From contig CAYHYK010000001.1 in NCBI GenBank assembly GCA_964360985.1, positions 1 through 45,013 on the forward strand: a stretch of DNA of 45,013 bases. The letters are read 5' to 3'. The notes below the pieces were generated by a model, which saw only the letters and a list, made by a program, of their open reading frames with translations, ran no database searches and was not told the origin of the DNA. Position 1 is the first letter of the stretch, and each line of letters begins with the position of its first letter. Origin of the DNA: Candidatus Woesearchaeota archaeon. GTDB lineage: Archaea > Nanobdellota > Nanobdellia > Pacearchaeales > GW2011-AR1. A program made the position numbers and the translations under genes. Positions 1 to 45,013 of the stretch are shown in pieces.

Positions 1-76
1 TTAATTTCATAGAGCTGTCTATGACAGCCTTATGAAATAATTTCGGGATAACACACTATTGCACATCTACAAAATT

Positions 77-301
77 TTAGCAGTATCTCTTAAAAGAATG
101 TTCCTCACCCTTAAAATCCTTAACCTTATTGTCCCTGTCTATCAAATTTCCATGGAGTTTATCCAGTTCCATTTTAATGAAATTCTCAACTCTTTTGCTC
201 ATACTAATTCCATGTTTTTTACAGTACTCAGAATACTCTTCGTACAAAGCCTTATTTAAATTAAAAGTCTTTAGACTCTTTCCACCCTCTTTCTTAACCA
301 T
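77..301 (-). CDS. Ribbon-helix-helix (CopG/Arc-type) DNA-binding protein, 74 aa
   Basis: ORF track. The stretch 'KSLKTFNLNKALYEEYSEYCKKHGISMSKRVENFIKMEL' fits the strand-helix-helix pattern of RHH repressors. A perfect inverted repeat lies just upstream of the start. Confidence 0.45.
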   Translation of the reverse strand: MVKKEGGKSLKTFNLNKALYEEYSEYCKKHGISMSKRVENFIKMELDKLHGNLIDRDNKVKDFKGEEHSFKRYC

Positions 302-306
302 ATTCT

Positions 307-380
307 AAATAACATTAAATAACATTAATAAATCTTTTCACCCTCACTAGACTATTAAATAAAGTTATTTAATGTTATTT
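307..380. promoter_or_regulatory. Candidate operator: 17-bp perfect inverted repeat upstream of the RHH gene
   Basis: AAATAACATTAAATAAC (307..323) and its exact reverse complement GTTATTTAATGTTATTT (364..380). The left arm contains a tandem AAATAACATT. Confidence 0.4.
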
Positions 381-492
381 AAAAGAAAAGATTTAAAAGC
401 TAAATTTTACCCTTCCCGATATGGGAATTATAATTGGAAATGAGAAATGGCAACATAGATGGGATCCTTAAGGAATACCAGATAGTAAAATA

Positions 493-1281
493 ATGGCACT
501 ACATCCTGCAGTGAGCACATTTTTCATGTCTGAGTTAAAATTGTTCGACCAATATATGCACGATTTCAAAGATAGAAATACCAAACTAGATAATCAATTA
601 GAACAATTCAGAATTTGCGTTGCTGACCCTCTATATGGAGTAATATCTAGCAAAGCTAAAATAGGGGTAAGGTATGACAGAGAAATCTCTGCCAATGAAG
701 AAGTTACTAGACAAGCAAATGCAGTTTTAACGAGAGATGAATTAGATAATCAAGATATAGATTTGATTACTTCACAAAAAAGAGTCGCTGAAGAAATTTC
801 TGAAAAATATAGATCATTAAAGAAAGAACTCTATTCAAAGTTCGATGAAGTTAGCAGTCTTACAAAAACCTTGATTGATAATATATTAAGAGAAGACAGA
901 AAAAATGTAACTATCGCAACTGAAAGATCTAGGATGCAAAACCGAGATGTTCGTAATGACATCTATAGAAAGTCTGTAACAAAAGAAAACAGCTGGTTTT
1001 TAAGTTGGCCAGTTCACATATATAGTAAATATTTTATTGTAGGAAGGAAGAAACTTGAAGCACAGAGAAAGTACTATTTTGAAGCAAAGGAAATATATCC
1101 TGAATTAAAAAAAGAAATGATAACTATTGTGCTTCCAGGAAGTCTTGGTAAAGATGATTTTACTAAAAAAGTGTTCTTTGAGGAAATACTTCCTCAATGG
1201 CCAACAGTAGAAGAGATGCAAGTTGAGAATGAAAAAGTTTCCTCATTCTATATAAATAGATTGGAAGCTATTCTTACTTAA
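493..1281 (+). CDS. Hypothetical protein, charged and helical (262 aa)
   Basis: Long ATG-initiated ORF with no competing frame. No recognisable motif. Confidence 0.5.
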   Translation: MALHPAVSTFFMSELKLFDQYMHDFKDRNTKLDNQLEQFRICVADPLYGVISSKAKIGVRYDREISANEEVTRQANAVLTRDELDNQDIDLITSQKRVAEEISEKYRSLKKELYSKFDEVSSLTKTLIDNILREDRKNVTIATERSRMQNRDVRNDIYRKSVTKENSWFLSWPVHIYSKYFIVGRKKLEAQRKYYFEAKEIYPELKKEMITIVLPGSLGKDDFTKKVFFEEILPQWPTVEEMQVENEKVSSFYINRLEAILT

Positions 1282-1326
1282 ACGTTAAACCACAAACTTA
1301 AAAACCTTAACAATCCTACTTTTCTT

Positions 1327-2706
1327 ATGTTAGAAAAACTTTCAAACGTATTGAAAAAAACAACCGACAAAATAGCTAATGCTGTATTTCTTGATAAAAA
1401 CCTTGTAGATGAAATACTAAAAGACCTGCAAAGAGCATTAATAGAAGCAGACGTAAATGTAAAATTAGTTTCAGAATTAACCCAAAAAGTAAAAAAAGCA
1501 GCCCTAGATGAAAGAATCAAAGGCCTTGAAAAAAAAGAACATATAATAAAACTCTTGCATGAAGAACTCTTGTCAATACTAGGACAAAAAAGAGAAATAA
1601 AGTTGCAAAAAAGAAATGTATTTATGCTTGTGGGACTTTACGGAACCGGAAAAACAACAACGATCTCAAAACTAGCGGCATACTACGCCAAAAGAGGCCA
1701 CAAAGTTGCCGCAATAGGTCTAGACGTACATCGTCCAGCAGCTTCCGAACAATTAGAACAATTAGGTAGAAAATTAAACTTTCAAGTTTTTACTGATAAA
1801 AAAGAAAAAGACCCAATAAAAATATACTCTTCATTTAAAAATACTCTTGAAAAATATGATTTAGTTTTAGTAGACACTGCAGGTAGAGATGCTCTTGATA
1901 AAGACTTAATCTCAGAAATAAAATCACTTGATAAACTAATAGATCCAACTGAAACAATTCTGGTAATGCCTGCAGACATAGGTCAAGCTGCAAAAAATCA
2001 AGCTGAAAAATTCAAAGACACTCTTAGTATTACAGGAGTAATCATAACCAGAATGGACTCAACTGCCAAAGGAGGAGGTGCACTAACTGCATGTGCAGAG
2101 GTAAAAGCACCCATAATATTTATAGGGACAGGTGAAAAATCTTCAGATTTAGAAACATTTGATCCAGAATCATTCCTTTCTCGTCTTCTGGGTATGGGAG
2201 ACCTAAAAACTCTCATGGAAAAAATACACTCGGTAATCGATAAAGATGATATAGCAAAAACACAAAAAAATATGGAAGATGGGAAATTCACAATGGATGA
2301 CCTATACAGCCAATTAAAGAGTATGGAAGAAATTGGATCATTTGACAAAATTCTAGATCTTCTTCCAGGACTAGGAAAAGCAAAAGACAAAATTTCTAAA
2401 GAACAATTAGAACAACAACAAAACCAAACAAAAAGATTCGGTTACATAATTCAATCAATGACCAAAAATGAAAAAGAAAACCCAGAGATATTAGAAAAGC
2501 AAACTTCTAGAATATCAAGAATTGCAAAAGGTTCAGGAACCACAAGCAGAGAAGTTAGAGAATTGTTAGCTCAATACAATTTGTTAAAGTCATTTGTTAA
2601 AGGTGGTAAAGAATCAGATTTAACTTCCATTCAACAAGGAAAAATGCCATTTAGCCAAAAACAAATGAGGAAACTGGCTAAAAAATTCAAAGGAAAAATG
2701 TTCTAA
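1327..2706 (+). CDS. srp54: Signal recognition particle protein SRP54
   Basis: SRP GTPase motifs 'GLYGTGKTTT', 'DTAGR' and 'TRMD', followed by a Met/Lys-rich C-terminal M domain. A TATA-like CTTAAAAAC (1297..1305) lies about 26 nt upstream of the ATG. Confidence 0.95.
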   Translation: MLEKLSNVLKKTTDKIANAVFLDKNLVDEILKDLQRALIEADVNVKLVSELTQKVKKAALDERIKGLEKKEHIIKLLHEELLSILGQKREIKLQKRNVFMLVGLYGTGKTTTISKLAAYYAKRGHKVAAIGLDVHRPAASEQLEQLGRKLNFQVFTDKKEKDPIKIYSSFKNTLEKYDLVLVDTAGRDALDKDLISEIKSLDKLIDPTETILVMPADIGQAAKNQAEKFKDTLSITGVIITRMDSTAKGGGALTACAEVKAPIIFIGTGEKSSDLETFDPESFLSRLLGMGDLKTLMEKIHSVIDKDDIAKTQKNMEDGKFTMDDLYSQLKSMEEIGSFDKILDLLPGLGKAKDKISKEQLEQQQNQTKRFGYIIQSMTKNEKENPEILEKQTSRISRIAKGSGTTSREVRELLAQYNLLKSFVKGGKESDLTSIQQGKMPFSQKQMRKLAKKFKGKMF

Positions 2707-2750
2707 ATCAGTTCAATAAAACTTAAAAATGAAGTTTGTTTTTTCTGATA

Positions 2751-3428
2751 ATGGTGATGGCAAAATCTCTTGATGATTTATGTGCCTTTCTCTCACAATC
2801 TAAAACTGATTGGCCCATAGCTATCTCAGAACTTGAAAAACTCCCTATAAGTAAAATTAATTTAGAACAAATCCCAGGTCTACTTGCAGAGATCGTAGTA
2901 AGAAAAGCGATAACTGATGCTTCAAAACAAATAAGAGATTTAACGCCCGTTCCATCTCCGAAATATATTTCAGATAATTTACTTCTTTCACAAGATCCCG
3001 CTACTGGATATCTGATAAAAAACACTCTGCTGCATAAATTAGTTATGCAGATTGATTATATGTTCCACCTAGAAGAAAACTTAGTTCTAGTAGAAGTAAA
3101 ATCCGGAAAAAACGATGGAGGAAAAAGTTCACCTCTAAACAAATATCTAGATTCCTTGCACAGAAGAGTTAAAGTATTTCGTAAGTTGTATGATCCAAAA
3201 AAAATAGCAAATATTCTAGCAATTCCAGAAGAACAAGCAAAGGCAGAAAGTCTAAGAAAAAATACGTTCAAAGAAAGAGGAGGTAAAATAATTTATTTTT
3301 GTAAAAGCCGAGAAGCATTCCGTCAAGAAGCCAGTCAAGCACTAAAAGAATTCTCTCCTTCTCTAGCCAAGTCACTTATTTCCCTGAACAACTGCAATTA
3401 TTCCCCCAATCAAAGAGAATATATCTGA
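2751..3428 (+). CDS. Hypothetical protein with a possible PD-(D/E)xK nuclease core
   Basis: 'IDYMFHLEENLVLVEVKSGK' resembles a D...E-x-K restriction-endonuclease-fold motif. The start was moved to ATG 2751 because CTTAAAAA (2722..2729) is centred about 25 nt upstream; the track start at 2736 is TTG. Confidence 0.4.
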   Translation: MVMAKSLDDLCAFLSQSKTDWPIAISELEKLPISKINLEQIPGLLAEIVVRKAITDASKQIRDLTPVPSPKYISDNLLLSQDPATGYLIKNTLLHKLVMQIDYMFHLEENLVLVEVKSGKNDGGKSSPLNKYLDSLHRRVKVFRKLYDPKKIANILAIPEEQAKAESLRKNTFKERGGKIIYFCKSREAFRQEASQALKEFSPSLAKSLISLNNCNYSPNQREYI

Positions 3429-3713
3429 AACAAATAATCCTAATATTATTGCCATAATTCCCCCTCTAACAACCTTCTTTTTGTCCATCATAAGTCTCGA
3501 AGCATATATTTTTAGTATTCCACCTATTAAAAATAGAACAAAAAGACCTGCAAATATACCCATTACAAGTTCTAGTCTTATACCATTTCCAAGTTTATCA
3601 CTTAATCCAAGTAATCCTCCAAAAAAGATCATCATCAAAAGTATAACTCCTGCTACAACAAAGGTAAATATTGCACCTATTAAAGTAAGAATACTCCCCA
3701 CCCTCGATTTCAT
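3372..3713 (-). CDS. Small multi-pass membrane protein (113 aa)
   Basis: Three to four hydrophobic segments rich in G/I/L. Its 3' end overlaps the upstream plus-strand gene convergently. Confidence 0.5.
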   Translation of the reverse strand: MKSRVGSILTLIGAIFTFVVAGVILLMMIFFGGLLGLSDKLGNGIRLELVMGIFAGLFVLFLIGGILKIYASRLMMDKKKVVRGGIMAIILGLFVSDIFSLIGGIIAVVQGNK

Positions 3714-3763
3714 ATAAACCTTTAATATGGAAAATTTATAAATCTTTGTTTATATCTTCTTCT

Positions 3764-4177
3764 ATGATCAGTATACTCAAAAAATCAAAATACATCATTC
3801 TACTATTAATATTTCTAGCTAGTCTAACAAGTTCTCTATTACTTTCATCGGCCCCAGTTAATGAAATATGTGATGATTCAAACAAATGTGATATAGTTCA
3901 AAACTCTAAATACGCCTATACTCTAGGAATAAAAAATGCTAATTATGGAATGTTTATTTTCTCTTTTCTCTCCATAATTACCTTTCTTCACATAAGAAAA
4001 CCATCCAAGAACAAAAAAACAATAATATATTCAGGAATAATTATAGGTGCTATACTATCAATATATTTTCTATACATTCAGCATTTTATTCTTAAAACTT
4101 ATTGTAAATACTGTTTAATTGTAGATATAAGCCTTATAATCGCATTAATTTTAATTCTATTAACATGGAAAAAATAA
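3764..4177 (+). CDS. Vitamin K epoxide reductase (VKOR) family membrane thiol oxidoreductase
   Basis: Loop cysteines 'CDDSNKC' followed by 'SKYAYTLGIKNANYG', and a membrane-embedded 'CKYC' CxxC. ATG 3764 has TTTATAAA (3735..3742) about 25 nt upstream. Confidence 0.7.
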   Translation: MISILKKSKYIILLLIFLASLTSSLLLSSAPVNEICDDSNKCDIVQNSKYAYTLGIKNANYGMFIFSFLSIITFLHIRKPSKNKKTIIYSGIIIGAILSIYFLYIQHFILKTYCKYCLIVDISLIIALILILLTWKK

Positions 4178-4767
4178 TAGGGCAAGGAGCAGAAGCATTA
4201 ATAATTCTTAATAAGAACATTATAAAAAGAAGACAGAAGAAATCTTATCGTCTTGCAGAACTAGATGAAAAGATAAGAAGTCAAAGAACAAAAAAGGAAT
4301 TTAAATTACTTCAAAAAGCGTCAAAATATATCTCAACTCCTAGTGTTATAAAACTAAATGAAAAATCAAAAGAAATAGAAATGGAATTTATAGATGGACA
4401 GAAATTGTCAGAAAAATTAGATTCACTCCCAAACAAGATAAAGATATGTCAATTAATTGGAAATAGTATAGCAAAAATTCACGATCAAGACATAATCCAC
4501 GGCGATTTAACCACCTCGAACATGATCTACAAAGACAATAAAGTTTACTTTATTGATTTCGGCCTAGGTTTCACTTCAAAAAGAGATGAAGACAAAGCAG
4601 TAGATCTCCACCTAATAAAAGAAGCTTTAGAAGCAAAACATTTTTCCATTGCAGAAGAATGTTTCAAAGCAATAATAAAAGGATACTCCATTTCAAAAAA
4701 TCTTCAAAAAGTCCTAGAAAGGCTAAAAAAAGTAGAAGCTCGTGGTAGATATAAAAATCAATACTAG
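4165..4767 (+). CDS. bud32: KEOPS-complex Bud32 / Kae1-associated atypical kinase
   Basis: Small RIO-like kinase of 200 aa: 'GQGAEA', 'IHGDLTTSNMI', 'FIDFGLG', 'DKAVDLHL'. Confidence 0.85.
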   Translation: MEKIIGQGAEALIILNKNIIKRRQKKSYRLAELDEKIRSQRTKKEFKLLQKASKYISTPSVIKLNEKSKEIEMEFIDGQKLSEKLDSLPNKIKICQLIGNSIAKIHDQDIIHGDLTTSNMIYKDNKVYFIDFGLGFTSKRDEDKAVDLHLIKEALEAKHFSIAEECFKAIIKGYSISKNLQKVLERLKKVEARGRYKNQY

Positions 4768-4770
4768 TTA

Positions 4771-4855
4771 TATAGCAAAGGACACTAAAATTTCCTCTGT
4801 GCCTTTGCTATCAAGGGGAAGTCATAAAAAATGAGTATTTATGACTTTCACTATA
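4771..4855 (+). repeat. Copy 1 of an approximately 85-nt two-hairpin repeat element (possible sRNA or MITE)
   Basis: Near-identical to 6633..6720. Hairpin 1 is ATAGCAAAGG(A)CAC...GTGCCTTTGCTAT. Hairpin 2 is GGAAGTCATAAA...TTTATGACTTTC. Confidence 0.6.
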
Positions 4856-4915
4856 GATTCAATAGTTATTGAATTCAAAATATTGTTTAAATATACTAAT
4901 TCATGGTTTTATCAT

Positions 4916-5428
4916 GTGTCAAACAAAAACCTCAAACTAAGAATATTTCTACTAATTATAGGAGTTATAATAATTGCACTATTTATAAAATTTGGAAAAT
5001 TAACTCCTTTTAGTTCATTGCAGCAAAACGAAACCTTTCCAAACGAAATACCCTTTAAAACTCTAGTACAGGGTAAAAATTCAGAATTTATCCAAAATCA
5101 AACTCTAATAATAACAAACTCTATTGAACTGTCATCTATCTGGGAAAAAATGTTCCCCAGTCAAACAATTTCATCTACAACCCAATTCAATAAAAAAAAT
5201 ATAATTGCAGCATTTCAAGGACAAAAAACCCTATCAGGATACTCAATTGAAATTTATCAAATAATCCAGCATTCGGATTATGTGGAAATAACTGTAAAAG
5301 AAAAATCACCTGGAGAAAAATGTATAGTTGCAACACTTCTAACTTCACCCTATCATATTGTAGAAACTGATATAATAAAAAAAGAGATAAAATTCAAATC
5401 AATACAAGAAATAATAGAGTGCGAATAG
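4916..5428 (+). CDS. Membrane-anchored protein with a PrcB-C-terminal-like domain
   Basis: Signal anchor 'LRIFLLIIGVIIIALF'. 'AAFQGQKTLSGYSIEIYQI...VEITVKEKSPGEKCIVATLLTSPYHIVE' resembles the PrcB C-terminal domain. GTG 4916 is preferred because TTTAAATA (4886..4893) lies about 26 nt upstream. The track ATG at 4841 lies inside the repeat element. Confidence 0.45.
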   Translation: MSNKNLKLRIFLLIIGVIIIALFIKFGKLTPFSSLQQNETFPNEIPFKTLVQGKNSEFIQNQTLIITNSIELSSIWEKMFPSQTISSTTQFNKKNIIAAFQGQKTLSGYSIEIYQIIQHSDYVEITVKEKSPGEKCIVATLLTSPYHIVETDIIKKEIKFKSIQEIIECE

Positions 5429-5442
5429 TCTCCAACCTCAAA

Positions 5443-5450
5443 TTTTATAA
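5443..5450 (+). promoter_or_regulatory. TATA-like box for tRNA-Gln
   Basis: TTTTATAA is centred about 28 nt upstream of the mature tRNA 5' end. Confidence 0.4.
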
Positions 5451-5474
5451 ACCTTCCCAGTTCCATTATTTAGT

Positions 5475-5547
5475 AGCCCTGTAGTACAGTGGTCAAGTAT
5501 GCGGGCCTTTGGCGCCCGTGACCCAGGTTCGAATCCTGGCAGGGCTA
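5475..5547 (+). tRNA. tRNA-Gln (anticodon UUG)
   Basis: Manual cloverleaf: acceptor AGCCCTG/CAGGGCT, anticodon stem CGGGC/GCCCG, loop CTTTGGC, T arm CCAGG-TTCGAAT-CCTGG. It is a GC-rich island in AT-rich DNA. Confidence 0.9.
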
Positions 5548-5666
5548 TGAAACAAAAGGTTAGATAGATAGCTATATTAGAATTTCTTAGACTTTTTTAA
5601 TAATAATCAGTATAAATTAAATAAAAACTTAGAAACATTTATAATTTAATTTTTTCTTAATTATAA

Positions 5667-5984
5667 ATGAAAAAAGACAAATATTTTAGAGAAAGGGGCG
5701 GAACTGCTAAGATAATAAATGTTTCATGTGCTTCTTGTGGAAAATTAATATTTGTTTATCAGAAAGATGGTCCTGGATGGCTTAAAAGATGCTATCTTAA
5801 TAGGATTATTGAACCAGAAAAATATGCTCAAATGCAAAAAGACAAATCAATAAAAGAGTCAAATGATTTTAGTAATCTTAAGTGTAGCTGTGGTAACATT
5901 TTAGGTTCTCCAATGAAACACAAAGATGGAAGATTAGCTTTTCATCTCATTAGAGGTAAATTCAAACGTAGTATTCATAAATAG
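5667..5984 (+). CDS. Hypothetical zinc-ribbon protein (105 aa)
   Basis: Two Cys pairs, 'CASCGK' and 'CSCGN'. TTTATAAT (5638..5645) lies about 25 nt upstream of the ATG. Confidence 0.45.
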   Translation: MKKDKYFRERGGTAKIINVSCASCGKLIFVYQKDGPGWLKRCYLNRIIEPEKYAQMQKDKSIKESNDFSNLKCSCGNILGSPMKHKDGRLAFHLIRGKFKRSIHK

Positions 5985-6173
5985 AAATCATGATCCCAGG
6001 AAGAATCTAACCCTCGAAGCCCTAAAAATGAAAGAAATACGTATTACTATTCCCCGTTTTAAAAAAAAGCCTAATAAATAACTTTTAGTTATAAAGCGTA
6101 AGGGGCTATGATAGTCTAAAGACCATCTCAATTCCACAATAAAGATTAAATACAATTTAGCCTCTTCTAATAA

Positions 6174-6650
6174 ATGACAATTAAACTAATAAGAAAATTA
6201 AATTCAAGACAAAGAAGAGAAGCTCTTCTGCAAGCATCTAGACCGGAATACAAAACAAGAGAAAGTCTAGAAGATTACGTAAAAGAACAAATAAGAAATA
6301 CAATGAAAAAGCAAGAGAGAAGAATATATGATCAACTTACTTCAGAAGAATCAACAATATATTTTCATAATAGAGAGGATGCTAAAAACTATGTTAGAAG
6401 AGTTCTTGAAGGTGAAGAAACGTTAACTTCCACTTTTGTTAATGCAGTATCTCTCTCACTATATGTCAGTATAGAAAGATTTTACCCATTCAATAAAAAT
6501 TTGTCTGACAATGAATACCTCGAGTTGTATGAAATGACTACAGGACAAAACTCTTCTAATAAAAAAATTGAAGACATTAAAATTGCACTAGATGTTGAAT
6601 ATCACTTAGAAGTCCTTTTTCCTGCTTCAAATTATAGCAAAGGACGCTGA
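6174..6650 (+). CDS. Hypothetical protein (158 aa)
   Basis: ATG ORF with ATTAAATA (6145..6152) about 25 nt upstream. Its last codons run into repeat copy 2. Confidence 0.4.
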   Translation: MTIKLIRKLNSRQRREALLQASRPEYKTRESLEDYVKEQIRNTMKKQERRIYDQLTSEESTIYFHNREDAKNYVRRVLEGEETLTSTFVNAVSLSLYVSIERFYPFNKNLSDNEYLELYEMTTGQNSSNKKIEDIKIALDVEYHLEVLFPASNYSKGR

Positions 6651-6720
6651 AATTTTCCAAGTTGCGCCTTTGCTATCAAAGGGAAGCCATAGAAAAAAAA
6701 TACTTAGGGCTTTCACTATA
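6633..6720 (+). repeat. Copy 2 of the approximately 85-nt two-hairpin repeat element
   Basis: Aligns with 4771..4855. Both stems are kept through compensatory changes (CAC/GTG to CGC/GCG, and GTC/GAC to GCC/GGC). Confidence 0.6.
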
Positions 6721-6721
6721 A

Positions 6722-7924
6722 CTATAAAAATAGAGTTTCCTTTCCAATCAAATAAAGTAATACTATTGATAGAATTATATAAATTCCAATACTTACTCTA
6801 TTAATCCACTTATTATCTTCTTTTTTGAACAATATAAACAAACTAAACGGAACTAAATAATATCTCTGTTCTATAAGTAATGATGGAATCAAAAGCAAAA
6901 TAGAAAAAGGGTAAATCAAATAAAATTCTTTTCGTAATAATTTAACCACACACAAACTTAGTATAGAATAGGCAATAGGTAAAAACAATATAGATTTTAT
7001 TATATTTCCATCGTTAAAATACTGTAAAATTTCATTCCTTAGAAAATAATCCATTCCCAAAAAGTTATACGGATGAGCTACATTAAAGAACTTCATATAT
7101 ATAATAAATATCCCTGCAATAACTATCCACATAAATCTATTTCTTGACAAATACTCCTTTATCTTAAAGAAATTATATAAATTCAAAGGCAAAAACAAAA
7201 AGAAAAACAAGAAAAGAATAAAAAATATATTACCTAAGTAAAAACCGCCAGAATGCATTTCCTTATCTCCTAAAACAAAACCTTTATTTAAAATAAAGAA
7301 TATTAGACCTATAACTAACCCTAAAACCATAATTTTACATTTCTCTAATACTTCCAGTACATTCTTAAAATTATATTTATACCCATTCAATTTAACATAA
7401 ACTAAAAATAATGAAAATAAAATCCATATAACATTATTTTGTCTAACAAAAAAACTCATTATTCCCACTACTCCTGCCAGGTTATATCTATCCAGAAAAA
7501 TAAAATAAATCATTAACAAAACTAAAAACAAAGATAAAACATCAGTATATATCAAAAAGAAAAATGGAAAAAGAATAGGAAAAAAAGCATACTCTAAAGA
7601 CTTTCTAAAACTACTTATATTCTGTATTTTATAAGCTACTAATAAAAATAAAAAAATAGATCCAAGTCCGATTAAACTGTTAAAAAATCTTATTCCTTCT
7701 TCACTAGAAACATTAAAAATTTTGCTAAAAACAGATAAGCTATAATGATATCCAGGAATCACAGTAATTATATCATAAATTCTTAAATCTCCTTCATTAA
7801 ACCTCTTGATCTGTAAATAATGTACCTGTTCATCAACAAACAAACTCTTGTTTTTTATATATAAAAAAGAAAACATAAACATCGCCAAAACAAAACCAAA
7901 AAATAATAACTTACGCCTGTCCAT
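6722..7924 (-). CDS. GT-C fold membrane glycosyltransferase, ALG10/DIE2-like
   Basis: Around 11 hydrophobic segments. The N-terminal loop 'FVDEQVHYLQIKRFNEGDL...ITVIPGYHY' resembles the ALG10 signature (DE-x-FH-x-xQ...W...ITT-PG-Y). Confidence 0.5.
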   Translation of the reverse strand: MDRRKLLFFGFVLAMFMFSFLYIKNKSLFVDEQVHYLQIKRFNEGDLRIYDIITVIPGYHYSLSVFSKIFNVSSEEGIRFFNSLIGLGSIFLFLLVAYKIQNISSFRKSLEYAFFPILFPFFFLIYTDVLSLFLVLLMIYFIFLDRYNLAGVVGIMSFFVRQNNVIWILFSLFLVYVKLNGYKYNFKNVLEVLEKCKIMVLGLVIGLIFFILNKGFVLGDKEMHSGGFYLGNIFFILFLFFFLFLPLNLYNFFKIKEYLSRNRFMWIVIAGIFIIYMKFFNVAHPYNFLGMDYFLRNEILQYFNDGNIIKSILFLPIAYSILSLCVVKLLRKEFYLIYPFSILLLIPSLLIEQRYYLVPFSLFILFKKEDNKWINRVSIGIYIILSIVLLYLIGKETLFL

Positions 7925-7955
7925 AGAACTAAAGACTATTCAAAATTAATAAACC

Positions 7956-8585
7956 TTATTTATCGCTAACTTCTTTCTCTAAAGCATTTTTCTCTTCTTG
8001 TAATCTTCTCATTTCTTCTTCCCCTATTTCTTCCATAGCTTTCTCACTAACTAATTCAAGTACTCTTATTTCACAAAAAGCTAAAGGATATATCTTCTTA
8101 AGAGCAAAAGACATCCCTCTCTGAAGTTTATTAGCAATAATATCAGAGAATAATTCTTTAGTCGTTCTTATCTTCAAATACTCTGTCGCAAACTTTCTAG
8201 CCTCATTTCTCAAAGCATTTCTTATATTTCTAGAAACTTTTCTCCTAGTTATTAAAAAAGGTTTAACAATAAAAATAGCATCTCTACACTTAGTCTTAAA
8301 AGAATCTTCAACGTAATCTATTCCTCTTCTCATCGATCTTCTTATATACGATTGTGCAAGTGCAGCTCTAACAGGTGTAGCCTTAAGTTTTCCATCCTCA
8401 TTCTTTATTTTCATTTTTAACTCCAAATTCTTACCTCTTAAATTCTTCGTTAAATCTAATATTATTGCCCTGCCATCAAACTCTTCAACACTTGTTCCAT
8501 ACAAAGAAACTTTAGAAGAAGTTAAGGGAGTTTCAACTTCATGAAAACTCTTCTTCAGCCCTCGACTCTTTGGTTTTTGATCCAT
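7956..8585 (-). CDS. rps3ae: 30S ribosomal protein S3Ae (eS1)
   Basis: Characteristic eS1 sequence, e.g. 'FDGRAIILDLTKNLRGKNLELKMKI...IRRSMRRGIDYVEDSF...ALKKIYPL'. Confidence 0.9.
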   Translation of the reverse strand: MDQKPKSRGLKKSFHEVETPLTSSKVSLYGTSVEEFDGRAIILDLTKNLRGKNLELKMKIKNEDGKLKATPVRAALAQSYIRRSMRRGIDYVEDSFKTKCRDAIFIVKPFLITRRKVSRNIRNALRNEARKFATEYLKIRTTKELFSDIIANKLQRGMSFALKKIYPLAFCEIRVLELVSEKAMEEIGEEEMRRLQEEKNALEKEVSDK

Positions 8586-8586
8586 T

Positions 8587-8916
8587 TTACTTTGAAATCT
8601 TCTCTCCTATTTCTACTCTTCCTGATCTTATTGCTTTTTTAATATTATGCATTTTCTTACATGTCTTACACTTATATGTTACAGTAATTCTCTTGGTAAC
8701 CTTAGCCTTCATTTTCCAATCTTTAGGACCCTTTCTGCTTCTTCTTCCCAAATTACCAAATCCTCCTCGCAGTCCTCTCAACTTCTCTCTAGAACTAGAA
8801 CCTCTTGATAAAGGATGTGTAGCAGATCTTGCTCTTTGTTTAGCTGTATCTACTAAATGTGCAGTATGTTTTCTGCAATACGGACAATATCTCTTGGTTT
8901 CTTTAGGTAACTTCAT
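8587..8916 (-). CDS. rpl44e: 50S ribosomal protein L44e (eL42)
   Basis: 'KRYCPYCRKHTAH' and 'YKCKTCKK' zinc ribbon with basic composition. Lies directly upstream of S3Ae on the same strand. Confidence 0.9.
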   Translation of the reverse strand: MKLPKETKRYCPYCRKHTAHLVDTAKQRARSATHPLSRGSSSREKLRGLRGGFGNLGRRSRKGPKDWKMKAKVTKRITVTYKCKTCKKMHNIKKAIRSGRVEIGEKISK

Positions 8917-9002
8917 CTTATTGGTCTAAAAGCTAACCATTGATCGACCACCAATGGGTGTGCTATAAATATACTCCTAATTGACAGTTTTTAAACATTG
9001 CG

Positions 9003-9605
9003 TTAATGTTCTTTCCCAATAATCTCTGCTATTTTCTTGCTTCTAAAATATCCTTCATGAACTTCTAGTCCTTGCATTCTATACAAAGCCTCTAAATACT
9101 TTCTAACATAAAATATATTTTCTCCCTCTCCTCTCAACATAGCATCCATATCTGTCGATCTCTCAATCTTGGCATGAACCCCAAGAGCAAATACTCTTGC
9201 ATTATCTACATTGGAAACACTAGGTAAATCTTTAATTACACTTTCTATTCCATTTTGAGCCCCATCATAAAGCGCTGCTCTTAATTCTCCCATTCTATGA
9301 TCTCCGCGAGCAATATGACTCATTTCGTGAGCGAATGCCCCTCCTAAAATCTCAAAAAATTTAGGATTATAAATCAAATCTACAGGTAGACTCCCTTCCA
9401 TATAAGCAACACCATTATCATCTCCACAAACATGCAAGTCTGCCGTTCCATCTTGACTAAACCCCATGCTTAAGACTATTTCGCTATTTCTTATATCCTT
9501 GAAAGATCCATCTATTAAACCATGAAATATATGTTTTACTACAATAGGTGAATAAACTTCACCTGCAATTTCTCTTAAATCACTAAAATCCATTTCATTA
9601 TCCAT
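9003..9605 (-). CDS. Putative soluble zinc metalloprotease (HExxH)
   Basis: 'FAHEMSHIARGDH' has an HExxH plus downstream acidic/His pattern, as in M48/M56-type peptidases. ATG 9605 has TTTAAAAA (complement of 9627..9634) about 25 nt upstream; the track start is TTG. Confidence 0.45.
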   Translation of the reverse strand: MDNEMDFSDLREIAGEVYSPIVVKHIFHGLIDGSFKDIRNSEIVLSMGFSQDGTADLHVCGDDNGVAYMEGSLPVDLIYNPKFFEILGGAFAHEMSHIARGDHRMGELRAALYDGAQNGIESVIKDLPSVSNVDNARVFALGVHAKIERSTDMDAMLRGEGENIFYVRKYLEALYRMQGLEVHEGYFRSKKIAEIIGKEH

Positions 9606-9705
9606 ATATTTTCCTTGCAAAATCCATTTTTAAACCTTTGCTTCTGTCACTACTTCTCAATAACCAATAAGTAACTTCTATTCAATGTTTACCTAAACAG
9701 AAACC

Positions 9706-9713
9706 TTTAAAAT
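9706..9713 (+). promoter_or_regulatory. TATA box of the S15 gene (leaderless arrangement)
   Basis: TTTAAAAT is centred about 26 nt upstream of ATG 9735. The same spacing is seen for many genes in the window. Confidence 0.45.
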
Positions 9714-9734
9714 ACCCTTAATCTAAAATCAAAG

Positions 9735-10124
9735 ATGCCAAAAACAAAGAAAATAGAAGCAGAAGAAGATATTCAAGCCGATGCTCCTAAAGAAAAAACA
9801 ACAGAGAAATCTAGTTGGATAAAGATAAAACCTCAAGAACTATACATCATAGTATCAGATTTGGCAAAACAAGGGAATTCTCCCTCAAAGATAGGAATTA
9901 TCCTTAGAGACAAACACGCAGTACCTAAATCAAAACTTCTAGGGAAAAAGATAACATCTATATTAAAAAAAGAAAATATAACTTACATAAAAGATAAAGA
10001 TATAATAAACAAAAAAGTCCAGACTCTTAAAGATCATATAGGAAAAAACAAGTATGATAATTCTGCCAAGCGTTCTTTAGCAAAACAATTATGGCTTCTA
10101 CATAGTATCAATAAAAATCAATAA
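9735..10124 (+). CDS. rps15: 30S ribosomal protein S15 (uS15/S13e type)
   Basis: 'LAKQGNSPSKIGIILRDKHAVPKSK...GKKITSILKK' and C-terminal 'KDHIGKNKYDNSAKRSL' match archaeal S15. Confidence 0.85.
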   Translation: MPKTKKIEAEEDIQADAPKEKTTEKSSWIKIKPQELYIIVSDLAKQGNSPSKIGIILRDKHAVPKSKLLGKKITSILKKENITYIKDKDIINKKVQTLKDHIGKNKYDNSAKRSLAKQLWLLHSINKNQ

Positions 10125-10143
10125 ATTTCATAACACTTAGAGG

Positions 10144-11454
10144 ATGATAGAAAAAATAAAAAAAGCAATAGAATTGATTAAATCCACCTCTCTTCCTATA
10201 AAAGTTATAAGTCACTTCGACACAGATGGAATAACTTCTGCAGCCATTTTCTCAAGAGCATTACAAAGAATAGGTAAAAACTTCACACTTCAAATAATAA
10301 AGGGTCTTGAAGAAGACTTAATAAAGAATTTACCAGAAAACCACATGATAATCTTTCTTGATTTAGCATCAGGGAGTTTAAAATATATAAAAGAAAAATC
10401 AAACCCTTTTATAATATTCGACCATCACGAATTATCTCAAGAAATTCCTCCTAATGTATTCATGGTAAATCCTCTCTTAGAAGGTGAAGAGTCACTCTGT
10501 AGCGCAGCAATATGCTACCTATTCGCAAAAACACTATCCCCTCAAAACAAAGATCTTGCAAATTTAGCAGTAATAGGAATGGTAGGGGATAGTCATGATC
10601 AAAACATAGGAAAAAGATACGATGAAATAATAAAAGACGCTGATGCTTCAGTAAAAAAAGGATTAATGATATATCCTTCAACAAGACCTCTTGATAAAGC
10701 CTTGGAATATTCATCCTCTCCCTATATTCCAAACGTTACAGGCTCATACAAAGGAGTAATAGAACTACTAAGAGAAGCAAACATTCCAAAAATAAATGGT
10801 TCTTTTAAAGCCCTCTATGAATTAACTGATGAAGAGATGACTAACTTAATTACTTCAATAGTATTAAAAAACCCTGCAAAAATAAACACTGACAAATTAA
10901 TAGGCAATCTTTATCTCATAAAATCTCATAATCGCGTTGAAGATGCAAGGGAAATATCCGCACTTATAAATTCCGGAAGTAGAATGGGTCATCCATACAT
11001 TTCTCTTGGTTTCTGTTTAGGAAACAAAACAATGAAGTCAAAAGCAGAAAAAGTATACATAGAATATAAACAACAATTAGTATCTGCTCTTAAATATATT
11101 ACAGAAGCAGAAAAAATAACTGGAAACAATTACACAATAATAAACGCCAAAAACAATATCAGAGATACAATAATAGGTACAGTAGCTTCAATAATATCTC
11201 GTTCGCCTGTTTATACAGAAGGAACAATAATAATCGCTCTTGCATATAGCGAAAACAAAATAAAAGTATCAGCAAGAATTGCAGGAAGAGAAGGGCGTAA
11301 CGTACGTGAAGTCCTGGAAAAAGTAGTAGTTCCACTCGGAGGTGAAGTAGGAGGTCATCCAAACGCTGCAGGTTGCCTTATATCAAAAGATCATGAAAGC
11401 CAATTCATAGAAGAATTAAAAAAAGTCCTAGATATAGAACTTATAAAAGTATAA
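10144..11454 (+). CDS. DHH/DHHA1 phosphoesterase, archaeal RecJ/GAN (Cdc45-like)
   Basis: DHH motifs 'HFDTDGITSAA', 'FDHH' and 'GMVGDS', and the DHHA1 motif 'GGHPNAAG'. S15-RecJ adjacency is a common archaeal arrangement. Confidence 0.8.
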   Translation: MIEKIKKAIELIKSTSLPIKVISHFDTDGITSAAIFSRALQRIGKNFTLQIIKGLEEDLIKNLPENHMIIFLDLASGSLKYIKEKSNPFIIFDHHELSQEIPPNVFMVNPLLEGEESLCSAAICYLFAKTLSPQNKDLANLAVIGMVGDSHDQNIGKRYDEIIKDADASVKKGLMIYPSTRPLDKALEYSSSPYIPNVTGSYKGVIELLREANIPKINGSFKALYELTDEEMTNLITSIVLKNPAKINTDKLIGNLYLIKSHNRVEDAREISALINSGSRMGHPYISLGFCLGNKTMKSKAEKVYIEYKQQLVSALKYITEAEKITGNNYTIINAKNNIRDTIIGTVASIISRSPVYTEGTIIIALAYSENKIKVSARIAGREGRNVREVLEKVVVPLGGEVGGHPNAAGCLISKDHESQFIEELKKVLDIELIKV

Positions 11455-11493
11455 AACAATAATTCTTTTAAATCCTAATTCTTTTTAGATCTT

Positions 11494-11985
11494 ATGGAAA
11501 TTTCAGATATAGTTCTTCAGCAGATTCCAGAAGAAGAATTTGCTCAACTTCATAGACTTTGGTATCCACAATCTACAATTATCGAACAATGCAACAAAGC
11601 TATGATATTAAACCCTTTATCTTTTTATAGCTATAATAACTTAATAGAATGGTTCTTAAAAAACCCGAAGTCTCATAGTACAAATATATATGACAAAGGA
11701 AAATGGAAAAAATATAAAAAAAGAGAATTAGACGACATACAAATATCAGAACTAAAATCAAAAAAAGAGCATAACCTGGAGAATTTACCCGTATTAGACT
11801 TAATATTTAATATTAGAACCTACCAATCTCCACGCCTTAAAATTCGTTTTTGTAGAAATAAAGAGAATTACATAGGATACACTATGTTATTCGCTCAAGA
11901 AGCTTATCACAAACTTAGTTGGATATCTCGACCCAATTTCAAAGAACGAATATATGTTCACGGATTATCAAATCCGCGTTCATAA
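11494..11985 (+). CDS. Hypothetical protein (163 aa)
   Basis: ATG ORF with no overlapping alternative and no recognisable motif. Confidence 0.4.
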   Translation: MEISDIVLQQIPEEEFAQLHRLWYPQSTIIEQCNKAMILNPLSFYSYNNLIEWFLKNPKSHSTNIYDKGKWKKYKKRELDDIQISELKSKKEHNLENLPVLDLIFNIRTYQSPRLKIRFCRNKENYIGYTMLFAQEAYHKLSWISRPNFKERIYVHGLSNPRS

Positions 11986-11995
11986 TAACAAAACC

Positions 11996-12003
11996 TTTAA
12001 AAC
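11996..12003 (+). promoter_or_regulatory. TATA box of the S27e-aIF2alpha unit
   Basis: TTTAAAAC is centred about 25 nt upstream of ATG 12025. Confidence 0.45.
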
Positions 12004-12024
12004 TGCCTTCCTCTTGAACTTTCC

Positions 12025-12207
12025 ATGCCCAAAATAAAGAAAAGCAAATTCCTGAAAGTAGAATGTCCTAGATGTAATAATTGTCAAATAGTATTTGGAA
12101 AATCCGCTTCCACCGTAAAATGCGAAAAATGCAACTACCTCCTTCTAAAAACAACTGGAGGAAAAGCCAAAATAAAAGGCCAAGTTAAACAAATACTATG
12201 GAATTAG
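12025..12207 (+). CDS. rps27e: 30S ribosomal protein S27e (eS27)
   Basis: C4 zinc ribbon 'CPRCNN...CEKCN' in a 60-aa basic protein. Its 3' end overlaps the aIF2alpha start. Confidence 0.9.
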   Translation: MPKIKKSKFLKVECPRCNNCQIVFGKSASTVKCEKCNYLLLKTTGGKAKIKGQVKQILWN

Positions 12208-12902
12208 ATCTAATAGAAGGGCAATTTGTCCTTTGCACAGTTAAAAAAATAGAAAAAACTAACATTTTCCTAGATATAGAAGGTTTTGGAGAAGGTTCAA
12301 TGGTGTTATCAGAAGTAGCAGCAGGTAGAATAAGAAACTTAAGAGAATATGTTTTTCCAAACAAAAAAATAGTTTGTAAGGTACTAAGCATCTCAAAAGA
12401 TCATGTCGAACTTAGTCTTAGAAGAGTAACTGCAAAAGAAAGGGAAGAAGTCTTAGAAAAACACAAAAAAGAACGCAGCCTAACAAGCATGTTAAAAAAT
12501 GTAGTAGCTAATCCAGAAGAAATAGTTAAAAAAATAAAAAAAGAAGAGGATTTCATCTTATTCCTCGAAGAAGCAAAGGACAATCCTGAAACATTAAAGA
12601 AATACTTTACAAAAGAACAAATTGAAAAGTTAATTAGTATACTCAAAGAAAAAGTAGAGAAAAAAAAAGAAGTTAAAAAAATATTTAAGTTATCCTCAAA
12701 TTCAAAAGAAGGAATAAATGAAATTAAATATATCTTAGATATTCCAGATGTCGACATTCGTTATCTTGGTTCATCAAAATTCTCTCTCTTGCTAAAAGAA
12801 AAAGACTTTAAAGAAGCGAATAAAAAAATAGCAGCAGTTATCGAAGAACTGAAATCACGTTCAAAACAAAAACATGCTGTTTTTGAAATAATTGAAAAAT
12901 GA
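12198..12902 (+). CDS. eif2a: Translation initiation factor aIF2 alpha subunit
   Basis: N-terminal S1/OB domain 'GQFVLCTVKKIEKTNIFLDIEGF..GSMVLSEVAAGRIRNLREYV...VCKVLSI' followed by a helical domain. Lies in the conserved S27e-aIF2a-Nop10 context. Confidence 0.8.
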   Translation: MELDLIEGQFVLCTVKKIEKTNIFLDIEGFGEGSMVLSEVAAGRIRNLREYVFPNKKIVCKVLSISKDHVELSLRRVTAKEREEVLEKHKKERSLTSMLKNVVANPEEIVKKIKKEEDFILFLEEAKDNPETLKKYFTKEQIEKLISILKEKVEKKKEVKKIFKLSSNSKEGINEIKYILDIPDVDIRYLGSSKFSLLLKEKDFKEANKKIAAVIEELKSRSKQKHAVFEIIEK

Positions 12903-12916
12903 AAAATAAGAAAAAA

Positions 12917-13858
12917 CTAGCAATTTTTTATTGCCTCAAAATTTGCCTTTAGAGATAAGTTTGTCTCATCCGCATTTATCACTCTTATTGAAACACCCTG
13001 TATATCTTTTAAGTCATCCTCGGTTACTTCTTTAGTTTCGCTATGCCCTGAACTATCTGTAACCTTTATAGTTGCAGAAGTGTCTGAAGCAGAAACTAAC
13101 TCGAATTTATATAATTCACCACATAAACTCCTCTCTCCCATTACATTATCATGAGAAAGTTCAAAGTAAGCCCTTTCAGAATTTCTAGAAGTTCCTGTTC
13201 CTCCACCTAAACTTCCACTACCCGTACTTTCAGGCAATCCAGAATCTGCCAATTTCAAAACTTCTTTTGGAATACAAAGATATTGAAGCGAAACTATCGA
13301 TCCTTCAATCCAATCATTATGGGCTTTTGCTTCATTGATATTGATAGTTTGATCACAAGTAAAAAGTCCAGTCACATCATAATTAAAGTATTGGGTGTCT
13401 GGATGAACTATTCCACCAATCCCTAATAAGCACTCTTTTTCTGAGCCACATGCAATGCGTCCATTAACAGTTTCAAGCATTCCCTCTCTACCCATCCTGA
13501 TTTGGCCTGTAGACACAGAATTTCCAAACATTTCAGCAACACCCTGATAGGTTACTTTTGATAAAGATCCTTCCTTAGCAATACAAAAATCAGTTCCACG
13601 CGGATTAGACACACTAGGGCTTAACTGTTTACAATAAAGTCCAGAATTACATTCCAAATCATTATCACAATCTCCCTGTTTCAATGCACATTTAGTAGAA
13701 CTTGTACATCCTGGAGGCAATCTATCATAATCTACTCCATCTATACTAATAATTGCATTTCCAGTTAATCCTCCAAAAGAACCAACTACGAAAGCTATAG
13801 ATAACAAAGCAACAATGACAACCATCCAAGAAACTCTCTTACTAACTCCTTTTTTCAT
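12917..13858 (-). CDS. Secreted or membrane-anchored cysteine-rich protein (313 aa)
   Basis: N-terminal anchor 'WMVVIVALLSIAFVV'. Cys-rich module 'CTSSTKCALKQGDCDNDLECNSGLYC'. Encoded on the opposite strand between aIF2alpha and Nop10. Confidence 0.5.
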   Translation of the reverse strand: MKKGVSKRVSWMVVIVALLSIAFVVGSFGGLTGNAIISIDGVDYDRLPPGCTSSTKCALKQGDCDNDLECNSGLYCKQLSPSVSNPRGTDFCIAKEGSLSKVTYQGVAEMFGNSVSTGQIRMGREGMLETVNGRIACGSEKECLLGIGGIVHPDTQYFNYDVTGLFTCDQTININEAKAHNDWIEGSIVSLQYLCIPKEVLKLADSGLPESTGSGSLGGGTGTSRNSERAYFELSHDNVMGERSLCGELYKFELVSASDTSATIKVTDSSGHSETKEVTEDDLKDIQGVSIRVINADETNLSLKANFEAIKNC

Positions 13859-13935
13859 TTAACACCTCCTTTCATAAATAATAAACATCTAGTATCATTC
13901 GAAGAATATATATATAGCTTTCCATTTTTCAATTT

Positions 13936-14073
13936 ATGACAAAACTCAACAAATGTCCTTCTAACCACTACACCCTAAAAGAAATATGTCCTATTTGTAC
14001 TCAAAAAACAAAATCCGCTCATTATAAATTCATTAAAATTCGTTCAGCACCTAAAAACAAAAGCCTTAAATAG
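13936..14073 (+). CDS. nop10: H/ACA RNP subunit Nop10 (45 aa, absent from the ORF track)
   Basis: Manual translation gives MTKLNKCPSNHYTLKEICPICTQKTKSAHYKFIKIRSAPKNKSLK. 'KCP..YTLKEICP.C..KT' is the Nop10 signature. A TATA run (13905..13917) lies about 25 nt upstream. Confidence 0.8.
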   Translation: MTKLNKCPSNHYTLKEICPICTQKTKSAHYKFIKIRSAPKNKSLK

Positions 14074-14093
14074 TTTCTAACTCTAAGTAAAAC

Positions 14094-14375
14094 ATGGTAG
14101 AACTTAAGGTAAGATTAGGACCAAAGGGGCAAATTGTAATCCCAAAGATACTAAGAGAAGCCTATGGAATATATCCCCAGCAAGAAGTTATAATAAAAGA
14201 AGAGCGAGAAGGCGTCTTAATAAAAAAGCCTGTAAAAGATATAGTAGAAAAATTAAGAAAAATTGCAGAAAAGATAAATGAAGATAAAAAGGTAAATACT
14301 CTGGACACGAAAGCAATGAAAAAAATATTCTATGAGCAATACGAAAAACGAACAGGAATATCAATTAGAAAATAA
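14094..14375 (+). CDS. vapB: AbrB/SpoVT-type antitoxin (VapB-like)
   Basis: 'GPKGQIVIPKILREAYGI' is a swapped-hairpin AbrB motif. It overlaps the downstream PIN gene. Confidence 0.7.
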   Translation: MVELKVRLGPKGQIVIPKILREAYGIYPQQEVIIKEEREGVLIKKPVKDIVEKLRKIAEKINEDKKVNTLDTKAMKKIFYEQYEKRTGISIRK

Positions 14376-14781
14376 AGAGACATATATAGATTCAAATCTT
14401 CTTATTTATTCTGTAATAGACATAGGAGAAAAAGGAGAAAAAGCAAGAAAAGTTATAGAAAAGATAAAAGATGGAGATTATAAAGCCTATACTTCCACTT
14501 TAACATTAGATGAGGTGATGTGGATAGTACAAAATCAAAAAGATAAAGAAACTGCCTATGAGAGCGCAAAAACTATTATGGACATACCCAATCTTCATTT
14601 TATTTCAGTAAATATAGAAACGATAATGAAAGCATTAGAAATATATAATAAGAATAAATTAAATCCAAGAGATTCAATTCACCTAGCAGCAATAAAAGAA
14701 AAAAATTTAAAAATGATTATGAGCTCTGATTCGGATTTTGATAAGATAGAAGATCTAAAAAGAATTGATTTCACTAAATAA
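14332..14781 (+). CDS. vapC: PIN-domain ribonuclease toxin (VapC-like)
   Basis: 'TYIDSNLLIY' carries the first acidic residue. 'TLDEVMW', 'PRDSIHLA' and 'SSDSDFD' follow in the typical PIN pattern. Confidence 0.75.
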   Translation: MSNTKNEQEYQLENKETYIDSNLLIYSVIDIGEKGEKARKVIEKIKDGDYKAYTSTLTLDEVMWIVQNQKDKETAYESAKTIMDIPNLHFISVNIETIMKALEIYNKNKLNPRDSIHLAAIKEKNLKMIMSSDSDFDKIEDLKRIDFTK

Positions 14782-14782
14782 T

Positions 14783-16537
14783 TTAATCTTTTCTATCTTC
14801 AAGAGCACTTTGTTCTCTCCACATAGCATAATATAACCCCTTCTTTTTTAATAAAAGACCATGTGTTCCATTTTCAATAATTTTCCCTCTTTCAAGAACA
14901 TAAATACTATCTGCATGAGTAAGAGTGGATAATCTATGTGCAATTAAAACTACCATTAAATTAGGTCTTGCCTTAATTATATTCTGAACAGTCTTGCTAA
15001 TTTCTCGTTCAGTCAAAGAATCCAAACTGCTTGTAGCCTCATCAAAAATAATCAAATCAGGATTACGCAGTAATGCTCTTGCAACAGCAAGTCTCTGTCG
15101 TTCTCCACCACTAAGTTTAATTCCTCCCTCTCCAATTCTGGTATCGAGTCCCTTATCCCCACGTGTAAGTAAATCGTTAACAGAAGCAAGTTTTAAAACC
15201 TTAATGCATTCCGCATCATTTGCATCAGGATTGACAAAGAGTAAATTCTCTCTTAAACTGCCTGCAAACAATTGAGTATCCTGAGATACAAGTCCTATTC
15301 TCCTCCTTAACGCATCATAATCGATATCTAAAGAATTTTTTCCATTTATCTCTATTTTTCCTTTTGTCGGAGAATATAATCCAACAAGCAATTTAATCAA
15401 TGTAGTCTTTCCACTTCCAGAAGGCCCAGCAAAAGCAATAGTCTCTCCTGCATTAAGTTGCAGATTAATTTTCCTAAGAGAAGGTTTATCCCCTCCACCA
15501 TAAGAAAATTCAACATTCTTAAACTTAATATTTTTCAAAGTACTAATTTCTTTTGGATTTAGAGATTTTTCCTTAGGCTGCATCTTAAGAACTTCCGCAA
15601 GTTTTTCATTACTAGCACGAGCTTCCTGGTAATGTGTAGCTATAGTGCCAAGTTCTCCTAAAGGAGTAAATACAAAAAATGAATAAATATACAAGCTGAA
15701 AAATTCTCCTAAGGTTATTCCCTCATTATAAACAAGCCATAAAAGAAGCAATAACAAACTAACTCTCATAAAATTAATGATAGTTCCCTGAATAAAACTT
15801 ATTTTTCTTACTATTACAATTTTCTTAAGTTCTAATTCTAAAATCTTTTCATTAACTTCATTAAGTCTTCCTATTTCCTGTGTTTCTAGTCCCAAACTCT
15901 TGACAAGTTCTACATTTCTTAAAGTTTCAGTAGTATTTCCAGCTAAAGCAGAAGTCTGTGCAACAATATTCTTCTGTGCCTCTTTAATTCTCTTACTCAA
16001 AACAAATGTCAAACCTCCTAATATAGGAATTATCATAAAATAAGTAAGACCAACCATCCACTGAACACTAAAAGCATAAATTACAACAAACAAAATTCCA
16101 ACTAAAGACAAATAAATATTATTTATAAAACTGGCAATCCATGTCTGGGTATCCATTCTTGCTTTCTGTAATCTCTGAAGTAAATCTCCAGATCTCTGAT
16201 CCTCAAAGACCTCATAAGGTAGCGAAAAAGTATGTTTAACACTCTTAGAATACATTTCAGTACCCATTTTTTGAGTCATATAACTCACAGTATAATCTTG
16301 GAAATTCTTTGCAATTCTAGAAACCAACGCCACACCCATAGAAGCCGCAAGAAGTAATCCTACCCCTCTAAAAAAATCTCCTCTATCTAATTCAGAAAAT
16401 TTACTCGCATAGTTATCAATAATTAATCTGAATATCTGTGGATCCAAAAGTGAAAAGACCTGATTAATAGTTGCCAGTACAAGTGCCAAAAGTAATAGTC
16501 CTTTGTATCTCTTTAAATTATTCCATAATAGCCCCAT
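14783..16537 (-). CDS. ABC exporter, fused permease and ATPase (MsbA/ABCB type)
   Basis: Six N-terminal TM segments. Walker A 'GPSGSGKTT', signature 'LSGGERQR', Walker B 'LIIFDEATS' and an H-loop 'IAHRLST'. Confidence 0.9.
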   Translation of the reverse strand: MGLLWNNLKRYKGLLLLALVLATINQVFSLLDPQIFRLIIDNYASKFSELDRGDFFRGVGLLLAASMGVALVSRIAKNFQDYTVSYMTQKMGTEMYSKSVKHTFSLPYEVFEDQRSGDLLQRLQKARMDTQTWIASFINNIYLSLVGILFVVIYAFSVQWMVGLTYFMIIPILGGLTFVLSKRIKEAQKNIVAQTSALAGNTTETLRNVELVKSLGLETQEIGRLNEVNEKILELELKKIVIVRKISFIQGTIINFMRVSLLLLLLWLVYNEGITLGEFFSLYIYSFFVFTPLGELGTIATHYQEARASNEKLAEVLKMQPKEKSLNPKEISTLKNIKFKNVEFSYGGGDKPSLRKINLQLNAGETIAFAGPSGSGKTTLIKLLVGLYSPTKGKIEINGKNSLDIDYDALRRRIGLVSQDTQLFAGSLRENLLFVNPDANDAECIKVLKLASVNDLLTRGDKGLDTRIGEGGIKLSGGERQRLAVARALLRNPDLIIFDEATSSLDSLTEREISKTVQNIIKARPNLMVVLIAHRLSTLTHADSIYVLERGKIIENGTHGLLLKKKGLYYAMWREQSALEDRKD

Positions 16538-16578
16538 ATATGAAAGTAAAAAACATCGTTTTTATATCTTTTTGATAA

Positions 16579-17040
16579 TCAATATCTTATTATTTTGAAT
16601 CTCTCATCGAATTCAATTAAATTTTTTTCTTTATTTTCTAGAGAAGCATTTAAATTCCTTAAGAAGCTCTCTGGCTCAAGTTGACTATAGGTAGTTCGTA
16701 ATCTATTTCCCAAAAATAAATCAAAGCTCTTTCTTGGATATAGGGGAGTAGGAACTTCAAAACTATACAGTTTTAATTCTCTTGGAATATTATTAAAGTC
16801 AAGAATCAAGCCATAATGTTCCTCAACAGTAATATCATCAAAATAAGAATTGCAGCCTATTTCTAAACCCTGATTATGTTTAAAATTTAATGCTAAATAA
16901 GTAAATAAGTCTCTATCATGCAGCACCTCACCAATAACACTGTCTAAATCACTTCCTTCCTTGTATATGAATTGATTATTTATCTTTGCATTTATTGATT
17001 CTCTAATGCCTTCATCAATTACAGATTTTTTTACTAACAT
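16579..17040 (-). CDS. Hypothetical protein (153 aa)
   Basis: ATG ORF with no recognisable motif. Confidence 0.4.
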   Translation of the reverse strand: MLVKKSVIDEGIRESINAKINNQFIYKEGSDLDSVIGEVLHDRDLFTYLALNFKHNQGLEIGCNSYFDDITVEEHYGLILDFNNIPRELKLYSFEVPTPLYPRKSFDLFLGNRLRTTYSQLEPESFLRNLNASLENKEKNLIEFDERFKIIRY

Positions 17041-17111
17041 ATAAAATTTTAATTAGGTAGACTTATAAATATTATTATGTTTAGAACCTAATTAAAAAGA
17101 GGAAAGCAAAA

Positions 17112-17360
17112 ATGAAATACCGACTTAAACCGGTTGTCCAAAAAGTAGTGAACATATTAAATAAAGAATCCTTCTTTATTTAAAGAATGCGTGGAGACCA
17201 CATTATTATAAATAAAAATCCTCCATTAAGAAGACCTATTGTTCTGGTAAATGTAAAAAAACCAACAAATATTGTTCGTCAAAATCTTATCTCTGCATAC
17301 CACGAAGCAGGAGTCTCTAAAGAAATTATTGAGGAATTAAATGAACTATTAAGATACTAA
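17112..17360 (+). pseudogene. hicA: HicA-like mRNA interferase toxin interrupted by an in-frame TAA (17181..17183)
   Basis: Manual translation gives MKYRLKPVVQKVVNILNKESFFI*RMRGDHIIINKNPPLRRPIVLVNVKKP..., colinear with the HicA pattern (..LEK.GF..vRq.GSHhi...). The 57-aa remainder starts at ATG 17187. Confidence 0.55.
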
Positions 17361-17606
17361 AACCAATTTAGTAATCATAGGAGCATTATTTTCTTCTTCC
17401 TCTTCTATTTTTATTAATCTTTCTTTTTCCCACGGAGCAGACTCAAAATAAAGCTCTAATGCCTCCCTCAAACGGCTCTTAGCCTCTTCAATAGTATCTC
17501 CTTGAGTAACTACGTTAGGAATTTGCATAGAGCTGATGCTATAAACTTTGTCTTTTCCCTTTCCTTCCGGATATATAATAATATCAATTTCTATTTTACC
17601 CACCAT
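17349..17606 (-). CDS. hicB: HicB-like antitoxin domain protein (85 aa)
   Basis: 'YSISSMQIPNVVTQGDTIEEAKSRLREALELYFE' matches the HicB N-terminal fold pattern (..PG..tqGeT.eEA..n..EAi.l.le). Confidence 0.6.
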   Translation of the reverse strand: MVGKIEIDIIIYPEGKGKDKVYSISSMQIPNVVTQGDTIEEAKSRLREALELYFESAPWEKERLIKIEEEEENNAPMITKLVLVS

Positions 17607-17674
17607 ATTAATTATTAACGATAAAGATATATAAACTTTTAGATTATGAATTCGACTCCATTCGAAAAATTCAA

Positions 17675-18019
17675 TTAATACAGTATATCTATCTTTCTAT
17701 TTTTATAATAATCTGCTACAACTCTTTGTAAATCTCCCACTAGTTTACTATCTTTTTCTATTTCCCCTAGTTCCAAATTTCCTTCTCCACTAATATCAAT
17801 TACCTTTCTTATAATAGGTTCTGTACCTCCAGGATTAAACACATGAAGATCTTCTTCAATTAAATAGTATTCTCCTCCCCTTAATATCAGGCCGTATTTC
17901 TCGCCGACCCTTAAAACATTAATCTTTCTAAACTCTAAATCCTCTAAGACTTCCTTAATTTCCTCTCTATGACAATATCCTTCTCTTACAAGATCATCTA
18001 AAAACTCTTTCCTTTCCAT
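17675..18019 (-). CDS. Hypothetical protein (114 aa)
   Basis: ATG ORF with no recognisable motif. Confidence 0.4.
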   Translation of the reverse strand: MERKEFLDDLVREGYCHREEIKEVLEDLEFRKINVLRVGEKYGLILRGGEYYLIEEDLHVFNPGGTEPIIRKVIDISGEGNLELGEIEKDSKLVGDLQRVVADYYKNRKIDILY

Positions 18020-18052
18020 AAATCTCCTTATTCAACAATATTATAAATATTT

Positions 18053-18646
18053 TCATTTCCCAATTTCTTTCTTAACAATTTCCATATCTTTCTCCCACTC
18101 TATAATTAATCCTCTATTATATATTATAGCTGCAGGATGAAATAAAGGAATTAATTTTATTTTCATTCCTTCAAAATCAATCACTCTAGTTTTTCCGTGA
18201 ACTTTTGTAATTCCTTCCTGTTTATCCATTTTCTCAACTTCAAAATTTGCCAAAAAAAACTTTGTAGCGTAATTCCCAAGAGTGCATATTACCGAGGGTT
18301 TTATCACCTTAATTTGTTTAAGCAAATAAGGAGTATGTAGTTTTATCTCACTAGGCAAAGGAGCTCTATTCTCAGGAGGTCTATACTTGAGAATGTTTGC
18401 AATATAAACGTCCTCTAAACTTAACCCCACTTCATTCAAAAGTTTATCTAAGTTCTTTCCAGCAGCACCAACAAAAGGCAATCCCTGCAAATCCTCGTTC
18501 CTTCCTGGAGCTTCGCCAATAAACACTATAGGTGCACTCGCTCTCCCCTTCCCAAAAACTAAATTAGTTGCACCTTCTTTAAGGGGTAAATCGGCTCCAA
18601 GCGTCTCAATTCTAAGTTCTTCAAGTAAATTTTCTTTCTCATTCAT
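18053..18646 (-). CDS. udg: Uracil-DNA glycosylase, family 4
   Basis: 'GEAPGRNEDLQGLPFVGAAGKNLDKLL' and 'FHPAAIIYN' are family-4 UDG motifs. Confidence 0.85.
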   Translation of the reverse strand: MNEKENLLEELRIETLGADLPLKEGATNLVFGKGRASAPIVFIGEAPGRNEDLQGLPFVGAAGKNLDKLLNEVGLSLEDVYIANILKYRPPENRAPLPSEIKLHTPYLLKQIKVIKPSVICTLGNYATKFFLANFEVEKMDKQEGITKVHGKTRVIDFEGMKIKLIPLFHPAAIIYNRGLIIEWEKDMEIVKKEIGK

Positions 18647-19119
18647 TTTGAAATTAATTTAATGTAATCCCCAGACATAGTGACTCCCTCTCGATAAACA
18701 CTAGCATACCATCCTCTTCTACCCTTTAGAACCTTACTAACATTAATGCCCCTAAAATAAGGAAGTAAATGCAAATTTTCACAAGGAACAATAGGCTCAG
18801 TAATTTCAATGACACTATCTCCGATTTGATATATACCGCCCACTTTAATAGAATCATAAAGAATATTTCTAGTAGTTATATTCTCTCCTAAATCTCCTGG
18901 TTTAATACTAAATCCCTCTCTATTAATTTCTTCAAGACTCTCTAGACAATGAAGTGAAACAGCCCTTTTCCATCCTTTATTTTTTCTAATTCTATAATTA
19001 TTATAATCTCCTTCAACACCTGCATAATAAATAAATGCCATTTCCACAGGAGTCTTTGGTAAGCCCACTCCATCTGTACTAGACCCCTTAACATTTATAC
19101 TATGAACTGTTCCTTCCAT
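18643..19119 (-). CDS. MOSC domain protein
   Basis: 'PGDLGENITT' and 'PCENL' are typical MOSC beta-barrel motifs. ATG 19119 has a TATA-like box about 25 nt upstream. Confidence 0.7.
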   Translation of the reverse strand: MEGTVHSINVKGSSTDGVGLPKTPVEMAFIYYAGVEGDYNNYRIRKNKGWKRAVSLHCLESLEEINREGFSIKPGDLGENITTRNILYDSIKVGGIYQIGDSVIEITEPIVPCENLHLLPYFRGINVSKVLKGRRGWYASVYREGVTMSGDYIKLISK

Positions 19120-19198
19120 CAATAATCAAAATAAGTTATAATTTTAAAGATTTGTATATCTGTTTTATACCTCTAAATTATAAATAATTTTTAATTTT

Positions 19199-19930
19199 CT
19201 ATAAAATCTGATCAATATAACTTGGAATTCCCCATCTAGAGTCAGCATCTTCTCTTCTTTCTCTTTTTAATTTGGCTTTGCCTCCATAAAGATAAATATC
19301 TAGTACTCCATCATCTTTATGCTTTGAACCTGCAAATATAAGGCCTTGATAATAGAGTATCTGAGGCGCATGGGTGAAAAGAGCCATTCCTTCTTCTAAG
19401 TTTAAAGGTGTACGACCACTACTAAATATTTGTTTAGCTCCCTTATCAGCGGAAAAACCTCTCATAGAGGTACCACAGCTTACATCTGAAATCAAATAAG
19501 GTTTCGTATGTTTTATTGTATCATCTACTCTTCTTATATTTCTTATATCCAAGAAAGTATATCCTAAAATTTCATTATTTTTACAACTAAGCTGATCATA
19601 TATAGAAACCATGCTATGAGGAATAACTATTAAGTAGGGTAAAGTCTCAGGGGAAGAAATAAAATCTCTATTCATAGGTCTCAAAGAAGAAATTAAATCT
19701 ATAAATTGTCTCTCATTCATTCTACTAAGCTCAGGATAATCTCTGTCCAAAAGTCCATTGAGTTGATAATTAAAAGATTCTTTCGCATCATATAAAGCAG
19801 GAGCAAGTTTTGGTTTGCTCATCAACAATTTTGATTTTGCATCTGCCAATAAACCTTCAATTTGACTAGGCGAAACACTTTCTAAAAGACTTGAGATGAA
19901 TACGGCTTTACTTTCATTGGATGGTTTCAT
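19199..19930 (-). CDS. Hypothetical protein (243 aa from ATG 19930)
   Basis: Long ORF. The track start at 19951 is TTG. ATG 19930 has TTTAAAAA (complement of 19952..19959) about 25 nt upstream. Confidence 0.45.
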   Translation of the reverse strand: MKPSNESKAVFISSLLESVSPSQIEGLLADAKSKLLMSKPKLAPALYDAKESFNYQLNGLLDRDYPELSRMNERQFIDLISSLRPMNRDFISSPETLPYLIVIPHSMVSIYDQLSCKNNEILGYTFLDIRNIRRVDDTIKHTKPYLISDVSCGTSMRGFSADKGAKQIFSSGRTPLNLEEGMALFTHAPQILYYQGLIFAGSKHKDDGVLDIYLYGGKAKLKRERREDADSRWGIPSYIDQIL

Positions 19931-19967
19931 AAATTTCAACAATATCTTCAATTTTTAAATATTTGTA

Positions 19968-20732
19968 TTATTTTTCCACTACTTCAAGTAAAACTTTCTC
20001 TCCAAAGTGTTCAACACTAATTTCTTTCCATCTTTCATATTGACTAACTCCACTAAATGTTTTCAAACTATCACTAGTATGGAATTTGCCATTTTTTAAT
20101 ATTTCCTCAAAATTCAAATCAATAGGAAACTCCAGAAGAGGATGTTTTCCGAATAATATCTTTCCTAAAATAGGAAACTTTACAGGAAAGTCTCTTATTC
20201 TTCTTCCAATGTAAGCCTTAGCAGGTTCCAGAAATTTTTCATTTCCTGCATGTACTTCATGTAAAGATTCACAAATAGCATCAATTTTATCACAATAAGA
20301 AACTAGTTGCGCCTCAATACAATTTTTTTCTAATGCATTCTTAAGTAAACCTTCATACTTAAAACCATTCAGTTCACTAGGCCATAAAGAACAAAGTAAT
20401 TTAATTGCTTTTAACTCATTATCATGTACTTCTTGTAACTCTTCTTCACTCATTCTATCCTTATAATATAACTGAATATCTCCAGTTACTATTTCAGCAT
20501 CATCGTGAACCAAAGCTAAAGTCAAAGCCTTTCTAAAATCAAAATCATCTCCATACACATTCAATATTTCAGAAGAAATATCCTCTAAAAGTAAAGCGAC
20601 TCTTCTAGAATGTATTAATAAATTAGTCCTATAAAACATCGGTTTTCTCCTTTCCATATTATATCTTAAAATATTACGTAGTTTCTCTTCCCTTCCCCTA
20701 AATCCTGAAAAATCAATAATTTCCATTCCCAT
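19968..20732 (-). CDS. HD-domain phosphohydrolase (YfbR-like 5'-nucleotidase family)
   Basis: 'LIHSRRVA' supplies the His, 'LALVHDDAEIVTGD' the HD...D motif, and 'CDKID' follows downstream. Confidence 0.6.
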   Translation of the reverse strand: MGMEIIDFSGFRGREEKLRNILRYNMERRKPMFYRTNLLIHSRRVALLLEDISSEILNVYGDDFDFRKALTLALVHDDAEIVTGDIQLYYKDRMSEEELQEVHDNELKAIKLLCSLWPSELNGFKYEGLLKNALEKNCIEAQLVSYCDKIDAICESLHEVHAGNEKFLEPAKAYIGRRIRDFPVKFPILGKILFGKHPLLEFPIDLNFEEILKNGKFHTSDSLKTFSGVSQYERWKEISVEHFGEKVLLEVVEK

Positions 20733-20794
20733 ATAAAAATTCTCTAAAATTTAAATATTGAGGAGATTAATCTTCATCAATACGTATGCTTGTC

Positions 20795-21115
20795 TTATAG
20801 GGCTTGGTCGATAGAACTAACTTTGGGAGAATAATGATATCCTCTCCCACTAGGAACCACACTCCCTCTCTTTTTTTCAGCCCTCTGTTCAACAAGATAG
20901 GTCTTAAAAGTGTGCCCTCTTACTTCTCTATAAGTTCTGCGTAAAAAAGTCTTAAGATTACTCAAGGGGTATTTCATTTCTGGTTGTTCCCTAAGGTCAC
21001 GAGCCAAAGAAGTTATAGTAGTTTTCTCATCACTATCAGTTTCCCCACCGCACATTTCCTCAATAATCTCAACAAGTCTCAGCTTGGATTCCCTTGACAA
21101 TTTAGGCATATACAT
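20795..21115 (-). CDS. Hypothetical protein (106 aa)
   Basis: ATG ORF with no recognisable motif. Confidence 0.4.
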   Translation of the reverse strand: MYMPKLSRESKLRLVEIIEEMCGGETDSDEKTTITSLARDLREQPEMKYPLSNLKTFLRRTYREVRGHTFKTYLVEQRAEKKRGSVVPSGRGYHYSPKVSSIDQAL

Positions 21116-21208
21116 AAAAATAAAATATATAAAAAGAGTTTATAAAAATTTAGTTACTCTTCAATTTAGTAAAAATTGAAAGAACCAAGATTTCGTAATA
21201 GCGAAATC

Positions 21209-21216
21209 TTTAAAAC
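21209..21216 (+). promoter_or_regulatory. TATA box of ndk
   Basis: TTTAAAAC is centred about 25 nt upstream of ATG 21238. Confidence 0.45.
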
Positions 21217-21237
21217 CCTTCATCTCTAAAAAACAAA

Positions 21238-21807
21238 ATGGTAATGGAAAAAACTCTCGTATTATTGAAACCAGACACATTGCAAAGAAACCTAGTAGGT
21301 AAAATAATATCTAGAATTGAGGATATAGGTCTAAAAATACTAGCAATGAAAATGGTCCTAGCAGATGAAAAAAAAGCCATAGAACACTATCCTCTTGATG
21401 AAGAATGGGCAAAAAATGTATTTGAAAAAACAAAAAAAGCCTATGAAAAAGAAGGAAAAGTAATAGAACATAAAAATCATATAGAACTAGGAAAAAGTAT
21501 TCAAAAGTGGCTTTCTAATTTTATAACTGAAGGTCCAATAGTAGCAATGGTAGTAGAAGGTCCTCACGCAATAGAACTAGTAAGAAAAATTGTTGGCTCA
21601 ACTGAACCTCGTCAAGCTCTCCCAGGAACTATTCGTGGAGATTTTGCTTCAACAGAATCATATTCAGTTGCAGACAGCAATAAAAGAGTATTACGTAACC
21701 TTATCCACGCCTCAGACTCACCAGAAAACGCACAAAGAGAAATAAAGGTCTGGTTTACAGATGCTGAAATTCACTCATATAAAAAAGATCTAGATAAACA
21801 CTATTAA
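21238..21807 (+). CDS. ndk: Nucleoside diphosphate kinase with an internal insertion
   Basis: 'LVLLKPD', 'GPIVAMVVEG', 'PGTIRGDFA' and 'NLIHASDS' (catalytic His). An extra segment of roughly 35 aa lies between the 'HY' and 'GP.VAM' blocks. Confidence 0.9.
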   Translation: MVMEKTLVLLKPDTLQRNLVGKIISRIEDIGLKILAMKMVLADEKKAIEHYPLDEEWAKNVFEKTKKAYEKEGKVIEHKNHIELGKSIQKWLSNFITEGPIVAMVVEGPHAIELVRKIVGSTEPRQALPGTIRGDFASTESYSVADSNKRVLRNLIHASDSPENAQREIKVWFTDAEIHSYKKDLDKHY

Positions 21808-22278
21808 TTTAGTCAGCATTTCATATTTTTTCTTATTACCTTGTGCATTATCTTTACTTCTTTCAGAAGCTCTTTTGTAAATTCTCTTTAGTGATTCTAA
21901 ACTTAGGGCTTTTACTTTAATACCTTCAAAATTCAAATTAATAAGCTCTTTAGAACCCCTATACCAAAAATCTATCGAATCGAATTCTATCTTAAGCTTC
22001 CTTTTAAAAACTTGAAGAGTATGCCATTCTTTAGAATAGCTAAACTTAATCTTATGATCTTCCAAAACTTTAATTAATTTAGTAAAATCTTTTTCTTTTA
22101 TATAAAAATCCAAATCATTAACCTTAAGATTATTATTTTTAGTATAATAAAATAGCATATAACTTCCGTAGATTATAGGATTTATTCTATTTTCTTTACA
22201 AATTTTTAAGACCTCCCTACCAAAAGTCTTTAGTTTCTGAAAATATAGATTATTAGAAGGGTATATCTCTTTTTTCAT
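21790..22278 (-). CDS. Pol-beta-superfamily nucleotidyltransferase-fold protein
   Basis: 'IYGSYMLFYYTKNNNLKVNDLDFYI' fits the G[SG]-x(9-13)-D-x-D NTase motif. Confidence 0.45.
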   Translation of the reverse strand: MKKEIYPSNNLYFQKLKTFGREVLKICKENRINPIIYGSYMLFYYTKNNNLKVNDLDFYIKEKDFTKLIKVLEDHKIKFSYSKEWHTLQVFKRKLKIEFDSIDFWYRGSKELINLNFEGIKVKALSLESLKRIYKRASERSKDNAQGNKKKYEMLTKLIVFI

Positions 22279-22312
22279 TTCTAATTAAAGAAATAATATA
22301 TTATAAAACTTG

Positions 22313-22774
22313 TTAAGAAATATTATCCTCATCCGAATAAACATCCCTCTTCTTAGTCAATTCTTCAGGAATTCTATATTCAACCCATCTTACTCTTTTC
22401 TTTTCAATAGTTTCCTTTAAATTTTTCTCATGAGCATTTAATTTGGAATTTCCAGATTTTACTTCAACGAAAACAACTTCATCTATTTTTTTCTCATCCA
22501 TTCCCTTGAACACAATAAAATCAATAGGTTTTCCAATAAACTTACACTCAGTAGGTAAGTATTCAAAACCAGGTAAATAAGGTGCTAGTTGTTCAGAAAA
22601 CTGCCCTCCAATTACTGCTCGTGACTTCATAATAGCATCTTTCCTATGAGCAGGTAATTCACCTTCCCAATATCTATCCCTTCTAAAGCTCCCACTCCTA
22701 TATCCAATATAGTAAGCAATTCCCAGACCTATTATTGCAATCACCAAAATTATAATAGTTAATATTTCCGCCAT
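22313..22774 (-). CDS. Membrane-anchored endonuclease related to archaeal Holliday junction resolvase
   Basis: N-terminal TM segment, then 'SRAVIGGQFSEQLAPYLPGF...CKFIGKPIDFIVFKG...VVFVEVKSGNSKL'. This matches my recollection of the Endonuc_Holl-type family. Confidence 0.55.
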   Translation of the reverse strand: MAEILTIIILVIAIIGLGIAYYIGYRSGSFRRDRYWEGELPAHRKDAIMKSRAVIGGQFSEQLAPYLPGFEYLPTECKFIGKPIDFIVFKGMDEKKIDEVVFVEVKSGNSKLNAHEKNLKETIEKKRVRWVEYRIPEELTKKRDVYSDEDNIS

Positions 22775-22896
22775 TTTTACCTCTTTGCTATTTTATACCC
22801 CCTTTATTTTTACATTCATGCCCCTATTTATATTTTCATATCACTCTCAGAAATCATAACAATAAATATTAAATAGTACGATTCATTAATAGCCTA

Positions 22897-23220
22897 ATGG
22901 TATTTACAAGAGTTGATGATTATAATGGCCTTACTGGAAAGGTCTCCAAAGAATACTTTAGAGTACAAACCCTTAATGGCGGAAGAAAATACTTAGTTAA
23001 TTGGAACGCCTTATCTAATCCTTTTGAAAAAACCTATAGAATAGTGCAAGAAGATGTTCAAAGAGAAAGAGCTTTAGCCACAGAAGTTAAAGATTCAAGT
23101 TTAATGGATATTTTAAAAGAAGAATATGAAACTACATTAAATCCTAATGCATTTGATGGTACTCAACCTTTGCTAAATCCCTTACTATTACCGTCCGATG
23201 ATTACGTTCTCGAGCATTAA
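22897..23220 (+). CDS. Hypothetical protein (107 aa)
   Basis: ATG ORF with no recognisable motif. Confidence 0.35.
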   Translation: MVFTRVDDYNGLTGKVSKEYFRVQTLNGGRKYLVNWNALSNPFEKTYRIVQEDVQRERALATEVKDSSLMDILKEEYETTLNPNAFDGTQPLLNPLLLPSDDYVLEH

Positions 23221-23312
23221 ATATAATAATTCATTTAATTGATTTTTACACCCTCTCCTTGAATTAACCCAGAACAATAAACCTAAAAACCCTTTTTATC
23301 TTCAAATGTTGT

Positions 23313-23386
23313 GCCCCTATAGTTCAGCCTGGATAGAATAATTCCTTGCGGAGGAGTTGACCTCAGTTCAAATCTGAGTAGGGGCG
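23313..23386 (+). tRNA. tRNA-Arg (anticodon GCG)
   Basis: Manual cloverleaf: acceptor GCCCCTA/TAGGGGC, anticodon stem ATTCC/GGAGT, loop TTGCGGA, T arm CTCAG-TTCAAAT-CTGAG, discriminator G. Confidence 0.9.
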
Positions 23387-23409
23387 TGTAACCTAAGGTT
23401 AATAATCTC
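23381..23409. repeat. Island repeat copy A: tRNA-Arg 3' end plus palindromic core
   Basis: GGGGCGTGTAACCTAAGGTTAATAATCTC. The core TAACCTAAGGTTA is palindromic. It recurs at 24371..24426 and 25479..25507. Confidence 0.7.
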
Positions 23410-23504
23410 ACTATATTAGAGATTTTTGTCGAGGAGAAGATTTTCAGGAGTTGGTTAAGTGCTCCCGCAGGAGCGTGTAACTGAACTATATTCAATGACT
23501 TGGA

Positions 23505-24221
23505 TTAAACATCCTTTATTAATTCATCAAAATTATATATTATTTTCTTATCTAAATCGTAATGTGAAGCATAAAAAGGAAACTCTTTAACCTGAGGTAG
23601 TATTTTTTTCTTCCATTGATAAATATCGGCCTTTAGTGGTGGCCCAGGATAGACTATGAGTCTAAAATTATCTTTCTTAACAAGCGTTTTAGGAAACTCC
23701 ACTTCTTTTTGTCGTATCACATGAGTTATCGCAATTTCTTCTATAATGAAGTTTATGTTAGCTTCGCTTTCTTTTCTGTCTTTAAGAGCTTCTAAAAGTA
23801 ATTTATGAAATTCCTTATCTTCTTTATCTAATCGTTTCAATCTCTCATAATAAAATTGAAATTGTGGTGAGTTAAGAACAATATAATCCCACGGTAAGAA
23901 ATGCATGGCTTGTGGAACATATTTTTTCTTCTTTAAAACAAGATTTCTAACAGAATTACTATGACTAAGCATCTGCCCATTTGTTTTCTTTCTCACCTCT
24001 AAAGCTGCTTCATCATTATTATAATAAAGTCCATTAGTGTAAAGAAAGATAACATCTAAACCAATCATCTTTATTTTTTCTTCAAATAACTCAAGAGCTT
24101 TGTAACAATGTTCAGCATTTTGAGCATTAGATAATCTGCTCATAGACAAAGGAAAGACAATATAACCATCACTTGGAATTTGATTAATATCATGAAGTGG
24201 AAGTGTTTGTTGTTTACTCAT
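23505..24221 (-). CDS. Hypothetical protein, tentatively cyclodipeptide-synthase-like (238 aa)
   Basis: ATG 24221 has TTTTAAAA (24244..24251) about 26 nt upstream. Weak colinear resemblance to CDPS blocks: 'FPLSMSRLS', 'HFLPWDYI...FHKLLLEAL', 'NFIIEEIA', 'LIVYPGPP'. Function is unverified. Confidence 0.5.
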   Translation of the reverse strand: MSKQQTLPLHDINQIPSDGYIVFPLSMSRLSNAQNAEHCYKALELFEEKIKMIGLDVIFLYTNGLYYNNDEAALEVRKKTNGQMLSHSNSVRNLVLKKKKYVPQAMHFLPWDYIVLNSPQFQFYYERLKRLDKEDKEFHKLLLEALKDRKESEANINFIIEEIAITHVIRQKEVEFPKTLVKKDNFRLIVYPGPPLKADIYQWKKKILPQVKEFPFYASHYDLDKKIIYNFDELIKDV

Positions 24222-24370
24222 ACTAAGCACAAGGTTACCTTACTTTTAAAAGTTGCCATATTCAGGGAGCACTTAACTGCCCATTTTTGCAAAGATTAAC
24301 TTTGACAATTTTTAAACCCTAACTTTTTTGATGGAAAAATCTCATCTTCAACAAAATGTCAATTGTTCGT

Positions 24371-24426
24371 GAGATTGTTAACCTAAGGTTAATTATCTCG
24401 TGGGGGCGTGTTACCTAAGGTTAATA
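24371..24426. repeat. Island repeat copies B and C (29-bp palindrome, then a tRNA-3'-end-like copy)
   Basis: B is GAGATTGTTAACCTAAGGTTAATTATCTC (24371..24399). C is GGGGCGTGTTACCTAAGGTTAATA (24403..24426), nearly identical to copy A at the tRNA end. Confidence 0.7.
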
Positions 24427-24501
24427 TTATGTTAAAAGTAAAAACAATTGTTTTTATATAAAAACAATATATTTATAAGGATAAAAAACAATAACATTTT
24501 T

Positions 24502-25053
24502 ATGCAAGAATTAAAATTCATCAAGTTTGTAGAATTTTTTTTGGTCAATCCGTATAAAGAGGTCTATATTAGAGAGTTGGCAAGAAAACTAAAAATAAGC
24601 CCTTTTGCAACAAAGAAGTATGCAGATATATTGGTAAAAGAGAACTTAATCTTAGAAGAAAGAAAAGCAAATTTAAGATATCTAAAGGCTAATGTAAAAA
24701 ATTTGTTCTATAAACACATGAAGATTGCGTACAATATGGGGCAATTATTGAAATCTGGGTTAATTGACTTTTTAAAAAATAATCTGGCGAATTTGACATC
24801 GATTATCTTGTTTGGTTCACTTGCCAAGGGAGAAGATACTAATGAAAGCGATATAGATATCCTTATTATAGGAAAACAAAAACATTTGAGTCTGAAAGAA
24901 TTTGAAGATAAATTAGATAAAGATGTGACTCTTCATTTTTTTAGCTGGAGTGAATGGAACGATAAAGCTAAAGAAGATCATCCATTTTATTATGAAATAA
25001 TAAGTTATGGTCTGCCTTTATATGGCGAACTGCCTTTAACAAAATGGAAATAA
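24502..25053 (+). CDS. Minimal nucleotidyltransferase (MNT) with N-terminal wHTH, antitoxin-type
   Basis: 'ILFGSLAKGEDTNESDIDILIIG' fits GS-x-G-x-SD-x-D. ATG 24502 has TTTATAAG (24472..24479) about 26 nt upstream; the track start is TTG. Confidence 0.8.
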   Translation: MQELKFIKFVEFFLVNPYKEVYIRELARKLKISPFATKKYADILVKENLILEERKANLRYLKANVKNLFYKHMKIAYNMGQLLKSGLIDFLKNNLANLTSIILFGSLAKGEDTNESDIDILIIGKQKHLSLKEFEDKLDKDVTLHFFSWSEWNDKAKEDHPFYYEIISYGLPLYGELPLTKWK

Positions 25054-25469
25054 GAAATACTGAAGATTGTTTTAAATTTAGGTTATTAAGAAAAATCAAA
25101 CCCGATAAAGACAAATCAAAAAAATCCTTAGAAATAGCTGAAAGCAGAATCCTAAGGGCGAAAGAAACACTAAAAATTAATATCTTTGATTTTGTTATTC
25201 TAGAGTCTTATATGTCGATGTTTCATGCAGCAAGAGCATTATTATATAAAGATGGAGTACAAGAAAAAAGCCATTATGCAATCTCTGTTTATTTAAAAGA
25301 GAAATATTCCGATAAAATTCCAATTCCAGTATTAAACTTTTTGGAGATTCATCGAATTGAAAGACACGAAGCAATGTATGGCTTAGAATATAAGCCAGAA
25401 AAGAAAGACGCAGAACTATCATTGAAAGATGCAGAAATTTTTATAAAAGAAATCAAGAAGATTCTCTGA
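25044..25469 (+). CDS. HEPN domain protein (toxin partner of MNT)
   Basis: 'SYMSMFHAARALLYKDGVQEKSHYA' and 'RIERHEAMYG' fit the HEPN helical pattern. It overlaps the MNT gene by 10 nt. Confidence 0.7.
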   Translation: MEIRNTEDCFKFRLLRKIKPDKDKSKKSLEIAESRILRAKETLKINIFDFVILESYMSMFHAARALLYKDGVQEKSHYAISVYLKEKYSDKIPIPVLNFLEIHRIERHEAMYGLEYKPEKKDAELSLKDAEIFIKEIKKIL

Positions 25470-25478
25470 TTTTAGCGG

Positions 25479-25507
25479 GAGAACATTAACCTAAAGTTAA
25501 TTATCTC
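25479..25507. repeat. Island repeat copy D (29-bp palindrome)
   Basis: GAGAACATTAACCTAAAGTTAATTATCTC, followed by GTAGGAG (copy B is followed by GTGGGGG). Confidence 0.7.
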
Positions 25508-25589
25508 GTAGGAGACTTTAAAACTAAACCTCTCCAAAGTTACACCCCTCGGACCAAAAATATTTAAACTAGTGCCTCTTAAATAAATT

Positions 25590-26663
25590 ATGTCAAAAAG
25601 AGAAGATAAATTTACTGTTGTAGAACTATTTGCTGGAGCTGGTGGACTAGCTCTAGGCTTAGAAAAAGCAGGATTAAAGAACGTTTTTCTTAATGAAATT
25701 GATAAAAATTGTGTAGCTACTTTGAGAAAAAACAGACCTAATTGGGATATTACACATAAAGATATAAAAGATGTTGACTTTAAAGAGATACAAGCAGACG
25801 TTTTAACTGGCGGCTTTCCTTGTCAGTCTTTTAGTCACGCTGGAAAAAGATTAGGGTTTGAAGATACAAGAGGTACTCTTTTTTTTGAGTTTGCTAGAGC
25901 AGTTAAGGAAATTCAACCTAAAATATTTATAGCGGAAAATGTCGCTGGATTGGTTTCACATGATAAGGGAAGAACCTTGCAAACAATGTTAAGAATATTG
26001 AGAGAAGATTTAGACAGCTATGATGTTCAATATAAAATTCTTAATGCAGTTAATTTTTCAGTTCCTCAAAAAAGGCAGAGAATTTTAATCGTTGGGACTA
26101 AAAAGGGAATCAATTTTCAATTTCCAAAAGATCACGACAAAATAATAAACTTAAGAGAAGCTTTACAAGGAGTTCCTAAGTCCGAAGGAATGCAATATTC
26201 TCTTAAAAGAAAAAAAGTTTTAGACTTGGTTCCTCCTGGAGGTAGCTGGGTAAATTTACCAAAGGGTATTCAAAAAGAATTTATGGGTAAGAGTTTTTTT
26301 AGTGGTGGAGGAAAGAGAGGAATGGCGAGACGTATTTCTTGGAACGAACCCTGTCTAACATTAACTACTTCTCCTTCTCAAAAGCAAACTGAAAGATGCC
26401 ACCCAGAAGAAACAAGACCCTTTACAATTAGAGAATATGCAAGAATACAAACCTTTCCAGATGATTGGGAATTTACTGGGAGCGTATCTTCCCAATATAA
26501 ACAAATAGGTAATGCTGTTCCAGTAAAACTTGCAGAAGAAATTGGAAAACAAATAATCAAAGCCTTATCAAACACAAATGAAGATATTATTGAAGAGCCA
26601 ATCCAAACAAACCTACAAGCTTTTTCATATCCTCTTCAAGAATCATCACTGATTTTCCCCTAA
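25590..26663 (+). CDS. DNA (cytosine-5)-methyltransferase
   Basis: C5-MTase motifs in order: I 'FAGAGG', IV 'GGFPCQSFS', VI 'ENV', VIII 'QKRQR', X 'GNAVPV'. Confidence 0.92.
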   Translation: MSKREDKFTVVELFAGAGGLALGLEKAGLKNVFLNEIDKNCVATLRKNRPNWDITHKDIKDVDFKEIQADVLTGGFPCQSFSHAGKRLGFEDTRGTLFFEFARAVKEIQPKIFIAENVAGLVSHDKGRTLQTMLRILREDLDSYDVQYKILNAVNFSVPQKRQRILIVGTKKGINFQFPKDHDKIINLREALQGVPKSEGMQYSLKRKKVLDLVPPGGSWVNLPKGIQKEFMGKSFFSGGGKRGMARRISWNEPCLTLTTSPSQKQTERCHPEETRPFTIREYARIQTFPDDWEFTGSVSSQYKQIGNAVPVKLAEEIGKQIIKALSNTNEDIIEEPIQTNLQAFSYPLQESSLIFP

Positions 26664-27294
26664 AGTAATCGTTTATCGCTCTTGGAAGAGCTAACCAGGT
26701 TTTTTTCAAAGCATCTTTATCTCTAGTAACTAATTCATAGACCTTAGAACCATAAATAACTCTTATTCTATCACTCGCTTTCCTTCCTTTTTTAATCCAA
26801 ACCTTGTCGCCAGAGGAATTATTTTTTGAAATTATAAACGCCCAGTATGCTTTAGCTGTTCTATTCTGTTGAATTGCTTTTTCCAATTTATCTCTAACTT
26901 TATCTAACGAATCAGAATTTACAGTATTGAATTTATTTTTCAATTCTATAAATATGGACTTATCTTCTTTCATCAAGTCAACTTTGGAATCATCTCCAGT
27001 TCCTAAGTCCATCCATCCCTTAACATTACCTAATAATTTTTGATGAAACTCTCCAATTCTGTTATTTAGAGTCTTATCCGCCTGCCTCATTTCTTCATTT
27101 TTTAACCAAGTATCAAAGTTTAATCTTTTGTTTATCAAATCGAATATAGTCTTAAATGGATCTAATCCGTTGCTTCTTAAATCATCGATAGATAAATTCT
27201 CTCTTGCTTCGGCATATCCTTTACAAACATGTTCTACACACTTCAAAAAATCTTTATCTGAAACAAAATTCACATATTTGTTTTTTCCAAACAT
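26587..27294 (-). CDS. Type II restriction endonuclease candidate (possibly Eco47II/Sau96I-like)
   Basis: Convergent partner of the MTase. 'VDLMKEDKSIFIELKNK' gives a D...E-x-K core. ATG 27294 has a TATA-like box about 25 nt upstream. Family assignment is from memory only. Confidence 0.55.
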   Translation of the reverse strand: MFGKNKYVNFVSDKDFLKCVEHVCKGYAEARENLSIDDLRSNGLDPFKTIFDLINKRLNFDTWLKNEEMRQADKTLNNRIGEFHQKLLGNVKGWMDLGTGDDSKVDLMKEDKSIFIELKNKFNTVNSDSLDKVRDKLEKAIQQNRTAKAYWAFIISKNNSSGDKVWIKKGRKASDRIRVIYGSKVYELVTRDKDALKKTWLALPRAINDYFRGKSVMILEEDMKKLVGLFGLALQ

Positions 27295-27351
27295 AGTTCT
27301 ATTACTCTGCACTCATTTTTAACTATTGTTATTGATCAAATCAATCACCAA

Positions 27352-27714
27352 CTATTCCTCTTTCTTCCTCAATATCTTATCCATTTTTCTTCCCTGTGCC
27401 AATTCATCAATTAATTTATCAAGATAACGAATATTTCTCATAAGTTTATCTTTAATATCCTCTATGCGATACCCGCAAATTACTCCTTTTATTAATGAAG
27501 CGTTGGGATTAATTTTAGGTGCTTCTTTAAAAAAGGTTTCAAGATCACTTTTTTTATTCAGTTGCCCCTGTAAACCTTTCTTATCATAACCAGTTAGCCA
27601 AAAAATAACTTCATCAACCTCTCCTTTTGTTCGTCCCTTTCTTTCTGCCTTTTGAATATACATTGGATAAACACTAGCAAATATTATAGCGTAAACCTTT
27701 TCTTTTTGCCTCAT
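27352..27714 (-). CDS. DUF2200-family protein
   Basis: '[32 protein letters not shown]...[27 protein letters not shown]...[23 protein letters not shown]' matches my recollection of DUF2200. Confidence 0.55.
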
Positions 27715-27828
27715 CACAAGAATAATATCTCATTTTTATTTATAAATATATTGAAAGACCTTTACCTACAATATATTATAATACCTAAAAAAAGAAAAAT
27801 TTATAAGTAAGGAAATTCTTACTTTATC

Positions 27829-28062
27829 ATGGAAACTAAAATAATTAAAGTAACTCATAAGGGTCAGATTTCCTTACCTGTGGGAATAAGGGATTCGTTA
27901 AAAATTAGACAAGGAGATGAATTGTTTATTACAAGAAACGAGGATGCTATTGTAATAAAGAAAGTTAAGAAAGAAGATTTCGGTTACTTATTAAAGCATT
28001 CTGAAAAAGTTGCAAAAAAGCTTTGGGATAATAAAGAAGATGAGGTTTGGGATAATGTATAG
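27829..28062 (+). CDS. mazE: AbrB/MazE-type antitoxin
   Basis: 'THKGQISLPVGIRDSLKIRQGDEL' is an AbrB-fold motif. Its stop overlaps the MazF start. TTTATAAG (27800..27807) lies about 25 nt upstream. Confidence 0.7.
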   Translation: METKIIKVTHKGQISLPVGIRDSLKIRQGDELFITRNEDAIVIKKVKKEDFGYLLKHSEKVAKKLWDNKEDEVWDNV

Positions 28063-28387
28063 ACAAGGTGAGATTGTTATTGTTCCTTTTCCTTTTTCAG
28101 ATCTAAGTGCTATTAAACAAAGACCTGTCCTTGTTCTATCAAAAAATATGGATAATGAAAAGACAGAGGATATAATAACTTGCGGAATTACTTCAAACAT
28201 TAAGAATTCAAATTATTCTGTCTTAATAGAAAATAAAAATTTAATTGAAGGAAAAATTCCTAAGCCAAGTAGAATTAAGATTGATAAGTTGTTTACAATA
28301 AACAAAGAGATTGTTAAGAAAAAAGTTGGAAGAGTGGATAAAGAAACTTTTGAAAAAATGAAATATGAATTTATTAAATTAGTTTAA
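28055..28387 (+). CDS. mazF: MazF/PemK-family endoribonuclease toxin
   Basis: 'MYRQGEIVIVPFPFSDLSAIKQRPVLVLS' is the PemK N-terminal signature. ATG 28055 overlaps the antitoxin stop; the track start at 28010 is upstream and non-ATG. Confidence 0.8.
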   Translation: MYRQGEIVIVPFPFSDLSAIKQRPVLVLSKNMDNEKTEDIITCGITSNIKNSNYSVLIENKNLIEGKIPKPSRIKIDKLFTINKEIVKKKVGRVDKETFEKMKYEFIKLV

Positions 28388-28399
28388 TTATAGATTAAT

Positions 28400-29755
28400 C
28401 TAAAATCTTCTTCTGCTAGACCTATGTGCACCATATCCTCTTCTTGAATTATTTCTGTCTCCATATCTGTCTTCACTGTTTCCTCTATCTCTTCCTCTTC
28501 CAAAGTTTCTTCCGCTTCGCTCGTAACCTCTTCCGCCACTGCGTCCTCCACTGTAACCTCTAGAGCCGCCATATCCACGTCCACGTCCTCCATATCTACC
28601 TCTACTTTCGCCTTCATCATCTCCTCCAGACATATTTACCATTATCTTCTTGAATTCAGGAACAGTTATCTTTTGAACTTTTAAAGATGGATCCATTAAA
28701 ACTTTTCTAAAATTAGTAAAATCTCTCTCAGATAATATTGTAATTGCCTTTCCTTCTTTTCCCGCTCTTGCCGTTCTTCCTACTCTGTGGATATAATCAG
28801 TACTCGTTTTAGGAGAGTCATAATTGTAAACATGAGAAACATTCTTTATGTCAAGTCCTCTAGCAGCAACATCAGTACAAACTAAAATAAATTTCTCACT
28901 TTTATGAAAATGTTCTATAATCTGGTTTCTTTTAGCCTGGCTCAAATCTCCATGTAAAGCCATTGCATCTAAACCGTACCTTCTTAAGTTATTTCCTATA
29001 AATCTAGCATTTCTTTTCGTATTACAAAATACCATTACTAATTTAGAGTTTTCCTCTCCAAGCAAATGAACCAAAAGAGAAAATTTCTCTTTAGAAGAAA
29101 CTTCATAAAAAACTTGTTCCAGTTTAGAAGAATCTACATAAGACTCAACAGCAACTTCAGTAGGGTGATTCATATAAGCTCTAGCAATTTCACGTATATC
29201 AGAAGAAATAGTAGCAGAAAACAATAAAGTCTGTCTTTTCTTTGGACAGCTTTGAACTATTTTAGTAACATCTTTGTAAAAACCCATATCAAGCATTCTA
29301 TCTGCTTCATCCAAAACCAAAAAATCAATTTTAGACAAATTAATAGTTCTTCTTTCTATATGATCAAGTATTCTTCCAGGGGTTCCAACAGCAACATCCG
29401 CCCTTCCTAAATCATGAATTTGAGGATTTATTGAAACTCCTCCATAAACTGAAACTATCCTTAAATTATGATGCCTTGCAAATACTTTTATTGACTTAGC
29501 AACTTGTTCAGCAAGTTCTCTTGTAGGAGCAAGAACTAATGCCCTTAAACCCTCTCCATGTTTTATCTTTTCAATTATTGGCGCTCCAAAAGCAAGTGTC
29601 TTTCCACTTCCAGTTGCACTCTCTCCAATAACATCTTTTCCAGCTAAAGCTAAAGGAATTACTCTTTCCTGTATTTCACTTGGTTCTTTAAAATGAATCT
29701 CTTCCAAAACTTTCAAAAAGTCCTGGCTCAGTCCAAGTTCTTTAAAACTTTTCAT
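28400..29755 (-). CDS. DEAD-box RNA helicase with an RGG/RG-rich C-terminal tail
   Basis: Q motif 'PSEIQ', 'ATGSGKT', 'PTRELA', 'DEAD', 'SAT' and 'HRVGRTARAG'. The last roughly 75 aa are Arg/Gly/Tyr-rich. Confidence 0.92.
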   Translation of the reverse strand: MKSFKELGLSQDFLKVLEEIHFKEPSEIQERVIPLALAGKDVIGESATGSGKTLAFGAPIIEKIKHGEGLRALVLAPTRELAEQVAKSIKVFARHHNLRIVSVYGGVSINPQIHDLGRADVAVGTPGRILDHIERRTINLSKIDFLVLDEADRMLDMGFYKDVTKIVQSCPKKRQTLLFSATISSDIREIARAYMNHPTEVAVESYVDSSKLEQVFYEVSSKEKFSLLVHLLGEENSKLVMVFCNTKRNARFIGNNLRRYGLDAMALHGDLSQAKRNQIIEHFHKSEKFILVCTDVAARGLDIKNVSHVYNYDSPKTSTDYIHRVGRTARAGKEGKAITILSERDFTNFRKVLMDPSLKVQKITVPEFKKIMVNMSGGDDEGESRGRYGGRGRGYGGSRGYSGGRSGGRGYERSGRNFGRGRDRGNSEDRYGDRNNSRRGYGAHRSSRRRF

Positions 29756-29791
29756 CTTGATATAATAGCAAATTTTCTACCCTTTTTAATA

Positions 29792-30295
29792 CTATGCCTT
29801 CTCTCCAGAAAACCCTGTTTTGTCAGGTTTGAAAACCTGCACAACTTCACTTCCAGTTATACATAAAAAAGAGATCAAACTTTGAGATTTTATCTCTCCT
29901 TCAAGATTATGAAATATCCATGGCTCTAATTTACCATTATAAATATAATTTCCTGAATAGGTAGCCATATGATTAAAATCAAACTTGTATCTCTCACTTA
30001 ATCTATCTTGATAATGATTATGATCAATTTTTACGCCTATAATATCTCCTTTTTCCAATAATGTGTAATCCAATTCGCCTTTAGTTCTTGTATCCCAAAA
30101 AACATTATTCACTTCGTGAAAATTCCAGACATTCCCAGGCTTCCACAATTTATTTTCCTTATCTTCTTCATATCCTAAAATAATATAATTGGAAGCTAAT
30201 CTAGCATATAATGCACACCATCCTGGACTATCTGCATAACCTCCAAACTTAGGAGCTTTAGGTACATATCTTCCATTCATAATTTCAAATTCCAT
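29792..30295 (-). CDS. Possible NlpC/P60- or CHAP-like cysteine peptidase/amidase
   Basis: Candidate Cys in 'SPGWCALYARL'. 'KGDIIGV' and 'FNHMATYSG....IFHN' follow the Cys...His...His order of the papain-like NlpC/P60 fold. Confidence 0.35.
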   Translation of the reverse strand: MEFEIMNGRYVPKAPKFGGYADSPGWCALYARLASNYIILGYEEDKENKLWKPGNVWNFHEVNNVFWDTRTKGELDYTLLEKGDIIGVKIDHNHYQDRLSERYKFDFNHMATYSGNYIYNGKLEPWIFHNLEGEIKSQSLISFLCITGSEVVQVFKPDKTGFSGEKA

Positions 30296-30317
30296 TAAAA
30301 TTCAATAAAAGTAGGTA

Positions 30318-30899
30318 TTAAAAACCCTGCGTTTTTCCCCAAACCAATATAAACCTCTCATCCTTAGCCAAATTATTAATATATTTAACAAAACTCCCCA
30401 TTCCATTTTTATCTATCAAAATAAAACAATTTCCCTCTGGCTCAAAAATATAACTTTTTGCCTCATTATCTGTATAAGTCATATATCCTCCCCATTCTTT
30501 TTTCCATTTATCTGCAAAAACAAACATAAATTCCATTCCCTCTCGATCGTCCTCTGAATCATGAAGTAACGTATAATCTCTATGTTTAAAACCCAAAATA
30601 TTCACATTAACTCCATTGATTACCTCCCCACTTATCTTTGAAATAAATTCAGAAAAATCCCTGGAATTAAAAAATTTTCCAACCCCGCTTAAATCTCCCA
30701 ATTCTTCATAAGAATATCTATCTGCAATTTTAACCTTTTCCCCTTTTATATCCTTAATAAGATTAAATAATTCTTTGTAAACCTCAGGTTTCAAAAAACT
30801 CTCTAGTTTTATCATTCTATTTTGAGAATAACTCTCCTTCATCTGCATCACTACCTCTTCATTGATATACATCCCATTTAAGAATTTTCTAAAATCCAT
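30318..30899 (-). CDS. Degenerate double-stranded beta-helix protein resembling the Ofd1/Tpa1 C-terminal domain
   Basis: 'HRDYTLLHDSEDD...WGGYMTY...NCFILIDKNGMGSFVKYINN' has no distal His. ATG 30899 lies 2 nt after the upstream stop; the track start at 30917 is GTG. Confidence 0.5.
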   Translation of the reverse strand: MDFRKFLNGMYINEEVVMQMKESYSQNRMIKLESFLKPEVYKELFNLIKDIKGEKVKIADRYSYEELGDLSGVGKFFNSRDFSEFISKISGEVINGVNVNILGFKHRDYTLLHDSEDDREGMEFMFVFADKWKKEWGGYMTYTDNEAKSYIFEPEGNCFILIDKNGMGSFVKYINNLAKDERFILVWGKTQGF

Positions 30900-30900
30900 T

Positions 30901-31512
30901 TTAATGTAACCATCCACCTATAGCATATCTCTTTTTATCACTTAATACTTCTTCAACCTCGTGAAAACTTTTATCACCTACTTCAAAAATCAATAAAGAA
31001 TTCCATATAGGTATGTGTTTCTCTCTAGCTATCCAGGGCATCCCGTTTTCAGAATCAAATAAAACAAATGTTCCTCCATCCTCCTTCTTAAAATCTCTAC
31101 TCAAATAATAAACATAAGCTATTTTTCTTCCTTCTAGTTTATCATCATGACACAAAAGGTAATCTCCATTTTTATATAAACTGCCAGCCATATCAATTTT
31201 CCCTATTTTTAATTTTATTCCACTTATTTTCTCTACCCATTCCTCAAATTCTTTAGAACTAAAAAACTCATAAAATTTCTTTAATGTGTTATTTTTAGTA
31301 TGCATTAAATCATCCGTTTGATTCAAAGAAAACAAATCACTTTCCTTGTATTCAAATTTTTCTTCTTTCAAAGCATCAAAAATCTTCCTCGCTTCCTCTT
31401 CATTCAAGAAATTATCAATAACTAAATGTTTGTAAGGCATTCCATTTGTATACCTTTCTTTTAATTTCTCTCTATTTTCTTCCTTAATCAAATCCTTATT
31501 AATAATTTCCAT
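30901..31512 (-). CDS. 2OG-Fe(II) oxygenase, OGFOD1/Tpa1/Ofd1-like prolyl hydroxylase catalytic domain
   Basis: 'YKHLVIDNFL', the HxD in 'LCHDDKLEGRKIAYVYYL', 'GGTFVLFD', the distal His in 'SFHEVEEV', and 'RYAIGGWLH'. Confidence 0.7.
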   Translation of the reverse strand: MEIINKDLIKEENREKLKERYTNGMPYKHLVIDNFLNEEEARKIFDALKEEKFEYKESDLFSLNQTDDLMHTKNNTLKKFYEFFSSKEFEEWVEKISGIKLKIGKIDMAGSLYKNGDYLLCHDDKLEGRKIAYVYYLSRDFKKEDGGTFVLFDSENGMPWIAREKHIPIWNSLLIFEVGDKSFHEVEEVLSDKKRYAIGGWLH

Positions 31513-31537
31513 CTATTCAAGTAAAAAAACACTAAAT

Positions 31538-32146
31538 TTAAACCTTTTTAATTTTCCTTCCTATACCTGTAATTATACTGCTAAGTGCCCCACCTAAAAT
31601 TCCGAGTCCTATATCTTTAACAGCGTCCTGTGCATCTCCCTGTTCTCCTAAATAATTGCTAACTGTCAATCCATCATTTCTAATAGCAGTATATCCATAT
31701 TCAATTGCCTCAAAAATACCTTTCAAGGCAGAAACAACGAAAAATGCAACTACTAACCCTCTCCATCCTTTAGGAACTAAAAATATCCTGTTTAAGAATT
31801 CGTAAAGAGGATAAAACATTAGTACTCCGAAAAGAAAATGCACTAGCCTATCATAATGATTTCTACTTAATCCATATAATTCCTTCAGATAATCGAATAA
31901 TGGAACTTCCGTATAACTATAATGTCCTCCTATTGCATGCAAAACCAAAAATATAAAAATTAAACTATAACTTAAATTAGAAAATCTAAATTTCCTATAA
32001 GTTAATATTAATATTCCAACAAAAATAACAGGCATGATGTTTTCATCTACCCACACACTTCTATAGTTAGGTTCTATAGCTGCCCATATCCAAACTAAAA
32101 TATAAGTCACTAATAATATCTTTGGATAACTTTTGTTAAAATTCAT
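31538..32146 (-). CDS. YjdF/DUF2238-like inner membrane protein
   Basis: Five to six TM segments. 'HAIGGHYSYTEVP' and 'RNHYDRLVHFLFG' match my recollection of DUF2238. Confidence 0.5.
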   Translation of the reverse strand: MNFNKSYPKILLVTYILVWIWAAIEPNYRSVWVDENIMPVIFVGILILTYRKFRFSNLSYSLIFIFLVLHAIGGHYSYTEVPLFDYLKELYGLSRNHYDRLVHFLFGVLMFYPLYEFLNRIFLVPKGWRGLVVAFFVVSALKGIFEAIEYGYTAIRNDGLTVSNYLGEQGDAQDAVKDIGLGILGGALSSIITGIGRKIKKV

Positions 32147-32192
32147 ATTTATTTAAAGAGAATGTATAATTTAAGGGTTATGGTGCATTAAA

Positions 32193-34679
32193 TTATTCAT
32201 CTGCAGCTTCATCTCTAACACCTGCAATTGTTACATAAAATTGAGCCTCGTTATCAGGCAAATTAGGAGAGTCAATTAGTTTAGCAACTCGACTTCCCTG
32301 TTTTCCTCTTCTTAAATATATTCGATATGTTGAGTTATGAACAACAAATCCGTTAGCCACATAATTCTGATTTTTAGGAACAGAAAAGTCATATAAAGTT
32401 TGCCCATTATTATCCTTAGTAGTTATCTCTCTAATTTTTTCAAAAATAATATCTCCATCAAGTAACTTTCCAATAAAATCTACTTTTTGTTTTATTTGTC
32501 TATCTTTTATTTGAACATTCATTAATGCCTTAAATGATGTCTCGAGTTCTTTTCTACTTACCCATTTATACTCTTTAGATCGAGGTCTTATTAGTTTAGA
32601 GTATCCTAAGTTACATTGCTCGAACAACATCTTCAGTTCATTTCTCCTTACAGGCATTAATTGATAACTGTAACTCTCGCCATGTTTCTCAATTCTTTCA
32701 ATTAAAGTTTTTTGTTTATCAGATGCACTAAAACCTATTTGTAGATAATCTCTAACATCTTTATCAATAATTCTCAGAACATTAACTTCCTTACCTGCCA
32801 CATTAAATTTAATAGTAGACCTAATTCCCAGTCTCAACAAGAACAGCTGTAAATATCTTAAAACTTTCTCATTTTTTTGAACTACTTTTATATAAGGTCT
32901 TTTCTTATCTATATGTCCCTCTGCATCAAAAAATCCTTTGATAAAACCTCTAACAACATTTACCTTAGACTTTCCGATCTCACTTAAAATATCTGGAAAT
33001 ATGCATTCAAATAAATCTCTCAGTTCTTTAGAGTTTATATTGAGAGTATAACAATTTTTATTGCTCATCTTAGTTATTTTTCCTTCTACATTAAATGTTT
33101 CCTTAAACAAGTTACTATAAACCTCTAAAACTTCAATTCTAGCATCTCTAAACCTTAATCCTCTCTCTTCAAAATTTCCATCACCCCAAAAATATCCTAA
33201 TATTTGTCCTAGTCTATAATCCAAAAATTCAGGAATTACTAAATCCCTATGTTTATTATTGACAACTGCAACCATCTCTAAAACCTGTTCTCCTCCATAA
33301 TAGTTTTGAAGATTATTCAAAACATCCCAGGAAGTTGGGTATTCTTGATTTACCACTCTCCTAAATTGTCTTGGAGTTATTCCTATTTGCTTGCATATCT
33401 CCTTTCGAGTAATTTTTTCATTAATTAATTTTTCAGTCAATACTTTTGCACTTTCCTTGGCAAGTTTTCCTACCTTCCTAAGCTTAAATTGAGGAAGTCT
33501 TCTCTCCTCTCCTTCAATATCAATTTTTCCAGCTTGAGCCACAAATTCTCCAGCATTAAGATTTCTAGCTTCTTTTTCAATTATATCAAAATTATTTATA
33601 CTGAAAAATCTATGAAGACCAGAGCAATTTATCTGACAATTCGTTTTTATATTATATATTTTATCGACATTCGGATTGATAAAAAGATTTTCAGAATTAG
33701 AATTTTCAAATTTTGCTTTCTCCAAATTTCCAGACAAAACATTTTCTTGTTTCATATCTCTAATTTCAATAATACTTCCATCAGCCAATTGAATTAAAGA
33801 GTCTCCAGTAAGACACATATGTCCCACGATATGCCCCCCGACGGGAGTAGTGGGATCTCCAAACATCATTCCAGGGTTAGCCATAACTTGATTAGTTACT
33901 AATATCGCTAAGTTATGTTGTTCAGCAAGTCTCATTAAATCGTGTAAATATCTATTCAACTTTTGCTGTCTATCTGCTAGTTGTCCTCTTCCAGCAAATT
34001 CAGCTCGAAAGTGAGCAGTCAATGAATCAATAACAATTAATTTAATGGGCTCTCCTTCTTTTATCATTTCCTTAATTTTATCAATTAATAATATCTGGTG
34101 ATCTGAATTAAATGCTCTAGCCACTAAAATATTTTTGAGTACTTTTTCAGGGTTAGCTCCTATCCCTTCAGCTATCTGTTTTATTCTTTCAGGTCTAAAA
34201 GTCCCTTCTGTATCAATATAAACTGATTTTCCATTAACTCCTCCACTTTCCTTAGGCAATTGAGCGTTTACCGACAAAGTTAAAGCACATTGAGTTTTTC
34301 CGCTTCCAAAACCTCCATATATTTCAGTCATTGATTTAGTCTCAACACCCTTTCCTCCTAGTAAATTATTCAAATTAACACTTCCTGTAGAAATATACCC
34401 AACATCCTCTCTTTTTTTAGCAAATTCAGTTCCATCCATGAAACCCAGTTTCATCATTCCTCTCGCAGCCTGTATTGCTTTTCTGGCGACAGCCTCTCCA
34501 ACACCAGCCATATCACTTAAAGAACTAGGACTCATTACAGCTAAGCCCATTAAATCATAAACTCCTGCTGCCTCTAGTTTAGCAGCAATCCCCGGACCTA
34601 TTCCAGGTACATCTGTTATCTTTGCCTCGCCCTCGCTCGGCTTATCCTCTTCCTCTTCTTTGCCTTCTTTTTTTGTCAT
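32193..34679 (-). CDS. radA: DNA repair and recombination protein RadA, interrupted by an intein
   Basis: N-terminal HhH 'VPGIGPGIAAKLEAAG', Walker A 'GGFGSGKTQ', Walker B 'LIVIDS' and the 'GGHIVGHM' block. After 494 extra residues comes 'STYRIYLRRGK'. Confidence 0.92.
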   Translation of the reverse strand: MTKKEGKEEEEDKPSEGEAKITDVPGIGPGIAAKLEAAGVYDLMGLAVMSPSSLSDMAGVGEAVARKAIQAARGMMKLGFMDGTEFAKKREDVGYISTGSVNLNNLLGGKGVETKSMTEIYGGFGSGKTQCALTLSVNAQLPKESGGVNGKSVYIDTEGTFRPERIKQIAEGIGANPEKVLKNILVARAFNSDHQILLIDKIKEMIKEGEPIKLIVIDSLTAHFRAEFAGRGQLADRQQKLNRYLHDLMRLAEQHNLAILVTNQVMANPGMMFGDPTTPVGGHIVGHMCLTGDSLIQLADGSIIEIRDMKQENVLSGNLEKAKFENSNSENLFINPNVDKIYNIKTNCQINCSGLHRFFSINNFDIIEKEARNLNAGEFVAQAGKIDIEGEERRLPQFKLRKVGKLAKESAKVLTEKLINEKITRKEICKQIGITPRQFRRVVNQEYPTSWDVLNNLQNYYGGEQVLEMVAVVNNKHRDLVIPEFLDYRLGQILGYFWGDGNFEERGLRFRDARIEVLEVYSNLFKETFNVEGKITKMSNKNCYTLNINSKELRDLFECIFPDILSEIGKSKVNVVRGFIKGFFDAEGHIDKKRPYIKVVQKNEKVLRYLQLFLLRLGIRSTIKFNVAGKEVNVLRIIDKDVRDYLQIGFSASDKQKTLIERIEKHGESYSYQLMPVRRNELKMLFEQCNLGYSKLIRPRSKEYKWVSRKELETSFKALMNVQIKDRQIKQKVDFIGKLLDGDIIFEKIREITTKDNNGQTLYDFSVPKNQNYVANGFVVHNSTYRIYLRRGKQGSRVAKLIDSPNLPDNEAQFYVTIAGVRDEAADE
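32334..33815 (-). mobile_element. Intein (494 aa) with a LAGLIDADG homing endonuclease domain inside RadA
   Basis: Starts 'CLTGDSLIQLADG' (Cys codon 33813..33815). Ends 'ANGFVVHN' followed by Ser (Asn codon 32334..32336). LAGLIDADG blocks are 'LGYFWGDGNF' and 'FIKGFFDAEGH'. Confidence 0.85.
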
Positions 34680-34745
34680 GAAATTCTATAAAAGTCTTGC
34701 TTTATAAAAATATCGCGTTTTTTAGCACTTTCATTACAAACCTTA

Positions 34746-35912
34746 TCAAAATTTTCGCTTGTATCTTAATTGCCTTCCATACAATTCTCTAGAACTCTCA
34801 TCCATAATATTTTCTAAATCTCCAACAGTTTCATGTTGAACAATAAAAGAATCATGAAGGGGTAGAATAGGAAAACCTTTAACTAAACAACCTTTTTCAA
34901 GAACACTTCTAGCATATGTACTTTCTTCTCTGTTTATTAGCATATGCACAGGAAACTCACTCTCTCTTAAACTATCAAGTGCTTCAAAAAACTCTGGAAA
35001 AATTTCCACAAAGTCCATATACCTTGCAGAGTGACCGATGTTTCTAAGCTTATAATTTAAATTTCTTCCTCTGCTTTCTCCAGGGCTATATATTAAAGTA
35101 TAAATTAAACTTTTTAATGTATCTCTATCAACTTCATGCCATCCCTCTCTATTTAAATTACAACTAGAATTAAGTTCAGATGAAAAATAATTGTAAGGAT
35201 CTGATCTATCTAATATATCTGCTATTGATCCATTTCCTTTATTCTCTAATGCGATATTTAAGAATTGTAAGGTAGCTGCAGAAATATCTATTTCTGCTGT
35301 ATAAGCCCCATTGATAGTTAACATTGGCCTTAAAACAGAATTAATTCTTTGATAAGAAGTTTCAGGATGAAAAAATCTACCTCCTGCCAAAGGTTTAGCT
35401 ACTAAAAAAGGCACGCTATGAAAGTTAGCTAATTGAATTCTGTCCTTCACCGCTATTCCTGATTGAGGCATTTTAAGTTCCACTCTTATTGAAGAATAAA
35501 ATTTATTCAATTCTCCTAAAAATTTTTTGATTTTATTAATTTCTTCAGATTCATAACCACATTCAACCATACTACTTTCATTCACACATTTATTATGCCA
35601 TATTTTCTCAAGAGGTCTTAGTTCAATGTCTCCCAGTCTTTCCATAAAGTTAGTATTCGATTTGAAACTATATCCTTTGCCAGCTTTTTTTACAACACAC
35701 CATTCATCTATAAATTGAGTACTAGCAAATTTTCTAGGAATTTTGCGCATTCTAAAACCTCCAAATTGAGTTAGATGAAATAAAACTCTTTTTTCCTCTG
35801 CTCTATTTATTCCTAATTCATCATATTTTAGACTGTAAGTTTCTGGAATAATATAAGAATTTTTCCTAAACAATGGCAATATAGGGATTTTATTGTAAAT
35901 ATTCTTTTTCAT
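34746..35912 (-). CDS. Stand-alone minimal polymerase-like protein with T7-RNAP/family-A palm and finger motifs (388 aa)
   Basis: Ordered motifs: 'GGRFFHPETSYQRINSVLRPMLT', A 'EIDISAATLQ', B 'RDTLKSLIYTLIYS', 'YMDFVEIFPEFFEAL' and C 'LPLHDSFIV'. It has its own TATA-like box (complement of 35934..35941) about 25 nt upstream. Confidence 0.5.
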   Translation of the reverse strand: MKKNIYNKIPILPLFRKNSYIIPETYSLKYDELGINRAEEKRVLFHLTQFGGFRMRKIPRKFASTQFIDEWCVVKKAGKGYSFKSNTNFMERLGDIELRPLEKIWHNKCVNESSMVECGYESEEINKIKKFLGELNKFYSSIRVELKMPQSGIAVKDRIQLANFHSVPFLVAKPLAGGRFFHPETSYQRINSVLRPMLTINGAYTAEIDISAATLQFLNIALENKGNGSIADILDRSDPYNYFSSELNSSCNLNREGWHEVDRDTLKSLIYTLIYSPGESRGRNLNYKLRNIGHSARYMDFVEIFPEFFEALDSLRESEFPVHMLINREESTYARSVLEKGCLVKGFPILPLHDSFIVQHETVGDLENIMDESSRELYGRQLRYKRKF

Positions 35913-35963
35913 AAAACTTTAACAAATTAAACGTTTTTAAACTAATATGTACTAAAATAATTT

Positions 35964-36896
35964 TTATTTGCTCTCTAACTCTTTAATTAATAATTGTGGA
36001 TCAAGTTCAGATATATCATCTATACTAAGTTCATTTGTATTAAAAACAGCATTATTTTTCATAGTTCCACTAAAAAGTTTCTCCTCTCCAAGCATCTCAA
36101 TTTTTTTAGCAGAAAACAAGTCAGCAGAAAATATCTGGTCATATAATCCAAGTTTTTTTATTTGCTCTCCAAATAAAACACTCCTTATAGTCTCACTCCC
36201 ATCATCCAAAACTATACTCAAAATAGCTTTCTTTATACTCTTTGTCTCCCCATGATTAGTGCACTTCCCTTCAACTACTTTTTTTCCACACTCAGAACAA
36301 GCATCAAAATACCTCGGATCAAATATCTGTACTATAACTGCTCTGGTACTAAAGCTCTCTCCAGGCTTAACATCCTTCAATTTTCTACTGCTAAAAACTT
36401 TGCCTTCAATAACATTTTTTATTTCCTCTTTACTTTTCTTCAAATCTGAAAAACTACTCAAATGAACCTCTCCATTTCTCATACTTCCATTTGAAACCTC
36501 TATTATATCTCCCGACTTTATTTTTCCTTCTTCTACCAAAGATATATGATGATTGTCCCACAAAACTACTCGTATATTAGAACTATCATCCGCCATTCTA
36601 AGACTACAAACCTTTCCACTTTTTCCATTCTTACTGTATTCATTCACCGCAAAAAGTTCTATTATTTTTCCTATAAAATTGACTTTTCTCATTCCCGCTA
36701 CGAGTTCCTTAATCTTTAATCTCTCCTGATCAAAATTAATTCCAAGTTCAGCAGCAACTATTTGTGCAGCTCCTTCTTTGCTTACAAGTCCAGAAAGTTT
36801 CGCTCTTTTTGCTTCAATTTTCCTCTCTATTTCCTCTACATTCACTCCGCTAGATTCAGAAATCCTCGAAATAAGTTGTTGATAATTATCACCCAT
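35964..36896 (-). CDS. Replication protein A (ssDNA-binding, OB folds plus zinc ribbon)
   Basis: 'VSKEGAAQIVAAELGI', OB-fold repeats and 'CSECGKKVVEGKCTNHG'. ATG 36896 has a TATA box about 25 nt upstream. The track's longer N-terminus would overlap the EF-1beta start. Confidence 0.8.
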   Translation of the reverse strand: MGDNYQQLISRISESSGVNVEEIERKIEAKRAKLSGLVSKEGAAQIVAAELGINFDQERLKIKELVAGMRKVNFIGKIIELFAVNEYSKNGKSGKVCSLRMADDSSNIRVVLWDNHHISLVEEGKIKSGDIIEVSNGSMRNGEVHLSSFSDLKKSKEEIKNVIEGKVFSSRKLKDVKPGESFSTRAVIVQIFDPRYFDACSECGKKVVEGKCTNHGETKSIKKAILSIVLDDGSETIRSVLFGEQIKKLGLYDQIFSADLFSAKKIEMLGEEKLFSGTMKNNAVFNTNELSIDDISELDPQLLIKELESK

Positions 36897-36991
36897 CTTT
36901 TTTAATAATAATCTTCCTTTAAAAGCATTATTGTCAAATTCTTCCTTATCAAAAACAACAAGCTTAAAAACCATCCATTCCAAGAAAAACA

Positions 36992-37264
36992 ATGGGAATT
37001 GTAGCAGTAATAGTAAAAATCCTTCCAGATTCACCTCAGGCAGATTTAAACCATATAGAAACAGAAGCTAGAAAAGCATTAGAGGAACACGGAGCAAAAA
37101 ACATCTCATTCGTTCAAGAGCCTATAGCCTTCGGTCTAAAATCAATAAAAATAAAATTCGCCTGGCCTGAAGAAAAAAACACAGACATTATAGACAATTC
37201 TCTAGGAAGTATAAAGCATGTCTCTTCAGCCAAAATAGAAGATTATAGACGAGCATTCGGATAA
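36992..37264 (+). CDS. ef1b: Elongation factor aEF-1 beta
   Basis: 90-aa protein: 'VAVIVKILPDSPQADL...IAFGLKSIKIKFAWPEE...VSSAKIEDYRRA' matches the archaeal EF-1beta pattern. Confidence 0.85.
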   Translation: MGIVAVIVKILPDSPQADLNHIETEARKALEEHGAKNISFVQEPIAFGLKSIKIKFAWPEEKNTDIIDNSLGSIKHVSSAKIEDYRRAFG

Positions 37265-37267
37265 AAT

Positions 37268-37612
37268 CTATTTATTACCGTAGTAACACTTCCAGTGTCC
37301 TCTATGGAAATCTCTGTTTCTTGGATGTAATGCACTTCTAGATTCATGAATTTCAGCAATTGGATTCTTTGCTAAAGCCTCATCCACTAAAACCTTCCTT
37401 CTCTGACTAGAAACTTCATCTAAGTGTGCCATAAGTCCAAAATCATAAGCCAAACCTACAGCTACGTCTTCTTCAAATTCCCTTCTATAATCCTTATTCT
37501 CCTCCGAACTTTCTTTTAAAAAGTCATAATGAGCTCTAACTCTATCAGCAGCATCCTTTCCAATAGAATATTTCTCTAAAATACTACCCACATACTCACT
37601 ATCGCTTACCAT
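37268..37612 (-). CDS. Hypothetical protein (114 aa)
   Basis: ATG ORF with no recognisable motif. Confidence 0.4.
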   Translation of the reverse strand: MVSDSEYVGSILEKYSIGKDAADRVRAHYDFLKESSEENKDYRREFEEDVAVGLAYDFGLMAHLDEVSSQRRKVLVDEALAKNPIAEIHESRSALHPRNRDFHRGHWKCYYGNK

Positions 37613-37663
37613 TCAAAAATTAACAATCAAAGTTTATATAAACCTTTTTCTCCTGAAAAATAT

Positions 37664-38281
37664 ATGGCATTAACACCTTCCCAAATAAAAGAATTAAAAA
37701 TACAACTTTTATCTCAAATAAAAGACCTTCCCCCTCAGAGAAGAAAAGAAGCAGAAGAACAAATAGAATCTCTTTCTCCAGAATCTTTGGAAGCTATGCT
37801 TGAAGAACAACAGTCCAGAAATCAAAAGAACGTTTTTAGAATGATTGTTAATTCAGAAATACCTTCAGTTAAAATATCAGAAAATTCTAAAGCCTTAGCA
37901 GTATTATCAACAAAATCCCTCTCAAAAGGACACTCAATAATAATTCCAAAAATTTCTGTAGAAGATGAAGAGTCAATACCCAAAGAAGCCCATAAATTAT
38001 CTGAAGAATTATCAAAGAAATTAATACATTCTTTAGGAGCAAAATCCACATCCATAATTCCTGAAAAGATATTTGGAGAAATGATAATAAATGTTATTCC
38101 GATTTATGAAAAAGAGGTAAATCTAAAATCAAAAAGAGAAGACATTTCAATAGAAGATCTGGAAAAATTAAAAACCTCTATAAATATTGAAAAAATAGAT
38201 AAAAAACCTCAGTTAATTATCCAAGAAAAGAAAATAAACGAAGAACATCAACCTCTAAAATTAAAAAGAAGAATACCATAA
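37664..38281 (+). CDS. HIT-fold protein lacking the histidine triad
   Basis: 'VFRMIVNSEIPSVKISENSKALAVLSTKSLSKGHSIIIPK' matches the HIT N-terminal half. 'GEMIINVIPIY' occupies the HxHxHxx position with no His. Confidence 0.5.
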   Translation: MALTPSQIKELKIQLLSQIKDLPPQRRKEAEEQIESLSPESLEAMLEEQQSRNQKNVFRMIVNSEIPSVKISENSKALAVLSTKSLSKGHSIIIPKISVEDEESIPKEAHKLSEELSKKLIHSLGAKSTSIIPEKIFGEMIINVIPIYEKEVNLKSKREDISIEDLEKLKTSINIEKIDKKPQLIIQEKKINEEHQPLKLKRRIP

Positions 38282-39050
38282 TTAAAGAGAGTAAAAATGC
38301 GGGAGTAAATGGTATTCCTTCTTTAATATACACTTCTTTGTCATTTTTCTTGAGTATAGCAATATCTTTTATGCTTAACCCGTGAACACTTCTTCCAATC
38401 ATCTTATTACCTACCCTTACCTCTTTATCCAGCCAATCTCCCTCACTTAATTTACTAGCAGGTAATTTAACAATCATACACTTATCTAAAGATTTTACAT
38501 AAAAATAAAGTAATGCTATAGACAAATAAAACATAGAAATCACTCCCCTGCTAAATAATAAATCTGCTAAAACTGTTAAAGCTAGGAAAATTCCAGCCAG
38601 TTTGTAATTTCTTTTTAAGTTTCCACTAAACTCTTTAATAAATTTCTCTTTCCTCTTTAATACAATAAAAACGCTATAAATCAGACTATATATTACTCCC
38701 AAAAAGAACAATCCAAAAAGAAACACTAATCCATAATAAAATAAATCACTAAAATTGCTGTAAGGTAAAATCACTCCAAATCCCATTAATAATTTAGCAT
38801 CTCCTCCAGCAAATGCACGAGCATAGTAAAAACCATAAGCTAAAGCAAAAAACACACAAAATCCTACAGCTCCAAAAAAGAAGAATGAATAATCATTTAC
38901 ATGTATAGAATAAAACGCCCTATAAGCAAGTGCAAAAGCAATTAAAGAAAAGTTAAGCCAGTTAGGCACCTCTCTCTTCTTTAAATCAACAAATACTGCA
39001 ATAGCAGTCCATATAAAAGCCAGTGCAAAAAGAAAATAATATTCCTCCAT
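38217..39050 (-). CDS. Type IV prepilin/preflagellin peptidase (A24 family, PibD/FlaK-like)
   Basis: Polytopic membrane protein. First catalytic Asp in 'VFVDLKKREVPNWLN', second in 'FAGGDAKLLMGFG', and C-terminal 'GIPFTPAFLLS'. Confidence 0.75.
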   Translation of the reverse strand: MEEYYFLFALAFIWTAIAVFVDLKKREVPNWLNFSLIAFALAYRAFYSIHVNDYSFFFFGAVGFCVFFALAYGFYYARAFAGGDAKLLMGFGVILPYSNFSDLFYYGLVFLFGLFFLGVIYSLIYSVFIVLKRKEKFIKEFSGNLKRNYKLAGIFLALTVLADLLFSRGVISMFYLSIALLYFYVKSLDKCMIVKLPASKLSEGDWLDKEVRVGNKMIGRSVHGLSIKDIAILKKNDKEVYIKEGIPFTPAFLLSLIMVFFFLILEVDVLRLFSFLG

Positions 39051-39100
39051 TTCCTAATAAAACTGTCAACATTTATTAACTTTCGCCTGCACTGTTAAAT

Positions 39101-40072
39101 ATGCACCAAGAAGAAATAAACAAATATCTCTTCTGGGGAGTATTAGCTATCCTTCTCCTTATTTCCTACTTTATTCTTAAGCCCTTTCTTATAGCCTTGC
39201 TATCTTCATTCATACTAGCTTATCTTATTAAACCTCTACATAATTACCTCTCTTCTTTTGTAGGAAAGAAAATTTCAGCACTTATATGCGTAATATTCAT
39301 AACTCTGCTAATTATAATTCCTATTGCCATAATTATTGGAGGTATAGTTTCACAAGCCAATAATTCTCTAAACGCTTCTTTCATAAAGTCTACTTTGGCT
39401 GATATCTCCTCTCTCCCATTTATAGAAAATTTACCTATTGACTTTTCATCTCTTTCCCAAAGAGCAGTAGAACTGATAATTTCTCTCCTAAAAGTTTCCG
39501 CACTAGCGATTCCTACAGTTGCACTATCTATCTTAGTTTCTGCATTTGCTATATTCTATATACTGATAAGTTGGGATTTACTTAAAGAGAAATTAAAAGA
39601 ATATCTACCATTTAAAGACAAATCAAAATTTATAAAAGAAGTTTCTACTGCGACAAACTCCATAGTACATGGAACCATACTCATAGGGTTTATAGAATTT
39701 GTAGTCGCAGCATTAGGTTTCTATCTTAGTGGCGTTAAACCTTTTCTTCTATTAGCTATAATAATATTCTTCTTTGCTTTTATTCCAGGTCTCGGTCCTG
39801 CTGCAGTCTGGATACCTTCAGCATTATATTATTTCCTCACCCAAAATTCATTTACAGCACTAGGAGTCTTAATAACTGGTTTAATAATTAGCATCTTTAT
39901 AGATGGAATAATAAAGATAAAATTCCTTGGTGAAAAGTCAAAAATACATCCTCTCATTATGCTTCTAGGAGTATTAGGTGGAATTCCCCTATTCGGCATA
40001 TTCGGCTTTGTAATCGGTCCCCTAATACTAATCTATACAATAGACCTCTTAGATGAATTTCTTAAAAATTAA
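39101..40072 (+). CDS. AI-2E family (PerM/UPF0118) transporter
   Basis: Eight TM segments. 'FAFIPGLGPAAVWIPSALYY' and 'GVLGGIPLFGIFGFVIGP' are typical of the family. Confidence 0.75.
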   Translation: MHQEEINKYLFWGVLAILLLISYFILKPFLIALLSSFILAYLIKPLHNYLSSFVGKKISALICVIFITLLIIIPIAIIIGGIVSQANNSLNASFIKSTLADISSLPFIENLPIDFSSLSQRAVELIISLLKVSALAIPTVALSILVSAFAIFYILISWDLLKEKLKEYLPFKDKSKFIKEVSTATNSIVHGTILIGFIEFVVAALGFYLSGVKPFLLLAIIIFFFAFIPGLGPAAVWIPSALYYFLTQNSFTALGVLITGLIISIFIDGIIKIKFLGEKSKIHPLIMLLGVLGGIPLFGIFGFVIGPLILIYTIDLLDEFLKN

Positions 40073-40371
40073 TTTTTCAAGAAGATCATCTTCCTCAATT
40101 TTTGCCCAAACTTTTCTATCAATATCAAAAACATTAACATGCTGTAAAATAGAAACATCCATTTCAACTATTTGCACCTAAAATAATAATTATATTAAAG
40201 TTTCTTCCCTTCATTAGTAGAGGAAACATTCGCACTTCTATACTTCCCGCCTCTCTTATATTTCATATATCTCCCTTTAGCCCTCTTATCTCCTTTACTC
40301 TTCCGCTTACTTGGCATTGCATAATCCATATTTAATCCAATAATTCATACTTTAAATTTCTATCTAAAAAA

Positions 40372-40686
40372 CTAAGCCGGACAAGTTAACTTCGAACCGC
40401 CCAATTCACGCAAAACTCTATCATCCAAACAATTTATTTCTTCAGGCTTACCGTCTACTCTAACCTTCTTCTTTTGACAAAAATCAATAGTTGAATCCGT
40501 AGCAACCGCAACTTTACATGAAGCCACCATTGCACTCAAATCACTTCCAGAAGTGATTCTGAATTTAGAAAATAAATTATCCCATCCAATTGAAAATCCC
40601 AAAACAAGAAGTACAAGAACTATAATTCCTAATACTATTAAAATCAAAGTTCCTATAGACAACTCCTGCCCTCTCTTTTCATTCAT
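40372..40686 (-). CDS. Archaeal type IV pilin-like protein with a class III signal peptide
   Basis: 'MNEKRGQELSIGTLILIVLGIIVLVLLVLGF' has a short basic leader ending KRG, then a hydrophobic helix. Four Cys lie in the globular part. It has its own TATA box about 25 nt upstream. Confidence 0.65.
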   Translation of the reverse strand: MNEKRGQELSIGTLILIVLGIIVLVLLVLGFSIGWDNLFSKFRITSGSDLSAMVASCKVAVATDSTIDFCQKKKVRVDGKPEEINCLDDRVLRELGGSKLTCPA

Positions 40687-40858
40687 ATTCTACCCAAATC
40701 AATTTAATTTATAAATGTTTCTAACTATTGTAGTTAATCCACAAACTCAATGATATCTACCAACCGTACATAAAAAAGGAAAGATTCTTTGAACACTAAG
40801 ATCTAGTTGGAATAGTTTTGCCCTTCGCATTTCTCACAGCCATCCTATGGTTGGCTAA

Positions 40859-41125
40859 TCACTTTCTAGGGGCATTTATCCAGTAACGTTTTATAACTGA
40901 AAAGATTGTTATCCATATTGCAAGCAGTAAGCCAAGACCCAATACCATTCCTGGTATTCCTGCCATCTCATAGCCAAGTCCAGCAACTAGTGAGACTCCA
41001 GAAACAAGATACAAAATTTCAGGCAATGAAAAGCTTGTAAAATATGATAAAATAAACACTGCCCCTATAATGGCTATGAAGATAAGAAAAAAATATGCCC
41101 TCTTTGACCTCTTATATTCCACCAT
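40859..41125 (-). CDS. Small three-TM membrane protein (88 aa)
   Basis: Hydrophobic ORF lying between the pilin gene and the pilin-like operon. Confidence 0.45.
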   Translation of the reverse strand: MVEYKRSKRAYFFLIFIAIIGAVFILSYFTSFSLPEILYLVSGVSLVAGLGYEMAGIPGMVLGLGLLLAIWITIFSVIKRYWINAPRK

Positions 41126-41194
41126 ATACTCTAAAAAGCTTAGAATATATTTAAATCTATTGTAATTTGCTAATATTATTTTTCTGACATAAGA

Positions 41195-41665
41195 CTAACT
41201 ATTCAATACATCCCCACTATAATCAAATTCTATCGCCAAATCCATCTTTCTTTCTATAGAATTTGCTCCTCTTTCTATCTTTATCTTAAAATCTTGTATT
41301 TCAAAAGAGTATTTAGTTTCATCCCTACTAAATTCAAATTCTCCTCTTAAAAGTTTGCCATAATAGTTTTCTAAGCCTGCGATTTCATAATTTCTGCGAC
41401 TAAACTCTTTTATAAATTCCTCCTTAAGTTTAGACTCTTCAATAATTCCTCCGCGTTCAATAACTTTTCGGGATATTATTTCTATATCTTTGATAATATA
41501 TTCCTCGTAAAAAGACATTTCATTTAGAATTTCATCTCTTTCTTGACCATTTTCCATAAAACTGTCCTTAAAACTTACAAAGGAAAATAATGCACTAGTC
41601 ACCAAAACAAACGCCACCAAAAACATCATAAAAGTCGGCAAATCTCCCTTCCTGTTCATTTTCAT
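41195..41665 (-). CDS. Pilin-like operon gene 6 (class III signal peptide protein)
   Basis: 'MKMNRKGDLPTFMMFLVAFVLVTSALF'. Its ATG overlaps the upstream stop (ATGA). Confidence 0.55.
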   Translation of the reverse strand: MKMNRKGDLPTFMMFLVAFVLVTSALFSFVSFKDSFMENGQERDEILNEMSFYEEYIIKDIEIISRKVIERGGIIEESKLKEEFIKEFSRRNYEIAGLENYYGKLLRGEFEFSRDETKYSFEIQDFKIKIERGANSIERKMDLAIEFDYSGDVLNS

Positions 41666-42342
41666 TCTAAACACCTTCCATAATAATATTGTAAGTAAAT
41701 TCTTTCTTCCTCATTTATATTCTTAAAAGATATTTCTCTTAGCAATCCTTTCTGTTCATATAATCTTAGCCTCAAAGGATTGTATCCAATATTTCCAGAA
41801 GATATTTCTCCACCTTCAAATTCTATTAAGAAATCATCAATGGCTGCCCCTCCAGTCTGTCCTGCGGAATTTTTCCCTCCCTGTGCAATTGCAATACAAT
41901 GCCCTTCCTTTTTTTCCTCCATGAGTAAATCCCCTAGAGCCATTTCAATTTTCTCCTTTTCAATTTTATTTTCTCTATCCATTATTAAAGCATCAAAAAC
42001 TAAAATTTTCTTTCCTCTTCCATCAATATCCAATTTTATCTCTTTAAGCAGTATATTTTCACTTTCTATAGAAGAAATTTTAGAAGGAATAGTAGGTTTT
42101 GCAAACAAAGTTGTGAAAGAAGTAAGAACCAAAAATAAAGCAATTATAAAAACTATAATTAAAAATACTGGCAAAGTGGATAATGCCTTGGCGATGACTC
42201 CTCGTTTATCTTTAATTATATCTTTCCCTCTCTGAGTATTAATAACTCCTCGTTTATCTTTACTCATGTCTTTCCCTCCTTGAATATCAATAACTCCTCG
42301 TTTATCTCTAATCATTTCCTTTCTTCTCTGAATGTCAATCAT
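41662..42342 (-). CDS. Pilin-like operon gene 5, with a triplicated KRGV signal-peptide repeat
   Basis: Three 16-aa units each end 'DKRGVI'. Only the last is followed by the hydrophobic helix 'LSTLPVFLIIVFIIALFLVL'. ATGA coupling at both ends. Confidence 0.55.
   Translation of the reverse strand: MIDIQRRKEMIRDKRGVIDIQGGKDMSKDKRGVINTQRGKDIIKDKRGVIAKALSTLPVFLIIVFIIALFLVLTSFTTLFAKPTIPSKISSIESENILLKEIKLDIDGRGKKILVFDALIMDRENKIEKEKIEMALGDLLMEEKKEGHCIAIAQGGKNSAGQTGGAAIDDFLIEFEGGEISSGNIGYNPLRLRLYEQKGLLREISFKNINEEERIYLQYYYGRCLE
42190..42333 (-). repeat. In-frame tandem repeat, 3 x 48 nt
   Basis: On the plus strand, 'ACTCCTCGTTTATCT' recurs at 42197, 42245 and 42293 (period 48). It encodes IQRRKEMIRDKRGVID / IQGGKDMSKDKRGVIN / TQRGKDIIKDKRGVIA. 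Confidence 0.8.
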
Positions 42343-42806
42343 GTCCTCTCTCTCCTTGAATACTGGTTGCTCCCAGTAACTACAACATATTTCTTTCCAT
42401 CTTTCTCCATTTCATTTATAGAACATATATGGAAATTAGATTCTTTTCTATCAAGTTTGCACAAATTAAAATTATTTCCTACACTAATGTAATTTTCTCT
42501 GTTAACTAAACAATCTCCATTAAAACCATCACATATCCTTAATAAATTATTTTTAACCAAAACTTCTCTATTCAAATTACATTTTTCAAAAAATTCTGTT
42601 TCACCAAAAAATGTTGTATCTATTTCATTTTCCAAAATACATTTACTTACCTTATAATTCAATAAATTAGCCTCACTTTCTCTATAATCATATCCTCCTC
42701 CGTAAAATATACTTACTCCTAGAACTATTCCCCCACCTACAATAACCATTAAAAAAATAAAATAAATTCCACTTAATTGCTCTCCTACCGCTCCTTTTCT
42801 GTTCAT
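42339..42806 (-). CDS. Pilin-like operon gene 4 (class III signal peptide protein)
   Basis: 'MNRKGAVGEQLSGIYFIFLMVIVGGGIVLGV' with a Cys-rich C-terminal part. ATGA coupling at both ends. Confidence 0.55.
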   Translation of the reverse strand: MNRKGAVGEQLSGIYFIFLMVIVGGGIVLGVSIFYGGGYDYRESEANLLNYKVSKCILENEIDTTFFGETEFFEKCNLNREVLVKNNLLRICDGFNGDCLVNRENYISVGNNFNLCKLDRKESNFHICSINEMEKDGKKYVVVTGSNQYSRRERT

Positions 42807-43240
42807 GCAATACCTCCACTTTTTACAGCATTAAAACATAATGTATTAACAAATTTTTTATCTTTATAAGTTGCCAATTTAAAATCCAGATTTACTATTT
42901 CAACATTATTAAAATAATTTGTACATCTCTTTATTCCTTTGCTGAATTTAACACAAACTTCATTCTTTATATTGTTTATTTCGAATATTTCACTACCAGT
43001 TCCAACTTCATTTTTTTCCGCTATTTCACTTGCCTTATGTACATCCAAACATATGCTATCTCCTTCCTCCATAAAATCAATTACCTTAGCCATTTCATTA
43101 GAATAATAGTTAGCCCATACATCTGCACCTTCTCTTTGTTGATATATGAAATAAAACATCCCAGAAACAAAAATAACTAATAGTATAAAGTAAACCAAAT
43201 AACTTTTCAATAAATCTTCCACTTCAGCTTTTTTATTCAT
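42803..43240 (-). CDS. Pilin-like operon gene 3 (N-terminal TM anchor, no KG motif)
   Basis: 'MNKKAEVEDLLKSYLVYFILLVIFVSGMFYF'. ATG 43240 overlaps the upstream TGA; the track start is TTG. Confidence 0.5.
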   Translation of the reverse strand: MNKKAEVEDLLKSYLVYFILLVIFVSGMFYFIYQQREGADVWANYYSNEMAKVIDFMEEGDSICLDVHKASEIAEKNEVGTGSEIFEINNIKNEVCVKFSKGIKRCTNYFNNVEIVNLDFKLATYKDKKFVNTLCFNAVKSGGIA

Positions 43241-43899
43241 CTTAAACAACTTTTTCTTATTTTCAAAGTGGCAGGATCATCAATTTGAACGTTCATTACA
43301 CTAGCACTTTCTTTTTCCTTATATAATATTAGTTTATAAATAATGTCTTCATCAAACCCAGCGCAGTAAGAAAGGTATCCTGCTCTTTCTCCATCAATTA
43401 ATATATGACTTTCTCCAGAATATTTCGCCTCAATTGTATTTTTTATTACCTCTTCATCTTTAATTACAGTGGATTTTCCTTTCATCTTAGATAAAGTATA
43501 AACTCCTATTTTATCTATATCTATTTCTTTGCAAAAACCTCCCTGCTGACACATGTTTTTAGCATTTCCCTCTCCAAATTTACATATACATAAACAACTT
43601 CCAAAAAAACATTTATCAGGTTTAGTACCCGTATCATCGTCTTTACTCCACGAAGTCAAATACCAGTTCTCAAGTCCCCTTAAATTAAACTCTGCAATTT
43701 TTAGTTCTTCTAGATCACTAACCCTACTAATTAAATCATCTAAAATTTTCCCAGCGTTATCACTTTCTTTTTGATTAATAACACCATACACTTTAGAAAC
43801 CGCAAAAACAAAAATTACTGCTACAACCACAAATATAATTATACCAGGAAATTCCTCCATTAAATTTCCTCTCTTTCCTATTTTCTTTAAATAATTCAT
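43237..43899 (-). CDS. Pilin-like operon gene 2 (class III signal peptide protein)
   Basis: 'MNYLKKIGKRGNLMEEFPGIIIFVVVAVIFVFAV' with a Cys-rich ectodomain. ATG 43899 overlaps the upstream TGA. Confidence 0.55.
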   Translation of the reverse strand: MNYLKKIGKRGNLMEEFPGIIIFVVVAVIFVFAVSKVYGVINQKESDNAGKILDDLISRVSDLEELKIAEFNLRGLENWYLTSWSKDDDTGTKPDKCFFGSCLCICKFGEGNAKNMCQQGGFCKEIDIDKIGVYTLSKMKGKSTVIKDEEVIKNTIEAKYSGESHILIDGERAGYLSYCAGFDEDIIYKLILYKEKESASVMNVQIDDPATLKIRKSCLR

Positions 43900-44954
43900 A
43901 CGTTTCCTAGTATTCCCCCACTGCAAATTCTGTTAATTTCTTCAACCTTATTGTAATCTACTGCTGTTATTATAGAGCATCCTTTTCGGCTGTCTCCTCC
44001 CTCAATTCTGCTTCCAGTAAAATCTCCACAATAAGAAGCAGATATTGCCTTATTTTGTTCTGATTGAATGTAAGCCTTTCCAGCAATTCCTGCAGTAATT
44101 CCTATTTCAGCAAGATAAAGAAAAACAGTGGCCTTTGTTCCAACTCTAGTTGTCCATCCAACTATCTTTCCAAAACCACTTGTAGCACGTTCACCTGCAA
44201 TAATTGCTCCTACCCCTATCAAAGCACTATCAAATGCTTTTCCAAGTGAATCTCCTTCAGTATTAATCTGTGCAAATAATATAGCAATATCATCAGTTCC
44301 GTAATCTTTCGCGTTTTCAGTCTTATCTATTTCATTTTCAAAAGAATCATAAGTACTTACCGCTCCATCAGTAAATATACTCAAATAACTCTCTTTTGAT
44401 TGTGGAGCCTGATTTTCTTCAAGAAAATCATTTATATCCACTTCTTCTATAATCTCTTTAAATCTCATCCCTGACTTAAAATCTTCATCGAAAGCTATCC
44501 TTGAACATATAACACAAACCGGTTCAGCTTTTTCTAAAGGTAATGTATCTCCAAGTAAATCAACTCTTCCCTCTCCCATCATTTTCCAGCATGAAAGCAT
44601 TGAATCCGCAACACTCTTCTCAATTATTTTGGCAGCTTTTTCAGGTTCACCACTTATCCTTAACCTTTCCGCCTCTCCATCAGCAAACTGTTCCTCACAT
44701 TTTCCAAAAACACTATCCGTTACACAAGTTTCACGCGTACTGCATTTCAAAGGAATATTTATTGCCTTCTTGCCGTAATCAGGAGTAATAGCTCTAGATA
44801 GTACACTTAATTGACAAGTCTCATCAACACTAAACTCCTTAAAATCTACTCTCAAAACAAAATAAAGTAGAACTACTAAACTAACAACTGCTATAGTTAT
44901 AACAAATATAAAATAAGAAATTGTCTGCACTCCTTTCTTGCCAATATACCTCAT
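43896..44954 (-). CDS. Pilin-like operon gene 1 (large, Cys-rich, class III signal peptide protein)
   Basis: 'MRYIGKKGVQTISYFIFVITIAVVSLVVLLYF'. Many Cys, plus extra hydrophobic segments near the C-terminus. A TATA-like box (44975..44982) lies about 25 nt upstream of ATG 44954. Confidence 0.55.
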   Translation of the reverse strand: MRYIGKKGVQTISYFIFVITIAVVSLVVLLYFVLRVDFKEFSVDETCQLSVLSRAITPDYGKKAINIPLKCSTRETCVTDSVFGKCEEQFADGEAERLRISGEPEKAAKIIEKSVADSMLSCWKMMGEGRVDLLGDTLPLEKAEPVCVICSRIAFDEDFKSGMRFKEIIEEVDINDFLEENQAPQSKESYLSIFTDGAVSTYDSFENEIDKTENAKDYGTDDIAILFAQINTEGDSLGKAFDSALIGVGAIIAGERATSGFGKIVGWTTRVGTKATVFLYLAEIGITAGIAGKAYIQSEQNKAISASYCGDFTGSRIEGGDSRKGCSIITAVDYNKVEEINRICSGGILGNV

Positions 44955-45013
44955 CAATATAATAATTTACCTCTATTTATAACAATTACTATTAATTGTA
45001 AAGGTTCTTTATT

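Follow-up and report, generated by a model that had tools for sequence, protein, structure and literature searches.

The palindromes scattered between a tRNA-Arg gene and radA in the 45,013-nt stretch of Candidatus Woesearchaeota DNA analysed here (the window) represent the 3' half of tRNA-Arg in worn form, and they belong to a repeat family of ∼165 nt that marks the places where small cassettes of toxin-antitoxin and defence genes have been inserted and shuffled. An earlier note on this DNA had proposed that palindromes of lox or dif type delimit exchangeable gene modules, and had named XerA as a possible recombinase; our analysis lends support to the cassette idea, but to neither a lox/dif architecture nor the involvement of XerA.

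Repeat copies and cassettes in the window

The tRNA-Arg gene with anticodon GCG (23312..23387, plus strand), identified by ARAGORN and by the Rfam tRNA model at 56.8 bits, is intact and stands at one boundary of the island, and the far side is occupied by a conserved chromosomal gene, the intein-containing radA (32193..34679, minus strand, from the gene call). When the whole 45 kb was searched for TAACCTAAGGTTAAT with up to two mismatches, copies were found at 23389, 24379, 24411 and 25487 only, the same four that had been described before. Both strands match in part at each of these four sites, giving six matches where 0.28 were expected by chance, and none of 100 shuffled sequences reached six; a fuzzy search confirmed these copies. 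As claimed, copy A (23381-23409) runs straight on from the 3' end of the tRNA, GTAGGGGCG, which constitutes the first of a set of G-boxes, and copy C (24403-24426) repeats GGGGCGTG together with the hairpin, such that a direct repeat of 27 nt (23378-23404 and 24400-24426) is 93% identical. Copies B (24371-24399) and D (25479-25507) are indeed imperfect palindromes of 29 nt, with 84% identity between the two over the surrounding 37 nt.

The internal shape of the palindromes differs from what had been proposed. The 7-bp centre of copy B, CCTAAGG, is not an asymmetric spacer between 11-bp arms, but is itself palindromic, and B is for this reason better described as two 14-nt arms, with 2 mismatches, around one central A. 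A symmetric centre does not fit a core of the lox/dif type, and the alternating orientation expected of pdif-like sites was not found either, since B and D are direct copies (repeat family D6) whose asymmetry is supplied solely by the flanking ATCTCGTGGGGGC. Moreover, the palindromes are not free-standing units, but parts of a tRNA-half-like block of ∼50 nt (S) lying inside a 165-nt element (E). The perfect hairpin of 15 bp is more likely a candidate binding site for a dimeric protein than a crossover spacer.

E is a conserved non-coding element of ∼165 nt, with copy B at its core. The full-length copy in the window (24248..24409, plus strand) was detected by nhmmer at E = 1e-39, using a profile made from 10 other DPANN loci and the window copy itself, and is composed of a left G-box, GGGAGCACTTAAC (24268-24280), a TCAACAAAA box, palindrome B, and a right G-box, GTGGGGGCGT (24400-24409). 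Directly after this G-box, at the start of the second cassette, is the hairpin of copy C, GTTACCTAAGGTTAATA (24410..24426, plus strand), which represents a 'class 2' flank. The short element S (25461..25517, plus strand; nhmmer E = 5e-11) is a 5'-truncated E covering model positions 111-165, and contains TTAGCGGGAGAAC, palindrome D, and a degenerate G-box, GTAGGAGAC.

At the tRNA end of the island, the copy A hairpin (23389-23409) forms the outer end of a shortened E-like module in inverted orientation (E'; 23389..23468, minus strand), which has the order GGGAGCACTTAAC..TCGACAAAA..GTGAGATTATTAACCTTAGGTTA, matches model positions 92-149 on the minus strand by nhmmer, and is part of the tRNA-Arg trailer; the corresponding inverted repeat (I8) pairs 23389-23411 with 24369-24391 at 91% complementarity. 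At 23454..23482, two G-boxes, one inverted and one direct, make up an imperfect palindrome (GTTAAGTGCTCCC-GC-AGGAGCGTGTAAC), and its motif is also present 3' of tRNA-Arg in comparison loci L110 and L048. The degenerate copy GGAGCGTGTAAC that had been reported exists and lies inside this G-box palindrome, with the fuzzy search placing it at 23470-23481, one base away from where the earlier note had put it. The region from copy A through 23482 resembles the trailer module after tRNA-Arg in another genome (L048/L053), and because a like trailer follows the tRNA there, copy A may be native tRNA flank rather than an attL.

The first cassette contains a single gene for a protein of 238 aa (23505..24221, minus strand), characterized through its homologues and its predicted fold. 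This gene had been termed an orphan, but it belongs to a conserved Pacearchaeota family with at least 199 homologues of 52-80% identity. The AlphaFold model (pLDDT 88) has a predicted fold resembling cyclodipeptide synthases, which account for all of the best 44 Foldseek matches (E ∼1e-6, TM 0.5-0.57). We rejected this protein as a candidate recombinase on the basis of that predicted fold, its membership in a widespread family, and its position elsewhere, which is never beside E. The gene is inverted with respect to its homologue in L110. Cassette 2 (24434..25469, plus strand) consists of an operator-like palindrome, AAAAACAATTGTTTTT (24440-24455), followed by MNT (24502-25053; Pfam NTP_transf_2/Polbeta) and HEPN (25044-25469; Pfam HEPN) genes, all on the plus strand, and is 79.5% identical to positions 892-1925 of L013, with the homology stopping at the repeats. 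Additional cargo at 25590..28387, identified from Pfam matches and gene calls in L001, comprises a Dcm methylase (25590-26663, plus), an Eco47II endonuclease (26587-27312, minus), a DUF2200 protein (27352-27717, minus), and MazE/PemK (27829-28387, plus), the last lying in a MazEF block (27791-28390) that is 80% identical to L013 2039-2638. The proposal that repeats bracket the modules holds for the first two, but not for the restriction-modification block or for MazEF, which have no repeats at their edges (27791 and 28390 in the case of MazEF).

Derivation of the element from tRNA-Arg

S usually forms the right end of the 165-nt E, and its layout is TTAGCGGGAGAACC-TTAACCTAAGGTTAA-TTATCTC-GTGGGGGCRT. 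The suggestion that the repeats derive from the 3' end of tRNA-Arg, in the manner of att sites, was borne out when the S consensus was aligned with tRNA-Arg(GCG). Alignment with the 3' part of this tRNA from L110, L099 and L048 gave z values of 6-8, and none of 500 shuffles reached the score. The consensus also aligned with tRNA-Arg(CCT) of L077 (z 5.2) and with a 90-nt tRNA of L018 that ARAGORN calls Lys but which has an Arg-like 3' end (z 6.8), and weakly with tRNA-Ala of L032 (z 3.1); no alignment was obtained with tRNA-Gln, Ile, Cys, Met, Leu or Gly. A copy intermediate between the tRNA and S, TAACCTAAGGTTCAAATCCTCGTGGGGGCGT, is present in L087. As judged from these alignments, S is the 3' half of tRNA-Arg(GCG) in diverged form, beginning at the anticodon loop and reaching the 3' end, and the palindrome stands in place of the variable loop and T-arm, which have mutated. 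This tRNA-derived account does not cover the left 110 nt of E or the left G-box. In the window, as in L081, L099, and L048/L053, E lies downstream of a tRNA-Arg(GCG) gene that shares its strand.

The right edge of E is sharp. Conservation ends not at the palindrome centre, but directly after GTGGGGGCRT (98 distinct copies), and the right end of a cassette reads ..ATCTCGTGGGGGCRT. Where a conserved 'class 1' trailer follows the G-box, the direct repeats can run on into it, which blurs the exact crossover point. E or S is carried by about 100 of the 110 sequences examined, with 84 full-length matches to E when duplicate samplings of the same contigs are counted (L011 and L084, for example, are one contig) and 64 distinct full-length sequences; since the palindrome itself served as the query that retrieved these loci, its invariance among them is partly a product of selection. 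All 14 genome matches with the repeat family are to DPANN archaea.

Homology breakpoints at E and the search for a recombinase

The comparison with related genomes suggested earlier was made, and the repeats coincide with the boundaries of cassettes that are found in other contexts elsewhere. Homology between genomes ended within E or the 60 nt on either side of it in 114 of 300 cases, about seven times the expectation, given that these regions make up 5.4% of the sequence. Within the model, breakpoints cluster at positions 150-179 (the G-box), 130-150 (the hairpin), and 110-119 (the edge of the anticodon loop). An AbiE cassette followed by E is common to L035/L081, L029/L095, and L102, and has three different right flanks. 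The MNT-HEPN and MazEF cassettes, ∼80% identical to those of L013, are adjacent in that locus, whereas copy D and the restriction-modification block lie between them in the window. Homology of the window to L043 and to L003 stops at S. The HEPN gene of L043 shares 91% identity with its counterpart in the window, yet a different site (D') comes after it, along with a radA gene of only 75% identity. L003 is probably a chimera or a recombinant of window-like and L043-like sequences, and for this reason we prefer L043 as strain evidence; metagenome contigs can be chimeric at repeats.

Runs in which one or more genes are followed by E, all on the same strand, were detected in L095, L034, L082, L087, and L094, with cargo that includes MNT-HEPN and AbiE. 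Several of these runs occupy the interval from tRNA-Arg to radA, as in the window, and in L095 the E-bounded cassettes lie directly beside radA, an RPA-like gene and HIT, again matching the arrangement in the window. RadA is near E in 8 loci, MNT-HEPN in 20, and AbiE in 11. The orientation of E is uncoupled from that of the flanking genes, the left neighbour being on the plus strand in 32 cases and on the minus strand in 24, and this lack of bias relative to adjoining genes led us to reject a promoter or terminator role for the element.

The window contains no integrase, as had been noted: a Pfam scan of 30 ORFs gave no match to Phage_integrase or Resolvase. When 293 representatives of ORF clusters from the ∼110 sequences were compared with Pfam, no integrase was found to recur near E. 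Two Phage_integrase matches and one small resolvase were obtained, none of which adjoins E, and one of the former is an Xer-like recombinase ∼5 kb from E on a single contig (L011/L084). A crude regular-expression scan for a Y1-transposase-like motif, run over all six reading frames of E-bearing loci that total 644 kb, was also negative. A linked integrase, resolvase or HUH transposase was rejected on these grounds, and since no integrase recurs near E, the recombination mechanism proposed below is inferred. Two patterns gave no matches in IMG/VR viral contigs, which argues against a mobile element carrying the site, and neither circular contigs nor excision junctions were seen among the ∼110 sequences, at the level of contigs.

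Interpretation of the repeat family

On balance, we lean toward the view that the elements are remnants of att sites, left by repeated site-specific integration at tRNA-Arg with a recombinase acting in trans. Cassettes would have been inserted successively by site-specific recombination between a cassette-borne E or S and either the 3' end of tRNA-Arg or an earlier copy of E or S, and the outcome would be a tandem accretion of integrative elements at the tRNA gene. A tyrosine recombinase would be the most plausible enzyme. Because an inverted E'/E pair flanks the first gene, recombination between the pair could also have produced the flip of this gene relative to L110. This reading draws support from the derivation of the repeats from tRNA-Arg and their location on its strand, the sharp right edge, the breakpoints, the shuffled cassettes, the arrays, and the restriction to the DPANN lineage. 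Set against it are the lack of a recombinase in the window or near E and of circular or viral copies among the contigs searched, the size of the cassettes (1-2 kb, with no integrase, unlike ordinary integrative elements), the uncoupling of orientation from genes, the occurrence of E beside housekeeping genes, the left 110 nt for which it does not account, the blurred crossover point, and the scope for retrieval bias and for chimeric contigs.

The virus SSV1 integrates in a tRNA-Arg gene. Islands targeted to tRNA genes, such as Islander-type elements and the tycheposons of Prochlorococcus, resemble the arrangement seen here in having an intact tRNA at one end, direct copies of the 3' part of the tRNA (anticodon loop to 3' end) at later boundaries, older cargo pushed outward by successive insertions, and a predominance of defence and toxin-antitoxin cargo along with integrase-less remnants. 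Partial tRNAs that result from repeated integration have been documented in islands (PMC4383910; bioRxiv 10.1101/2020.12.28.424599). In contrast to such islands, the units here are 1-2 kb and none has an integrase, the tRNA-like block has diverged to a conserved palindromic version embedded in a 165-nt element that is conserved across DPANN lineages, and the element is also found far from any tRNA gene. The Xer-dependent pdif modules of Acinetobacter are similar in that short palindromic sites bracket small modules, often of toxin-antitoxin genes, in varied contexts. However, a pdif site pairs two unlike 11-bp arms around an asymmetric centre of 6 bp, and such sites alternate in orientation, whereas the sites here are direct copies with a symmetric centre, and belong to a tRNA-derived block.

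It is possible, but unlikely, that E spread by itself as a MITE- or REP-like dispersed repeat and that the shuffling is a by-product of homologous recombination between its copies (165 nt, ∼80% alike), with no dedicated system. Like these repeats, E is a short, non-coding, multi-copy element of one lineage that breaks assemblies and promotes rearrangement. Copies occur alone and in both orientations relative to their neighbours, including beside EF-1alpha- and aIF-2-like ORFs (named by eye from their N-termini) that have no tRNA within the locus sequence; about two dozen contigs end inside or beside E, as expected of an assembly-breaking repeat; and both the missing linked recombinase and the inverted E'/E pair around the gene that is inverted versus L110 would be explained. 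On the other hand, E lacks terminal inverted repeats and any visible target duplication, the right end is sharp at a box that mimics the 3' end of a tRNA, and 5' truncation occurs at fixed points, so that spread would still need a precise mechanism. Directional, same-strand runs anchored at tRNA-Arg are also not expected from random insertion.

We consider it quite improbable that E is instead a functional RNA or regulatory DNA, acting either as a promoter-operator unit or as a tRNA-half-like decoy transcript for the tRNA-directed toxins (HEPN, AbiEii, MazF) that adjoin it. A TATA-like CGATAAAA box ∼25 nt upstream of the hairpin would suit the promoter-operator option, as would a conserved CGTCGATAAA box at a fixed distance from the hairpin and a palindrome appropriate for a dimeric DNA-binding protein, and E is often found next to MNT-HEPN and AbiE. 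However, Rfam searches (at the gathering score for L004-L017, and at E-values up to 5 for the window region) returned true tRNAs only and no family for E, and RNAalifold gave an invariant local hairpin of 12 bp alone, with 0 of 12 predicted pairs covarying, which argues against a conserved RNA structure. Neither the uncoupled orientation nor the breaks in homology between genomes at E are explained by a regulatory role. Two related candidates were rejected. E is not a tRNA, split-tRNA half or known RNA, since ARAGORN and Rfam detect nothing at E, which has a ruined T-arm and lacks a 5' half, and it is not a coding sequence, having no long open frame (median longest stop-free stretch ∼25 codons).

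A still smaller chance is given to movement as single-stranded DNA, in which an HUH transposase of the IS200/IS605 type would mobilize non-autonomous elements with hairpin ends; these elements would insert 3' of GGGGGCGT and end in the same sequence, creating head-to-tail runs. The sub-terminal perfect hairpin ∼17 nt from the sharp right end, another hairpin directly after the left junction, and insertion apparently just 3' of a fixed sequence without duplication are all consistent with such movement, but the crude scan of the 644 kb revealed no Y1-like motif, the sites fold weakly as single strands (z = -1.4 to -2.0), and a block homologous over its whole length to half a tRNA would more typically be an integrase att site.

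Integrase-less attC clusters have been reported in Archaea (PMC9668308), and, like them and integron arrays generally, the one-strand runs in L095, L034, L082 and L087 consist of short cassettes with an element resembling a recombination site after each, carry toxin-antitoxin and restriction-modification genes, and contain no recombinase, although gene orientation is mixed over the loci as a whole. Nevertheless, a true integron-type array, with E as attC and IntI encoded elsewhere, is very improbable, because there is no RYYYAAC/GTTRRRY end pair and the bases after the junction are variable, E at 165 nt is above the usual attC range (57-141 nt) and has no long imperfect-palindrome fold, its tRNA-derived sequence is conserved across genera, no attI or IntI integrase was found in the window or the loci, and the array begins at a tRNA gene. 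The cassettes also differ from those of integrons in having their own promoters, up to two genes, and either orientation. A prior description of E as an archaeal attC was set aside, the motif strings being absent from the supplementary text of PMC9668308 in the possibly incomplete form available.

If the att-remnant reading is extended, DPANN archaea of the Pacearchaeota/Woesearchaeota type may have an independent integron-like system, in which the E/S site was made from the 3' half of tRNA-Arg, the tRNA-Arg gene serves as the primary site, and a recombinase whose gene lies at another place in the genome would insert cassettes of 1-2 kb that have their own promoters, stack and invert them, and exchange them between genera; we offer this proposal tentatively, and with more doubt than confidence. 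DPANN archaea have very small genomes with few recognized mobile elements, and little is understood of the routes by which they acquire defence genes and exchange them. As a searchable marker of cassette boundaries, the ∼165-nt E would make it possible to map cassettes and hot spots in thousands of fragmentary genomes, would account for assembly breaks at such places, and defines a DNA substrate for identifying the recombinase responsible. If a recombinase does act in trans on integrase-less cassettes, the system would be a second, independently evolved cassette platform beside integrons, made from a tRNA fragment.

The repeat copies and the element that contains them

The window is AT-rich (∼31% G+C) and contains housekeeping genes of archaeal type, namely SRP54, ribosomal protein S3Ae, eIF2-alpha, and an intein-bearing RadA; its sequence is also present in contigs from Hainich groundwater well H51. 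With a tolerance of up to 2 mismatches, the core TAACCTAAGGTTAAT was located at only four places in the window, all within 23389-25501, as a fuzzy search confirmed; its 6 strand matches compare with 0.28 expected, and none of 100 shuffles reached that number. The earlier note described these four repeat copies accurately: copy A (23381-23409) continues the 3' end of tRNA-Arg(GCG) (23312-23387), copy C (24403-24426) consists of GGGGCGTG and the hairpin again, forming a 27-nt repeat with 93% identity, and copies B (24371-24399) and D (25479-25507) are 29-nt palindromes whose surrounding 37 nt are 84% identical. The GGGGCG noticed there is the acceptor 3' strand of the tRNA. The description there of two arms around a 7-bp centre needs one correction: the centre, CCTAAGG, is itself symmetric, so that B reads as 14-nt arms around one single base and not as arms flanking an asymmetric spacer. 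This symmetric centre, together with the direct orientation of the copies, defeats the lox/dif reading.

Further copies of the palindrome, sought as the earlier note had suggested, were found well beyond the window. An exact search for TAACCTAARGTTAAWWATCTC matched 14 loci among 185,579 species genomes, all 14 in archaea of the DPANN group (labels Pacearchaeota, Woesearchaeota or Nanoarchaeota), and 92 metagenome contigs, and gave no match in viral contigs. Because the loci were retrieved by the palindrome itself, its invariance is partly due to selection. When their flanks were aligned, ∼165 nt were conserved left of the palindrome, and conservation ceased just right of it. A profile of this element, designated E, which is not coding, matched the window at 24248-24409 (E-value 1e-39, that copy itself being in the profile) and found 84 full-length matches across the collected loci, with the same contigs sampled twice counted; 64 full-length sequences were distinct. 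There are also 5'-truncated forms, the shortest of which, S (model positions ∼110-167), lies at site D (25461-25515).

At the right edge of E, conservation in 98 distinct copies stops directly after GTGGGGGCRT, a box resembling a tRNA 3' end (the G-box), and is followed by unique sequence, by a conserved trailer (TAATCCTTAGGATTAAATCTCCTACATAAACCGAATAAC..) that also lies 3' of the genuine tRNA-Arg of L110, an 832-kb Pacearchaeota contig, or by a hairpin with an inverted partial E. The last arrangement is that of sites A and C of the window and of the sequence 3' of tRNA-Arg in contigs L048/L053. A second hairpin family, TAATCCTTAGGATTA then AGTAATCGTGGGGGCGT (L013 811-845, L074 2606, L018 10792, L082 2749, and others), has the same role as TTAACCTAAGGTTAA and is likewise preceded by genuine tRNA-Arg genes, so the tRNA-end mimic has at least two variants. 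Some two dozen contigs have their start or their end no farther than ∼130 nt from an E copy (e.g., L034, L041, L050, L057, L059, L062, L072, L088, and L095); assemblies of DPANN metagenomes appear to break frequently at this element.

Relation of the palindrome to tRNA-Arg

The tRNA-Arg(GCG) of L110 ends ..GCGGACTCTGTAACCGAGGTTCAAATCCTCGTGGGGGCG, and the 3' parts of this gene and its counterparts in L099 and L048 aligned to the S consensus, TTAGCGGGAGAACCTTAACCTAAGGTTAATTATCTCGTGGGGGCGT, with z = 6-8, a score reached by 0 of 500 shuffles. S also aligned to the tRNA-Arg gene in the window, where the match runs from position 38 through to the 3' end. Scores were obtained as well for the tRNA-Arg(CCT) of L077 (z 5.2) and for a 90-nt tRNA of L018 (z 6.8), called Lys by ARAGORN and counted here as an Arg-type or Arg-like 3' end, while the tRNA-Ala of L032 scored weakly (z 3.1) and tRNA-Gln, Ile, Cys, Met, Leu, and Gly remained at background. 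These alignments, along with an intermediate copy in L087 (TAACCTAAGGTTCAAATCCTCGTGGGGGCGT), indicate that what had been taken for a lox-like palindrome is a mutated form of the variable-loop and T-arm region of the tRNA-Arg 3' half. In the window, L081, L099, and L048/L053, tRNA-Arg(GCG) and E share a strand, with E downstream. The 85-nt tRNA of L048/L053 (L048 7012-7096, L053 8805-8889), listed by ARAGORN as "tRNA-??? (gcgg)", resembles a tRNA-Arg(GCG) interrupted 3' of its anticodon by a short intron, and the sequence that follows it matches the A-type trailer of the window.

Cassettes and homology breakpoints

The first module of the window holds a gene for a 238-aa protein (23505-24221, minus strand), previously described as an orphan, which belongs to a conserved Pacearchaeota family with at least 199 homologues at 52-80% identity, in varying genomic contexts. 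Cyclodipeptide synthases, enzymes that use aminoacyl-tRNAs, make up all of the top 44 Foldseek matches to its confident AlphaFold model (pLDDT 88; TM ∼0.5-0.57, sequence identity 9-19%). Given this predicted resemblance, the protein is taken to be cargo, not a recombinase. The gene adjoins tRNA-Arg in the window and in L110, where the homologue has the opposite orientation, and in the window it is flanked by a short, inverted module resembling E (23389-23468) and by E itself, an arrangement that would allow inversion.

Comparison with relatives, another check proposed earlier, found the same cassettes with other neighbours. MNT-HEPN (24434-25467) and MazEF (27791-28390) are 79.5% and 80% identical to 892-1925 and 2039-2638 of L013, a contig from the same aquifer with related hairpin/G-box motifs in its intergenic regions; the two are adjacent in L013 and separated in the window by site D, the Dcm/Eco47II pair, and DUF2200. 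An AbiEi-AbiEii cassette with E is common to three genome groups that have three different right flanks, each starting at the G-box. In L043, from the same well, a HEPN gene 91% identical to that of the window precedes D', a variant of the site, then a gene for 101 aa and a radA that lacks the intein and has only 75% identity, so that the cassette is far more similar than the adjoining core gene. L003 was dropped as a clean strain variant, being 99.6% identical to the window as far as the HEPN stop codon and L043-like beyond it; its window-like and L043-like parts were probably joined at the repeat, by misassembly or by recombination.

Several features of individual genes and cassettes were also recorded. 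AAAAACAATTGTTTTT (24440-24455), a perfect 16-bp palindrome directly 5' of the MNT-HEPN operon, is retained with this cassette in L013 (∼897-912); it probably serves that operon as operator and is a different feature from the tRNA-derived hairpin. The converging Dcm methylase and Eco47II endonuclease ORFs overlap by ∼75 nt as called (26587-26663); the endonuclease may in truth stop, or the methylase end, elsewhere. Window radA (32193-34679, minus strand) has an intein with Intein_splicing and LAGLIDADG_3 domains, and the radA of the co-occurring relative (L003 2776-2982; L043 880-1199; 75% identity) is without intein at that place. Between tRNA-Arg and E, L048 encodes a 744-aa cytidine-deaminase-like/methyltransferase fusion (8580-10814, plus strand) beside a kinase-like protein; together they may be a module for defence or nucleic-acid editing.

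Where a contig has several E copies, units of one or more genes and a following E are arranged in runs on one strand. The order in L095 is E, 2 genes, AbiE, an E fragment, AbiE, E, 2 genes, E, radA, further sequence, RPA-like, and HIT, the chromosomal neighbourhood (radA, RPA-like, HIT) being that of window 32193-38281. Families recurring near E include MNT (20 loci), AbiEii (11), an AbiEi-like protein (9), and RadA (8), as well as HEPN and TrmB.

Alignments between non-identical loci ended within E ± 60 nt, 5.4% of the sequence, in 114 of 300 cases. Metagenome contigs in general may contain chimeric joins at repeats. The breakpoint clusters, at E model positions 150-179 (G-box), 130-150 (hairpin), and 110-119 (anticodon-loop edge of S), are the edges of the tRNA-like block, reportedly (Williams 2002) also the two places in tRNA genes where integrases classically cross over. 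Direct repeats can continue beyond the G-box and take in part of the conserved trailer, which leaves some latitude in placing the crossover.

Candidate recombinases and known systems

As the earlier note had stated, the window encodes no integrase detectable by Pfam among the 30 ORFs scanned. Its suggestion to look for integrase genes elsewhere was answered in part: a 278-aa Xer-like tyrosine recombinase is encoded ∼5 kb from E in L011 (5439-6272, minus strand) and, identically, in L084 (8943-9776, plus strand), and the ORFs of all loci, scanned as 293 cluster representatives, gave only 2 matches to Phage_integrase and 1 small resolvase (L062). For the Xer-like protein, the one of the 2 Phage_integrase matches that was identified, the best E-value among the two matching members was 3e-46, and it is an obvious first candidate. 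The 4.4 kb between tRNA-Arg and E in L048 encode the kinase-like protein, the fusion, and a phosphatase, and no integrase.

That E is a dispersed repeat at which copies undergo homologous recombination seems unlikely to us, and other explanations carry still smaller weight. As to single-strand HUH transposition, a crude motif scan of the loci gave no Y1-transposase motif. A regulatory or RNA role for E is opposed by the absence of an Rfam match at the thresholds used and of covariation beyond the invariant hairpin; the orientation of E and that of neighbouring genes are independent of each other. A true integron is suggested by the resemblance of E-bounded arrays to the cassette arrays of integrons, a kind of array also known from Archaea (PMC9668308), but E does not qualify as attC; as single-stranded DNA it folds only weakly.

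We lean towards site-specific integration with a recombinase acting in trans. The anatomy matches repeated site-specific integration at a tRNA gene, with an intact tRNA, direct 3'-half copies at later boundaries, variable cargo, and breakpoints at the tRNA-like block edges. Such a pattern has been described for tRNA-linked islands (PMC4383910) and for Prochlorococcus tycheposons, in which newcomers push older units inward, leaving partial tRNAs. Unusually, the cassettes here measure only 1-2 kb and lack integrases, the tRNA-like block has become a conserved palindrome within a 165-nt element common to several DPANN lineages, and this element is found away from tRNA genes too.

Follow-up and report, generated by a model that had tools for sequence, protein, structure and literature searches.

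In Methanococcus the major pilin is encoded separately and the minor pilins of an operon are required (PMC6098224, PMC4371748), and DPANN are listed as carriers of this kind of apparatus, TFF system 1 (preprint 10.64898/2026.04.22.720090). A small cytoplasmic protein with a coiled coil belongs to the haloarchaeal "subclade 4F" T4P loci (Makarova, Koonin & Albers 2016, PMC4858521), and in Saccharibacteria (CPR) T4P drive host binding (PMC9894109, PMC11623550). We analysed a stretch of 45,013 nucleotides from a Woesearchaeota-type archaeon (the window), and conclude that the region near its end is probably the subunit module of a chromosomal archaeal type IV pilus-like (TFF) system of Woese-/Pacearchaeota-type DPANN, a lineage-specific variant of the archaeal type IV filament system. 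Its features are as follows (a slash marks the predicted cleavage site).

44992..45013, minus strand: U37, 3' end (last 22 nt) of a cut-off gene for a pilin-like mini-protein of ~37-42 aa
44975..44989, minus strand: P1-P6 promoter, GTAATTGTTATAAAT, BRE-like element plus TATA; TATA start 28 nt before the ATG
43896..44954, minus strand: P1, 352 aa, leader MRYIGKKG/VQT, single N-terminal helix, ten conserved Cys
43237..43899, minus strand: P2, 220 aa, leader ..KKIGKRG/NLMEEF, 8 Cys
42803..43240, minus strand: P3, 145 aa, leader MNKKA/EVEDLL (Ala at -1), 4 Cys
42339..42806, minus strand: P4, 155 aa, leader MNRKG/AVGEQ, 6 Cys
41662..42342, minus strand: P5, 226 aa, leader and cleavage motif DKRG/VI in triplicate
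41195..41665, minus strand: P6, 156 aa, leader MKMNRKG/DLPTF, no Cys, final gene of the coupled run
40859..41125, minus strand: P7, 88-aa ORF with two hydrophobic segments (2 TM), between P6 and P8
40708..40715, minus strand: P8 TATA box, TTTATAAA, 29 nt before the ATG
40372..40686, minus strand: P8, 104 aa, leader MNEKRG/QELSIGTLILIVLG.., 4 Cys
40366..40371, minus strand: P8 terminator, T6 run (TAGTTTTTT) directly after the stop codon
38217..39050, minus strand: A24 prepilin peptidase of FlaK/PibD type, 277 aa, ~6 TM

The ORF list and a check of the sequence gave six minus-strand genes, P1 to P6, read from 44954 to 41195 and joined by five overlaps, ATGA being present on the reverse complement at 5/5 junctions (43896-43899, 43237-43240, 42803-42806, 42339-42342 and 41662-41665); the start ATG of P1 lies at 44954 and that of P8 at 40686. 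The coupled six-gene run and the separate 104-aa gene at 40372..40686 claimed in an earlier, sequence-only reading of this DNA were exact base for base, in coordinates and overlaps, and the TATA-like box that it placed at 44975..44982 reads TTATAAAT. As the TATA element starts 28 nt before the P1 ATG, the P1-P6 mRNA is probably leaderless, and translational coupling should yield roughly stoichiometric products. Counted from the P1 ATG, the motif GTAATTGTTATAAA lies at -28 in ~14/17 species; control regions upstream of P2 were without it. P7 and the 3' end of U37 are both absent from the earlier description. In most syntenic loci the U37 orthologue has K[KR]G in its leader. A counterpart of P7 was found in none of the syntenic loci; this ORF is either a lineage-specific insertion or a non-gene, and is probably not a pilin.

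Class III leaders were called by a permissive home-made rule rather than by FlaFind, run on every possible start of the 207 ORFs that span 50 aa or more from stop to stop. The rule matched 11/207 ORFs, 7 of which lie within 40372-44966, a clustering which argues that the leader pattern is not due to chance; P5 fails the rule because its leader is triplicated. The residues quoted previously for the leaders of P1, P2, P4, P5, P6 and P8 match, and each of these proteins has one N-terminal hydrophobic segment (Kyte-Doolittle). The count of six leaders among seven proteins held for those six but not for the seventh, since P3 is also class III-like (KKA/EVED), with K[KR]G in most of its orthologues. 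Across ten pilin-like families from ~17 species, [KR][GA] precedes a hydrophobic helix of ~20 aa in 136/145 orthologues; the predicted -1 position is Gly or Ala in 18/18 P1 orthologues and, over the families as a whole, in 94% of the members. Profile-profile similarity among these families is limited to the N-terminal region, which agrees with the expectation for pilins. Depletion of N-glycosylation sequons was also seen, and is unexplained.

Beyond the leader the proteins differ. The numbers of Cys residues, for P1-P6 and then P8, are 10, 8, 4, 6, 2, 0 and 4. P1, a candidate minor or tip subunit whose profile matches 2153 cluster representatives (E<=1e-3), has at aa 236-303 a conserved, unexplained Gly/Ala/Ser-rich hydrophobic segment (60-70 aa, low in charge, maximum 19-residue hydropathy 1.3-2.3, TM-like in several homologues), modelled by AF2 with pLDDT below 30 within a whole-protein model that is itself only moderate (pLDDT 60.7); a second hydrophobic segment would be awkward for a subunit required to exit the membrane. 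P2 is among the fastest-evolving members (25-41% identity). The triplicated leader of P5 corresponds to a tandem repeat (48 bp x 3.0) that occupies 42197..42339, the orthologues of P5 having one short leader only (MNRKG/QLIGK..); the P5 leader quoted earlier in masked form reads ..DKRG/VIAKAL...

P8 is the best candidate for the major pilin, by its conservation, its own TATA box, its T6 terminator, its duplication and the shape of its model. At least 100 homologues share 34-79% identity with it, and the N-terminal helix hardly varies among them. It is the most conserved of the pilin-like proteins (48-79% identity in the syntenic species), and is tandemly duplicated in 5 loci. Its promoter, aaagrTTTATAAAta at -29, is kept in nearly all species. 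Oligo-T runs serve as transcription terminators in archaea, and the T6 run after the P8 stop codon indicates that P8 is monocistronic. The AF2 model (pLDDT 79) consists of a helix at 11-41 and a small alpha/beta head. Alternatively, U54 (~55 aa, Flp/EpdE-like) could be the major subunit in place of P8.

The A24 peptidase claimed at 38217..39050 was borne out by Pfam PF01478 (3.6e-13); it also matches NCBIfam FlaK_Arch, though with 7e-11 it falls short of the cut-off for that family, and aligns to FlaK 3S0X over both catalytic Asp motifs (vDlkkRE, GGDaKLL). Its gene keeps its position across the syntenic loci, and together with the leaders and helices this FlaK/PibD-type enzyme upholds the proposal of proteins with class III (type IV pilin-like) signal peptides near an A24 peptidase. 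The subunits themselves, as had been claimed, show no likeness to characterised proteins: Pfam, NCBIfam and PHROGs gave no match for any pilin-like protein, archaeal pilin or class III models of Pfam/NCBIfam gave zero matches at E<=1, and of the models only those of P1 and P8 were compared with the PDB (Foldseek), with nothing significant (best E 0.87 and 3.8). The subunits belong to about ten undescribed families, and the design of the system is ordinary.

The sequence-only reading had also stated that an assembly ATPase and platform are lacking. This stands within the window, where neither T2SSE nor T2SSF was found among the ten largest ORFs (>=313 aa), but not for the locus, as both lie upstream in syntenic loci; the missing ATPase is an artefact of the window edge. 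Synteny was scored across 17 loci where the contig was long enough, in relatives that are DPANN-type MAGs (Woese-/Pace-/Nanoarchaeota) from groundwater. In most of the 17 genomes where the contig extends enough, three extra pilin-like genes precede the operon, with upstream of them a divergent platform gene (~720 aa, ~9 TM segments, remote T2SSF) and, 4-9 kb upstream of the operon, a T2SSE ATPase of ~756 aa. The order is a coiled-coil gene (101 aa) read leftward, the T2SSE ATPase read rightward and, further on, the ~720-aa platform read leftward; then, all rightward, genes for ~55, ~250-450 and ~40 aa, P1 to P6 and one or two copies of P8, followed by A24. The P1-P6 operon sits in the middle of a pilin module of 10-11 genes. 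Homologues never found with pilus machinery had been named as what would speak against the proposal; the synteny across 17 loci shows the opposite.

The ATPase (756 aa, including a ~300-aa N-terminal extension) has matches to T2SSE (7e-14), A. fulgidus GspE2 (2OAP, 1.6e-28), CpaF (7e-25) and, in NCBIfam, the TadA family (7e-40) and FlaI (6e-35); BasE, the ATPase of the bindosome (2e-16), and ComGA (1e-10) are similar to it as well. The platform is remotely TadC/FlaJ-like, and some of its members carry the JGI label "Flp pilus assembly protein TadB"; counting against this assignment, PF00482 (T2SSF) matches 7/30 members, and these weakly (best 3e-6), and the platform protein P0115 itself gave no PF00482 signal. 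Two contigs come from one assembly of the window's own sample: L001 overlaps the window by 2359 nt at 100% identity and runs 949 nt beyond it, and L026 encodes the C-terminal part of the ATPase (3e-169), P0115 as the platform, U54 and the N-terminus of U328. No join between the two was found. The records give 57,738 bp both for the contig that carries P0115 and for the one that carries the window's proteins; from this equal size and the shared sample we infer that the ATPase and platform are on the window's own contig, and past the window end would lie the remainder of U37 and the genes for U328, U54, platform and ATPase.

In the system that we propose, the N-terminal helix would insert the subunits into the membrane, the FlaK/PibD-type peptidase (38217..39050) would cut the basic leader after the conserved Gly/Ala, and the TadA/GspE2/FlaI-like ATPase with the TadC/FlaJ-like platform would pull out the mature subunits and polymerise them. 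P8, with its own consensus promoter and terminator, would be the major subunit, and P1-P6 with U54, U328 and U37 may, like EpdA-C, GspHIJK and FimU-PilVWX, make up a priming or tip complex of low abundance. The division into one major and several minor pilin-like subunits made earlier is thereby retained as a candidate assignment; like cleavage and filament formation, it is drawn from the genes, and a host-attachment role is conjecture.

Chance alone might supply positive-inside signal anchors on unrelated proteins, the cluster then forming no unit with the peptidase. Family matches are indeed absent, and AT-rich genomes yield many K-rich N-termini and TATA-like boxes; but the pattern recurs in 7 or 8 adjacent genes versus ~1-4 elsewhere among the 207 ORFs, and order, leaders and promoters are kept over ~17 species, always beside platform, ATPase and A24. 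This reading is exceedingly improbable, and was effectively refuted by synteny. Another reading, which we think quite unlikely, is that some or all of P1-P6, P1 foremost, are a membrane-retained bitopic or polytopic alignment or anchoring complex of the TFF machine, on the model of PilN/PilO, GspL/M or FlaF/FlaG, with only P8 or U54 polymerising. The TM-like, poorly modelled segment of P1 would suit it, as would the absence of fold similarity to solved pilins (P1 and P8 models) and the translational coupling, which fits any stoichiometric complex. A simple signal anchor, however, has no need of the Gly/Ala kept at -1 throughout the P1 orthologues and nearly all members; the leader-plus-helix profile is common to all members and P8, a dedicated A24 peptidase is kept in the locus, and the even Cys counts, with conserved Cys flanking the P1 hydrophobic segment, point to an extracellular ectodomain.

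A TFF system without a host-adhesion job is unlikely, though less so: in an auxotrophic small-genome archaeon it could be a short Com- or T2SS-like pseudopilus for DNA or nutrient uptake or protein secretion, or a bindosome-like scaffold on the surface. Ten conserved "minor" pilin-like proteins are nearer to T2SS/Com pseudopilin sets than to simple adhesive pili, the ATPase has its likeness to BasE and ComGA, and a preprint (10.64898/2026.04.22.720090) proposes that SPIII proteins serving to functionalise TFF machines occur widely among archaea. Yet the TadA, GspE2 and FlaI matches are far stronger, substrate-binding, nuclease, ComEC-like and DNA-binding domains were found in no member (Pfam, NCBIfam), and the conservation, promoter and duplication of P8 are typical of an abundant structural pilin.

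The type IV pilus-like module that we favour shares with the Methanococcus maripaludis Epd pilus ("system 1" of the archaeal TFF, ATPase clade 1) a multi-gene minor-pilin operon, a major pilin encoded and transcribed apart, a prepilin peptidase gene inside the locus or close to it, and a K/R-G/Q site; in our locus P8 and the majority of P5 orthologues have this Gln at +1 (PMC4371748 Table 1; PMC6098224). It differs in having a single ~720-aa platform gene in place of two, EpdJ/K, a short FlaK/PibD-type peptidase in place of the large 9-TM EppA, and V, N, E, A or D rather than Gln at +1 in most members; PF04021 (Class_IIIsignal/DUF361) and other pilin models gave no match in the locus proteins. 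With the Tad/Flp pilus (CpaF/TadA, TadB/TadC, Flp, TadE/F) it shares the CpaF and TadA alignments of the ATPase, the TadB name on some platform homologues and a ~55-aa U54 that is head-less like Flp; its archaeal chromosomal context, the N-terminal extension of its ATPase, ten pilin-like families versus three or four, the small Cys-bonded head of P8 and the lack of secretin, TadZ and TadG set it apart.

With the minor-pilin complexes of T2SS/T4aP (GspH-I-J-K; FimU-PilV-W-X-E/PilY1) the N-terminal helix alone is common, along with a coupled operon beside the machinery, one large member and a separate abundant major subunit; sequence similarity was found for no member and structural similarity for neither the P1 nor the P8 model. 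The likeness is architectural only. The conserved ~101-aa coiled-coil protein divergent beside the ATPase in syntenic loci recalls subclade 4F, as a lead only. The Saccharibacteria T4P differ in being bacterial PilB/PilC/PilT systems, and homology of subunits was not found; in both cases, nevertheless, a T4P-type system is conserved in a lineage that is ultra-small and depends on a host.

We consider it likely that the locus encodes the subunit module of a functional pilus from the superfamily of type IV filaments (TFF), with the separately encoded 104-aa protein P8 as the major pilin. What the sequence-only reading had described was confirmed as an observation; its interpretation was partly supported. 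The six minus-strand ORFs (P1 to P6) and the separate 104-aa ORF were present as claimed, along with a further ORF, P7, and the reverse complement at each of the five quoted junctions was ATGA. The TATA-like box at 44975-44982 reads TTATAAAT, and the start codons of P1 and P8 lie at 44954 and 40686.

Genes of the locus within the window
43896..44954, minus strand: P1, 352 aa
43237..43899, minus strand: P2, 220 aa
42803..43240, minus strand: P3, 145 aa
42339..42806, minus strand: P4, 155 aa
41662..42342, minus strand: P5, 226 aa
41195..41665, minus strand: P6, 156 aa
40859..41125, minus strand: P7, 88 aa, two hydrophobic segments, between P6 and P8
40372..40686, minus strand: P8, 104 aa

P1-P6 and P8 have one N-terminal hydrophobic segment apiece, preceded by K/R-K/R-G or, in P3, by KKA; the claim of such a leader in six of seven proteins stood, and P3, which it left out, is also class III-like. 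Leader calls were made with a permissive, home-made class III rule together with the published processing sites of PMC4371748. The rule was applied to every possible start of the window's 207 stop-to-stop ORFs (50 aa or longer) and was matched by 11, seven of them within 40372-44966; P5 missed it solely through its lengthened leader. Among orthologues of ten pilin-like families in about 17 species, [KR][GA] stood directly before the hydrophobic helix in 136 of 145 proteins and was kept in P1 (18/18) and P8 (19/19); Gly8 of P1 was invariant in the alignment. Since P3 orthologues mostly have K[KR]G, the KKA/E of the window (the slash marks the processing site) is an Ala variant, and characterised PibD substrates also have Ala at this site (KA/IS, RA/LS; Table 1 of PMC4371748). 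The P5 leader, including its DKRG/VI cleavage motif, is triplicated in the window only, as a 48-bp x 3.0 tandem repeat (42197..42339, 83% matches); P5 orthologues have a single short leader. Cys counts were all even (P1 10, P2 8, P3 4, P4 6, P5 2, P6 0, P8 4). P7 has a TATA-like box of its own and interrupts the P6-P8 interval, which is typically about 35-160 nt in the syntenic loci; a search for a counterpart of P7 in the 17 syntenic loci found none. Elsewhere in the window, a 313-aa protein (12917..13858, minus strand) has the class III-like N-terminus MKKG/VSKRVSWMVVIVALLSIAFVV and no Pfam or NCBIfam match; the A24 prepilin peptidase may act on it too, as a substrate encoded away from the locus.

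We examined the surroundings of the locus in relatives, using contigs with P1 relatives and 18 loci of GTDB species representatives (Woesearchaeota, Pacearchaeota or Nanoarchaeota labels), searched by phmmer on all six-frame ORFs; one of the 18 (L025) was not syntenic and was handled apart. Close P1 relatives in 90% clusters numbered only 11 (36-50% identity), on long MAG contigs. Wherever a contig was long enough the layout was fixed: a gene for a coiled-coil protein of ~101 aa, divergent from that of a T2SSE ATPase of ~756 aa; 0-3 kb in which the gene content varies; a membrane protein of ~720 aa, encoded on the opposite strand; then, on the operon strand, the pilin-like genes U54 (~55 aa), U328 (250-450 aa) and U37, P1 to P6, and one or two copies of P8; and, often after an AI-2E transporter, the A24 peptidase. 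In 11 species-level loci the coiled-coil gene (L003:725-1030, L005:870-1175 and equivalents) lay upstream of the ATPase and divergent from it, at 41-62% identity. In those syntenic loci that reach far enough, the ATPase lay upstream of P1 by 4-9 kb; it matched T2SSE (7e-14), A. fulgidus GspE2 (2OAP, 1.6e-28) and CpaF (7e-25) and, in NCBIfam, the TadA family (7e-40) and FlaI (6e-35), all below the equivalog cut-offs. The absence of an assembly ATPase that the sequence-only reading had stressed thus holds for the ten largest ORFs of the window, where P1 starts 59 nt from the right end, and is an artefact of the place of the cut: the syntenic loci carry the ATPase upstream, and L026, a contig from the window's own sample, has its C-terminal part.

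The ~720-aa protein has about 9 hydrophobic segments and divergently adjoins the pilin module in the loci that reach it. Its homologues at E<=1e-20 number more than 4,390, with 64-81% identity to the query among the 120 listed; some carry the JGI label 'Flp pilus assembly protein TadB' and a few carry PF00482. Matches to PF00482 (T2SSF) were weak and were found in 7/30 members (best 3e-6; L003 1e-4, below the gathering score); the homologue P0115 had none, and a profile search against PDB sequences returned nothing significant. We take it as a candidate remote TadC/FlaJ-type platform, a role which its position and topology fit and which its sequence supports weakly.

Two contigs bear on the window's own genome. 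L001 (sample Hain_H51_01um_R1) matches the window without a difference for 2359 nt, then runs on for 949 nt, in which the operon strand carries a 37-42-aa U37 ending 37 nt before P1, plus parts of a larger gene. The platform homologue P0115, which is 79% identical to the L005 protein, has a database entry on a contig with a length of 57,738 bp, exactly the figure given for the contig with the window's P1 and P8. L026, another contig with P0115 and from the same assembly as L001, carries the ATPase C-terminus (294 aa, 3e-169), TrmB, the candidate platform, U54 (MVTKRG/FELPW..) and the U328 N-terminus. An attempted join of L001 and L026 found 16 nt in common at the ends and then divergence inside U328, so the contiguity of window and machinery is inferred. 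U328 is broken in both contigs (L001:1-856, L026:1-331), and in L001 its 3' part is cut into two ORFs that overlap, which points to variation between strains, to a frameshift or to an assembly error from low coverage in what is the most variable large pilin-like gene.

The non-syntenic L025 (labelled Methanosarcinales) has at 3367-7266 a run of five class III-like leaders (..KKRA/E, ..GNKA/E, ..GRKA/E, ..NRKG/D, ..KKRA/E), and one of these five proteins shares the central P1 domain CW..MGEG..CVICSRIA (E 4e-9). The contig may be mis-binned; if it is not, this domain extends outside DPANN.

The A24 peptidase proposed at 38217..39050 was borne out by a PF01478 match (3.6e-13); the 277-aa protein (~6 TM) aligns to M. 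maripaludis FlaK (3S0X) over both catalytic Asp motifs. Between it and P8 sits an AI-2E family transporter (39101..40072, plus strand; Pfam 2e-35), found at the same place in about 10 syntenic loci, so that the linkage is conserved. The ten largest window ORFs are archaeal housekeeping genes (SRP54, intein-containing RadA, RPA, DEAD helicase, ABC transporter), with neither a T2SSE ATPase nor a T2SSF platform among them. RadA (Rad51 family; 32193..34679, minus strand) is split by an intein with a LAGLIDADG endonuclease, the RadA of the L005 relative having 1331 aa and two inteins, and a C-5 cytosine DNA methyltransferase (25590..26663, plus strand; Pfam 3.9e-91) lies amid the housekeeping genes.

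The earlier statement that none of the proteins resembles a characterised one was upheld: P1-P8 gave nothing meaningful when scanned against Pfam, NCBIfam and PHROGs, and no curated pilin model of Pfam or NCBIfam matched any of them at E<=1. PGAP labels the orthologues 'hypothetical protein'; in a related MAG it names the ATPase and peptidase only and leaves the platform and all pilin-like proteins 'hypothetical'. Alignment of the ten families by hhalign was confined to leader and helix, so they are not recognisable paralogues beyond the helix; sharing limited to this part is usual for pilins. The P8 family has at least 100 homologues with the near-invariant N-terminus QELSIGTLILIVLGIIVLVLLVLGF, and its AF2 model was confident (pLDDT 79), a long helix (11-41) leading into a small head of helix and hairpin that contains four Cys. 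The P1 family comprises 2,153 cluster representatives; its model was of moderate confidence (pLDDT 60.7), with an N-terminal helix and an alpha/beta domain, residues 236-303 being unmodelled. Neither model had a significant Foldseek match in the PDB, and neither profile matched PDB sequences significantly. TFF membership is thus supported by predicted signal-peptide architecture, peptidase and machinery context, and not by homology of the globular parts.

The TATA-like box before the P1-P6 run proved to be a real, conserved promoter, since about 14/17 species keep the motif GTAATTGTTATAAA, its TATA lying at -28 relative to the P1 start codon; the control regions upstream of P2 had no such motif. 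The motif aaagrTTTATAAAta stands at -29 of P8 in nearly all species, a T6 run ends the P8 gene, and U54 has its own A/T box. By these signals P1-P6 are a separate, translationally coupled and probably leaderless unit, and P8 is monocistronic.

Identity of locus proteins among relatives (ranked against the window or L003 proteins)
ATPase: 69-79%
Platform: 61-80%
P8: mostly 48-79%, with L017 at 36% and 3/14 compared loci giving no BLASTP match
A24: 43-65%
P3: 30-64%
P4: 25-57%
P6: 22-53%
P1: 29-50%
P5: 26-45%
U328: 26-43%
P2: 25-41%

P8 is tandemly duplicated in five loci, as major pilins tend to be (Makarova et al., PMC4858521), and Methanococcus keeps its major pilin gene outside the operon of essential minor pilins (PMC6098224). 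Because of its conservation, promoter and duplication and the Methanococcus parallel, P8 was assigned as the major subunit; P1-P6 with U54, U328 and U37 would then form a priming or tip set. The alternative major subunit is the head-less U54. The host-attachment role proposed by the sequence-only reading is plausible as a hypothesis.

P1-P6 and P8 contain no N-x-S/T sequons where shuffles predicted 6.7, and characterised archaeal pilins usually have several (PMC4371748). Five families of orthologues (L003-L024, which are not independent samples) were also strongly depleted.

N-x-S/T sequons, observed and expected
P1 orthologues: observed 3, expected 31.4
P5 orthologues: observed 2, expected 11.8
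P8 orthologues: observed 6, expected 15.1
P2 orthologues: observed 5, expected 13.6
P3 orthologues: observed 5, expected 12.9
Other window proteins: observed 54, expected 59.5 (no depletion)

P1 residues 236-303 (44046..44249) are a hydrophobic stretch of low charge that is conserved over 60-70 aa, is rich in Gly, Ala and Ser and holds many small-xxx-small motifs; AF2 confidence there is very low (pLDDT below 30), and in some homologues the hydropathy is TM-like. Database searches with it gave only non-significant, probably compositional matches, to the SmhB pore-former (E 0.24) and the SseD translocon protein (E 0.18), in their membrane-inserting parts. It is a long shot that P1, the operon's first product and its largest, is a tip subunit whose Gly/Ala/Ser-rich hairpin, between disulfide-bonded ectodomain parts, inserts into another cell's membrane. 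If this were true, these ultra-small archaea would have in their pilus a device for engaging host membranes and not a simple adhesin, and the pronounced sequon avoidance in P1, P5, P8, P2 and P3 would come from surfaces for contact or packing that have to stay free of glycans.

In groundwater, DPANN of the Woese- and Pacearchaeota type are abundant; they are uncultivated and are presumed to depend on hosts. Counting the candidate platform, the locus is complete and highly conserved in this lineage (more than 4,390 platform homologues, 2,153 P1 cluster representatives), which contradicts, for this lineage, the premise of one groundwater preprint that treated T4P components as missing from DPANN. 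It also defines a subunit set of about ten families, all annotated 'hypothetical', as concrete targets for metaproteomics, antibodies, cryo-ET and annotation models. Nothing in the design is out of the ordinary; the lineage, the set of undescribed subunits, the sequon depletion and the P1 segment are worth pursuing.

Other origins for the locus were weighed and rejected. Against an archaellum, the FlaI match of the ATPase scored 121 bits where the equivalog cut-off is 550; P1-P8 had no archaellin or Fla family match, and no FlaH-like gene was listed in the syntenic loci. A bindosome was rejected for lack of SBP domains. Conserved chromosomal synteny speaks against both chance and a viral or mobile origin, the latter also being at odds with the housekeeping flanks (SRP54, RadA with its intein, RPA).

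Among known systems, the Epd pilus (system 1) and the bacterial Tad/Flp pilus come closest. Epd differs in having two platform genes, where this locus has one, and a 9-TM EppA, where the peptidase here is of the short FlaK/PibD type. Epd pilins have Gln at +1 and the DUF361 (PF04021) motif. Here Gln at +1 was found only in P8 and most P5 orthologues, the residues that the peptidase would need to tolerate at +1 being V, N, E, A, D and Q, and the DUF361 motif had no match in P1-P8 at E<=1; on these features the locus would not be placed in Epd or TFF system 1. The coiled-coil neighbour of the ATPase recalls, circumstantially, the coiled-coil arCOG07564 protein of Makarova subclade 4F loci (PMC4858521). 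That 2016 census included no Woese- or Pacearchaeota, and a preprint of 2026 from the Albers laboratory counts DPANN among the groups that carry system 1, Aap-like and 4A loci, its text making no mention of Woese- or Pacearchaeota (10.64898/2026.04.22.720090). The locus is a lineage-specific version of a well-known machine, not a new principle, built with subunit families that are undescribed.
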